From positions 385,450-449,449 of the forward strand of contig NMRA01000025.1 of NCBI GenBank assembly GCA_002633005.1: DNA of 64,000 nt, written 5' to 3'. Shown here one piece after another: positions 1 to 64,000 of this stretch. Origin of the DNA: Phoronis australis (lineage: Eukaryota; Animalia; Phoronida). Each line of letters opens with the position of its first letter. Position 1 is the first letter of the stretch. A program made the translations under genes and the position numbers. Below the pieces are notes generated by a model. That model was not told the origin of the DNA, ran no database searches, and saw only the letters and a program-made list of their open reading frames with translations.

Positions 1-1040
1 CTTTTGATTTTCTTAGATTGATCCTCGCCGTTAAACCTCGCAAATAGGGGCATATATAATTTTTTCTGAATCTTTTGGAACTTTTCACAATTAAGCGAAA
101 ATGTCACACAAAAAATTAGAAACAGTCACGTTATTTATTAGATAGTCACAATATTTATTTTATTGTGCCCTTCATCACGCGCTATCTACTGTGTAATCGC
201 TTTCAAGTGGAACTTACGAGCTAATTCCTTGTGTCTGGTGTTAAATGCATCGGCAGAATTACTTTGGCATTGTGTTCTCAAGCCCAGTGATCCACTTCGT
301 ACCTAATCGGGTCTAGTGATTTCAATGTGCTTAAATGTTGCATCTGGTGAAAGCTAGGAGCTGGCTCTTAGAAAATACTGGAGTTCTAAGTTTCCTCAAA
401 AGTTTTTACAGATCAGATGCAATAACACACAGAACAAAACCATGAGACAGCAAGACGGGATTGAAGAATGAAGCATTACTTTCATTTCAAACATTTTCAA
501 AATACAGGAATGTTTTAAGATGGCAATTTATTGTAAAGGATTGATTCGTTCTCCAGAGGAACATGCAGAAAAGTGATGTCATCTAGACATTTATTTGAAG
601 AGAGACAAAAGAGAAGACAGAGGTAAATAATGACCGCATTCAGTGCGCAGCGACAAAAGACCATGGGGGTACTCTGCTAGACATCCACAAAACAAACCAC
701 CAAGTTCAGGTCTATTTTTTATGAAAATCAAGTTGGCGGTGTGGAAAATCCACCCAAAGACGATCAAAAATGAAGAGGGATTTGTTACATTTACATGTAT
801 GTATTTTGTGCAAATTTTCAAAACAAAACAAACACAGCAACTTGACTGAAATTGATGTGGGGTGGCATTTTATTATTGGTGGGTGTAAGTCTCAAAATGA
901 ATATAGGTTAAGACCAGAACCAACTTTGCTTTTTGGCCTAATGAATATTTTAACTTTATTACCATTGGAAACAACACTTGCTGTTACTTCTAATCTACAG
1001 ATAATCGAGATATAATTTAAAACTTAACATTCTGTTTGCA

Positions 1041-1710
1041 TTTTTATGCACCCACCCCCATGTGGACACATTATGCTGTCATCCCCATTCGGCCGTTCGT
1101 CTGTCCAGCGTCTTCTGCTTTACCTCCAAAACACTTTGACGTATGTTCATAAAATTTTGCACATGTATTACTTTCCTGGATGGGACGGCATGAGCGAATT
1201 TTCGGACGGATCCAACAACCAGTGTGCCCACTAGTGGCAATTTTAGTTTTTTACATTTAACTATGAAACTTTGAAGGTCCTCGACATATTTTCATAAAAT
1301 TGGCATATTGGCATCTATAAACGAGATGATGCTATCCTCCCATTTTCAGACGATTCAACATAGTTTGCGCCACCTAGTGGTCATTTTTGTTGTTTACGAG
1401 TTTGTTTTTTGGCGTCCACACCTCAATCAACCAAACCATTTAAGGGATGATTTTAAAAATTGGCAAGAGTATTTATATGAAGCTAACAACAGACGACGTC
1501 GACTTTCAGGCAGATCCAACAAACGCTGTGCCCCCTAGAGGCAATTTATTTTTTTTCTGTTTTCCTTTCTTTTTCTGAAGTTCTTAGACAGAGTTTTATG
1601 AAATTTGGTAAATAGCTTTCTATTAAGGAAGCGATGGGACGTTCCCGTTTTTGGATGGATTAGACATTTTTGTGCTATCTACTGGCCAATTTTATGATGC
1701 AAATAAACAA
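1041..1710 (+). mobile_element. Non-autonomous Helentron-type (HINE/DINE-1-like) element, family A, 3'-truncated copy
   Basis: Starts ttttatgcaccca...tgtggacacattatgctgtcat followed by a ccgt-like tract and internal repeats with ccacctagtgg-type cores. Homologous to 11510-12751 (inverted) and 54880-56432. Confidence 0.7.
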
Positions 1711-1738
1711 ACTTAGAAGCTGCGCAGAGTGCAGCGTA

Positions 1739-1792
1739 CGTCCATATTAGTGCTAGGGCGTCCAAATGGACGCCCTAGCACTAATATGGACG
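1739..1792. repeat. Perfect 26-bp inverted repeat with 2-nt spacer
   Basis: cgtccatattagtgctagggcgtcca-aa-tggacgccctagcactaatatggacg. Confidence 0.95.
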
Positions 1793-2672
1793 CTCTGGCA
1801 AGGACGCCCAATGTATCATTTGGACACCCACTGTCAATAGGAACTTTTCAAGTTTGGACACACACATTGTAATGATTACTAGGAAGCCTATGAAGGCTCA
1901 GTGGAGGCTCTTTTTTCAAAGCAGGAAGAAATATACAATGTTGCTATGCTCACACTTGGTTGATGGCATTGTAAAAGTCTTGGTCTACACCAATTTTTTA
2001 TTAAAAATGCTCACTACAGAAGGCTGTTTTGTAAACTTAGATGTAAAAACCTTGGTCTATGCATTTTTTGTAAAAAAATCTGTGTATTTGGGGGGATTGC
2101 TGGGGTTGGGGGGTTACGCGTCGGAATTATGGACACCCTGGAATATTGGGAACCCCATTTTGGACACCCTATTTTCGAAATCCTGGATAAAGGCCTACCT
2201 AGAACCACACCGTTTGCAGTGCATTCATGGGCTCATTTCAATGCTTTTGTTTTTAAAGACGTTAACAAAATTCCTTGAATGTTACGATTTCATAGCCATG
2301 AATTACCAACAACCAAACCTTTATTCTAACAACTTGGCTAGATCAAAAATGGATACCTGTCACCTACGAACCCTTGAGTCAGCATGCATGCTGAGATACG
2401 TCACAAAATGACATACGTTTCAATATGACTTCTTGCGAACAAACTGTCAGTAACTTCCAAGTTCATATGAGCAAGAAACAGCTGGTATAATGGTATGTAG
2501 TCTGAATCAAAACACATTTTTGAGGAAGTACGGTGCATGGCAGGTTTAACAGAAAAAAAACATTCAGTCAATCAGAGTACATCCATGGTCGTTTGTGACA
2601 GTGCTGTGTATACCCCCACACCAGCATTACACAACCTTGGATACACAATGCCCAACAACTTGTAAAACTTAC

Positions 2673-2720
2673 CCCCAGGTGGAGGCGGTTCGGGACTACA
2701 CTGACCATTGCGGTCAAGGT
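2673..2720 (-). CDS. CPSF6: Probable CPSF6 48-nt small exon 9 (DLDRNGQCSPEPPPPG); the gene continues beyond the left edge
   Basis: ttttcattctag acceptor, gtaagt donor, phase 1-1, open in frame with exon 8 and Pro-rich. No exons for the C-terminal helical or RS regions were found in 1-2672. Confidence 0.65.
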
Positions 2721-2851
2721 CTAGAATGAAAACATGCAGCATTACTGTCTAGGCACCAACGCAAGTGCTGTGAAAAGTATAAAGCCAACTGGCCGAGACA
2801 AAAATGTGCGGGTAGCGACAGAGTCTCTCACGAAACGGGCGATACTCTTAC

Positions 2852-2936
2852 CTGGGGGACGGTCCCACTCGGGTCTGGGTGGCATCCCTCGTGGGTCAGG
2901 TCCACGTGGGCCAGGTCCTGGGGGTCCACGCGGAGG
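2852..2936 (-). CDS. CPSF6: CPSF6 exon 8 (PPRGPPGPGPRGPDPRGMPPRPEWDRPP)
   Basis: ttgcag acceptor, gtaaga donor, 85 nt, phase 0-1. Confidence 0.88.
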
Positions 2937-4313
2937 CTGCAATTGAACAAACAATGCATCACGTAATCCATTGGCACAATGGAAGTGGTATCTCAGAGCA
3001 AGTTGCTTCCATAGAACATTTACTAGGTAAGCCAAAACTGGCGTGAGTGTATAACTACAAGCTAAAAGTCTACACGTAACAAAGGCTGTGTCTCACATTT
3101 TGTACACCAGATCGATTAGTGAATACTCATCTAGTGACACAGGCTGATTTGCTGTTTTTAGTGTGAAAGATAAAATTTCAAATGAGAGAACACAAATAAA
3201 ACATGATGTGAGTTGTATCCAACAGTCCGTGGCTTGGTATTGAAAATGATATGAAGGTCACCAAACCTCAGTGAAAATGAACAATGAAAGCATAAATTTT
3301 TAGGACAAGGTTAACAAATTTGACTGATGCCTGGTGATGCCACGCCAACACCTCGTGGTAACATAATCTAAAGCTCCCTTCTCGAGATATTTTGCCAACA
3401 TTTCCCTTAACTCAGAACCCAATTTTAAAGCCATGACCTTGAAAATGATGTTAAGGTCAATGAAATTCTGTATCGCGTGGAGTAAAGACAACTCTGATGT
3501 ATTGTGACACGCAATTGGCTATACAATGACCTCAATGAACTTTAGCAACGAAGCTTGGCACTCCTAACAAGAGCACAGATTGGTCCCTTTCACACAATAA
3601 TGGTCTTTCATAATCAATTCTAAGTTGACGGCAACAATATCAGCTCATTCTCCATGGGTACTATTCTGGTGTTAAATTGAATTAAATGCGCAACATCGAT
3701 GCAAACCTTATTCTACAGCTTGTACATTTACACAGCTTAAAAGATACATTGGATAATTCATGATGCACAGAACAAGAACAAGAACAGTGTTTATGTATTC
3801 TCTACAGCCTGTTTTCAAATGAGAAAGTAATGACACCTCACAGGCCCCTCAACTCACCTCAATTTCCAAATAAGAAGTCAATAGCCAGGAATTTGATCGT
3901 ATTTTTGGCTTGCATGAAGCCGGCTGGGTGCTGGAGACCGGAACGAGACAACCTCACTTAAAACTCCGTAAAAAAATCTAAAGCTCCCTGCTTGACAGAA
4001 AGTACTCAACATGTTTCCAAGTCAAAACTATGTTGTCTCGGTCACATCCAACAACTAACAGGCAGATCTAATTTGACAAATTGCAAGCAATAAAACAAAC
4101 AGTGACGAAAACAGAGAAAAACACAACAGATGAATCGGTCCACAACTGCCTAAGAACCGTGTACATGACTGTGGAGGGCCACCAGGCCAAATTTTGATCA
4201 CAAAATGGAAATAGTAGGTTTTGCTCCATGACTGGGAGTTGCAGTCATACTTTTTTCCGGACCATGGATTGATCTAGCCGATTTGCTCGTTCTCCGCCAC
4301 CACCTTCACTCAC

Positions 4314-4403
4314 CATGTTGGGTGGCGAAGGGCCCATGCCAGGCGGTCCCATGTTTGGGGGTCCCATATTTGGGGGTCCCATGTTTGGCGGCGGCTGGTT
4401 CAT
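4314..4403 (-). CDS. CPSF6: CPSF6 exon 7 (MNQPPPNMGPPNMGPPNMGPPGMGPSPPNM)
   Basis: Pyrimidine tract and cacag acceptor, gtgagt donor, 90 nt, phase 0-0. Pro-rich. Confidence 0.85.
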
Positions 4404-4727
4404 CTGTGGTCGGGCCAAGAAAACAAAAGGTGAGATGATGGCAGCCATACATCACATAGAACCTAGTCGCTGCTGAACTCTGTGGTGTCGCTCAAAACAG
4501 GTACAGAAGCAATGGCATTGCGTGTGCAATTCATTCAAGTACTCATAGATTGACAACTTAACTATTTCCAACTCTTTTGCAAGGTATTGACCATTACGCA
4601 CACTTCCTTGCATGAACATTGTCTAGACTGCTGGCACTGCACAACTATTTAGACTGCTGGCACTGCACAACTATTTACAAAAACTTGAACATTAATACTG
4701 AAAAAGAAGGTATCAAACATAACTCAC

Positions 4728-5032
4728 CATGCCTGGCGGCGGTCCCTGCCTGGGGGGTGGACCACCGGGTCCAGGGGGAGGCATATTTCTTGGGGGCCCA
4801 CCTGGAAACTGTGGTGGAGGACCACCTACAGGACCGCCGACAAACTGCGGCGGAGGCCCGCCACCAGGTCCTCCCTGAAACTGTGGAGGGGGCCCACCTG
4901 GACCCCCGCCAAAGGGGGGACCCCCCGGCGGACCCTGCTGCGGTGGTGGACCTCTGTTTATGGGCATGGGTGGCCTCTGACCACGAGGAGGCATGCCACC
5001 GCCTCTGCCTCGACCTTGGTTCTGGTTGTAAT
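4728..5032 (-). CDS. CPSF6: CPSF6 exon 6, RGG and Pro/Gly-rich low-complexity region
   Basis: ctgtag acceptor, gtgagt donor, 305 nt, phase 1-0. Lies inside ORF 4713..5048 (GRGRGGG, GPPPQF repeats). Confidence 0.92.
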
Positions 5033-5655
5033 CTACAGAAGGAAGCAATGCAATGTTGAAGAACTCTCGCTAAATTATTCATGAATCTGCAATTTCATGG
5101 TATACAGTTTTTGTAATTTCTAAATCAAAAATATCTTCTCATTGCCATCATTCTTTTTTTCAGCAGCTGCATATCTTTTCTCCTACACTGCAATTCTTTG
5201 CCAATAAAATTTTCCTTTAATGAACCATATTTTCTTTTTATCATACAACACATTTGCTACTGTGTAACTGAAGCCTGACCTGTTGCAATAGATAAGTGGT
5301 CATAAGAACACTGCATGAGAAAGGAAATACATCAGACATGAAAAAGATGTGAGATCATGAAACATGAATCTTGTTACCTCCAAATCCCCGTGAAGGAACA
5401 ATGGAGAACCTGAATTTAAAAATTTCAACCATTCACCCATCACACATCAAACTGCTTTTCTTATAATCTGGTCAAAACATTTCTGGCAACTAGAGAATAT
5501 TTTACTCCAGCACATATCAAAGCAGCATTCATTAGTATGTCTATCAATCAAATGGTTGGATTGGCACCGAGGTGGTGCAATGAGCTTCAACAAATGAATG
5601 GAGGAACTACGTCATCTTTGGAGTTTGGCCGAAATGTGTGCACCTGCCAACTTAC

Positions 5656-5819
5656 TATTCTGTGGGGGATCATTCTTTCGGGCGGCCTGTTCAAACTGGT
5701 TCAGTGCCTGCCGGTTGCAGTGCGTCACCACAGGGTTCTGGCCGTGCAGTTCCTTTTTGGGCAGACGGTCCATGACGCTGCGCGAGGACATGTCTGAGCC
5801 TAGCGTGACACACGCAAAC
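5656..5819 (-). CDS. CPSF6: CPSF6 exon 5, end of RRM (FACVTLGSDMSSRSVMDRLPKKELHGQNPVVTHCNRQALNQFEQAARKNDPPQN)
   Basis: tgttag acceptor, gtaagt donor, 164 nt, phase 2-1. LPKKELHGQNPVVT motif. Confidence 0.96.
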
Positions 5820-6947
5820 CTAACAATGCAAGCAAAAACACCAAATATGTAATAATCAACATTACACCAAAAAAGAGCCAAAGCACTTCGAAAGTTTAAG
5901 CTTTCAAACACATATCTGTTTTTGTTTTTTAAGCAAGTGATGATTGACACATCGGAAATGTTGCAATAACTCCCCCGTCTTCACACAAACATCATATAAT
6001 CAAGATGACATACATTGGTCATCACGGAGAACCAGCTTATCACAGACGTAAGGAAGATCGTAGCCACAATGTTTTTGTTCAGAAGGGGCTATTCCCTCCA
6101 AATTTCAACATAACTGATTCTCTATTCCTTCTGCGACAAAATTTGTCATTACCTATGCACACTCACATCTTGTAACATTTCATGTAGAGTACTGCCACAT
6201 ACACGCTACCAGGAAGACATTACCAGCAAAGGTCAATAGGCTAAACAATGTTAACAAAGCAGAAAGCTAATGGTATTAAAAAGAATAGAACTTCCTACAC
6301 AGAATGCATCACTTTCCTTGTCATAGGACTTGCATTGACATAATCATGCATGCTATCAAAATTCCCACGTGTTTGGGACATCATTGACGTATATACATAC
6401 TGGACACTGCAATCAAATATACTTTCATTCACATATTGATAAGTGACCCGCAGTTTCAGAACTCCGCATGAACTTGTTTGGGTCAAACGTAATATTTTGA
6501 CGCTACGTCTGTAATATCCCGGAAACCAGTTCAAAAATGCTATCAATAAAATACCACATTTGTCTGTTAGAAAGCAGTCGATATGTCCAAAATGGGCATG
6601 ATGTAGAAATGACCAATTAGAGAACCTTAATTTAAATTTAAGAGGTCACAGTTCACAAAAGTCTGTAAAGCCCAGGATTTCGCCTCAGAAGAAATGTCGT
6701 TATAGGGGGAAAATGTCATATTCAGAGAGACCCAGTGCCACTGATTTGCCATCTTAAAGGACCAAATTTGTGTCACTTTGTAGGACGACTTCATATCACT
6801 ATGTACAGATTGCCGACACCTTGTCATTAACAGTTCATTTCTAAAATAGCATTCAAAAACGTTAACACAAGCATAAATAGTTACATAGTTGTCTTTCCTG
6901 ATAATGCCTTCCTGATATTAGTAGTAATAAACTTGGTAATGAATATT

Positions 6948-9102
6948 CAGGGCTCGACGCTATTAAAATCGCCAGGTCGCATTTTGCGACCTAGCCAAAA
7001 TCCCAGGTCGCATTTTCAAAATCCAGCTCGCATTCGTAAATGCCAGGTCGCAAAATTTTCCTGCCATTTTTACGCGCCAAAATAGATTTTTTAGATCATC
7101 GAGAAAATGTTTGGATTATGCTCTTACCTGCAGCGTTAAATACTCACAAATTTCGGATCTCAAAATTGACTTCATTCAAGCAGGTAAGGCCTTACTGTTC
7201 TTCACGACTGCCTTTGAAAGACTATAGCGCAAGGCAAGTTGCCGACATGAAAGTTGAATGAGTGCTCTCTAACTGACTTGTGCATTCGAGTAGCTAAATT
7301 TGCGATGTGAAAAGGGAGAAAATGCCCGTTGAAAAAGTATCCGGGATTTTGTTAGATCTGGCCTGGTACTGGCTGTCATCAAAGTCGTTAACGATTCAAA
7401 CTTACTCAGGTAATGGCGAGTTACCTCAGTCCTCAATACCTTCCAAGTACGGGGAAAATAGGTCAGTCACAAAACGACACGCATGTCACTAGTGTTAACT
7501 TTCTTTCCGAGGTATAAAACAAAGCCGGGATTTGGTTTTTACATATTGTGAAGAGACGTTTTTGAAAACTGAAGTTGTGTAAAATGAAAGTGACACACCA
7601 TATAAGTTGCGTGACAATTTTAAACCAAACGCAGTCGTTTGTAGTGCGCTATGATGGGCACTAGCTTTAACTGTGGGTGTTTAATTGGAAATTCTCAAAA
7701 TTTAAGGGGGGACTTTTAATAGATCAGTGAGCGCTTATCATGAAACACTTTAAAGCTAGGGAGTGGGCTTGTGCGTGAGCATAGTCGTTAACCTCAGTGT
7801 TTGCGGTAATAAGATATTAAACACTGCAATGGTAAGAAACGTTATAATAATACGATTTTGCGAGGCAAACTCCATCTAGTATAGGGTGACTTTCTGGATA
7901 TTGTTACCACCTACATTGTACCCTTTTTAGCCACCCGGAATGATTTTGTTTTGAATTGCCCGCTTCAGCCGGAACAAGGTTGTTTCTACAGTATAGGAGT
8001 CCGAACATTTCACGGCGACAGTGGTTTGGGGAGCGAAAACTGAGTTGCCGGGGGGGGGTGTATATATAAAGAGAAGGATGAAAAGTTCGCTAACTTGAAC
8101 CACAATTTTGCATCTAGTGCCAGTTTAGTTGCAATAGCTGGCTACGGGCGTAGAATACAGGGTTTACGGAAAATCGACCTCGGGAAACATCGGAACAGGA
8201 AAACGTCAGTCCAGGGTTATATCGGTACCGGGACATCGGGTCTTTTATAACCGCTGGGAATCGGAGTTCATTTTCAAATAAAACGGAGCCGGCATACTCT
8301 TTCATTTAGGACTGTCATTGTTTTTTGAAGTGGTGCGCACGAGTGAGTTCACGCACTGAAATCGCTGGAGTAGGCCTACACTTTGCGTTGGCAACAACGT
8401 GTGAAAAACAAATCATCACGTAGCCCCATAAACAAGAAAAGGGTTTGAGAATTTCTTGGCAACTGTTTGGCGATTATTAAGGTTGTCATTTTCACTTTGG
8501 CTGTCTTAATACGATAAAAAGGAGAAGCACATCTCAGTCTAAGTCACGATTGTCTGCCGGGACCGAATGCGCGCGGCGGTGCCGCAGTGCAATATCAGGG
8601 ATCTTGTCGTGGATATTTGGTACATGTAATAAGGACATCTTATGTGAAAAATAAACATTTTTGTCCACCACAAAGTTTGGTAAGTTGATCGCTTATGAAT
8701 TAGTAGAAACAGCGTTGTTTTGTGAAGTTTTATCACGTGTTAAGCAGTGGCCCGAAACTTTCTTTGGCGAATCCGGGAATTTACAAAAGTGGTCGAAGGT
8801 GCTAGCCAATGAAACGCGTCAAAGATCGATTCCGCATATCCCATGTTCACACGACTTGCTTACAAGTCATCGGGAGGGCTGTTCTCGGTTAGTGTTCTTT
8901 TGAACTTGAATTTGGCAACAACCAAATAACGGTCGGATTCGTATTTGCCAGGTATCTGTTGAGAAGTGTAAATACTCAGCTCACATTCGTTGGAAATTTC
9001 AGGTCGCATTTTGCGACTTGATACGAGCTGATAAAAATCTCAGCTCGCATTTCCAAATTTCAGGTCGCAAATGCGACCTGCAGCTCGTTATGTCGAGCCG
9101 TG
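6948..9102. mobile_element. hAT-like non-autonomous DNA transposon in CPSF6 intron 4
   Basis: TIRs CAGGGCTCGAC / GTCGAGCCGTG, with clustered subterminal ggtcgca/tgcgacc repeats at both ends. No TSD recognisable. Confidence 0.7.
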
Positions 9103-9508
9103 TCCTACCATGCAGCATTAATGCCATTGTAAATATAATGGGGGGATGTTTACCTCTGGCACGACCTCACGAAACCTTTTAACAATCACAAGAAAAAACA
9201 GAATCGGTTTTAGAAGGGCAAACCTAATTTATTGAAGGTAAAGTATAACAACTGCAGCACCAGCATACTTGGTCATTAAAATAAAGAGGAACAAGTGAAA
9301 CGTCTGAGCCCACTGTTACACAAACAAGTTTACGTATACATATGTGGGGAATCGGCCTTGTGCTGACAAGTAATATCAACTATAGGCTCAACATGGCTGC
9401 CAAACTATGTCGAGATTGAAGACATGACATGTGACAGGCAAATGTTTATTGAGTGCAATCACTTGCCCTCAAGGTGTTGTCAGTTCCCAGGCTAACCAAT
9501 GCACTCAC

Positions 9509-9612
9509 CCCTTTGACTGTCCGTTGGCTCGATTCTCGTAAAATTTTATCTCAATTAAATCAGTGATGCCTAGGCTGTGTATGGCATCTGTCAGATCCTG
9601 GTCTGTTGTCCA
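9509..9612 (-). CDS. CPSF6: CPSF6 exon 4, RRM ([35 protein letters not shown])
   Basis: ttcag acceptor, gtgagt donor, 104 nt, phase 0-2. Near-identical to the CPSF6 RRM. Confidence 0.97.
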
Positions 9613-9882
9613 CTGAAACACAAATGTATAGAAGTTAACGACTCACTAAACATATTCAAGGTATTTCAAGGTCCAACCAAACTTAGCACAATGATCCACG
9701 GACAGATGTGATTATGTTCCACATTAAAACGGGAACAAATGTGAGCACTAATCAATTCCCAATTGAAGCTACACAAATCAAATCAAACAAGATGGGTCTT
9801 TTACAGCAATCATGCCTGCCAACAAGAGTTGAAACAGGAGAAATGCTGCAGTTAGTTGGAGCCCACACACACAATAGAAATC

Positions 9883-10040
9883 CAAATTTTAGGCATGGCT
9901 TCAACAGTAGGCCTACACTCAACAAATTTCAGGCATGGCTTCAACAGTAGGCCTACACTCTGCAAGTTATAGGCATGGCTTCAAGAGTAGGTCTATACTC
10001 TGCAAATTTTAGGCATGGCTTCAACTATACTCTGCAAATG
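9883..10040 (+). repeat. 40-bp tandem repeat, about 4 copies
   Basis: aggcatggct recurs at 9891, 9931, 9971 and 10011. Confidence 0.9.
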
Positions 10041-10140
10041 TTCTAGCATAAATTCCTGCATATACGTGTATGCTTCAAAGTTATCAATATAACTTTCTAG
10101 GAATTTATCTATATCGATGTTTCACGCTCAAAATACATAC

Positions 10141-10266
10141 CCATGTCAAGTTGCCAACATAGAGTGCCACCCTCTTGCCAGTATAGGTAGTGCTGCCAAC
10201 AGCTGGCCCAGGCTTGGCAGCAGGTGTAGTCGAATGGCTGGACGATGACGAGTTGTTGAACTGTTG
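10141..10266 (-). CDS. CPSF6: CPSF6 exon 3, start of RRM (...TTYTGKRVALYVGNLTW)
   Basis: ttcttctag acceptor, gtatgt donor, 126 nt. YTGKRVALYVGNLTW is the CPSF6 RNP2 region. Confidence 0.95.
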
Positions 10267-10559
10267 CTAGAAGAAATGAAACCATTCAAGACAGTACCTG
10301 AATACCATCTGACAAGCTGTATTCGGTGTCCAAAGCGATGAGTAAAAGCCAATGAAAATCCAAGAAACAGCTCATGTGAGAATTATGGAAGATAATTAAT
10401 ATTCCTGGACACCAATCTAGGTAGGACGGACATTTTTAGATAGTAGATACAATTTTCTAAGGAACCGGCGCAATTTGACTGTTTCAATTACAAAAATGAA
10501 CTTGGTGACCCCAGAATTTTACTGAGTTACTTGTATCCAGTCAGTAGTGGCCAACTTAC

Positions 10560-10637
10560 CTCAACAAGATTATCACCAGATCCTGTCCCAGCTGTTATAA
10601 CATCGTCGTACAAGTCCTCGTGATTAAAATCTCCGTC
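10560..10637 (-). CDS. CPSF6: CPSF6 exon 2 (DGDFNHEDLYDDVITAGTGSGDNLVE)
   Basis: ttcttgcag acceptor, gtaagt donor, 78 nt, phase 0-0. Contains the conserved DLYDDVI motif. Confidence 0.92.
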
Positions 10638-10789
10638 CTGCAAGAACGTAAAATACAGTCTCATCTTCATCAGCTTTTAGCCACATTATTCCAAAGCTGT
10701 TACCAAGGTTACCATCAGACAAGTAGACTGTTAAATAGGCCAAGACTAAGGGAAGGGTCTGAGATCTCCCACAGCGAAATCATATATTT

Positions 10790-11250
10790 ACCCATGACAT
10801 CCATATGTGACATACATATGTGACATACAGCCAGATAAAGCTAATCTAAATCATTTGCCAAGTGGCAATAGCCTCTTGGCTTAAAGGTTAAAATGCTCGG
10901 GTCCTAAACAGGTTCAAATAACGGAGTCATCGAAATTTTCTACATTGGCGCCAAACAACGGAAGAACCCCACGACCAGATAGGGTGCCAGCACTCCTCTA
11001 ATGGGAGTCCCGAGTCACGCTCCAGCAACTACAATGGAAACCCAGAGTAGAAACTTGGAGGACCTGAGGGGACAGGCAACACATTTGATCCGTAGAAGGG
11101 AGAGGGGTGTTCTGACCCACGACTACCGGGAATGACGAACAGACAGATAACGCCTTTCTAAATCGCTTGCGAAGTGGCAGTTGCCTCTTGGCTGAACAGT
11201 TTAGACGGTCCCCTCACACACGTGCAACCTGGGTTGAAGCGCGGGCACCT
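10790..11250 (+). mobile_element. TRIM (miniature LTR retrotransposon) with tRNA-like LTRs: LTR - PBS - ~160 bp internal - PPT - LTR
   Basis: LTR1 ends gaaattttctaCA at 10944. PBS tggcgccaaac at 10946 is tRNA-Lys-like. PPT agaagggagagggg at 11094-11107. LTR2 starts TG at 11108 and is truncated near 11250. Both LTRs are homologous to the solo copies at 15595 and 16429. The left boundary is approximate. Confidence 0.75.
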
Positions 11251-11509
11251 TTAATCAGCCGCTTGATGAAACAATGAGAAGGTACACAACTGCAATCCAA
11301 TATGGTTGACCACCAGACAGTTCCGGAGTAAATCAAAGCATGTCAATCTTGGAGTATTTTATCTGCCACAGCAACACATCCACAGGTTGTACTCCAGATA
11401 TTCCTAACTCAATTCGCAGAATTCACGGCAAAGTGTCGTGGCAGACCTGTTCCATATACAAAAACTAATGCGCACGCTCATCAGGCTACTCACAACACCT
11501 ACATCAACT

Positions 11510-12751
11510 AACAAAAGCAACGCAGAGCGTTGAAATACGCCAACGAATGCATTGCAAATGGTGTGCTTTTAGGGTTATTAATTTTTATCATAAAAATGGC
11601 TACTAGATGGCGCAAAAACATACAATCTATCCAAAAACGGGAACATGCCTTATTTCAAAAAATCTGTCAAGGAACTTCAGAGAAACAACAGAAAACAGAA
11701 TAAAATGAAATTGCCACTAGTGAGCACAGTGTCCATTGGATCCACCTGAAAGTCGTCGTTTGTTGATATCTTGATATAAATACACTTACTAAATTTAGTA
11801 AAGATCCTGCAGTGGGTTATGGGCACAAACGGAGGCACCAAAGTAGTCAGTCACCATCATCAAAGGTCGTCTTCACACTGAGAACACATATGCCAATTTT
11901 CAAATGATTTGGTTGATAAAGGGGTGGACACCAAAAAACAAGATTTGAAAACAGCAAAAAATCAAATGGCCACTAGGTGGTGCAAAATACCTTGATTCCA
12001 TCCAAAAACAAGAAGATACACGTCATCACACCAACAGATGCCTATATTTAAAATTTCATGAAAATCTGTTACGGACCCTTGAAGATACCGAGAAACGTAA
12101 AAACTAAAATTGCCACTAGAAGCACAGCAGTAGTCATACCTGTCCGAAAGTTGTCGTCATCCGTAGTCAACATCATATAAATACATTTGCCAAATTAAGA
12201 AAAGATCATGCGAACAGTTTAGGAGATAGGCGCAACAAAAACAAAACTGCCACTAGGAGGCGCCACAGTAGTCAAAATCGGAAAATCATCGTCAACCATC
12301 CTCTTTATAGTAAGCACATACATGCCAATTTTCACAATCATGCTTTGAGCGGTTTGGTTGATAGAGGGGTGGAAGCAAAAAAAAAAACAGACTCAAAAAC
12401 CGTAAAAATGGTCACTAGGTGGCGCAAACTGCGTCGAATCCATCCGAAAACGGGAAAATAGTATCACCTCATTAATAGGTGCCTCCATACCAAATTCCAT
12501 GAAAATCCGTTCAGGACTTTTGAAGATATAAAGGTAAGCGTAAAATACTAAAATTGCCACTAGGGGGCACACCGGTAGTCGGACCCGTCCGAAAGTTCAC
12601 TCATGCCGTCCTATTCATGAATAGAACATATGTGCCTAATTTCATGAACGTATGTCAAAGGTTTTGGAGACAGAGCAGCGAACGCAGGACGCCGGACGGA
12701 CGGAGATGACAGCATAATGTGTCCACATACAAATATGTGGGTGCATAAAAA
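11510..12751 (-). mobile_element. HINE family A, apparently full-length copy in CPSF6 intron 1
   Basis: On minus: 5' ttttatgcacccacata-tttg-tatgtgg hairpin, (ccgt)n tract, ~140-150 bp internal repeats, 3' hairpin caacgc-tct-gcgttg then cttttgtt. T-rich ends, no TSD. Confidence 0.75.
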
Positions 12752-13287
12752 CAGCAACAGTAGAGGCAGAGTAAACGGAGAGGCTTTTGATGGTAATTCA
12801 CAGCGGTGTCAAGCTGATATTATGAGTTCGACATAGCGTGATCAGATCAAAAACATATAGTTCCCATTGATCTATAGTGTGACCTATTTTGTGACTGTCA
12901 TTCAATTAATTAAATCACAAGCATATGCTTCTGTGTTTGTACTTGATTTAGTAGGAAAGAACGAAATTCCAAGGCCCCTTGAAATGTTCACCTATTTTTC
13001 TTGTACCCAATCAGCATGCTCTGTAAGCAGTGTTCTCCACGACCAGTTTTGACTCGACACGGCAACGAGTTTAAATTTTGCCGCATCGAGTTTGGAGAAT
13101 GTGCGTTGAGTTTGAAAAGTGCCGCGACAAGTTATAACTTTGGCTGGGTTGGCACTTTTGCCCTCAAAATCAAAAATGAGGGTGAATTGGCCAACATCAG
13201 CCATAGTTCCTAACACATATATGACCTAAATTTTGTAATAGAGTGTAAATTATGGCTGAAAAAATCTAAGTGTAATGTTGCTGGTCT

Positions 13288-13514
13288 TAGTTGATATAAG
13301 CATTCAGGTGATGTTGTGAGTGGCCTGATGAACAGCCGCATTAGTTGATGTAAGCATTCTGGTGATGTTGTGAGTGACCTGATGAACAGCCGCGTTCGTT
13401 GATGTTAGCATTCTGGTGATGTTGTCAGTGGCCTGATGAACAGGCGCATCAGTTGATGTAAGCATTCTGGTGATGTTGTGAGTGGCCTGATGAACAGGCG
13501 CATCAGTTGATGTG
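13288..13514 (+). repeat. 54-bp tandem repeat, about 4 copies
   Basis: Unit gttgatgtaagcattctggtgatgttgtgagtggcctgatgaacaggcgcatca. Confidence 0.92.
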
Positions 13515-13757
13515 ACTGGAGCAGGTCGGACAACACATTTTTCCCATGAATAATGCCGATTGAATTAGGAAAACGTGGAGGTATGTATGGTATGTATTGG
13601 TTTCCATGTCAACAAATGTAACCAGGGAACGTGTTGCCATCGAAGATAAAATACGTGACGTAAATTACTTCCAGACTGAAGTGCTTCATGACAAGATGGA
13701 AGTGTTTGGTAGGTGAGAATATTGGACAGCAGTCGTGTACCTTTCTCTTGTCTACAG

Positions 13758-15347
13758 CAGGGCTTGCAATGACCCATGACAAAAAAGGGCAAATTTTTAC
13801 GGCCCTAAACACACATTTCAATCTAAACCACACCTCAACAGATCGAAAGTAAACATTATTTTCACAAGATGCCCTATTACTGTGCCGTGTTGGCAAAACG
13901 CACTCATCTTAAGCAGTACCTGACATCTATTTCAGCAAAAACAATGAAGGCAATTAGATGCAACAAGAAATATTTTTTAAAATTAAAATAAAGATAATGA
14001 TGAAAAAATTGCAAAGTGAGTAGCAGGAGCTTATTCTCATTTGCTGCAGGGAGACCAGTCCTATAAAATTATTTTCAATTCTTGTAATTACGATACAAAA
14101 TTACAAAAAAATTGAAAATCGATCCATAGATTATCTACAAAGCCTGAAATACATACATACTTAATTCCATCAAACAATTTAATTCCAACGCAAATGGAAA
14201 AAACTCAAGATGAAAACCTGTGGCTCATACCCCAACTGTTAGCATGGAAAAATGAAAGTCAAAAACAACATACTTTAAACTATAGAATGTATCAATCAAG
14301 TTGGCCAAACTTTTCAGTTACAAACAGTAATTACAGGACTTAATTGTTCCTAAGCCACGCTGGTGTAGAAGAAACTATGTGACAAGAAATAACTACCAGG
14401 ACACTGAAAATAGGCTGGCAGAATTTGCAAACAATGGCTTAGACCAATCGGATCATTCAGAATCTGTCACGTGATCACTTCTCTCGAACTGCAAAACTCC
14501 AGTCACAAAATAGAACACGAAAAATGTAAAAATAAATTGAAATACATAAAAGGCAATTTAAAACACATCTGCAGTGACGAAAATAGCACTTTGTATCCCG
14601 TTCGGCGGCACGTAGAAAATCGCACTCAGGCGGTCAGGCCACTGGCAGCCAACGGCAATGGGCGTGCATGGAGGATCAAACAAAAGAATTTCATACATCA
14701 CTCACATCCCCCGATTCCAATCCAACGAGTAACCGGTTACAGTTGAATTTCGTTTCAGGAAGCGTTGTTATTTCTAGTCTTTCATCATTTTCAGTCAGTC
14801 CTCCGACTCCAACTTAGTCCAAGGCGACTCGACCACGCACTGCGTAATTGTTCCTCTCTCAAAGTTTACAGAGCACAAACCTTGGTTTGTGAAAACATTA
14901 ACCGTTTCTTTTATCCACGAAATATTCAATCTACTCCATACTCCATGCATTTTTGACCGCAGAATCGCACTATTTGTCACCGCAATTTTATACCAAATTC
15001 AGACGCCATTGATGAACTATGCTATCCCAGGCACAGGCACTTGAATTTATCTGTTCCTCGATTGCCACTGATGTCACTCACTACTAAGAAAGCATGTTGT
15101 TTCTTATACATGGTTACGAGTCATCGCGAAATTCGAGCGCCTATGATCTGCAATTACAATGTTCGTGCTTCTGAAACATAAAGAGCAGTTTCCGGTTTTC
15201 GAGTTGTCGGCAACGCCGCAGTAAGAAACCAATTTGCCGCGATAATGTTATGGCAAATCCGATTTTTTTCCGCGGAAATATAATGAAAATATGCGAAGGG
15301 AATAAAAAAACAGAAATCCGCGTTTCCACGGAAAATTTCAAGCCTTG
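13758..15347. mobile_element. hAT-like non-autonomous element, long copy
   Basis: TIR CAGGGCTTGCAAT / ATTTCAAGCCTTG. Both ends are homologous to 15880-16407. Flanks ctacag/atatag match 4 of 6. Confidence 0.7.
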
Positions 15348-15594
15348 ATATAGTATCGATTCAAGTGGCTGTCAAGAGAGCCTGTGGTGGTCTTGCCATT
15401 GCCTACATTCAGAATAGAATTAGCAGTGATTAGAGATAATTTGGATCAATCCCTAAACACATGCTAAAGGTCTTTTAAATACAGGCAAATTTCTTGAAAA
15501 TTATTACAGAATTCGGAAAAGACCAGTGACAGTGGTGAAATTCCAAACTAGCCAATACTCAACTCAAACTATTAGAGGGTTGACCAACTAACAC

Positions 15595-15757
15595 TGTAGA
15601 AAATTTCAGTGTCTCCCGTGGGACATGAACCCAGGTTGCACGTGCGACGACCAGTTTTCTAAACCATAAGGTCAGGAGGCATTTGCCCCTTGGTAAGATG
15701 CTTACAGAGGCTATAACTGGCTGTGCATATCGTCACAACCGAAAGTCACATTTCACA
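15595..15757 (-). mobile_element. Solo LTR (163 bp) of the tRNA-containing TRIM
   Basis: TG...CA termini (tgtgaaa...ttctaca on minus). Flanked by a 4-bp direct repeat acac/acac. Confidence 0.75.
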
Positions 15758-15879
15758 ACACTACACCCATTCTGCGGATCAGGCGCACTCCCTGGCTCCC
15801 TGGCTTTTAGATCTCAGCAACGCCCTAGCATCCTGGAATTTGCCATCAGCGACGCTCTCTGTGAGGCCATTACTACCAG

Positions 15880-16407
15880 CAGGGCTTGGAATGACCAATG
15901 ACAAAAAACACGGAAACATTTACGGCCCAAAACAATGCGCGCTACCCAGCCCTGAAATAGTTGATGATGTGAACCTTTCGCCGACAAAAATAGGGACTAA
16001 AAAATAAGAAAAAAAGGAAGAAAAAAGAAAAAAAAAGTTACCACCATCAGTAGCATGCGTCTGCGTCCTTTTAGCTCGTCCGTCCGCTCCCACCCCTACA
16101 CATTTTTGGCTCCAGAGCCATAGCATTTGTCACCGCGGTTTACAATCACACGAGACCCCATTGAAAATCCCACCACCCTATCCCAGATGCCCCGGCAATG
16201 TTGACAATTTACGTTCCTCCGAAACATAAAGAGCAACTTCCGCTTTTCTAGGTGAACGTCGTCGGCAACGCCGCGGTAAGAAAGCAATTTGCCGCGGAAA
16301 TTTTATATCAAATCCGATCTTTTTTAAGCGGAATTATAATAAAATACGCGGACAGAACATTTGAAAAAAGCAGAAATCCGTGTTTCCGCGGAAAATTCCA
16401 AGCCTTG
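15880..16407. mobile_element. hAT-like non-autonomous element, short copy with 6-bp TSD
   Basis: TIR CAGGGCTTGGAAT / ATTCCAAGCCTTG, flanked by taccag on both sides. Confidence 0.78.
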
Positions 16408-16428
16408 TACCAGGTTGCCCCTAATCAA

Positions 16429-16592
16429 TGTAGAAAATTTCAGTGTCTCTGGTGGGACTTGAAACCCAGGTTGCACGTGTGACGACCAAGTGCCTAAACC
16501 ATTCGGCCAAGAGGCAATTGCCCCTTGGCAAGCAGCTTAGAGAGGCTTTATCTGACTATACATGTCGTCACAACCGGAAGTCAAGTTTCACA
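16429..16592 (-). mobile_element. Solo LTR (164 bp) of the tRNA-containing TRIM, best-preserved A/B boxes
   Basis: On minus: tgtgaaac...gcctctTGGCCGAATGGtttaggcac...GGGTTTCAAGTCCC...gaaattttctaca. No TSD seen. Confidence 0.75.
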
Positions 16593-16941
16593 ACTCCAAA
16601 CAATGAAAATGAAACTGTTTTGGGTAGAGTTCAGCAACACTACATCCTAGGACCTGAACTTGTACCTCGCTACAAAGCAAGACTTCGCGAGATCACGTGA
16701 AACATTGCCGTGTATTTTAAATAAGAACACATGATTTTGGCAAGATTTAGACGCGAGACAGACAGCTTCTAAACTCTACCCTGAACGCGATTCGTTGGCC
16801 GGGCTAGTTCAACAAGGAGTGTTCACTGAAATTCTGCGCACAATCGGTGATACCATAATAATGCTTTTTAATCAGCCACATCCTCAAAGAATGTATGTAG
16901 CGAATGAACAACATAATCTTCTATTAGAACTAGGATTCAAC

Positions 16942-17004
16942 CTGCGCAAACTCTTCTTCGCCTAAATTTTCAGCATACAAATCTATGTCCACGCCATCCG
17001 CCAT
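16942..17004 (-). CDS. CPSF6: Cleavage and polyadenylation specificity factor 6 (CFIm68), coding exon 1 (MADGVDIDLYAENLGEEEFAQ)
   Basis: ATG at 17004 in aagATGGcg context. The peptide matches the CPSF6 N-terminus (human MADGVDHIDIYADVGEEFNQ). GT donor follows codon 21, phase 0. Confidence 0.93.
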
Positions 17005-17030
17005 CTTTGTTCCATCTACCACTTCCACGA
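16998..17030 (-). promoter_or_regulatory. YY1-type motif (CCGCCATCTT) overlapping the CPSF6 start codon; promoter-proximal region
   Basis: CCGCCATCTTTG at 16998-17009 matches the YY1 consensus CCGCCATNTT, common at housekeeping-gene starts. Confidence 0.4.
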
Positions 17031-17685
17031 TTGGGTACATAACCAAAGATGTTATGCAACATGAAAGATTAGAAACAGAGAAGCAGCTGTAGTTTTTACT
17101 GACTCTGAGATTGAGCTATTATAATTTATTATTTTTTCACCCTATTAAAATTTTGTAGTACACATTATTGATAAAACTTCAAATGCTACTTAAAACAATA
17201 CCAAACATGGTTGCTGTTCAGAGCGCGCTCCCGCGGTAGAATAATAAACTATTCACGCGGCAAAGACGTACAGTCAGCCCCAGACTACCTGCACATGAAA
17301 CAATACAACCACCTCCGATCGGCTCATTTTCCTCGAGTCGCCACTCCGCTCAGCCGGCCGAGGTTTGAAAAACTCACAGAAACTAGAGAGACGTTGAGAT
17401 TACGAAAACAGGCAGAATAGAAGAGAAAGACATGTTTGCCCACGATGAAGATTTTCGGAACGCAGACTGAAGCCCGCGAGCCGGCGGACAAAAATCTGAA
17501 TGATGCGTTTCTCTCTTGTCAAGAATTTTCTACTGAATAGATACATGCATTAGTTAAATATTCCTCGTAGCCTCAATCAACTTCTGAAATCAACAAAAAA
17601 ATTAACGGCATGTTAAATACTTTTTGAAAAGTAAAGTCACCACTACCCTATTCAGTCAAAGTTTACTGACACACGTACGCAATAC

Positions 17686-17700
17686 AACAACAACAATTTG

Positions 17701-17740
<40 letters not shown>
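17686..17740 (+). repeat. (AAC)n microsatellite
   Basis: Visible directly in the sequence. Confidence 0.95.
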
Positions 17741-17741
<1 letters not shown>

Positions 17742-17825
17742 AACTCTGCGATTGGACGCGCAGAGTAAAAAATAACAAAACGTTTATTTGAAAACTCATA
17801 GGCCCATTGGCCCACAGCTGCACAG

Positions 17826-18125
17826 CATAATTAATATACAAACAGTATAATCTTGCCTATTCATCAAATACTCATAATTAATATACAAACAGTATAATTC
17901 ATCAAATACTCATAATTAATATACAAACAGTATAATCTTGCCAATTCATCAAATACTCATAATTAATATACAAACAGTATAATTCATCAAATACTCATAA
18001 TTAATATACAAACAGTATAATTCATCAAATACTCATAATTAATATACAAACAGTATAATTCATCAAATACTCATAATTAATATACAAACAGTATAATCTT
18101 GCCAATTCATCAAATACTCATAATT
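17826..18125 (+). repeat. 38/47-bp tandem repeat, about 7 copies, at the 3' end of the LINE remnant
   Basis: Unit cataattaatatacaaacagtataat(cttgccaat)tcatcaaatact. Confidence 0.9.
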
Positions 18126-18129
18126 TCGA

Positions 18130-18652
18130 CCCTGTATTTGCCATTGCTTGTTGCCGATGTTGTTCTTAAAACAAGGCCAACATAGAGACGTAAAATCTGA
18201 ACCTAAGAGCGCCTTAATGTTTTTATATATTACTATACATTGTGCCGGTACAGTGTTTCTTCAACCCAACTCAATCATAAGATGATGCGTCGAACACTTC
18301 AATTAAAATTTGCTATTGCAAATACTTGATTAAAAGACAGGCAACCTCGTACTTTTCACATGTTAATTCAGGTTTAATTGAAAATCGTATACCTAAGTCT
18401 TTGCTCAAAAGAAATTAAAAACTTCATTTCATCACCAATACCTTGTTGCAACCAAACACAGCCAAACCCAGACGTGAATAATACATTTTTATTAAGGTAT
18501 ACCAGTTCTTTTGACCTTTCAAATCGTTTTCACGCAGTGATTATGTAACATTGTTTTGGAAGCCTATCGTCATTCATTTTCAACAATTTCAAAACTACCT
18601 AATGGGTTTCCACTTATATGTCACGCACAAATCAAAACGCCCTCAATAACAC
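18130..18652 (-). mobile_element. Non-LTR retrotransposon (RTE-X-like) remnant, 3' piece
   Basis: Degenerate translation GRFDLCV...LKLLKMNDDRLPKQCY...LFTSGFGCVWLQQGIGDEMKFLISFEQRL, typical of the region after RT. Confidence 0.75.
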
Positions 18653-18656
18653 TTAA

Positions 18657-20654
18657 GAGGCAGTCCATATAAAAACCACTAGATCTTCAAAAATCAGTCT
18701 ATACGTCAAAATTTAAAACAACTTCATTTTTTGTACATGGGTAGGTATCCTAACAAAAACCCAAATGTCAAATTTTGTGCACTCAATGACCCCTAATTTC
18801 GCCGCTTGAGCATGATAACACAAATTGGCACAATTGGGCATATTAGCCGTCTCAAAAATCGCATGTTTTCAGCAACAAAAATGAGTATCATACAAAACAG
18901 ATCAAAAACTATATTTTGGTGGCTGAAATAACCAACGTATACTGTGCATAATTCTGTGTCATTTATTAAAATCTGACAGGTTTGTGCTAGACAGGGGAGA
19001 TAATCCACAGACCACTTTTTGGGGCTAATTTTAGTGGCCATTTTTGTGACCTTCTTACTGCCATAAAACACCTTGTAGCATTGTGTGACGTTTTGAACAT
19101 ACAGTTAAAGAGTTAGTCTTGATGACTGAGCAATAAAAAGTCTTGCCTCACTTTAGTGAAAATTGTCTTGCAAAACTGTCTATTTTCATAGTTTGGAAAT
19201 GACGAGCAGAGTTTACAGACCAAACTTTTAGGCAAGAAGTCTGCTTTAAATAGTAACAGAAACCAAGTCTAAACTCTTTCAAATGAAAACAAGATGTTTT
19301 CCGGGTTTATTACGCGGCTAGCATCAAAACTGAACCCGATAACCTTTGCCCACTGAGGGAGTCAGTTGAGGTTAAGCTTGAGGATATATAAAAATGTATG
19401 TGTAACCCTCTTGTATTCTTTCATTTCTTTTACATTATCAGGTTAATTTAAACACTCTGTAGAACTTTTAAATGGAAATAAATGCCTTTAAGATTAAACG
19501 AGTAAGAATTGATATTTGTAATGACTGGTTTTGAGAGAGGCAAGTGCATTTTAAAAAGACAAAATGGCGGACGATGTCGATGGGCCTTCATGTTCCTTTA
19601 GAGTTTATTCTGCAAACAATCCGATCACAAAAGCTTTGTGCTTTAGTGAGTTACATGTATGTCAAAGACACCACTGAACATTTGAGATACAGGAAATTAC
19701 CTCACAAAGCAAGGCCTGTGAAACAGGACCAGTCGTGGAAGAGTCAGGTAATGCTGGATGTTACCACTCTGCTCCTCTCCTCCTGAACGTAGCAGCCTTG
19801 TCAAATTCTACCGGTATTTCTGTTTCGAGATATGACTTTAGTGAAAGTAAGAATGGAAAACATCTCTGTGATCGCAAGATCGCTCCACTCAAACAACATG
19901 CGAAGTATTTTGTAGCCGAAAGTAATAATATCATAAACTTTCTGGATTTGAAAGAAGCATTATTTTCCAGTGGCCGCGTGAAGGGATGTTATGTGTATGC
20001 ATGTTCAATCAATGCAACAAAGTCTTTTCCAAAATACTCAGTTCCTGGTATAAGAACATTCCCAAATTCCCACTATTCCACCCAAGGAATTCGCGTGTAG
20101 AAATCATTCCATGTGGGTGACGGTAAGTTCTTATAAATACTGAGAAAATGGGAAACCTATTTCTCTAAAACACACTAACATCTATAGACATGGCGGATTT
20201 TCAACACCAAGAGTTAATTAAGGTTGGCACTGTATCTAGTGAAGTGCCTCAACAAAAGTTCCCTTGTACCCAGCAAGGTTACTCGAATTTTTTTTTTTGC
20301 TACAGACGCAGAACTAGGTCAGTTTTGTCTCACAAATTCAAAACGTACAAATTTAAAAATGGATTTTGAAAGTTATGCCATTAATTTATTCAGCCATTTT
20401 CCTTTCAATTCGTATCATTCATTTGTTTTGACCTTACCACACATGCTAGTAAAATGCATTCAAACATGCCTACTTCGACACCCAATTTTGTTTCAAAATG
20501 GAGGTACTGGTCATAAAAAGAAAAATAATGAATGAAAATTTTTAAAAAGTGAAGTTTTTCTACATCTCAACAAACCAAACTCATGTGCTATGATTCAAAA
20601 AAAATGGGATTTTGGGTATAGACTCTACCTGTTGGTTTTTATATGGAGTCACTC
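18657..20654 (+). mobile_element. Sola3-type DNA transposon, internally deleted
   Basis: TTAA TSD (18653-56 and 20655-58), GAG...CTC termini, TIR core ccatataaaaacca. Transposase fragment at 19735-20100 reads S(G)NAGCYH...YDFSESKNGKHLCDRKIAPLK. Confidence 0.8.
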
Positions 20655-20658
20655 TTAA

Positions 20659-20934
20659 TTTCTTGTCTTGATACCTGTACGTAATAACCATTTACAAAAC
20701 GGGGGCTGAACACTTTTTATATTCTTTCTGCGTGTTGTACCCCACAGTTCTGCACCATAAAACAGAATAGGTGCCACCATAGAGTAAAATAGTTTAAATG
20801 CTATTTTTACATTTCTATTTGGTTCCATTTTGTATAAATAAGACTTGACTAAATTGAGGGCTTTTCTCGCCTGTTGGGCTAGTGTTTTGCAACACATCGT
20901 CCAACTCAGCCCGCATTCCTAGGTACTTACATTA
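20659..20934 (-). mobile_element. Same LINE remnant, middle piece
   Basis: KYLG then ...QARKAL...KLFYSMVAPILFYGAELWG...FCKWLL (ORF 20655..20897). Confidence 0.8.
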
Positions 20935-21719
20935 TGTCAGAATATAGACTAACACTGTTTTTATTTGTATTGCTGTGTTTTGTTATTCTGTTTGATTGGC
21001 ATGACCCCTGAGTTAAGTACAATGATGATGTAATTTGTTTACTACAAAATAGTGTGGAATTTTCTAGAAGACTGAAGCCAGAACAGTGATGATGTAATTT
21101 GTTTACTACAGTATAGTGTGGAACTTTCTAGAAAACTCTAGCATGACACAGTGATTAATGCAGTCTGGAATATTCTAGAGACTAGTATATGTTTGTAGAA
21201 TGATTGAGTAGATTCAGGAAAGTTCTAGGATGTGCTTGAATTGATGAAAAGTTCCAGAACAATGCACTAGGCTATAAATAAACAAGCACGGATTTCTGTT
21301 AGTCAGATCAAGTCAGTTCAAAAGAAGATAAAGTCGGAAGATCAAGTCAGTTCAAGAGAGATCAAGCAAGTTCAAGAAAGTTAATCAGGAGAACTACAGT
21401 TGAGTTGCAGTGAAGATAATCAGCAGATACAGCGATAGTCAATAGAGAACCAGCTATAGAGACAGCAGGTTATTAAACCGACGAGTGTAACAGTTGCTGA
21501 ACGTGTCTCAGAAGTTCATCACAAGTCAAGGCTTTGCAGCACTGGCTGGAGCATAAACAGACATTACGTCGGACGTTTTGTTTGAGTAGGCTTGTGAACA
21601 TACGGTCGGGATTAATAAAGGATTACCTCGAACCAGTCTTCAGTCAATCTTCGCACCGAAAGCTATTAGCACCGGTCTGTAACAACCTGCGCCCACCCAC
21701 ACACGGGGAAAACGTGACA
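20935..21719 (+). repeat. 5' LTR (785 bp)
   Basis: TGTCA...TGACA termini, TATAAATA at 21273, AATAAA at 21614. Direct repeat of 26295-26876. Confidence 0.93.
21056..21280 (+). promoter_or_regulatory. Heat-shock-element array plus TATA box in 5' LTR U3
   Basis: Perfect nGAAnnTTCnnGAAn at 21056-70 and 21120-34, nTTCnnGAAnnTTCn at 21212-26, near-perfect arrays near 21163 and 21248, TATAAATA at 21273-80. Confidence 0.75.
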
Positions 21720-21721
21720 AT

Positions 21722-21739
21722 TGGCGAGCACGCCAGTAG
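21722..21739 (+). other. Primer-binding site, tRNA-Arg(ACG)-like
   Basis: tggcgagcacgccagtag lies 2 nt after the LTR. It matches 15/18 to TGGCGAGCCAGCCAGGAG, the complement of the vertebrate tRNA-Arg(ACG) 3' end as recalled. Confidence 0.65.
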
Positions 21740-23390
21740 CCTACTGACGGTAACAAGGTGTGATAAAGTGGACTGTTGGAATGAGCAACTCCCTATGGAG
21801 ACGAGATCTCAACTAAGGGAGTTGATGGCCCTCAGACAAGAAATAGGTCTGCAGCGAGACGACCTCAGACAGTTTGTGGAGAAACAACAAGCTGAGGCGC
21901 GTGCTGAGGCTGAGGCTGAGGCAGAGGAGAGAAGGCAAGCTCGTGACGCTGAGGAGAGAAAGCAAGCTCGTGAGGATGAGGAGAGAAAGCAAGCTTGGGA
22001 GGCTGAAGAAAGAAGGCAAGCCCGCGAAGCCGAACAGCAGATGGAGAGAGAGTGGAACATGAGAGGGCGCTAGCGGCACTCAAGGCTGAACAAGTAGCAG
22101 CTGGGGTAGCCATGCTAGACCAACAGGGGGCGTGAAACCGAAGCTACCCAAGTTTGACGAAAAGCAGGATGATATGGACAACTTCCTGGAAAAGTTTGAA
22201 AGATACACAGAGAGCCAGGGTTGGACCCAAAGTTAATGGGCAATTAGTCTCAGTCCCCTCTTAATAGGTAAGGGTTTGCAGGTTTACACCAGCCTACCGA
22301 TGGCAGATGCACTGGACTATGCTACACTCAAGAGAGCCTTACAGAAGCGGTATGAGCTGACGGAGGAGGGAAGCGAGGGCTGAGAGGGGTGAGACAGCTT
22401 ACCAGTTTGTGGCCCGCATACAGCGCTACCTAGACAGGTGGATAGACATGTCCCACTGTGGCAAAGATTTTACTGAGTTAAGAGACCTGTTAGTGCGTGA
22501 GCAGTACGTGAACACCTGTACTAAGGACTTGGCTTTGTTCCTGCGAGAGCAGACACCCAAGTCTGTTCCAGAGATGGTGAGCTTAGCAGAAAGACATATT
22601 GAGGCCCATGGACTGGATATAACGAGCACTCAGTCGAAGAAGTCCCTAGAACGACACGTCAAGACAGACAACCAGAGAGTCGACCAAAAGAAAACAGACC
22701 TCGCAGAGGAAAGGTGTTTCTTATGTCACAAAACTGGACACCTGGCTAGAGACAGTCGGAAGCGGACACAAGGGATGCAACACCAGAAGTCAGCAGCGGT
22801 CAACCACCGAGATTCCCAGTATAAGGAGGACTCGATGAAGTGTACTAAACCTGGACGCGCCGTCTGAAGGAGGGGTATGTTGGCACGAAGAAGGTCTCAC
22901 TATTGAGAGACACAGGCTGCACGACCGTTGTGGTTCGGTCCAGTCTAGTCGATCAGGAGATATGACCTGCCGGAAGTGGTCATGTGAATTGGCGGACTCT
23001 ACCAAAAAGTGGCTGCCTGTCGCCAGGATCAACATCAAGACACCGTACTACACGGAAGAAGTGTTTGCGATGTGCATGGAGCGTCCAGTGGCCGATTTGA
23101 TTATCGGGAACGTACCTGATGCCTTGAACCCAGGGGATGTTGAGCGACAGCAGAGAGCAACAACTGCCAACGAAGACAATATAGGCAATGGCCTTTTGGA
23201 GGATCCGAAAGATGACTCTCAGAAGGGTACTTCTTCCCATGAGGAAAATCCAGTGTCCTCAACTCTACAGGGAGAAGAGGTGACAGACATGTCGGTAGAA
23301 ACAGATCCTGATGAATCCAGCAGGGAAGCGGTAGCAGTGACTACCAGTGCTCAAGTAGAGTGATAAAAAGCGGACATTAAGCCGTTAGCT

Positions 23391-24635
23391 GTGTCTCCGA
23401 CTATACAAGAGGTGGTACTAAAGCAGTTTAAAGAAGCCCAGCATGAAGATTCATCAATGAAAAAGTTGTGGGTGCAAGCTGAAGCCAAAGTTCAGCGACA
23501 GACCAAAGACAAGGGGTCATACGTGATGGAGATTCAGAGAGGATTACTTTATCAGATATTCAAGAAGAAAGACGGTGACGAGGTGAAACAAGTTGTTGTG
23601 CCGAGCAGTTTACGGAAGTCCGTGATGAGGCTTGCTCATGAGTCTATACTCGGTGGACACCTCGGTGTTAGGAAGACAACTGACCGTATCACCAGCAACT
23701 TCTATTGGCCAGGAGTGGCATCAGAATTGACCAGACTCTGCAAATCATGCGACATCTGCCAGAAGACAATCCCGAGAGGTCGAGTGACCAAGGTACCCCT
23801 GGGATAGATGCCTTTGATGGGGGAGCCTTTCAAAAGAATCGCGATCGATCTGATTGGCCCTATAGTTCCAGCTTCCGACAAAGGAAACAGATACATTCTC
23901 ACGGTGGTAGATTTCGCTACCGGGTATCCAGAAGCAGTGGCCCTACCGAAGATTGAGACAGGGCGTGTGGCTGAAGCATTACTAGAAGTCTTCAGTAGAG
24001 TAGGGTTCCCGCGAGAGATCCTGAGTGATCGTGGAACGCAGTTCACAGCGGAACTAATGAAGGAGGTCTGCAGGCTTGTGAGTGCAAAGCAGCTGTACAC
24101 GACCCCTTACAATCCACGCTGTAACGAGCTCTTTGAGAGAATCACCGGTGTTTTAAAGGCCATGCTGAAGAAAATGTGTCAAGAAAGACCAAAGGATTGG
24201 GACCGGTATCTGCCAGCTGTCCTGTTTGCTTACCAGGAAGTTCCGCAATCAAGCACAGGATTTTCACCCTTTGAGTTGTTATACGGCAGGGCAGTAAAGC
24301 AAATACTGAGCGAACTCTGGGCAGGGGAAGACAGCAATGACGTCCGTAATACTTACCAGTGTGTCTTCGAGCTCAGGAACCGCTTAGAGGAGACCTACGA
24401 GTTGACTAGAAAAAGTTTGTACAATGCACAAGGTATTCTCAAGCATTACTACGACAAGAAGACCAGAGATAGGCAGTTTCAAGTGGGACAAAGAGTGTTA
24501 GTATTACTTCACACAGACCACAATAAGCTTACACTGCAATGGAAGGGGCCATACGAAGTTACAGAAAAAGTCAGCCGTATGGACTACCGCATCAATATGA
24601 ACGGCAAGATTAAGATCTTCCGTGCCAATCTGTAG
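23391..24635 (+). pseudogene. Retrotransposon integrase (zinc-binding, core and GPY/F), disrupted
   Basis: AHESILGGHLG...CKSCDIC; IAIDLIGP; ILSDRGTQF; WKGPY. Stop near 23805. Confidence 0.92.
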
Positions 24636-24820
24636 AAGGCGTATCACGAACGCGAGACTGATAACATCACAGTCAAAGATGAACCGATCGGCGTTGATTG
24701 AAGAGTGTGTGACTGACGACGCGACTCTTCTTGATGAAGGCGGTTTAGAGCTTCTGCCGATGGTTCACAACGATACCTGTAAGGATGTAAAGCTGTTTGA
24801 TACCTTGACGTCCGAGCAGC

Positions 24821-26180
24821 GTGAACAGGCACTACAGCTCTTACGTTGCTACCGTGGTCAGTGGTATCTTCACCAATCAGCCTGGAGAGACCGATTTGGC
24901 CAGCCACGTCATCGAATTGACGACAGAACAACCAGTGAGAGTGAGGCTACGTCAGATGCTGTACACTACTCAGGAACTAGTGAAGAAGGAAGTGCAAGAG
25001 ATGTTAAAGATGAACATAACTGAGCCTTCCACTTCGGCTTACAGTTCTCCTGTAGTTTTGGTGGCTAAAAAGGACGGAACCACAAGATTCTGTGTTGACT
25101 ACCGACGGCTAAATGCAGTGACTAAGTTTGACAACGAGCCTATGGGTAACCCAGAAGCTATTATGGCTAATCTGCATGGTCAACGTTTCTTCTAGAAGTT
25201 CGACTTTATGAAGGGCTACTGGCAAAATCCCATGGATGAAGCTAGTAAAGAGAAAACCGCATTTGTGACTCCAGGAGGCTGTTACCAGTTCCGCAGAATG
25301 CCGTTTGGCTTGGTGAATTCAGCGGCCACGTTCAACAGGATGATGAGAAGAATGCTAGCAGGCTCAGGTAATATCTAGCAGTATGTCGACGATGTGCTAC
25401 TCCACACTGTCACCTGGGAGGAACATTTCCATACCCTGAGAGACCTGTTTCAGAGAGTTAAACAAACCGGCTTGACATTAAGACCGTCAAAGTGCAGCAC
25501 TGGATGTCCAGAGGTGGAGTTCCTTGGACATGAGGTTGGGACGAAAAAGATAGCTATGGAAGACCAGAAGCTCATGAAGATTCAGGATGCACCAACGCCA
25601 TCTACTAAGACGGAAGTACGGTCATTCCTAGGACTTACAGGGTACCACCGAAAGTTTGTGCCTAACTATGCACAGATAGCCACACCGTTGACGGATTTGC
25701 TGAAGAAGGGCCAACCAAAGAAAGTCGTGTGGACCGATATTCATGAACAGGCATTCAAGAAGTTAAAGCAAGCGCTTTGAAGTAGCCCGATCCTACGAGT
25801 ACCAGACTTCACACCGAGATTCATCGTCAGGACGGAAGTATCTAACGATGGTTTAGGGGCAGTTTTACTGCAGGAGTTTGACGATGGAATATTCCCCATT
25901 GCATATGCCAGCCAGAATCTTAAAGAAAGCGAGCGGTATTACTTTACAGAAGAGAAAGAGTGTTTAGCGATAGTGTTTGCTGTGAAACGTTTTCAGTTTT
26001 ATCTCTACGGGACAGAATTCGTGGTGCAAACAGACCACAAACCATTGGTATATATTCAGCGTTGTAAGATTGAAAGCCCCAGGGTTATGCGATGGGCTAT
26101 AGCGCTGCTGAATTATAAATTCCGTGAGGAGGATAACCCTCGAAAATGTAAGGTCGGTCAGACTATTTAAGTCGACTAGC
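24821..26180 (+). pseudogene. Reverse transcriptase and RNase H, disrupted
   Basis: SAYSSPVVLVAKKDGTTRFCVDYRRLN; MPFGL; YVDD; VRSFLGLTGY; TDHKPL. In-frame stops. Confidence 0.93.
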
Positions 26181-26294
26181 AGAGCCTGCAAGTCAGGGAG
26201 CACTTTAGCGGCGGATATAGTAGATTATATATATATGCCACATGATTTTGTGTTAGACAATTATAGAGTAATTTTCTCTTTGGCAGGGGTGTGT

Positions 26295-26876
26295 TGTCAG
26301 AATATAGACTGACATTGTTTTCATTTGTATTACTTTGTTTTGTTATTCTGTTTGATTGGCATGACACCTGAGTTAACTACAGTGATGATGTAATTTGTTT
26401 ACTACAAAATAGTGTGGAACTTTCTAGAAGACTGAGGCCAGAACAGTGATGATGTAATTTGTTTACTACAGTACATGTATATAGTGTGGAACTTTCTAGA
26501 AAACTCTAGCATGACAGTGATTAATGCAGTCTGGAATATTCTAGAGACTAGTATATGTTTGTAGAATGGTTGGGTAGATTCAGGAAAGTTCTAGAATGTG
26601 CTTGAATTGATGAAAAGCTCCAGAACAATGCATTAGGCTATAAATACACAAGCACGGGTTTGTGTTAGTCAGATCAAATCAGTTCAAGAGCAGATCAAGT
26701 CGGGAGATCAAGTCAGTTCAAGAGAGATCAAGTTAGTTCAAGAAAGTTAATCAGGAGAACTACAGTTGAGTTGCAGTGAAGATAATCAGCAGTTACAGCG
26801 ATAGTCAATAGAGAGCCAGCTATAGAGACAGCAGATTATTGAATCGACGAGTGTAACACTTGCTGAACGTGTCTCA
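26295..26876 (+). repeat. 3' LTR, truncated (lacks the last ~210 nt including AATAAA); HSE array and TATA retained
   Basis: Homology to the 5' LTR stops at gtgtctca (26876). HSEs at 26416, 26488 and 26578 (4 perfect units). TATAAATA at 26639. Confidence 0.92.
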
Positions 26877-27200
26877 TGATTATTCAGGCTCCCACCATTT
26901 TTAAAGACCACTATGTTTGATTTATCGACATTCACAGACATGTTACATTTTAAACAAAAATTTCCAATGAATCAAGCCTTCTCTAAAGTTGCACTAGTGT
27001 GTCTCCAACCACGGTGACATCATCTGCAAAAAGTAACAAGAATACAATTGATATATCTTGGTTTACCTGTATATGTTTATCCCTATTTATTGAATCGAAA
27101 GAGTTACTGAAGACAAAAAAGCACAATAAAATGGTTTGGATTTACATTTCAACAAATATTTTTCACCAATCCGTTTTTCACATTGAACATTGTTTAAAGA
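26877..27200 (-). mobile_element. Same LINE remnant, 5' piece with RT catalytic motif
   Basis: IQVNQDISIVFLLLFADDVTVVGDT (FADD at 27019-27030) then FCLKCNMSVNVDKSNIVVFKNGG. Confidence 0.85.
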
Positions 27201-28874
27201 ACACCAAACCCAGTTTTGGCCACCATTTCAATGTTGACAAGTATCGCGATTTCCGTTCCCCGACTGACAAGACCGTAATAATGTAAAAACGTTATATACA
27301 TGTACATGCCTGCACAAAATTCGCGTAGAATGAGTCTTAAGATGGTTTCCAAAATTAAATCTGCGCCGAATGTGTCCATCAATTGATCAGTCGGAACAAA
27401 TACATCACGGCTACCTATCAGCAACGGTTTCCCCTCGTTTGTCCATTTCCGCTCACTTAATTGATCCGCCGTGCAATTAAATTTCATACAGCGCTGAGTA
27501 GGCCTATCACTTTCAAGTCAACGTGCAATCAACTGACAACGAAGGCAACTTCTGCCGAATCGATTTCGAGATTATTCAGTAACAGTTATTTTCTTGAAAA
27601 TTCTCCACCCAGGTAGAAGTGAATGCCTGTACCTCCCGTACACCTTACGAAAAGTTAGTTAAGACAAAAGTGTTTAAAACCTATTTTTCAATGATTTTCA
27701 CGTTGCATGACACATGTTTTTTGAAAAAAATGTCTGTTCTTTTAGATACTAAATGTCTGTTGAAACGCAGAACTTTTACGTCTGCCAACTCAGTGATGTA
27801 TGAGGTACTGCTTCACGTTTCTGAAATTTGTATAATGTGGCTGGTCTACATGAAATTAATTTTAAATTGTGTGAAACTTTAAGAATTTCAAAAACTTGAA
27901 CTTTTTTGAATTTAGTGTCATTTATACAGGAATGCATTATTAGATGATGATATTTGCCCCTCAAAATCCATTTCTACGTCAGAGCGAACGATGACAGGCT
28001 TCGAACAAGTTTTAGATGACATGGAACAACGTAGTCGGATGCATCATTAAGAGCAGATGTTCGCACTAACTCAAAAAAAATCTGAAGTTGTTTAATCCTT
28101 GTTTTTTACAATCTTTGGTGTTGACTTTAAATTGTTTAGAATTGAAGGTATTCAAGACTTTGAGTTTTTAAAGTTTTAAAATGCTTTCAATGAGCAGGTC
28201 AATTTTTAATTGACGAAATAAACTTTGATGAAATACAACGGCTTTTGTGGAAAAAGCAGTTAAATCTACCGCGATTATTAATACGAAATGCAAGGACATG
28301 TACAGTAGCTTTTGGAGATATTTTTACCGGGAACAGAATTCAATTTGAATTTTTACCGGTTTAGTTAGCAAACTTGTGTCCAGGAACTTTATATCTTAGC
28401 GAATTTTTCATGTTGGTTTTTGGTCGTTGTGATGATAGCGGTGATTTTGGTGGTGATAATGGTGATGGGGGTGTTGATGATGGTGGTAGTAGCTGTGGCG
28501 ATGAACATGTTTTGGATCATTAATTTACCATAAGAATAGCAATGACAAATCGATATTTTTTCAAAACTTTCCCATGAGTAAAATCAATACAAAATTTATT
28601 TACCTTCAATAATGTTAGAGGAAGTTGTACCACGGCTGACACCGGGAGCGTTTCCTAAACCATATTAATCGATTTGTTTGCGTACCAAAACTGCACCCAC
28701 ATTTGACTAATTGACGCACATCTTTCTTTACAAAAAAAGAAAATATAATCCTCTGTTTGACTATTCGACATGTTAGATTTCTAGGTAGAAAAAGGGCAAA
28801 GGGTTTTCTATTCAGCTCACGAAAAAAATTGTATTCTGACACGCTGCCGCAGATTGATCATACGTTACGGCAAA

Positions 28875-29190
28875 ATGGTCACTTTGTACTTTGAGAACAT
28901 TGTATCTATCGTTTTGCTTCTAAATAAGTTTCTTTTGAATTCAATTTCTTACTGTGAAGAAGGATATTTTGAATCCTTGGACAGATATAAAGGTAAACGA
29001 TATTCAAGAAATTCTACGCACGCGTACACCGCCGCCATGAAATCTGCTTGTTCTCAGTTATGCCTTTTACAAAAACAAAAATGTTCATTTTTCAACTACA
29101 ACGAAGATTTGAAAACATGCGAACTGTTTTTCGGAGACTGGGACAACGGGCTTGTTTTGCCTTCAGATTCTTGGTCTATAACACACAGAG
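28875..29190 (+). CDS. Secreted PAN/Apple + 3x LamG-like protein, exon 1 (signal peptide and PAN domain)
   Basis: aaaATGG start, hydrophobic N-terminus, C-x3-C...C-x2-FNY...C-x-L pattern (CSQLC...CSFFNYNEDLKTCELF). gtgagt donor, phase 1. Confidence 0.8.
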
Positions 29191-31020
29191 GTGAGTACAA
29201 CCAATTGTCCTATATTTTACACGTTTTCGGCTTGCTAGTATACTACGCATTTCAGGTAAAGAGGGACAGCTTGTGTATCGATGACTGGTTTCCATGGCAC
29301 TCCAATGAACCTTGTTTATATGTTGTACTTTAGGACGATGACCATTTGTACAACAAAGAATTTATATCTTATCATGCATGTTAGTTTGAGGTTGAATCAT
29401 AGCGGAAAACCACGCGTTAATCCATATAAGAAGTTTCAGAATTATCTCACCGCCGTGGATTCAGTATTCGATGTCAGTTTCATTTCCTTGACACTGAACA
29501 TGATCCATCCATATCTTTCCACGGTCTCGTCCAAATGCGCTGTATTCCTATAGTCTTTCGGCATTTGCATACCCTAGGACAAAGCAGAGATTTTAGACAT
29601 AACTTCGCAAACGACTATGGAACTACATCACGGGTCATGAAGTTTGGGTAACCTGGGGACGTGTCGTCTAGTAGACAGTAATTCGCATTTTCCCAATACC
29701 TTTCGCATCATTGTGGGATCTTAACAGCGACATGTATGGGCCTAGCTGAAATAATTATACATGTTCATATGTTTTCATCAAAACACCAACAAAGTGAACT
29801 TTTATGAACTGAATGTTGATATTCAGTGCACGCTTTTAAACTACGATTTTTTCATAACGGCACGTATCTCTGCAAAACTTTGTAACGACGTTTAATGTAA
29901 TAAAGGCCAATCTTCGTCACGTGATCAATGTTTTAGACCCTAAAAACTTTTGCATCAACAGCTAAGTTGGAGGTTACAGCAAGTCGACGTGAAATGGACA
30001 TTACGGCAATTTCCCGTTGATCCCAACTTGTTCGATTCTATAGCCCAACAACAAGTTGGGAAGATGACCCCTGCAGCCAATATCTTACACGACCGATTAA
30101 CTTCATTCTGGCATTATGGATGGAGGGCCAGCTCTCTTGTTCTATAATTGCGCTAATCTCCGGTGAGATCGTATCTAGCCTGACTGTGCTGTACTGTTAA
30201 AAAATTAAGTTATGACATATTTGAACATATATCAATAGCATTTCTGAATTTCTCGTCAAATACTAATCATGTTTAGTTTTTAAATCACCAAAATCGCCCA
30301 AGTACAACCGAAGTTAAGACAATCTATTCTTTCCGGACATACCAATTCGCCGCTCTAGGTTTGATACGCGGTCTGCAATAAGCCTGGTAGATAACTGACC
30401 TGCCTGTTGTCGTACCAGACAATAGAATGTTCTTGGCAGTTACCAAAGGAGTTAGCTGTTATAATAGGCTCACAACTCTCAACGTTTGGTAAAGTCACTG
30501 AACGGGAGAACGCCGTTATGAAATGTATTACATCTATGTTTAGAGCTAGACAACAAATGACTTGATGATTGTTTCAAGCCACACTGAGTTCTCGTGAGTT
30601 GTGTCCTGAAACATTCAGAGAGGTAATCATGTTTGCACCTCTAATGCCGCAGCGTCTTTTTTTACATTTGTACCAAACCATTGAGGAAACAAGTGAGCAG
30701 TACATTTGATTATCTATTTATTGTTACACAGTGTTTAATTTTCATTAAGCGGGTTAAAAACCATCTAAATAACAAGTACTGACAAATTAAGCTCGCAGTA
30801 CAGACAACACAACGAGTAAAACAGCACAAAATCTGCAAAGTCGTGTGTAAAGTTTAACGCTTCTTCCTCTTTTTAATATCAGTACATGTACATCATAAAC
30901 AACAACGTCCATAATATACGGGACGATATTATAAAATACAGGAAACCCATATTTATTGGGTATAGAATCATTTAAGTATGTAATTTTTAACCCAATGTAC
31001 TGTATCGCAAACATATTTAA

Positions 31021-32333
31021 AGGCGAAGACAGCCTTTTTTCATGTCATTTTTAGCAAAAATAGGGTTCGTTGATTATCCCAGACATATTTTTCACTTATT
31101 TACAGCTTTTCGTAATTTAATTAATTACTCGTCGTCTACTCCGGAAGTGACGTTTTGGGGGAGGCAAGAATTTCGCCCCAATTTCTTTTCATAGAGTCTG
31201 ACTGTGAGAGCAGTCGAGTCAGTCATTGTTCTACCTCGGTTGTAATAAGTTCGGTCGTCGTTTGCTTTCGTTGACGAGTCAGTCAACATGCCACGCTGTT
31301 GATGCCTACCGAGATGTACTCATTATCGTCTCACGTACAGAGGAAAAACTGTCCCACTTGCCTGAGTGTCCCGCGACACACCGGCTCCCGATGGTGACTT
31401 GAGTACCCAAACTGCTTACATCCAGCCGTGCGACTCCCTCGTTACACACGTGGCACCTTCTAAATAGCTCCAATACAAGTCCACAATAAACTTATCAAAC
31501 TTAGGTTCACCGATCTGTTCACTGGATGACGAACTGTCCTTTTCACTGGATGTCAAACTGGGCCTGTATTCACTCCTACTCAACATCGTTGCAGGGCTGC
31601 TTACAGGCTCTGGGCTAAAGACAACAGCACACGGGGAATCACTGCTAGTTCCTGGAATTGCACGCTATGGGGTACGTTCGGAGGCATGGGTGACAGTAGA
31701 TGAAGTGCCTCCAGTCACTGTTTATAGTGGCTACAGCTCGCGAGGCTTCTCGCTTCAAAAACGCACTTCTCGGGGGTGGCGATTAGGCACTTGGCTGCCG
31801 GGAATCAACAGCGACGATATGGAACCCTTCTTAATTCAGGCGTTGTTTCGCAGGGACCTTCATCAAGTCAGCGTACATATCTCTGTCGTAATCTGACGGA
31901 TGAAAATGCTTCCCACTGCTTTGTACGTTGCGTGAATGGGTAGCGCTACGTTCTTCACTCGAACGAGCTAGCCAATTACGGCGAATTGTGTCATCCTTCG
32001 GAAAGCGATGCAAGGTACCCAAAAAGCGCGTGTGAGACGATAACGATAACGCAGCAACAGCGTGGCATGTTGACTGACTCGTAAACAAAAGCAAACGACG
32101 ACAGAACTTATCACATCCGAGGTAGAACAATGACTGACTTGACAGCTCTCACAGTCTGACTATATGAAAAGAAATTGGCGCGAAATTCTTGCCTCCCAAA
32201 ATGACACTTCCTGAGTAGAGGGCGAGAAATTAATCAAATTGCGAAAAGCTGTAATTAAGTGAAACATATGTCTGGGACAACCAACAGACCTTATTTTTGT
32301 TAAAAGTGACATAAAAAAAGGTTGCCTTCGCCT
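31021..32333. mobile_element. Kolobok-type non-autonomous element with THAP fragment
   Basis: TTAA TSD at both ends, AGG...CCT termini, ~280-bp TIRs. Minus-strand MPRCC...LHRFPKD...W...KHF THAP remnant. Confidence 0.8.
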
Positions 32334-32683
32334 TTAAGTCTTGTGAGCACGCCATCTGTGGTGGGCTGACTTGCGAAGTATTCAGTCTTGCATGAAGAAA
32401 GAGCAACGGGAAGGACAAGAATACAATCATTCGCGCACTAATTCGCTGCCATTGAATAACTAAGTTTATGTCTACACGTACATTAACATAGGCCGTCTAT
32501 TAACAGTATTTTTATCCCTTGAGTAAAATTGCATTACAATAACGTGATCCAGAACGCATACATGTAGTTTTCTTCTTTAAACATTACGCCGCTTAACTGG
32601 AATATTTGATATCACTAAGCACGACAGTGGAGAAACTAGGAAGTATAAGATTATTAAATCAGGTAAAAATACGGTTAGTTCAT

Positions 32684-32752
32684 CATGGGCGGCGCACCAT
32701 AGGGGGCTGGGGGGCTACAGCCCCCACTTTTTACAATGCTGCGCAGCCCATG
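32684..32752. mobile_element. Very short MITE (catgggc...gcccatg); related dimer at 60373-60519
   Basis: Terminal inverted repeats, internal gggggct...agccccc palindrome, similarity to 60373-60519. Confidence 0.55.
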
Positions 32753-33556
32753 TTCATAATATTGAAATAGATGTCTGCGAATTAAAACTCCTTTGATCTA
32801 AGGCGTAGTACCAAAGTATACATGTAGCATTCACTGTAACAAACAATAGGCCTATTGGCCATGTGTCTTGTCTTGTTTTGATAGTTTCAATCAATGCTCG
32901 TTCTGACCTGCCAATGCATCATTGGCATCAATCTTCGAAGTTAAAGGCAGGAAGCAACTAAAAATTGATACTGCCTGCTTATGTCAAAGATTGGTTATTA
33001 TGATACTTGGTGAGTGGTCTTTTCCCACAGTTGCCGTCTAATTCGCTAAAAGCGTTAGTCATGCTTGCCTGGCCATTTAGCAGATTTTGAAAGGAGTTTT
33101 CAAATTTTCCTTCAAACATTAGAGAGTTGTCGAGGGTAACACAGCATTATTTTGTTTCAGAGAACTGGGTGGGAAAGTCATTTCAGTAACTGTTAACTAA
33201 TAGGACAACACTAGGTTTTGGTATCCTTTAATGTCGTGGGTTCGATTGCCTCAGAGCCACCTTGCTATTAAGGTCTGTAGCTCTTCAGCTCCGTCTCAAC
33301 TAAAGCACAAACATGGTTCCAAGTGACCAGTGCAATGGACCCACATGTGAGCGACCTACGCCAAACACGCGGCTACATCGTGCACCAAACCGCCTGCAAA
33401 TATTTGTGTATGTACATGTACTATGATTCTCAAAAAATGACCTTGTTTCAAAGTTCTTTATCAGCTTTTGCATTGTCTTACATTGTCTGGTCTCGACGCA
33501 TGTATTTTTATCATTAAGCCACTCTCCCTGATGTCAATTCGATTTTACCTTTTCAG

Positions 33557-33620
33557 CTGTTGACGACTTAAAACTGGCTATGAATGGACTACAGAAACGG
33601 CACTACAAGTACACCGCCGG
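33557..33620 (+). CDS. PAN-LamG gene, exon 2 (AVDDLKLAMNGLQKRHYKYTAG), 64 nt
   Basis: ttaccttttcag acceptor, gtattg donor. Phase 1-2 bridges exon 1 and exon 3. MNG-x7-Y-x2 spacing matches the LDG-x7-Y-x2 ends of exons 3 and 4. Confidence 0.65.
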
Positions 33621-36600
33621 GTATTGCACTTTATACAATAAGGCCCTACTCAGTTTATGTTGCAGCGCTCGATGCGGCCTCAGATTGTGTTTGGGGACTT
33701 GGGAAGTTTCAAGTCTTCACGAAATCGCCACTGCGAGTATTAAAGTCAGACAATAATTCCCTCCAAATTCATTTGTTAAAGTTCGTGTTGACTTTCAAAC
33801 TTTAAATTACCATCAGTCTTCTTAGATTACGTGTACCTTCGATTCAATATGGTTCCGTTTATTTTGCGAAATCAGTGCATTTGCCACCACAGCAGTCAGC
33901 ACACATGAAACGCGCTTACACGCAAATTACAACAGGATATCGGAATTGTTCGGCAAAGATTGTGTAAGATCGGTGAAATTCGCGCCACCAGTGCGTGCAA
34001 CCTTTTGCGTCCTATAGCCTACGCCTAATTCATACAGACAAGAAGCGCGCTCCAAAACTAGGCTCACTACGATTGGTCCGTTAAATAGCTAATCGGCATA
34101 GCTGTATCGGTCCTATTCTACTCTCAAAAATACTGAAGATCACGCAAAATTCCCCCACGATGCTTAAAAATTCTCCTAACGTGATTGAAATCTTCCACTG
34201 GAAGTTAAAATCACCTGTAACCACACAAGTGACAATTTGAAAGAGCACAGAATGGTACTTGAGACAAAGCCTATGATGGTGATCGCGGGGGGTAGAATTT
34301 CCCCCAACTCAGCGAAAAATTCCTCTCTCAGAAGGCACATTGTCACGTGGCGTATATCTTGCCGGTAGGCGGTTGAAATAACACAATTTGATTTGGATGT
34401 AATAATGAGTATATTGACTAAATGTTTGAATTTCCCTAAATGAATGATCATAAAGATTAATAAAGAAGCCTAATTTATTCAGTCTGTGATCACGTTTCCC
34501 ATTCCTGGCGTCGGCCTTGGATCCAGTGTTATACTTGTTATGAGGAGTTTCCTCTTCTCTTGATCATTCGATCCAGTCTTCCAAGCAGTCTTCACTTGAT
34601 GAAATGCTTCGGAATAACCATGAAGTTCAGTCCATCGAACAACATATATGTTAACATTGAATTCAGTCCATCGAATCCTAGATACAATGTACCCTCTTTG
34701 AAATTCAGTCCATCGAATTTCTGCTACACGTATCGGATTGAAATTCAGTCCATCGAATTTCTACAGCTTGTGATATTTCTCAGCAAACCAGTAGCATCTT
34801 TTCAGGAATATCTGCGATATCTCTCTAGCAAGAAATATCTAATACATCTATACCAATCTGGTTGCCTCTCGTTGGAAATATGTCTTCTTGAAAAGCTAAC
34901 GGTATACTTATACTCAAACAGAATAAAGGTGGGCGGGTTAGATCAAAACATAAAACCCACCAACTTCCTCTAAATGTACTCATAGTTCCAAAACAACTTC
35001 CCAGAACAACATCATAAGATTCCACATATGAACCTAAGCTTTCGCCAAATATGGTCACGGACAGACAAATCTTTAAGTAATTTCTGCTGAATAATAACAA
35101 GACTATTGTTGTTGTCAGAACTGGCTAACCCCACAGTTGACCAATTCCGGTGAATTGAAAGTTACATAATTCTGCTAGCAGAGCATAAACACATGGTTAG
35201 AGACAAATATGCTGATTCATTTCCTATGCACTCATAGGATGCAAAAAATTTCAGTAAACAACTAATACCCTTAATTAATTACACAACAACCACTATATAC
35301 TTAATTAATACTTATACTTCTCATGTTATATTATTCTCATGTACATAGTCAACCCAAGTTCTAATGTGTTTGTATCATACTTTAATGATAAATAAATGAC
35401 ATGTTCATCCTACATAAAATCTCCCCGTAACACATATGCACCCGGCTTTCCGGCTTTTTCTTCGGGTGAACGAGGCCCATGAAGAAACATAATAACTACA
35501 GTGTATGCTTGCTCTGTCCAGTTAACTGAAATTGAGCTCTAAAACGATTTTTCAGGTTATGTTTATTTTAAAATTCAACTTGACCAAGATTGATATTTGA
35601 AACCCCAACACATGAAATAGGTGTAAGAATTATTAAAACCAAGAAAGCAGAATTGATGGTGAAATAATCTTTAGTTTCAATTACAAATCTGTTCTTTAAT
35701 TAAACTATATTTAATAACATCAATCATTCTCGCAGATCAATAACAAATCAATTGTTAGTCCCGGTAGTCCTTACCTTACTACCAGGACCTAGGCTGCTGG
35801 ACGTTAATATTCTTGATCAACAAATTAAACCAGACGTGACTTGCACGTGACAGCAAAATGCAATGAGCCACCACTGTCAAATATTTCTTCAACTGGTCAA
35901 AAATACGACCAGATGACCTGGTTCGTGTAGAAAGCATTTTTATCAACAATTTACAAGACGAAATGTAACTTTGCATTCAGCATATAGGCCTACCTAATCC
36001 GTATCACGATCGCGGCAATCTGGTAATATTTACTTTTCATGTTTCGAACCCAGTTTACCGAAAAACCTATACCCAGGTTGGACTCGAAAGATCAGCCATT
36101 TAACTCACGCAATGTCATCTTCCAATATGTTTATCGCAGTGAGCCTCGCTTTGGGTTTTAATGTCCGCCGCGTGAATGGGGCTATTCGGAAAATCTACAA
36201 TAACTAGAGGGCGCGCGTGTACTAGTGGTGATGGATTAACAGCCTCGATTTTGTGAGCCCTTTAAATACATGGTGAAATGGCTTGCAGCCGTGCCAACTG
36301 AATCTGAGATTGCGTGAAAAGGGTGCTTCTATGAGAGGAAGTAAGCACGACCTTATACAAAGGTAAGGTTTGTGATTATTTTAACGATTATTCCATGCTT
36401 ATTCTACCGATGCCTGTTAACTGAGGTACTCGCCGATGTCGACTTCGCGGCAGTCGCCAGTCGTGTTAATCTTTGTTTGTTGTATGTGATACGATATTTG
36501 ACGTAGCGATCGGGATCTTTTCGTACTTCAAAGCATTATTATTGTTTGGAATGATTTCTAACATTTTATCAGTGACAGTTACATCAATCAATGCTGAATG

Positions 36601-39600
36601 TTCATGCTGTCAACTCGATACAGGTTAATGAGTTAAGATTACAATCCAAGCCCAATGGCAAAGCGGGGTACATAACAAATATCCATTGCATTAGACTATT
36701 TGTTTACTCCCTATCTTATGTCTTCTGGAAATCTATTACACGTTGAAATGGAAATCTATCACGTCTGTTTTCACGTAACCTTTGGTTTTTAGGTTTGAGG
36801 GCTTTTACCGTGCAGAGGAGATATGCATCGCTTCTGCACCGTCCCTGAATGGACAAAAATTGGTTTTTAGCATTTGACTGCAGCTAACCAACAAGATCTT
36901 CCCATCCAGTGCAGATCTTTTTTCAAAGCCTACTTTCAATATTGGAGGCAACGAACAAAGCCTTTGAAAAGGAACAGTTATTTTTAAAGAAAGGTATGTA
37001 AGTCATTTTGTTAATCTTCTTACTTGTATTCAGGTCCTTAGCGGGGGATTGACATGGGGGGTTGGGGTTGAAATATTTGGTACAACTGAATGTGTGGAAA
37101 TAACAGGTAATGCATGTTTGAGGAAAAGAGCATGGTGAGGTAATTCTTATCCTTCATGAAGCCCCTTCAAGTTGATTTCTTGAAACTGTTTTGCTTCTTG
37201 TATCAATTGTAAACCCATGAAAATATATTACATTTTCTGAATTCACAGTGACTGAATAGTCTTAACTCATGCCTTGAAATGTTGCAAGCTGTTATAAATT
37301 CAAATGACTACCTTTTTGTGAAAGTTGCATTTTTGATGGTGCCTTACGATTTGTAATTACTCTTAAACAACAGAAAGATTAATCATCATTTTTAAATGAC
37401 CCAAGTCTTCATATCTTCTATTAGAAGAAAAATTAAAAGTCTGAGAAACGGTTCCCTCAACCTTAGACTAGAAGTATTCGTGACAGACCCATGAACCTGT
37501 GATCGCAGTTTAAAATTGCTGAAAGTATCAAAATTCAAAAGGCTTGAAAATGGGTAACAAAGGTTTGAAGTTGTCTCAAAAAGCTTGTATATTTTGCAGA
37601 CAAGTGATGCGTTCAAAAATTGTTATGGCTACGAATCAAAAATAAAGACAAAGTTTTATGCAATGCTTATTATAAACACCCTTGGTTTCTGAAAATAGTA
37701 ATTATGTAATTTTATGTGAAACTGTAGAGCAATCACCATATATTTTTGAACAACAGGAATAACGTTTTTGACCCAATCTGGAGTACTTAATTATTCACAT
37801 TTCAATATTTGTTCCAGGTTCAGTGACATTTTAAAGCCCCTTCAAGCTGTATCATAGACAAGCTTTGTTACTCCCTTCTCTTCCCACAGCACTTCCACAC
37901 ACCAGCAGTGCTGCATGGCACAATGTACAAGTCAGTGGCCCTGGAGAAATGTGAATCGCAGTACTAAGTTACCATAAGTCAATGTGCCAGTGGACTGTCT
38001 GTGTATTCAGACGAACTATATCTGACTGCTACACAAGTAAGCCTTGTTGGTGAGGATGCCCTTTCATAGGCAATAAGTCATGTTTGGACAATAACTTATT
38101 TCCTTTCCTGGAAGAAACATGAGGGACTGAAGCTAAAGAAGACCTAGTGACACTCTGGTCTACTTCAAGGGTCTGATTTTGGGCTCAATACGATTCAAGT
38201 GATATGCTGCTGTGTTTACCTTCAAGGGTCTAATTGTGGATGTTATTGAGGCTGAATGAGGTTACATGAAAGAAAACCACGTGTCGAAACTGGACCCTTT
38301 TTTACAAGCACTTCTATAGGCCATTGAAATTAGATACCAGTGAAATGAAAGCCAAAAGCTGAGTGACATTAAATTTTCCTTTCAGAAGAAAGGCTTTATA
38401 CTATTGGTAAAAACTTTTCAATTTGGTACATATTATGCGGAAATGACATTCAGTGACTGCATCGATTGTCTTATTGTATGTTTTCAATTGTATCTAGCTG
38501 GATAAGAATCTGCTATGCACAAGATTCGAGAATATACAATTATCAGTGTATTTAAAAACAAATGGCAAACTGAAAAAGCACAGAAAGAAACAACATTGCG
38601 AGGGAGTCCATAATCAGGCATATCAAGTGCTAATTTCTGAATGATGTTCAATTCTCTCAGGTTATTGTTGAAGGATTGCTTTTCACTTTGTCCAAAGGTA
38701 AAATAGATAGTCGAGCGGTTGGTTTCAGTTGTTTTCGTTCACCTGTAACAGAATAGTCGGAGAAATATTAGCAAATTGTAAAGGAAAAGACAAGACAAAA
38801 CTACTTTTGTAAGGCAGAACATACTTGACGTTTCATCTTCATGTTTATGTGTAGAAACTAATAACCTTTGTACCTAAGTCTTATTTTATATCTGAATTAA
38901 AATATGTGAAACAGGCTAAATTGAGTTAACAATGTGTATTTTTCATGACACTTAAAATGTGCTTCTGATCTCAACAAGTAAAATTCATTCTAGGTGTCAA
39001 TTTTTCATCCCATACAATGTTACGACATTTACTGAATTAAGGCTTATTCATGTTGATTCGATAACTGATCTGGTAGTCCTGGGGGTGGAGTCCGCGATAA
39101 AATAAGGAAACACACATCTAGAGAATTTTATTGGAAACAGCATAGTTTTGAAGAGAAACTGCTGTGAAAAAGTCACCCTTGACTTCTGTGCATCACGTAC
39201 CATACACCTCTTATTTTGGGATAGGCAATGACCATCGCCTCTGTTGGCCCGAACCAGACCAACAGAGGCGATAGTCATTGCCTCATTTTGGGAGCACTCC
39301 CACACAGGACAATATGAATATGTGCTGCTAGCCTACCCGGCATCGGGTGAGTTTCCTAAAAGAAATACTAGTTCCACTCAATAAACCTGTTATTCAGTGG
39401 GGTAACTGGTGGGGATAACATCACCGAACGATGTTGATAGAAACTTGATTGCTAAAAACTTACCAAGTAATGTTGTGTAGTCTCCGAATGGAACTGCATA
39501 GTCATAGAGCACACGCGGGGCTTCAGCATTCACACACTTTTTGTCACTTAGTTGACCCTTTTGACCGCAATTGTCCACGAATATAGTAACCTTAGGTCTT

Positions 39601-40100
39601 TTGGGAAATTGTGGCCACCTGTCGAAGACTTGCACCACGGAAATTAGCAGTAATGAGGCTTAGCGCGACGACGTATTTTGATAACAATTCCATCTTTTAC
39701 CAGTTGTTTACATGCAGACGGCCACGCATGCGCAATTCAATCACCACTAGTACAGCAGCGAAACCGCGAGGTGAATTTTCCGAATAGCCCCATTAGAAGT
39801 ATGCTCGTTTGGCGACGGGAGGAATAGAGTTATATAATGAATGCACATATTCACGGGGAGAAACCAGATAGATACGCGAGTTTGGTTACGACTTTTTTTC
39901 AATCGACGATTTCTACGGTGGTTCGGCAAGCTCTTTCCATGCGCGCACCCAGCCTTCAATATGGGGGGCTCGAATTAATGACGTCGTGGACCTTTTGCTA
40001 ACGAAAGAGCGGGTGGACTAAAAAAAAACCGGAGCACCACTGTGAAGTGCGCGTTTGCGATTATTTAGTCCCATTTTCTTGGACTTTCTGTCCCTCAGGG

Positions 40101-40101
40101 N
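40101..40101. other. Assembly gap or ambiguous base (n)
   Basis: Single n in the sequence. Confidence 0.95.
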
Positions 40102-40335
40102 ATCATTCATACAAGTACTTACATGTACCTTTCACTCCGAGGCTCTTTTCAGTTCAAAGTAGATCAAAGATGTCCATTCTGAGGCTGCCTTGCGCAAAAC
40201 GATGTCATTAATCTAGCTTACATTGTGGGGTAAACATGGTCACCGTGAGCCAATCCACACGTGATTTTTGATTAAGAATATATGTGAACACGACCAAAAA
40301 TGTCGTTATAAGGGCTACGCGGCGAATTTTTTTTC

Positions 40336-40688
40336 TGTCGGAAAATGTGGTTAGTCACACCCTTCTTTCTTCATCCCCAATTCACCTGTAGAAAATGTGA
40401 TTAATCATATCCCTCTATCATCATCCCCAATTTACCTGTGGAAAATGTGGTTAGTCACATCCCTCTTTCGTCATCCCCAATTTACCTGTGGAAAATGTGG
40501 TTAGTCATATCTCTCTATCATCATCCCCAATTTACCTGTGGAAAATGTGGTTAGTCATATCTCTCTATCATCTTCCCCAATTTACCTGTGGAAAATATGG
40601 TTAGTCATATCTCTCTATGATCATCATGCCCAATTTACCTGTGGAAAATGTGGTTAGTTACATCCCTCTTTCTTCATCCCCAATTCAC
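40336..40688 (+). repeat. 50-bp tandem repeat, about 7 copies
   Basis: gaaaat(g/a)tg recurs at 40341, 40391, 40441, 40491, 40541, 40591 and about 40645. Confidence 0.92.
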
Positions 40689-40729
40689 TTAACATAAGCG
40701 TAGTAAGTGACTGTATATATTACTTTTAG

Positions 40730-41353
40730 CTTACAAGCTGACGCAAATTACACGTTCATCGACGGCTGTATGGCCTTGTACTTAGATGGCAGCGGAGACT
40801 GCGCCGACGTGTCCCCGGTACCCAACATTTTCTCTCGCAGCTACACGTTAGGAGCATCTATTCGACTGGCAGCAATTGACACGGATAATGCAATACTTCA
40901 AGACTGGTCGAGCCCTCGCCAATTTCGGTTGTATGTCAACTCTGCAAACAAGGTCGTAGTGCAGATAAAAAAGAACGATGCACCTGATGAGAATTTGCTG
41001 AACGTTTCATCTTCTGGGGTGGTCACAGCCAACAAATGGTATGACATCGCCTTCTCTAGAAATGTTGACACCGGAGCCTACGCCCTTTACGTAAACTCTC
41101 TTCAAGTAGCAAATGGATCTGTGACGAGTAAGGAAACTCAGAAGGCAAACAATCATTCATCATGGGAGATCGGCTACAATAAAAGGCAAATGGGGCACTT
41201 TTTACATGGCTATATCCGCAACGTCTTCGTAAACTACGGTGTTTTGTCACTGCCAGAAATTAAAGCCATTCTACCACCGCCCCCACTTAAACCGACGACG
41301 ATGTTCCTCAAACTGGATGGAAACAACCCGGTTAATGCGCAATACCCTATCAA
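40730..41353 (+). CDS. PAN-LamG gene, exon 3 (LamG/ConA-like domain 1)
   Basis: ttttag acceptor, gtaagt donor, 624 nt, phase 2-2. ALYLDG...WYDIAF...LYVN...IG...GYIRNV motifs. Confidence 0.88.
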
Positions 41354-41662
41354 GTAAGTGGTGTTCGAACGTAATCACTGTAAATTAATGCACTTTGGCA
41401 TAAGTTTGAATTTGATTATTGTTGCTTTAGTGACTGCGTGACTCATCAGATTTGAACTTCACCTGAGTGAAACGATGACATGTTCTAGTGTCGATCAAAA
41501 TTCTAGGACTGGTATTTCAACTGTTTTATTAGAAAAACAACATTTGTAAAGTATCGTCTGTCTAGGTTGATACGTGTGTACGTACATACGTTCTGATAGC
41601 TATGTTCGTACGAGTCCCCGGCGTAATATACGGATGTCACCACGGCCTGATACAACATGTCC

Positions 41663-42970
41663 TTTATTACTCTGCGCGTGTAAGCGCAGAGTACTGTTGT
41701 TAATGGGTTTTCTTCAATTTTATTGTTATTACTCTGCGCGTGTAAGCGCAGAGTACTGTTGTTCCTGGGTTTTCTTCAACTTTATTCTTATTCTTATTCT
41801 TATTCTTATTCTTATTCCGACCAACTTTGAGGCTTAATAACTCCAAATTGGGTGCAGGTGCGGTCTTTAAATTCAGCATATGACTTTTGACAGTATATAA
41901 ATTTTAATCATATTCCATATTGCACCGGAAGAGGTCGTTTGGTGCAAAGGTCATATAATTTTCAAAATGCTACTCCTCCTTCAATTTTGAAGCTATCTTA
42001 TTCAAATTCGGTGCACAGGTATAAGTCAACATGACAATTTAAAAAATTACTTTTCTAAGTAATCGGGTCATCCAATCAGGTGAAGTAGGTCAAAGGTCAT
42101 TAGGTGCAAACTAAAATTTTGGGCTAGGCCCTTCAAATTGACAAGTCTGATTGCCACACATAAAAAAATCGGAATCCAAAGTTTCAGGTCATTTAGTGCA
42201 AACATGGGGTCATAAGGTGCATTTTTCTTCTGAAAATTTGATCTTTTCAATCAGCAAGTATTCTGATGTGTCAACTGTTAGACAACTGTGATTCTCAGCG
42301 TTAAAAACATTTTTCATGGGCTTTGCAATAATTCTCCTAAAGATGCTTAAATGCACCGGATAAGGTCAATTAGTGCAAAGGTCATGTAACGTTCAAAATG
42401 TTATATCTCTTACGTTTTTCAAGGAATTCTTTTCAATTTCATCACACTGGTGTTAGTCAACATGCCAATTGAATACCCTACTTTACTTCGCAATAGGCCT
42501 AACCAATCAGAAAAAATAGGTCAAAGGTCATTGAGTACAAACTAAAATTTTGAGCTAGAGACTTCAGAATTACGTATCTGTTTACTAAGTGCAATTGAGT
42601 TTGAATTCTAAATTTTCAGGTCATTTGGTGCACCCATGGGGTCATTAGGTGCATTTTTCTTCTGAAAGTTTGACCACTTCATTCATCTTGTATTCTGAAG
42701 TGCTTAAAGTAAAACATCTGTGATTATTAGCATTTACCACACTTTTAATCGAGTTAACAATTACTCCCTAATTGGGGCCTATAATGCACCGGAAGAGGTC
42801 AATTAGTGGAAAGGTCATCAAAAAAGTAATATGTAATTTCTCCTACAATTTTAAAGAATTCCTTTTCATATTGGTAAACGGGTTGCTTTCAGTAACTTCC
42901 CTTAATAATTCCAGTAATACGCACGCGCAGAGTCCGTTATTGTCACGCCGTGACAATAATCTTTCTAGTT
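41663..42970 (+). mobile_element. HINE (Helentron-associated) element, family B
   Basis: 5' subTIR actctgcgcgtg (present twice), (TTATTC)n, ~432-bp internal repeats (tgcaccgga at 41921, 42352, 42785), 3' subTIR cacgcgcagagt at 42922, hairpin ttattgtcac-gcc-gtgacaataa, ends ctagtt. Confidence 0.82.
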
Positions 42971-43499
42971 AAACATTGCAACCTCACGGATCTATAGCAA
43001 ATGTGTTGTACATGTACCTTTAAGTGTCTGGCCTTCGCTTAGTTGCTGAGTCCGGGGACATGTTCAGTAACAATGATATCTCGATCGCCAAACTCGCATT
43101 ATATTCATCTTATTGAACGCTCCTCAGTTTAAATCAACGGTCACATTCCGAAATACTATGTGTTCCGTCGCTCTGGTAATTATCCCCAATGCTGTGCATC
43201 CCTTTGACACCTGTTGTCATACTCACCACTATTTACCTTTCTATGTATAATGCTTACAAAGTTTTGCTCAGGTGATGGATGAACCGCAGGCTCTGCACCA
43301 CCTAGAGACCATTCATACTATTTTCGAGTCTGTTTTTGGCACCTGTCTCCCTATCGGCCAAACATTGGCACTTTGTATGTTCCTGCTGTGAAAATGAAAG
43401 AGCATTTCTTTGATGGTGATAACAAATAAAAAGGACTTTCAGACAGTTAGGACCACTTGTCTCCCTGAGGCAAATATGTTCAGTTTTACTAATGAGTCA

Positions 43500-43900
43500 A
43501 TGACACCCTCCTGTTTTAATGGATTTGAAGCAATGTACTCCACCTAGTGGCCATTCTTATTGTTTTTGAGTTTTTTATTTTGCATTCACATCTCTATCGG
43601 TTACATCTCTTTGAGGATTATGAAAATTGGTATATGTGCATGGCTGACAATGGTTTTTGATGACTTCGACTACTGTAGCACCCCCTAGTGGCATTTTTTT
43701 TCTCAAATGCAGTTGTTTCTCCTAAACCCCTGCAGTATCTGTGTGTACTTCTTCTAGGAACGTGACGATGGATGGTGGCGACTTTCCGTCGTATTTGACT
43801 TAATGACCGCTTTTCTCAATATGTTGGGAGTTTCTAAAGAGATTTTCCTGGAATTTGAGGTTATCTGGTGATTTCAAGTCGGCAAATTGCTTGAGTGCAA
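43500..43900 (+). mobile_element. HINE family A fragment
   Basis: ccacctagtggcc near 43540 and cccctagtggca near 43682, with the family's gaaaattgg and gacttcgactactgt context. Confidence 0.55.
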
Positions 43901-44285
43901 ACCAGTACGATGAGTTAATCTACTTAATGTTAATTAACTTTATATTTAATTAACTTTCTATTTATTCGGTTTGCTTAGCCAGAAAACTAAGTAAGCGAAC
44001 GGACGAACCTCCATCAAACACAAAAGAAAATGTTGGATACTTGCTCAGTGTACATACTTAGCTGCTTTGTTGCACGATAGTGTATGAGAATTTACCAATT
44101 ACGCTGCCCATAAACCAGAAGGTTTGAGTGATTTCGGAAACTCGGCGACATGACCAACTGGAATGCTTAATAAAACCTGGGCCCAACAAACGAAGGCTGT
44201 CTCCGACATATTATGATCAATCGTCTGTTGGCGAACAAACAATGGTAAATTGTAGCACCCAAGATTAAAAACCTGTGTTGTCTAG

Positions 44286-44906
44286 TTTACAGGGCAATAC
44301 TTCATATGCCTTCATTGATGGTTGCACAGCGCTGTATATGGACGGGAGTGGTGACTTTGCTGATGTTTTCGCGGTACCCACAATATCATCCCAAAGCTAC
44401 ACAATGGGTGTGTCAGTACGACTGACAAAGAAAAACATTGGTCAATCGCTTTTTCAGGACTGGAGTGATACCCTACGTCACTTCCGGCTGTTTATTTCCA
44501 GTAACAATAGAGTTGTGATGCAAATCCAGAAAAAACATGATGTAAGATTGCTGTATGTTGCGTCATCTAAGAAAGTGAGAATCAACAAATGGTCCGACAT
44601 TGCCTTTACAAGAAATTTTGATGACGGGAACTTTGCCTTGTACTTAAATTCGGTGCTAGTGGGGAATGGAACATCGGGAGCGATGAAGAGTCACGTGCCA
44701 AACAACCATACGTCGTGGCAGATTGGTTACAAAAAACTTCCCATGGAGAGTTTCTTACATGGTTACATCCGTAATGTCTTTGTTACTTACGGGGTTTTGT
44801 CAGTGCCGGAAATCCGGGACTTAATGCAACCACCTCCGGTCAAATCGACGACAATGTTCCTGAAACTGGACGGCACAGAACCTGAGCACGCACAATATTC
44901 CATCGA
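44286..44906 (+). CDS. PAN-LamG gene, exon 4 (LamG-like domain 2; tandem duplicate of exon 3)
   Basis: tctag acceptor, gtaagt donor, 621 nt, phase 2-2. Collinear with exon 3. Confidence 0.88.
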
Positions 44907-46374
44907 GTAAGTAGACACAGACAGAGGTGATAGAAAGCATGTTTTCCGCAAAATGGACAAAAGTTTCACATTTTTCCGTGAAATCGTCACTTTATCGTAA
45001 ACTTCGAAAAATAGCTTTCAAGAGAACAAAACTAGCTCGACGAATTTCACTAAATTGTTAAAACACAGTTTTTGCGAAAGTGAAAGAAAAAATCTCGTAA
45101 AACGAGTGTGAAAATCTCAAGTCGCAGTAAAGTTTACTTAGGTTCTAATTTGTAACCACGTCATCTTTGGCTGAGTTATAACAAAATGTTTAATTTACTC
45201 CCCAGGTATTTGTTTTTATTTTGAAAAAAATAATCGAGGATAATTTCCACTTTCAAATGGTTTTGTTTTGAATAACAAAGTGGTCGCGTGCATTAATCAA
45301 CGTTCAAATGTTTCTTTTGAAACACTTTGATCTGACATTACTCCGCTCTATCTATTGGTGTGAAACATAGGGTTGGTAAAGAAATGGAAGAATGTGTTTA
45401 ACTATAAAACTCAAATTCGAAACTGCACAAGTCGGATACCACAACAAAGATGCGTCGGCTCCGTTTTGCATATACTTGCGTTGTGCAGTATTCACATGTA
45501 ACTACTTACAATGTGTTCTGGGCAGGGGCATGTTTTATTAAAATTCGTAAATTAACGGCACGTTACGACGTTTTTACAGAGTACAAATGGAGTCGTGTGC
45601 CAAAGCTTACAACTGGTCGAAAGACTCTGTTTAAATTTTGTGCAAAATGTCGTGAACTTATGACACTTAGTGAGTCAATTCTCATTTCGTCAGCTGCTCA
45701 TACAGTGCAGGTCCACCTGCACGTGTAGTTCCCACGCAGTCCAAGGCAGTAAAGATACGACATGATCTTGTCAATTTCCCAAAATTTCTTTAAACCTGCA
45801 CGCCCATATGCTGCCGTAGCAGTAATTCCAAATTTTCATTATTTTTCTAAAATGAAAAATTTCAACAAAATCTCGAAAAAACAAACCCAAGTTTATTACC
45901 ATTTCTACTGTTTATAATCACCTCGATAAAAGGTTTGATGATTGTACCGGCACCATCAGCAAGCCACTCCCAACTTCACTGTGATTCACCATGTCAAGGG
46001 ATGCCAATGAAACGGAACAGTGAGCTTTCATGCATGAGTTTACAAAAAAATGATGATCTGTTAGTCTCAGTTGCGAGATCTCGACTCACCCTATGCCTGT
46101 TGAACGGGCAGTTTTACCACAGTTGATGATGTGGTCAGAATAATTTTAAGCATACTGTTCTGTGTGCCTTATCGTGGCCCCACCTGCACAATGACAAAGT
46201 TTTGCGATATTAAGGTACGCTGTGAAAATCGTGTTTTTTCAAGAAATGACAATCAGCTATGTTCAAAGCTCCCTTACTGTTACTAACTTGTCTCTAGGCA
46301 GAGTTGTTCTTGTGCATTTTAAAGTTTCGCTGAGGGCGCATTCGGTATAGTTATCTGGCTTGTAATCTATTTAG

Positions 46375-46625
46375 ATGGATCGGCAGAAGTTCTATAATCG
46401 CCCACGATGGTAAAAAAGTGGCGACTTTCGACGGTGTCAATGATACTCTGAAAGTAACGAACAACATACAGGTTACAGAATCAAGCTTTACTATGGGTAT
46501 CGTCGTCTATATGATAGGCAACATGCAGAAAGACCGCATTCTTCTGGCAGACGCTGAAGTAATTGCAACCAGTATTAATACAGACAATAAGTTCTGTGTG
46601 AAACTTCGTTCGTCGTCTGGCGACT
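46375..46625 (+). CDS. PAN-LamG gene, exon 5 (first half of LamG-like domain 3)
   Basis: atttag acceptor, gtaagt donor, 251 nt, phase 2-1. VATFDGVND...SFTMG motif. Confidence 0.82.
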
Positions 46626-47652
46626 GTAAGTAAAATGAACTGAAGATGTACGTTATGTAGACAAATGAAACTCACGGTCACGCGAAGTATTATCAACCAT
46701 TACAAGCAAAGCGCGATTAGTTTTTCACGCGAGTTCCTTGGGACTACGAAAAAGCCCTGCTTTGCGATAAATTATGTAGTGATATTCTCCCGTGTGATTC
46801 GAAGCACAACCAAGCACCACTCCATCACCCCTACCTATTTTCACCTCCACGCCCACCCTCACCAGCACGTTTAGGAATAACGCTGGCATGAAAACCACGA
46901 AAGTGAACCAGGTTCTCACTATCACCGTCATTATCTCTTAAACGGCAACTGCCACTGCATGTGCAATCTTCACCACCGCTAACCCGAATGTGGTGCTATA
47001 AACTTTTGCTGCAAATCGAGGCTGTGCGATTTGAGAACGAAGGGTCAGTGTCTTGTTCCGTGTTTGCAGACACCTTCTAAGGGGCAATTTACTGCTGTAA
47101 AGATGTTGAATTCTTAAACAAAGCACTTGGGAGTTTTAAATTCTAAAAAGCGCTTCCGTTCATGAATTGTTGCCGAATGAAAAGACAAAGAGTACATGCA
47201 ACCAAATAAAGTCTGAAGCGCTTTCTTGAGTCAGTAATGGTTTCAATAATCTGGTTGGTAACATTAGGGAATAGCTTGAGACCCGCTTAATGAAGGGAAA
47301 CATCTTCATTCGACTGTCGTTTTTCTCCAGCTAAACGGGGCGCAATGCAGCTTTAATTATCTGAACTTATGTATGAAAATATAACGCCGCGTCATTTTAC
47401 AAGCGCGTCATGCGGCATAAAATTTGAATTCATACATCTCTTTTCACGGGAGTCATAACTTTTTCATGAGTTCTTGGATGGCTTTCGTTGGTAACAACTT
47501 ACGGCAAACCCACATGTATCTTCAAGACTCAAAAGATAAGTCGAGCGCCCCCTAGGTCATCTCTAGGCATTTATTTACATTTCACGAAAAACGTCGCTCT
47601 AGTCGGCTAGTGTTGGCTTACGTAGTAAATGATCTATGTGTTTTGTTTGTAG

Positions 47653-47942
47653 ATCACTTTAACACTCAGTGCAGTAACGAAACTCTACACGAAAACGTTT
47701 GGTACCAGCTAGCTTGGACTTGGGATTACCCGACGAAGACTAGCAATCTGTACGTAAATGGTTCTTTGGTTTCAACGGAGGTGTCTACAATCAACGAAGG
47801 CATTGCCTCAAACAAGTCGCCATGGAATATTGCTGGAAGTATCAGTAATAGAGAACAGTACTTTAAAGGTTTCCTCAAGAATCTGTTTTTTACCTTGGAA
47901 ATAATTACGCCCGAGGAGTCTACAATTCTTCTTTCCCAATAA
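47653..47942 (+). CDS. PAN-LamG gene, last exon (second half of domain 3, TAA stop)
   Basis: tttgtag acceptor, phase 1. WYQLAWTWD...LYVNG...FKGFLKN. Confidence 0.85.
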
Positions 47943-48105
47943 TTCACAGCTGAATCAAACTTTTAACGTTCACCAGACACAGTAATGAGAAACGCTGTTG
48001 TGACATGTATTGTCGAAGTCAACCCATATTGTAGCTTGGATTACAATATGCATACATGCTACGTGCGACAATTCATGCTGTCACTATCTACAAATATTGT
48101 TGCCG

Positions 48106-51100
48106 TAGTCTAGGTGCCAAAAAGTTGACTTTGCAATGTTGTTTACTGTAAAGTTTTCTTTTGGAAATTTATTATTCGTTGCTAGGAGAACAAAATTAAC
48201 TTGGTTGCACTATGTGCAACTTTGAGCATTTTTTATAATTCAAGATGGCGGCATCTTGAATTTCGCCTAATTTCCACACTCTGAACATGAAACCCTGTAG
48301 GATCCTGCAATTTATGGTTTCTAATGTTTTTTGGGACGGAGAGTCCATTTTTGATATTGTTTATGGATGCAAGGTCAAAGTCAAGGTCAAATGAAACAAG
48401 GAAAATTCATCTCTTTTGCGCAACGAAATGTTAAATTTATGGGTAATGCGGAATTATCATTTCTGTGATTCTATTATATAAAGAATAAGGGATAGCTAAA
48501 TACTGAAGTAAGATATTCTCCCAACATCTCAATAACTAGTATAAAATATTGTTGTACCAGACCTAGGCATGCCGCTTAGGAAGTCCTTCGCACTGATCAC
48601 CTTGGACCATCTTTATGCTTTATTAGTTGATACAGGGCTAAATATCTAGGGACTTGACTCAGGCGACCATAAGTTTGCCCCGAGTGACTCGAGAACACAA
48701 CCTTTCGTAGAGGAAGGACACTAAGCCACACTTCCTCCTCATATAGTGAATAGAGGTATGTGTATAGATTACGCGTAATCCGTGCAGGTTACATATACGT
48801 AAACTAGGATGGGCACTGTTACTAATCCAGGGAAAACTCATAAACTATTACTTGTGGAACTTATTATAAAAAATAAAGTTCCCAACTTTGCAAAGCCGCC
48901 TGTCTTCTTCTACTCAGGATTGATGACTAACTGGTTCTCGAGAAAATTTCACCACCCCATGCGTCGATGTTCATGGAGAACAGTTTCAAGGTTACTGGAC
49001 CACGAGTCAGTGACTGCGATAAGTTCAATTTGACTCCTCCGTGTCTACTCAGAGGAGGGTTATTGGCGTCTCTGACAGCTCGTTCAAACCAAGAACGTTT
49101 CTTTGCCCAGTACCCTCACGTCTTGTGACCTCTCATGTTGGCGGCACTTGTCCGAAATACTACCATTCCACTTGTCCATTTGAGTCTTGACGTCTACTGG
49201 CATATTAGACGTCCCATAAATCAAGAGTTCGGAGACGTCAGTGTTGTCACAAGTGATTATGATGATGTGGGTGCCTTCTTCCATCACTTTCAACATTTAC
49301 CAATACAACGTCTGCTTCACGATGTGTAATTACACAGTGGCTCTCCTTGACTCACTCGATGTTGGAACAGAAGGGAATAGCTTCATGCACATAAAAGGTT
49401 GTTTAACATAGCGTTTTTAATTATAGAATAGTTTAGCGGCAAAAGGGATGTTTAGGAACAGGGGTTAGCATGAGTTCCTCAACTTTTCCTCATGTTATCG
49501 CCTCATGGTCCTTTGTGTAGGCATCTTCGAGGTCATATTTTTCAGCAAAGCGAATAATTGTTTCACAAACGAGAGGATAGGTGGCTAGTAGAGTGTCGGG
49601 GCTTTACCCAAATCTCCAACCAACACCACCTTCGGAGCAGAATTATCTGGGGCATAATGCGATCGAAGAGATTTGACCAAAATGACTTTGTCACCCTTCC
49701 TCAGACTGCCGTATTTGCCGATCTGGGCTATAGGGAGTGGACTCAATAAGTACATACTGAAAGATATCAGCTATTTTAATGTTACAGTGCTGTCTTACGA
49801 CAAACAGGCAACGGAACAGCGTCTCAATACCATGTCCTTCCCTCGACAGTACAGACTTCTTCAGCAATTCCAGCATTTTGACTTTTTTCTTAATTGCTTT
49901 GTAACATTCACTGCTTACCAAAACTAAAAATCTGACTGCTCTGTTCATGCCCAGTGGTCAGCCTGTATTTCTGGAATTTACTCGGCGATTGCAGAAGTTA
50001 TGGTAATATGACAGCTGGTCAGTGAACGGGTGTTTGTACTTCTCTATCTCCTCTGCAATCTTTCTCTAGTCATCCTCCTCCAGGTCCGCTACTCCCTTCT
50101 TGTACTTAGTCTTTTTCCTGTCGTCCACTACGTGACTTTTGCTCTTCACCACCTTCATTCCACATAACTTATGTTCTCCATGGTAGGATCAAGGTGCGCA
50201 CACCCACTGAAACTCTTTAACCACATGACCACTTAATTGGTCGGCTCTCATTAAAATACTCCTTATAACCCCAGAAACTTTTACTCCTTTGATATACGGT
50301 AAGCCTGTTCTTAGAATAGGTCAACAGGTACTACAGTCTTGTCATCCACGTGTGCAGCTTCGAGTGGAACTTTTTGACTTTATTGGACAGGTGTTCTACC
50401 CACAGCAAACTTCAAAATAAACTTCGAAAGAACTCTGTCACGCTGCTAAACTTGGTATAAACTTCTTGCCAGAAATGTTTGGCACCTTAGTTGAATGCTT
50501 ATCGCACTTTTGTCGAAGTTTTCTCGTAGTTTAGGTTGACGTTATTGCGCTTAGTCGTTTATTGTTTATTTATGAATGAAGTTACGTGCAAATTGTGAAA
50601 GTTAAGACAACGTACATGGAGGCGCTATTGTATTCTAGGCCAAAATAATTTCCACGTCGTTTCATTTATTTTGAAGACTGCTACACCAGCGCACAATTAT
50701 GGTGACCTGCTACGAAGAAACAAGTCTCCTTAAGACAGGGTCGTTGAAGGACCATCTTTAGGTAAACCACCAGCTCTTCATAAGACGTGGCCCCATTTGA
50801 GTAGACATGGAGTTACATCATGGCTGTGATAAGATTGTAAACCTACAGAGCATCGGTTCTAACCCTACCGTTGACCACGGGAGTGTAACAGGTTAATACT
50901 CCGATGGCCCATGCCACCACTCCGAAAAAAACAGCTACTTCGAACGTCGTGTACTAAGAAAAAACACCGTTACTACGACTTTTTACTCGATCTTCCTAAG
51001 TTTTCTCAAAATTTCACTAATGGTTTATTAATTTGTTACTAACTAACAAAATACCCAAACAAAAATAAATTTGGACATTGAAGTCCAATGACATTTCTGC

Positions 51101-51681
51101 CATTATTACTGTCTTTGTAGTTAACAACTCTTGTATCATATCTTCTTTGAAGTTCACTTGATCGAGAGAAAATGTATCATATTACATGCGCGCACCCAAG
51201 GGGGTGGCTCGGAGAGCTCGAACGAGCCCCCCATTTGGCGAAGTGGGCAAAAACGTTCGCCTCAAAACCACAAAAAATCTGAGAAAACGAGACAAAAGTC
51301 CACTAAAAAGGCGCGAATGCACAATTCATGGCCCAGAACGTGATATCCCGTTTTTAGTCCCATGTTTTTTTGTTTGTAAAAGGTCCATATTGCCAAAAAT
51401 TCGAGCACTCCATATTTTAGACTGGGTGCGCGCATGTATTAGGTTATAAAATAAAACAAATGCGTTCAATGTATTACAGAACTCTGTTAGTCATCAAGTT
51501 GAAAAAGCCAAAATTGGTGGAATCCGCCATCTTCAATTGTAAAAAATGCTCAAAGTTGCACTAAGCGCAACCAAGCTAATTTTGTTCTCCTGATCATATT
51601 TAATATATTTCAACAAAAAACTATACAGTAATCAACATTGCAGCGTTCACTATGGGAGCTACTGGGCTGGCAACTAGACTA
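48106..51681 (-). mobile_element. Academ-like DNA transposon remnant
   Basis: ~150-bp TIRs starting TAGTCTAG(G/T)TGCCA, flanks ccg/cag. Decayed minus-strand coding with a DNTDVSELL motif resembling the DTDV motif of the Academ XPG-like domain. Confidence 0.6.
51185..51436. mobile_element. MITE nested in the Academ-like element
   Basis: TIR CATGCGCGCACCCA / TGGGTGCGCGCATG, flanked by tatta on both sides. A related end occurs at 39938. Confidence 0.75.
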
Positions 51682-54600
51682 CAGTCCAAATCCACGTGTT
51701 GGAACGTGCGACCGTAGTATGCACATATGTGTTGCGGTGAACACCGTCACGTATTGTGCACCACAGTTAATTGGTAGCCTTATTACCAGATTTTTTGACA
51801 CACTGGCGGATCCAGAGTTAAAGGCGAGCCCATGGAATTCTAAGGATTCTCAAAACGGAATTGTAGCGATTAGAACGGGGGAAGGTCCGGGAGGGAATTG
51901 GTGATGATGATAATCACGCCTCGTTGGTTGGGTCGTTGATTTTCCAAACAGGAACGTTGGGAATTCTAAAGACGTGCTTTACTCTTTACAGATTTCAATA
52001 GCACCCTATAACTAAACTCCAAATCCGCATTCTGACCCTCTCTTTCAACTACCCTGAGAGCTAGTCCCTAGTCGAAGTTTGGATGTGTCCATGCCTTCAC
52101 TCACAGTCTCGTATCCCAACATGCACAAAGCCATGCAGTTTCACTAAAGGTAGAATGATGCTTTAAGGGAGGCGATAATATGTGCCATCATTATGTGATA
52201 AAATATATTGTTGCTCTTCGAATAGTCTTCCGCGCGAAAATATGCGTTAAGTGCCACAATATGTGTAAGAAAAACGTTGTGTAATTGATGTTTGTGTAAA
52301 ATATACGTACATGTATGTTGAGGCTAGTTTGCAGTTGAACAAGAGACGAGAGCATGGTCGCAAATGGATATTTTGAGTAAGAACGAACAGACACCTCGAA
52401 AGCCTGTGTGCCGACGACAACACCAACCAATGTGCATGTACACTTTGGGACATGACGATTCACCGGTGACGCTGCCTTGCCAAAAAAATTTGGGAGAGAT
52501 AAAGTTCGCTTGCTTACAATGTTAACTCCAGGATGCTTTGATTACAACGAACCTTAGTAGTTTCAGAATGTTTTAGAATGGTTCTGAGATCTTGTTTTGC
52601 AATTAGACTGAAATTAGTAGATGATTGTTGCAAACTCTACAACACTTGACATCATGTGAACGTGGAAAGAAAAAATGAAGCAGTCGACGAGTCGGGGTCC
52701 AGGAGAAAGGAGACTTGAATAGATTTCATATGACCAAATGTGACAATCTGACCAGTGAATCGGACATTGCAAAAGTCACCATGAAAGGGTGAATTTCCAA
52801 ATAAATTCCACACAAAATATTAACTTTATGGTTGGAACCATTTTAGCATCAAAACCACTAAAGGTTTCATATGCAACTGAGGTTTGTTGTTTTAAAAAGA
52901 ATACATCACAGAGACTTTTTTCTTGAAATTCAATTCCCTGTAAATAATAACTTTGCATAATTATGTTACCACAACAGTTGACTCTTCCATCGAGGCTCTC
53001 ATCAAAATGGGTCAGTTTTAATCACTGTGCCAACTCAAAAAAGGGTGAGGTTTTATCTTGCTGACTATACAAAAGAGTGTGTATAATCTTAAATTCACAG
53101 CAACAAATACCCTCCGAAACAATTGAATACTCCGTACAACTGTAGGATGGAAGTCAGAGGCACTGCTGTCAGTCATTATAAAACTATTGCTAGACTGGTT
53201 AATGTTTGTGTGTTTAGGATCATTGACTGTATCTTTATGCTCCTAATTTCTGTGCGTAGTGGTAGTGACAAGTGTGCCAGTGTATTATACATTACAATGA
53301 CAATGTCAATGTCATGAATAGCAGTATTTCAGTATGTGCTTATCTGACGTCGCAGTGACTAACGAGAAACTCGCAAGTGAGCTATTCAACCTTCACGGTA
53401 ATCACGGGAGCTTACATAACGTACATGAACATGTTAACATACGAGAGGGTGTGCTCTGAAAAGATCGAGGCAATCTCCCGTGGCCGCGACGCACTCAGCT
53501 ACTCCTTTCCCGCTATTCGGTGATATAATGTGCCTAAAATGACTGTTGTTGTGGAGGGCCTAATCAGCTAATGGCTATCTCTTCCACAAATTATTTCGTA
53601 AATAATCACATCACTTCAGAATTCAGCACAGTATACAAGATAATAACTATCATTAAATGTTTCGTATACGTTACTGGTGATGTATTCCTTGACTCGTTAG
53701 CTTTGAAATGCGGGAGTTGGACGAGAACAGAGAGCTGTAAATCCATCGACATTCCCTTACTGGAAGTCGCCATGTTGGTGAACTAATTAATTTGACCTAT
53801 TATTCAACTGACCAATAGAATGCCTTGTTTCTTGAAATCGCAACAGCCAATGATGTTCCAAGAATGCATATGGAAAAGTGCGCTGTAGCAGACCCCAACC
53901 AACCTCGAGGGTCTGTGCAGGAGACTAGTTTCTTTGACGTACGGCTACTTCCTGTGAGACTTTAAGTGGTCACGTGGTACTAGCTGATATTTTCATTAGC
54001 AACCATGATCCGATCAAATGCTTTTGATGTCCCATAGTATAAGATTACGTCATGTTTCTTCGTCTGAAAATATTTGATGTGGTTACATGTGGACAAATGT
54101 GTGGCAGGTTATCAGTAAAAAATTACATGCTAGTGTTGGCTCACGGAGTAAATGGAAGGTGAATTACTTTTGCCCCACCTTCATTTGCAGCGCCCTCATG
54201 TAGTGACAGTGACGCTGCAAATGACAACACGCTGGCAGCAGTAATCTCTTATATGCACATACCCGAGGTAGTCTTCCGATCAGAACAATTTAGGAGTCTT
54301 GAACGTTTATAACGGACAGTAGAATGGCACCCTGCTGGGCCAGAATGGCGTTGAGTGGGGCACAATCAATATTCAATGGGTCCCAATCGGCGTGGAGAAA
54401 AGGTACAAACCCAGAAATCAACTTCAGCTTCTTTCAAGCGTAATGCCGATCAGCTTCGCGTCCATGTTCAATGCGAGGTTTTGCAACCGGTGTAAAACCT
54501 TAAAGAGGAAAGACTCACTAAGAGAATTTTCGCGTAATCATAGAGTGAGGGAATGATGGGTGACAGATATTAATGTATATTTACTAGTCTTGACTGTGGT

Positions 54601-54879
54601 GATGATTTTGATTGGTTTTTGCCCATTGATCTGAACTTTGAACTACAAAAATTACATAAAAGAGAATGTTATAGATGGTGCTACATTTTATATAAAACAG
54701 TTTACGAAACAGAACTTTAAATATTTCTCGTTTCAAACGTTCTTTCATTGCTCAGTTTAGAATTGGCATATTACGACTTATGACAGAAGTAGGGGGATTT
54801 AAGTGTTTAACAATCGACGAGCGTACATAATCTTTGTGAAATATCTGAGTAGACGATGGATTCTATTTTTATACGTTCA

Positions 54880-56432
54880 TATTTATATTTGGGTGCATAT
54901 TGCAGTCATCTGTGCCTGGGAGTCCAGCGTCCGTCGTCCGGCGTCCGCAGTTGTATCTCCTAAACCCTCACAAGATCTTGATGGCATTTAGCATATGTGT
55001 TTCTGTGAAGCTGACGACGGACGACGGCGGATTTTGGACCTCTCCAACCACCTCCTCAACTGATTTTCGTAAAATGTGACAGTTAGGCATCTATTACGTG
55101 AGATGACGCCATCCTCCCGTTTTCGGGTGGATTCGATGTACCTGGTGGCTCTTTTACTGTCTTGAGTGTGTGTTTGGGGTCCACTCTTCTATCAACCAAA
55201 CCGCTCTAGGGATGATTGAGAAAATTGTAACAGTTCTTACTGTAGAGGGATGTTGACGATGATTTTCCAGCGTCTTCGACCACTGTGGGGACTCCTGGTG
55301 GCAGCTTTGTTTGTTTTTGCGCTCAAGGCTGTATCTCCTTAACGTTCTACAGGATCTTTATTAAATTTTGCTCGTGTATTTATATGAAGTTAAGAACGGT
55401 CGACGACTTTCGGACGGATCGAACTTCCGGTGTTTCCCCTAGTCGCAATTTTATTTTTTTTACGTTTACCTCTTTATCTTCAAAGGTCCTCAAAGGATTT
55501 TCATAAAATTTAGTAGACTGGCATCTATTAGTGTGGTGACACTATCCTCCGGTTTTCGGTTTGATTCGAGGTATTTTGCGCCACCTAATGGCCATTTTTA
55601 CTGTTTTCGACTCTGTATTGGCCTCTACCCCTCTGTCAAGCAAAACCTGTTTAAGGATGGTTGTGGAAATTAGCATATATGTTTCTAATGTGATGAGGAG
55701 GGCTGACCATGATTTTCCTATGACTTCGACTACTGTGGTGCTTCCTAGTGGCAGTTGCCCATGGCTGTATCTACCAAACCTTATACAGGATCTTTATTAA
55801 ATTTAGCAAGCGTATTTATATGAAGTTGACAACAAACAACGACGACTTTCAGCCGGATCTGACAATTTCTGTGTCCCCTAGTGGCAATTTCATTTTTTCC
55901 GGTTTTCTTCTGTTTCTCTGAAGCTGCTTGACGGATTTTTATGAAGTTTGACATTGTAATGATGGATGATCCTGTTTACGGATGGATTCGTCATATTTCG
56001 CGCCATCTAGTACCCATTGTTATTGTTTTCTAGTCTGTTTCTGGCATCCGCCCCTCTGTCAACCAAACCACTCTAAGAATGATTGTGAAAATTGTCATAT
56101 GTGTTCTTGGTGAGGACCGTTGATGATGATTTTCCGACAACTTCATCAAATGTGGCGCCTCCTAGTGACAGATATGTTTTGTTTTGCGACCACATAGCCT
56201 CCAAGTGGCAATTTCATATTTTTCCGTTTTCCTGGATTTCTCAGAAGTTTTTTGACAGATTTTAATGAATTTGGTAAATAGCTTTGATGACATATAACAG
56301 TTCTCGGATGGACCTGACGCACTTTGCGCCATCTAGTGGTCATTTTTATGATATAAATAAACACGCCTAGAAGCACACCGTGTGTGCGGTGCATTCGTGG
56401 CACATTTCAACCCTCCTCATTGCTCTTGTATT
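54880..56432 (+). mobile_element. HINE family A, long copy with about 10 internal repeats
   Basis: cgtccgtcgtccggcgtcc tract, repeated cctagtgg cores, and a 3' end gcacacc...tgcattcgtggc...tttcaac...ttgctcttgt matching the 11510 copy. Confidence 0.75.
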
Positions 56433-57752
56433 TTTAGATGTAATCTGTTACAACAGAGATAGATTTATTGAAAAGGTTACTCCGATCAGATATTTTTTTA
56501 TATTTTGGTATTTATTTGAAAGAAGTTTTCGGTGGTAACAATTCTAAACTTACTTTGTTCCACTAAATAAACTTTACACCGTGAGCCCTATATTCTCTAT
56601 TAACACCGGAACGAAGGAATGCAAACAAATCCCAAGCATGTGCTGCGCAACCTCATTCCAACTTCTTGTTCAGTAACGCTAGAACCTCGCTAAGAAGCAA
56701 GACTGCGAGATTTCTTGATATATTGCCGTGTACTTTAGCTAGGTCCTAGCGTAGGTTCTAGCGTACATGTAGGTCCTAGCGTTATTGAACGCACGCCTGG
56801 TCTAGAGTTCAGTTGTCGGAACTAACTGAGACTCGATGTAACATTCAGGAAAGGTTACTGTATTTTTATTATAACACAAAACCTTTCTACGCAGATTCAT
56901 ATCCATTTATGGCAGTGGTTGTGGCCGAGTTGAGATGGCGTTAAAAACACATAAACAGTAAATTTGGAAAACAAAGTATACGATTTTGAGAGAACTGTTG
57001 GCAGCTTCAAAAATGATACAGGTGCAAATCAAAGGCATCCTTTTTAGTAAAGCAATCCCGGGAGGTTGTGCAAAGGAAAATCGAAATGATGAGGTGTTTA
57101 AATGAGTTGTCAATGGACCCATTAAGTTTTAACAGTAAGGAGTAGCGCAGAATAATCAACATAACAAAGGGAGACATTCAATTAACAACGTGCAGAGTGA
57201 CCATGTTCATGTACATGTACACTATATACTTGTGGCCTCTAGAGGAGGAAAGATCGATTTCAAACTTGTCTAGAGATCAACACACCCCGTCTAATTATAA
57301 ACTACTTAAAAGGGTGTTTCAACGAATTCAAACACGTTCTCCTGTGCCACCCGCTGCGAATTGCAGCCGTAAGTGTCACCGACCCCACGTGATCAGCTTC
57401 TCTGCTTACTAAAAATCTGGCATAACATACATGTACATGTAGATGTGTAACAAAGCTTGTATTTCAAACTGTCCAGCTTCAGGCAAGTGCCATGAATCCC
57501 TGAGACCCATTTTCACGAAAGACGTCGCTCTAGTCGGTTGGCGGCAGCGTTGGCTTACGTAGTAAACGACCGAGACCAGTAAGTAGCATGTCGTCCGAAC
57601 GATCAGAGGCCTTACGCAAATTCGCCAGAAACGTGCATGTACAGTAAACGCATGCTGTCCTCTAGGGCGTAAGCCAATTACTGCTGCCGAAACCATACCA
57701 TTAGAGAAATGCTTGTCCGTGTAAGTGTGACGAGGAATTATGATCCATCTTA

Positions 57753-57893
57753 TTACATCCAGGGTATCGTATCTAGGTCAGCATTTCCACCGCATAAAAT
57801 GATTCCAACTTTCTTGATGGATGGGTCTAGTGTCTTCATCTTATCAGACAGAAGTCCAGCGACAGATACGGCAGCCGATACCTCAATAACCAA
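57753..57893 (-). CDS. SRR: Serine/aspartate racemase-family PLP enzyme, last exon (LVIEVSAAVSVAGLLSDKMKTLDPSIKKVGIILCGGNADLDTIPWM*)
   Basis: ttgtttcag acceptor, 141 nt to TAA. Aligns with the human SRR C-terminus (LLIEPTAGVGVAAVLS...VKNICIVLSGGNVDL...W). Not in the ORF track. Confidence 0.85.
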   Translation of the reverse strand: MVIEVSAAVSVAGLLSDKMKTLDPSIKKVGIILCGGNADLDTIPWM

Positions 57894-59195
57894 CTGAAAC
57901 AAGGATGTGAAACACGGATAGGAACGCAATTGATGGCCACGGCTAGCTGCAAAGAAAGTTATTTTGCCATCAAAAATGGACGTGTGGTAACTTGAAAAAT
58001 AACAAGCGTCACGCCGTTACATCCCTATTGTAAGCTTAGTCTGCTAACTAGTTTAGGCCATCATCACGGCCTGTCTACTCCAGCTCTCCAAAACATTACT
58101 AAACGTTAAGTAAAAGCGAGTCCACCATTATATGCTTCAGAATGCGAACACTCCAAACGGAATGTGGTTCTGTTGGCAAGCACAATAAAAGTACTTGTAG
58201 TAAAGTAATCATTTCCGCTTAGCTGATGAAATTACAAACCGAATACAATTCCAAACCAGCTTTGTCAAACTTATCACCGTAGACGTCCATTAGCATGAAC
58301 GTATAGTTTCAAATGTGCAGATTATTGTATAGAATTTTTTGAGAAGTTTGATTGTTTTCAGGCGGTGCACCAAAAAATGGCCCCCGCAATCGGTTCGGAG
58401 ACACTGGGTATGGGTTCTAACATATGTGCTCAAAATTAATTTTGATAATATTTTGACATATTCCGTCAAAATAAGTGTTTATTACTCTATACTCTAGTAT
58501 ATTTTGTCTACGCAGACCAGTTTCCAGTCCTAGATTCGAGCTAAAAACTCGAGTAAAACATGAGATTGCGAGTAAAAATTCGAAATTTCGAGTTTGACAG
58601 TCATCTACATGTACATGTACGTAAAGCACAGTACACAACTACAGACACTTAGGCCTATCTTGTGCTTGTACACGCATTAAATTAGTAGAAAACGTCAAAA
58701 ATAATTTCAAGTACAGAGATTACTAGACCATGGGCCCCGGTTTTTAATTTTTATAAAAACTGGAGAAACTGGTGGCAAAGAACAATAGTCTACATGTAGG
58801 ACTGTAATTTTTTAATTGTCACTACTGAGTAGTATACAAGTGATTGGTTGATAGGATACATTACGTACATGTATGTTTCAAACAGTATATGGATGTGCCT
58901 CGAATTTTCTGCGTGCGTAAATGTCCGTCAGCCCGCCTTTGACTACCATCACATTGACGTCACTGGTAGTACATGTGTGGCCTGGGAGGTTGAAATGTTC
59001 CCCAATAGAAACCGCCTTATTATTGAGAAGGATCGTCTGCCTAGCCGTTCATTGTTTTCCTTTGTTACGTCTTTGAGGGATATAACAATACAGGTCGGGA
59101 TACCGTACCTGTACCTTGGGCGGTCTTTAGCAGGTTATCAATAAATGCTAATTTGTGACCTAGTTGCCCGTAGGACTGAGTGACAGCGAGCTTAC

Positions 59196-59246
59196 CTTGA
59201 GTTCAGAGAATACAGTTTTCATCGCATCTACAATCTGTTTGTCGTC
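59196..59246 (-). CDS. SRR: Racemase-family gene, penultimate exon (DDKQIVDAMKTVFSELK); upstream exons not found in the window
   Basis: cttccag acceptor, gtaagc donor, 51 nt, phase 0-0. Corresponds to human EDEIKCATQLVWERMK. Confidence 0.8.
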
Positions 59247-60096
59247 CTGGAAGTGCAATGGTAATAGAAATTGAACTATGATTGGTTGTACAGATTGTGT
59301 TATTATTCAAAATTATATTACATTAGAATTGGCAGTTTTCTCATTGACGAATTAAATAGAAAATCATATTGTACATTGGGAGAAAAAATACAGCTTCGCC
59401 GGCATGACGGCTAGTTCCGTTCACAGCAAAAATGGCTGGTTATAACCATTACGCGAAAAAAATCTCATTACATAATGACTTAGTCAGCTTACTAAATTTT
59501 AAATTGGTTACCAGTCACTGAAATTTGCCTTACATCATACATGTACAGTGCCCTAGCCAGTTGTAGACTTTGTGAATGATAGTTTGAAATTGGTACATTT
59601 TCTCAACCACAGTCTAGTCCTTCTTAACAAATATGGAATGTCTGGCCTGGTCTTCCTATTCCCCCCAAGCAAACACCTATGACTAAACTTGCGTTCTGAG
59701 GAGCCAATGTTGCCTAATGGTATACATGTCCGTTTCCTTTACTCAAGGTCGTGCGCTCGCGTCCCACTAGGCCACCCTACCTAGTTCCTTGAAGAAGGCC
59801 TCAGCTTTGTTTTGACTATAAGGAAGCATAAAATGGTTCCAGGTGTTCAGTGCAAAGGGCACACCTGAGCGGCCTGCGTCCCGGCCGTCTGGTACGCCGT
59901 GTACTGGGCCGCCTGCAATTGTTCAGTTTAAACATGCATTCAGACTTACGCAAACTATGGTTATTTGGCGGCAATGCCTGTATCAGCTAAATCCCGAGGT
60001 ACCTCCAACGTTTTTTGTTAATTATGTCGTCGGAAAGAAAACCCTAGAATTTATCATACCAAGGCGTCAATATTGGGTATCGGACAAAGGGGTTAT

Positions 60097-60257
60097 CAGG
60101 CGCGGATCCAGGATTTTGAGTTAATGGAGGCCAGGGCAGAGTATTAGCCAGGATTTTGCCCGTCAGACATTCGCACCCCCGTTACTGCCAAATGGAATAT
60201 GGGAGAATTTTAGGGGGGCCATGGCCCCCTATTGGACCCCCCTTACATCCGCCACTG
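60097..60257. mobile_element. Short MITE (caggcgcggatcc...atccgccactg)
   Basis: Imperfect terminal inverted repeats and an internal gggggccatggccccc palindrome. Confidence 0.5.
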
Positions 60258-60790
60258 GTTATAATTACATATGAAACTCGGGTTGACACCGACGCAGTCA
60301 AACGCACATCTACGACCAGTTGTTATAACTTCGCGGAAACGATTGAAAAATAAATGCTTTTCTTTTACTTCAGCATGGGCGGCGAACCACAAGGGGGTAG
60401 GGCGCTATACCCCCATTTTTTCAGTGCTGCGCCGACCATGGTCCGTAGGCGGTGCCCAACATGGGGAATGGGGATGCTTTAGCCCTCCCCCCACTTTTTT
60501 CAGTGATGCTCCGCCCATGCCCAGTTCAAACAACAAGCCGTGATTTTCGCAATTTACCTATCGCCAGGATTTTGAGTGACGGCTTAACTGACAATTCAGA
60601 ACTTAGCATTAATGACTCACCTTCGTTTCCAAGCCGCCACTTTACCCAACAAACAACACGTTGCCGGGTACAACTTATTGTTTGTTAGTCGACATTACGC
60701 AAGGGGGCGGAGCTTGCGATAGGTCAATTCACAGTCACCGTGCTTAAACAGAACAGCGACAAGAACTTACAACGGTAAAGACGTCTTTCT

Positions 60791-60804
60791 CCACCAGGGG
60801 GCAC
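60791..60804 (+). promoter_or_regulatory. Isolated CTCF consensus match
   Basis: CCACCAGGGGGCAC fits CCASYAGRKGGCRS fully. Binding is not shown. Confidence 0.35.
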
Positions 60805-62624
60805 AAGGATCTAAACGGCAATTTTGCGACTTTCATTTTCCTCAAACCTTCTGCAATCGTGTCCAACCGCGGGTTAATTTCCGACCAAAGGAATTGTCCT
60901 TAAAAATAAACGAATGAGATTACACAGGCTACTAAATAGGGGGGAGGGCTTCTGAGGAATTGCCAATAAGACGAGAGCCCGAGATTTGGAAGACGCGTTA
61001 CTCTTATTGTTTTTACCTCGACAATTGAGGACTTTAGAAGCGGCGGTGCTCTTCCTGTTTGAGTGTGTGCGTGCATTCTGTATGCACTTATAAGTAAATT
61101 TATCGAAAAGCTTTTTGTACAAAGCTTTTTTTAGAAAAGCGTTTTAGTGAAACTTTTTACACACGCATAAAAATTTCATGCTCGGCTTAATGCCCACCCA
61201 GATTTTTTACTTTTACGATTGAAGTATCGAAGGTGTTTTAAAACCCGCATTATTGCGGTAATACAGTGAAACATAAATAAAATGAAAATTAGTGCAAATT
61301 AGTAGATTTCATGCTATAGTTAAACATTAGAGTAGTTCTAGCATTAGGCCCTAACCAGATCACGCCGGCTCACTGCAAAACCTCTAAAATGCGCCATCTG
61401 GCGCTGAGGAACTGCGCTCAGTAATAGTTACTAAAAGTCCAATTCATTCAAATAGGGTTTGCTATGTAATGGTAAGAACATCAAATTAACTGATCATAAC
61501 AAGTTACACTGATCTGACGTCATAAGACATTGTGAAATCACTGACCTTAAGTCACTGATAGCCGGCATCTTCATTACAGGACACTCACGCATTCTACGAT
61601 AGGACATTTGCAGCCCTGAGGCAAACAGGAACCAACAAAGGAAACTGAATTGTAATCATGTATTCACGACTGATAATGTCAAATGCTAATGCGATAATCA
61701 CAAGATATACAATATGGCTTTTTTCTTAAGAATTACAAATCCAAAAATCAAGCTATTTTTTGGTTTAACACCGATTTTATTATGAAAACTAACACGTTCA
61801 TACTTTTGGGAACAGTTGCGTTTATTGCTATATAAGTAATATGGTGGTTCGTCCCATTGAATGCCAGCATTGTGCAAAAATTAAACTAACCCAGAGGATA
61901 GATTATCCAGTTTCATGCAACCCAGCCGTGGCCATCTATACATGTATATACATCGCATGCTGTTAGTGGACCAGAGATTCAATCGAAGGACATAGTCAAG
62001 AAGACACAGTCAAGATGCATCTGCTACAGATAACTGCATTTCTGCGAGAGACTCAGCTTTGGGGAAAAGTTCGGAAGGCAATGAAGCACCACGGCAATTT
62101 AACTGAAGAGTGGGATATTTCGTGGGCAAACTGTTTGCGTGGCGCAACTTCACCTTCCACTACAAATGTGCAACTCGGGATTTCACTGACAGTCAGTGGG
62201 TATTACAAAAAATCCTTCTTGCTATTGTGGTGGATTTTCGCGGTCATTTACCAGATCATCTACGTGGCGTTGCAAGCCGCTGTGCTTTACGAAGAAGGCG
62301 ACGCCGAGGAAGAAGAAATGGCCGAAAAATGGAGTAATGGACGAGAGCTGGCTATGTCCTACTCTTTCCACCGACAGACAGGAGTTGATAACAGGACTTT
62401 TGTTTTCTACTGGCTTACGTCTCATTCTTGATGACCTATGTACAAGCCAAGCGTGGTGCCCCAGAGCCGCAACCATCAAATTTGAAGGACGAACTATAGC
62501 ATAACAAACATGATCTGCTATTTAACGACTGAATCGTTGATCTGAAAGGCAGTGCAGAGACGCTGATATGATATTGACATGGACGAGGAAGACGAGCGAG
62601 AGAAAAGTTAAACAGAGAGCATGA

Positions 62625-62641
62625 ACACACAAACACAAACA

Positions 62642-62703
<62 letters not shown>
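62625..62703 (+). repeat. (AC)n microsatellite
   Basis: Visible directly in the sequence. Confidence 0.97.
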
Positions 62704-62705
<2 letters not shown>

Positions 62706-64000
62706 ACAATTTCCCTGAGAAGGAAGGGTCCAAAGTATCCCAGAAGGTCGCATGGGAACCACATCAAAACAATAAAAGCAATAACGAGAAGGCTCCTGCC
62801 AAGAAGAAAAATTTCTGCCCTGGTACATGAAGCTACGGTGAGTTTTGTTTCGTGTGTGCTTCCTTGACACCTACTCTAAAGTCCAGTTCCTGGGCAGCCG
62901 ATTCTGATCAGTGAAACGTACAGCACTTACGACGGCATGTTACTGTCCTATTTGTGGTCTTTTTCATAGTCAACTAACCAGCACGTTTCTTACACCTCTG
63001 GGTTTCGAAGATCATCTTTTCCACATAGATGTAGGTTGGATTCACCGATTAGTAGTGGTATAAAGGAGGGATAACTCAAGACTAGAATCCATTCATTTTA
63101 TGTTGGTATGAGTCGAAAAGGCCACATTTCACGGCAGACAATGTGACGGTGTCATAGTGTGTACTGTTTCCTTCAACCTAAGCGTCGATAGTGATCACAG
63201 TCTGTCTCCGTAAACTAATCTTCCTTAGGCAGATTTGTGCGCAGTAAATACCGACATGAACTCGTGATCACAATCACAGGACGTTTAGAATTAGTGGTGT
63301 AGATGTATGCATTTGACTAAATGAGAGACGAGTGAAAAACTGGGTGAGCGTGTTTGGCAATAGTTTGTTGTTTACTCATGTCTATTTTCTTAAGTGAGTA
63401 CGGAAATATAACATTTGACATATCATGTGTATTTAATGCGACGTTGTTTGGAACTTGGTGAGAATTAAATGCATAAAGATTCCCAGAAAATGAGAGACCT
63501 TAATAATGAATGACTTAAAGGACTCAAAGCACGTAAAGCATGCCAATGTAATAAAGGACGAAGAAATCAGAGGAAGAAGCATCAGAAGTCATAACAGGAA
63601 GAAGCATCAGAAGTCATATAATAAATAGAGAATCCTACACTCATCTCAGCTTTACCTACTCGATGTTATAAACCAGTCGTGTCGTAACACATTTCAGGCC
63701 ATGTGAGAAAACAAAATATAGACCGATCCGTTCTGTACATGTATATCAGATCATGAGATTAGGCCTAATGTTGCTCTGATTCAGTCAATGACACCTGATG
63801 TCACTATTGGGATCGTTCCATTTTTGTACAATATTTGCCCATGTAATATGTTAGCCACGGTTTAGTAATAGTTTGTGAAAATGTGAGTCTGAGTACTGTT
63901 GCATATATGATTCGAGATATCGTACAAAATGTGGTCTTGAATTTTTTGGTGTGTTGCAGAAACACACACTTTTTGGACCTACGGTTTCAGATGCTTTGTA

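What the first reader, a model, noticed from the sequence alone, without database searches (positions are those of the whole stretch)
10790..16592. Miniature LTR retrotransposon whose LTRs contain a tRNA-like Pol III promoter
Seen: a ~164-bp TG...CA unit occurs four times in CPSF6 intron 1. Two copies enclose a tRNA-Lys-like PBS (10946), a non-coding ~160-bp core and a polypurine tract (11094-11107), which is a complete TRIM layout. Two are solo LTRs (15595-15757 with an acac TSD, and 16429-16592). Inside the LTR are an A box TGGCCGAATGG and a B-box-like GGGTTTCAAGTCCC with tRNA-like spacing. Established: plant Cassandra TRIMs carry 5S rRNA in their LTRs. From memory, tRNA-bearing TRIMs called Ajax have been reported in lophotrochozoans, so this may be a member or a new family. 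Inference: a Pol III-driven LTR parasite that looks like a SINE but uses LTR-element enzymes. One solo LTR lies about 350 bp from CPSF6 exon 1 on the same strand.
Basis: partly seen in the sequence, partly recalled or inferred. Interest (0 to 1): 0.74.

Follow-up and report, generated by a model that had tools for sequence, protein, structure and literature searches.

The report
Decayed Helenus-type tRNA-bearing mini retrotransposons
Inside the first intron of an animal's CPSF6 gene lie one old, gene-less mini retrotransposon and likely a second, whose end repeats carry a tRNA look-alike that likely served as a promoter; the type was described in 2024 as Helenus, so this is likely a new family of a known kind.

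Summary
Real, but a known kind. Four related ~164-bp LTR-like units lie in CPSF6 intron 1. Element 1 (~10796-11257, +) has the TRIM layout: LTR, tRNA-Lys-type primer site (10946), non-coding core, polypurine tract (11094-11107), LTR. Its LTRs are only 67% alike and have lost the B box, so it is likely dead. The two 'solo' LTRs are probably not solos. The unit at 15595-15757 is directly preceded by a homologue of element 1's core end, the only such match in the window. The pair is likely a second element whose core was split by a 528-bp DNA-transposon-like insert, so the 'acac' TSD is doubtful. Only 16429-16592 keeps a tRNA-like A box, B box and partial cloverleaf; ARAGORN and Rfam do not score it. 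The tRNA-bearing group is Helenus (Kojima 2024, PMC10886601); Ajax carries 5S rRNA. No published family matched by motif search and by eye, so this is likely a new family. The host looks lophotrochozoan by CPSF6; the phylum is unresolved. Pol III activity, the partner element and any effect on CPSF6 are untested. This scan has noted Helenus-type elements before in other genomes.

The parts
10796..10944 (+). Element 1, 5' LTR, decayed: 5' end unrecognisable, T-arm/B box deleted, 3' end (TTTTCTACA) intact; start approximate
   Evidence: local score 65 against the 3' LTR; best of 1000 shuffles 25
10946..10956 (+). Primer-binding site, tRNA-Lys(CTT) type; 10 of 11 bases complementary to the tRNA end drawn in Fig. 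S2 of Kojima 2024; same variant as Helenus-5_PiIm
10945..11110 (+). Element 1 non-coding core, 163-166 bp depending on where the 3' LTR starts
11094..11107 (+). Polypurine tract, 14 purines
11108..11257 (+). Element 1, 3' LTR, decayed (start 11108 or 11111; A and B boxes mutated; deletion near the 3' end)
16429..16592 (-). LTR B, best-kept copy; likely the 5' LTR of element 2 (start 16592 or 16595)
16443..16516 (-). tRNA-like unit in LTR B: A box from 16509, B-box-like motif with one extra T, partial cloverleaf with GTC at the anticodon position; a T4 run follows near the LTR end
   Evidence: not detected
16408..16428 (-). 21 bp after LTR B: likely 5' stub of element 2's core; no recognisable PBS
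15880..16407 (.). 528-bp DNA-transposon-like insert with short inverted ends (12 of 14 bases), flanked by a 6-bp direct repeat; a longer relative lies at 13759-15347
15758..15879 (-). 3' part of element 2's core; multi-copy in the genome; its last 27 bases are homologous to the end of core 1 and hold a decayed PPT
   Evidence: (row 15822)
15595..15757 (-). LTR A, a 3' LTR rather than a solo; A box degenerate, B box mutated at the invariant A
10638..16941 (-). CPSF6 intron 1, the host interval

Best explanation
[quoted passage not shown] Shown: the LTR-PBS-core-PPT-LTR layout, A and B boxes with a partial cloverleaf in one LTR, a second core-end/LTR junction, and many related LTR sequences in the genome. 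Inferred mechanism: TFIIIC would bind the boxes in the 5' LTR, and Pol III would start at the tRNA-like unit (about LTR base 77). It would read through the 4-T run at the LTR end some of the time, cross the core and stop at the same run in the 3' LTR. That gives an RNA of about 385-415 nt with the tRNA-like unit (about 83 nt) at both ends as the R repeat. A host tRNA-Lys would prime at the PBS, the PPT would prime the second strand, and a Gypsy integrase would insert the DNA with a 4-bp duplication. Element 1 is likely dead; only LTR B might still bind TFIIIC.
For: Layout and motifs. The four LTRs split as two pairs: 8 sites group A+B against the two LTRs of element 1, versus 0 and 2 for the other splits, of 132 gap-free columns. 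The end of core 1 matches one other place among 127,978 window positions, directly 5' of LTR A. LTR B is the best tRNA-like score in the window (26 of 30: 16 of 20 pairs, 10 of 10 invariant bases; 1 of 15 shuffled windows reached 26), and one acceptor pair changes on both sides between B and A (1 of 19 pairs). Multi-copy: 39 and 43 contigs in runs X1 and X2 (one sample) show the family base at 11171, 20 and 23 at 10870, 28 and 34 at 15822 in the second core. Published animal Helenus match in size, Lys-type PBS and TG...CA ends, and Gypsy is the proposed mobiliser. By eye they also share a short palindrome just before box A, CCCAC just after the PBS, and a 14-of-15-base stretch before the PPT with Helenus-5_PeMa.
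Against: ARAGORN and Rfam (E up to 10) see no tRNA in any copy, and the five tRNA-sized segments fold no better than shuffles (z 0.24 to 0.92). The cloverleaf and box patterns were written with LTR B in view. No clean TSD exists for any element: 3 of 4 at best for element 2, none checkable for element 1. Element 2 has no recognisable PBS. The middles of the two cores are barely alike (23 of 1000 shuffles did as well). The full layout could not be shown outside this window because no genome is held. The 4-T run in the 5' LTR lies before the PBS, so read-through must be assumed.
Confidence: 0.85

Rival explanations
1. Same element type, but A and B are not the two LTRs of one element: they come from a local duplication of one 5'-truncated copy (core end plus 3' LTR) with its flank, or are what remains of a tandem array.
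For: The 17-18 bases after A and after B are alike (49 of 42,663 sampled windows score as well; BLAST extends to 15578/16413). A copy of the same DNA-transposon-like repeat follows each LTR in the same orientation, at 79% identity against 84% for the LTRs. A stretch upstream of B weakly resembles the second core (17 of 1000 shuffles, one of 8 such tests). No PBS follows B. Tandem arrays are common in TRIMs (PMC6934838; PMC13570524).
Against: The 528-bp insert is flanked by a 6-bp direct repeat, which implies that the 21 bp after B and the core piece before A were once contiguous. The remaining core of about 137 bp fits Helenus sizes. The two repeat copies have unlike right flanks, and the wider LTR flanks are not alike (217 and 390 of 500 shuffles).
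Confidence: 0.3
2. An ordinary Pol II-driven TRIM in which the tRNA likeness is chance or a non-functional relic.
For: No ARAGORN or Rfam score. The boxes are intact in only 1 of 4 copies; 6 of 100 shuffled windows gave an A/B-box hit and 1 of 15 an equal cloverleaf score.
Against: Those shuffle rates are for 128 kb, whereas the hit falls inside the LTR at the place where Helenus carries it. The T-arm-to-end segment is the best-kept part between A and B (36 of 39, against 54 of 67 in the 5' part). The paper itself finds most Helenus units to be non-functional tRNAs.
Confidence: 0.1
3. A tRNA-derived SINE, with the PBS and PPT as coincidences.
For: A and B boxes are present, and many short dispersed copies exist.
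Against: The tRNA-like unit is in the 3' half of the repeat, not at its head. No A-rich or repeat tail follows A or B. The unit ends in CA directly before a PBS, and two copies follow homologous core ends.
Confidence: 0.03

Closest known systems
Animal Helenus TRIMs (TRIMp3; Kojima 2024, PMC10886601), especially the tRNA-Lys-primed families of bivalves, nemerteans and coelacanth (Helenus-1_MyGa, -5_PiIm, -1_LiLo, -1_NGe, LTR1_LCh)
   Same: Non-coding element of about 460-500 bp; 164-bp TG...CA LTR with a tRNA-like unit in its 3' half followed by a T run; palindrome before box A; Lys(CTT)-type PBS followed by CCCAC; PPT (comparisons by eye).
   Different: No listed family has this LTR sequence: 5 of 6 window motifs and the A-box motif have no hit in the supplement (line breaks can hide some). 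Helenus-2_NGe has the same sizes (163/165) but another PBS and LTR. These copies are old and decayed, and the host may be outside the six listed phyla.
Ajax (nemertean TRIMp3; PMC10886601)
   Same: Small-RNA promoter inside the LTR of a TRIM; similar size (LTR 154-163 bp).
   Different: Ajax carries part of 5S rRNA, has a tRNA-Leu PBS and a 5-bp TSD; no 5S match here.
Cassandra (plant TRIM; known here only through Kojima's description)
   Same: Concept of a Pol III-driven TRIM; per Kojima the only member with shown Pol III transcripts.
   Different: 5S rRNA unit, land plants, 565-860 bp.
biv-TRIM (PMC6934838)
   Same: Animal TRIM with solo and tandem forms.
   Different: Terminal repeats 202-218 bp, core 77-80 bp, no canonical PBS; no tRNA unit in the repeats reported in the part read.

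Membership tests
Helenus | Short non-coding element with two LTRs (311-1263 bp) | tested here: met
   Element 1 about 462 bp; longest stop-free stretch 71 codons; LTR homology far above shuffles
Helenus | tRNA-like unit in the LTR with box A (TRGCY...YGG) and box B (GGTTC) | tested here: met
   Box A intact in LTR B; box B has one extra T in B and an intact GGTTC in A; top cloverleaf score of the window. Not scored by ARAGORN or Rfam; decayed in 3 of 4 copies
Helenus | PBS complementary to a tRNA 3' end | tested here: met
   Element 1: 10 of 11 to tRNA-Lys(CTT) as drawn in Fig. S2. Element 2: none of the Fig. S2 types recognisable
Helenus | PPT before the 3' LTR | tested here: met
   14 purines at 11094-11107; decayed homologue before LTR A
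Helenus | 4-bp TSD (animal families) | tested here: inconclusive
   Element 2: 3 of 4 or 2 of 4 depending on the LTR start; LTR A alone 4 of 4 but one side is core sequence; element 1 not checkable
Helenus | Interspersed multi-copy family with the full layout at several loci | tested here: inconclusive
   LTR and second-core positions are covered by 20-43 contigs per run; linkage into full elements elsewhere not visible; no genome held
Helenus | Pol III transcription (proposed, not shown, in the paper) | not testable with these tools
   Only ordinary RNA-seq; low, mixed-strand reads from other copies
Helenus | Identity with a named published family | tested here: not met
   Motif searches over the whole supplement and reading of parts 1, 5, 6, 7, 9, 10, 11 of 11; Repbase itself not available
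Ajax / Cassandra | 5S rRNA-derived sequence in the LTR | tested here: not met
   No 5S match at E up to 10
tRNA-derived SINE (SINE2) | tRNA head at the 5' end and an A-rich or repeat tail | tested here: not met
   Unit lies in the 3' half; no tail after A or B; CA end abuts a PBS
Retrozyme | Self-cleaving ribozyme in the LTR | tested here: not met
   No ribozyme family at E up to 10 in Rfam 15; a decayed or undescribed fold would be missed

The most novel reading that the evidence does not exclude
This is a Helenus lineage in an animal phylum outside the six reported (annelid-like by CPSF6), with two subfamilies, and LTR B is still a working Pol III promoter 350 bp inside CPSF6 intron 1. It would make a short tRNA-like RNA or act as a TFIIIC site that tunes this essential 3'-end-processing gene, the first functional read-out of any Helenus promoter.
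Probability: 0.07. Interest if true: 0.6.

Novelty: new member of a known kind. Interest (0 to 1): 0.24.

Why it matters
Modestly. It adds a likely new family, perhaps a new host phylum (about even odds, my estimate), to a group described in one 2024 paper, and it supports an old, shared origin of animal Helenus. The open question in that paper, whether the tRNA-like unit really drives Pol III transcription, needs young copies; these decayed ones are poor material. For annotation, the two 'solo LTRs' are better read as parts of a second, interrupted element.

Tried and rejected
No whole genome is held, so no genome-wide tally of ends, TSDs or partners was possible. Pattern scans for other copies: 0 in metagenome contigs, 0 in prokaryote genomes, 1 in viral contigs that matches only at the motif. 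The LTR-end/PBS pattern gave 28 metagenome loci; 0 of 28 has an upstream B box, an internal direct repeat, or likeness beyond the pattern apart from one 13-base match. No RNA holder was listed for the stretch, which is no evidence either way. Helenus-2_NGe, tempting by size, was rejected on sequence. The neighbouring Gypsy at 20935-26876 was rejected as the direct partner: its apparent PBS differs, and core 1 matches it no better than shuffles (19 and 21 against a shuffle mean of 23). A twister or hammerhead ribozyme, suggested by earlier scan notes on other DNA, was not found. Host phylum: a LamG exon search found nothing, and CPSF6 exons give a near tie among a cephalopod, two annelids and a bivalve, with a millipede close behind. 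A 167-bp LTR starting 3 bases further out was considered (20 and 21 of 31 in register); once A is seen as a 3' LTR those bases can equally be core, so the boundary stays open. A direct alignment to the paper's consensus sequences was not run; those comparisons are by eye or by motif search.
Full report
Observation. Four related units exist. LTR B (16429-16592, -) hits LTR A (15595-15757, -) at 84% (137 of 163), 11141-11235 at E 7e-16 and 10826-10889 at E 3e-8; no other unit appears in the window. They lie in intron 1 of CPSF6 on the - strand. Named CPSF6 proteins map to exons at 17004-16942, about 10637-10560, 10233-10141, 9612-9508 and 5818-5657. RNA reads cover the bins of exons 2-4 on one strand (depth 10-22) and are absent from the two single-copy intron bins at 9617-10050.

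Element 1 (+ strand). The 5' LTR ends in CA at 10944. A PBS follows at 10946, 10 of 11 bases complementary to the tRNA-Lys(CTT) end drawn in Fig. S2 of Kojima 2024 and the only match of its pattern in the window. Then come a non-coding core, 14 purines at 11094-11107 and the 3' LTR. The LTRs are clearly homologous (score 65, best of 1000 shuffles 25) but only 93 of 139 bases identical. The outer ends are damaged, so no TSD can be read. The B box is deleted in one LTR and mutated in the other. This copy is old and likely dead.

The 'solo' LTRs. The last 28 bases of core 1 match one other place among 127,978 window positions: the 27 bases directly 5' of LTR A, 20 of 28 identical, with a decayed PPT. 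That core piece is itself repeated in the genome: 28 and 34 contigs show another base at 15822. So A is a 3' LTR. B lies in the same orientation 671 bp upstream; 528 bp of the gap is a repeat with short inverted ends and a 6-bp direct repeat on both sides, leaving about 137 bp of core. The four LTRs split 8:0:2 into A+B and the pair of element 1. The flanks of the whole B-to-A unit match 3 of 4. I read this as a second element (about 60%, my estimate). A local duplication or array remnant remains possible (about 30%), because no PBS follows B, the bases after A and after B are weakly alike, and a second copy of the repeat follows A. The 'acac' TSD is 4 of 4, but its left copy is core sequence.

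tRNA-like unit. LTR B has an A box at 16509 and a B-box-like motif 44 nt on, the only pair found by my pattern (6 of 100 shuffled windows gave one). A cloverleaf scan ranks it first in the window at 26 of 30, reached by 1 of 15 shuffled windows; A and the two LTRs of element 1 score 22, 18 and 17. Both patterns were written with B in view, and the invariant positions are recalled, not from a call. A hand-drawn cloverleaf pairs 16 of 19 in B and 13 of 19 in A, with one change on both sides. ARAGORN and Rfam report nothing, and the tRNA-sized segments fold no better than shuffles. It is a promoter-like relic, not a tRNA gene.

Copies elsewhere. In runs X1 and X2 (one sample), 20-43 contigs per run show the family base at two LTR positions of element 1, with summed depth about 28 and about 67-69 times the single-copy depth (the tool warns this is no copy number). 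At 15654 in LTR A only 1 and 3 contigs differ. RNA reads on the LTRs are few, lie on both strands and carry other copies' bases (9 of 9 at 11171, 20 of 20 at 15654, first mate on +, run X5); no start or end falls in an LTR. Public collections gave no relatives.

Mechanism. The layout is shown; the rest follows from LTR-retrotransposon biology as set out in Kojima 2024 or is my inference. Pol III would start at about LTR base 77 and read through the T4 run at bases 156-159 of the 5' LTR. It would stop at the same run in the 3' LTR, giving about 385-415 nt with the tRNA-like unit as the R repeat. tRNA-Lys priming, PPT priming and Gypsy integration would follow. The need for read-through is the weakest step. 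The Gypsy relic at 20935-26876 (integrase before RT) has another apparent PBS and no likeness to core 1, so it is not the obvious partner.

Comparison with what is known. [quoted passage not shown] I read main-text parts 1-5 of 6 and supplement parts 1, 5, 6, 7, 9, 10 and 11 of 11, and ran three searches over the whole supplement; parts 2-4 and 8 were searched only. By eye the element shares several traits with Lys-primed animal families: the PBS plus CCCAC, a palindrome before box A, a T-arm nearly identical to LTR1_LCh, and 14 of 15 bases before the PPT with Helenus-5_PeMa. No listed family matches it. Other papers: PMC6934838 (abstract and first part of Results), PMC12859917 and PMC13570524 (passages), others as search listings only; the Cassandra paper of 2008 was not held. 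Searches for later or wider reports found none beyond citations, but the library lacks most subscription journals and Repbase.

Host. The best named CPSF6 matches are a cephalopod, Capitella, Owenia and Ruditapes, nearly tied, with a millipede close behind. That suggests a lophotrochozoan; the phylum is open. An earlier scan note calls another piece of this genome probably echinoderm, which I could neither support nor exclude.

Earlier scan notes. 81 findings in at least 17 genomes hold the Helenus/TRIM/tRNA words, including a decayed copy in an apparent annelid. None resembles this sequence. They are unchecked leads and add no support.

Verdict. A real, decayed, likely new family of a published kind: new member of a known kind, interest 0.24.

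Noticed in passing
window 11490-12750; relatives at 1041-1720 and 55053-56429: Very high-copy non-coding repeat built of ~430-bp internal units, with a GGAC microsatellite and a hairpin near one end (Helentron/HINE-like by recall). The units carry CTCF-like motifs (recalled pattern; 6 matches in the window, all inside these copies). Thousands of RNA reads map to it, mostly on one strand.
   Followed up: partly
window 20935-26876 (+): Broken Gypsy element with ~580-bp aligned LTR parts about 95% alike, a SCAN-like gag domain and integrase upstream of RT and RNase H (Gmr1-like order by recall); stops and frameshifts in all parts.
   Followed up: partly
window 13759-15347 and 15880-16407: Two copies, 1.6 kb and 0.53 kb, of a high-copy non-autonomous DNA-transposon-like repeat with short inverted ends; the short one is flanked by a 6-bp direct repeat.
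   Followed up: partly
window 13287-13513: 54-bp minisatellite, 4.2 copies, 91% matches, in the same intron.
   Followed up: no
window 28785-29330, 40707-41354, 44269-44907 (+): Exons with a PAN domain and Laminin_G_3 domains; the LamG exon found no longer relative at E 0.001.
   Followed up: partly
window 19678-20100 (+): 140-codon stretch that reads like a relic of a transposon-derived protein; not searched.
   Followed up: no
PMC10886601 supplement, Helenus-2_SyJa and Helenus-2_SyUm LTRs: By eye these published LTRs contain hammerhead-ribozyme core motifs (recalled) downstream of the tRNA-like unit; the main-text parts I read do not mention this.
   Followed up: no
window 31017-32337: Long inverted-repeat element with arms of about 290 bp, 86-93% complementary.
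   Followed up: no
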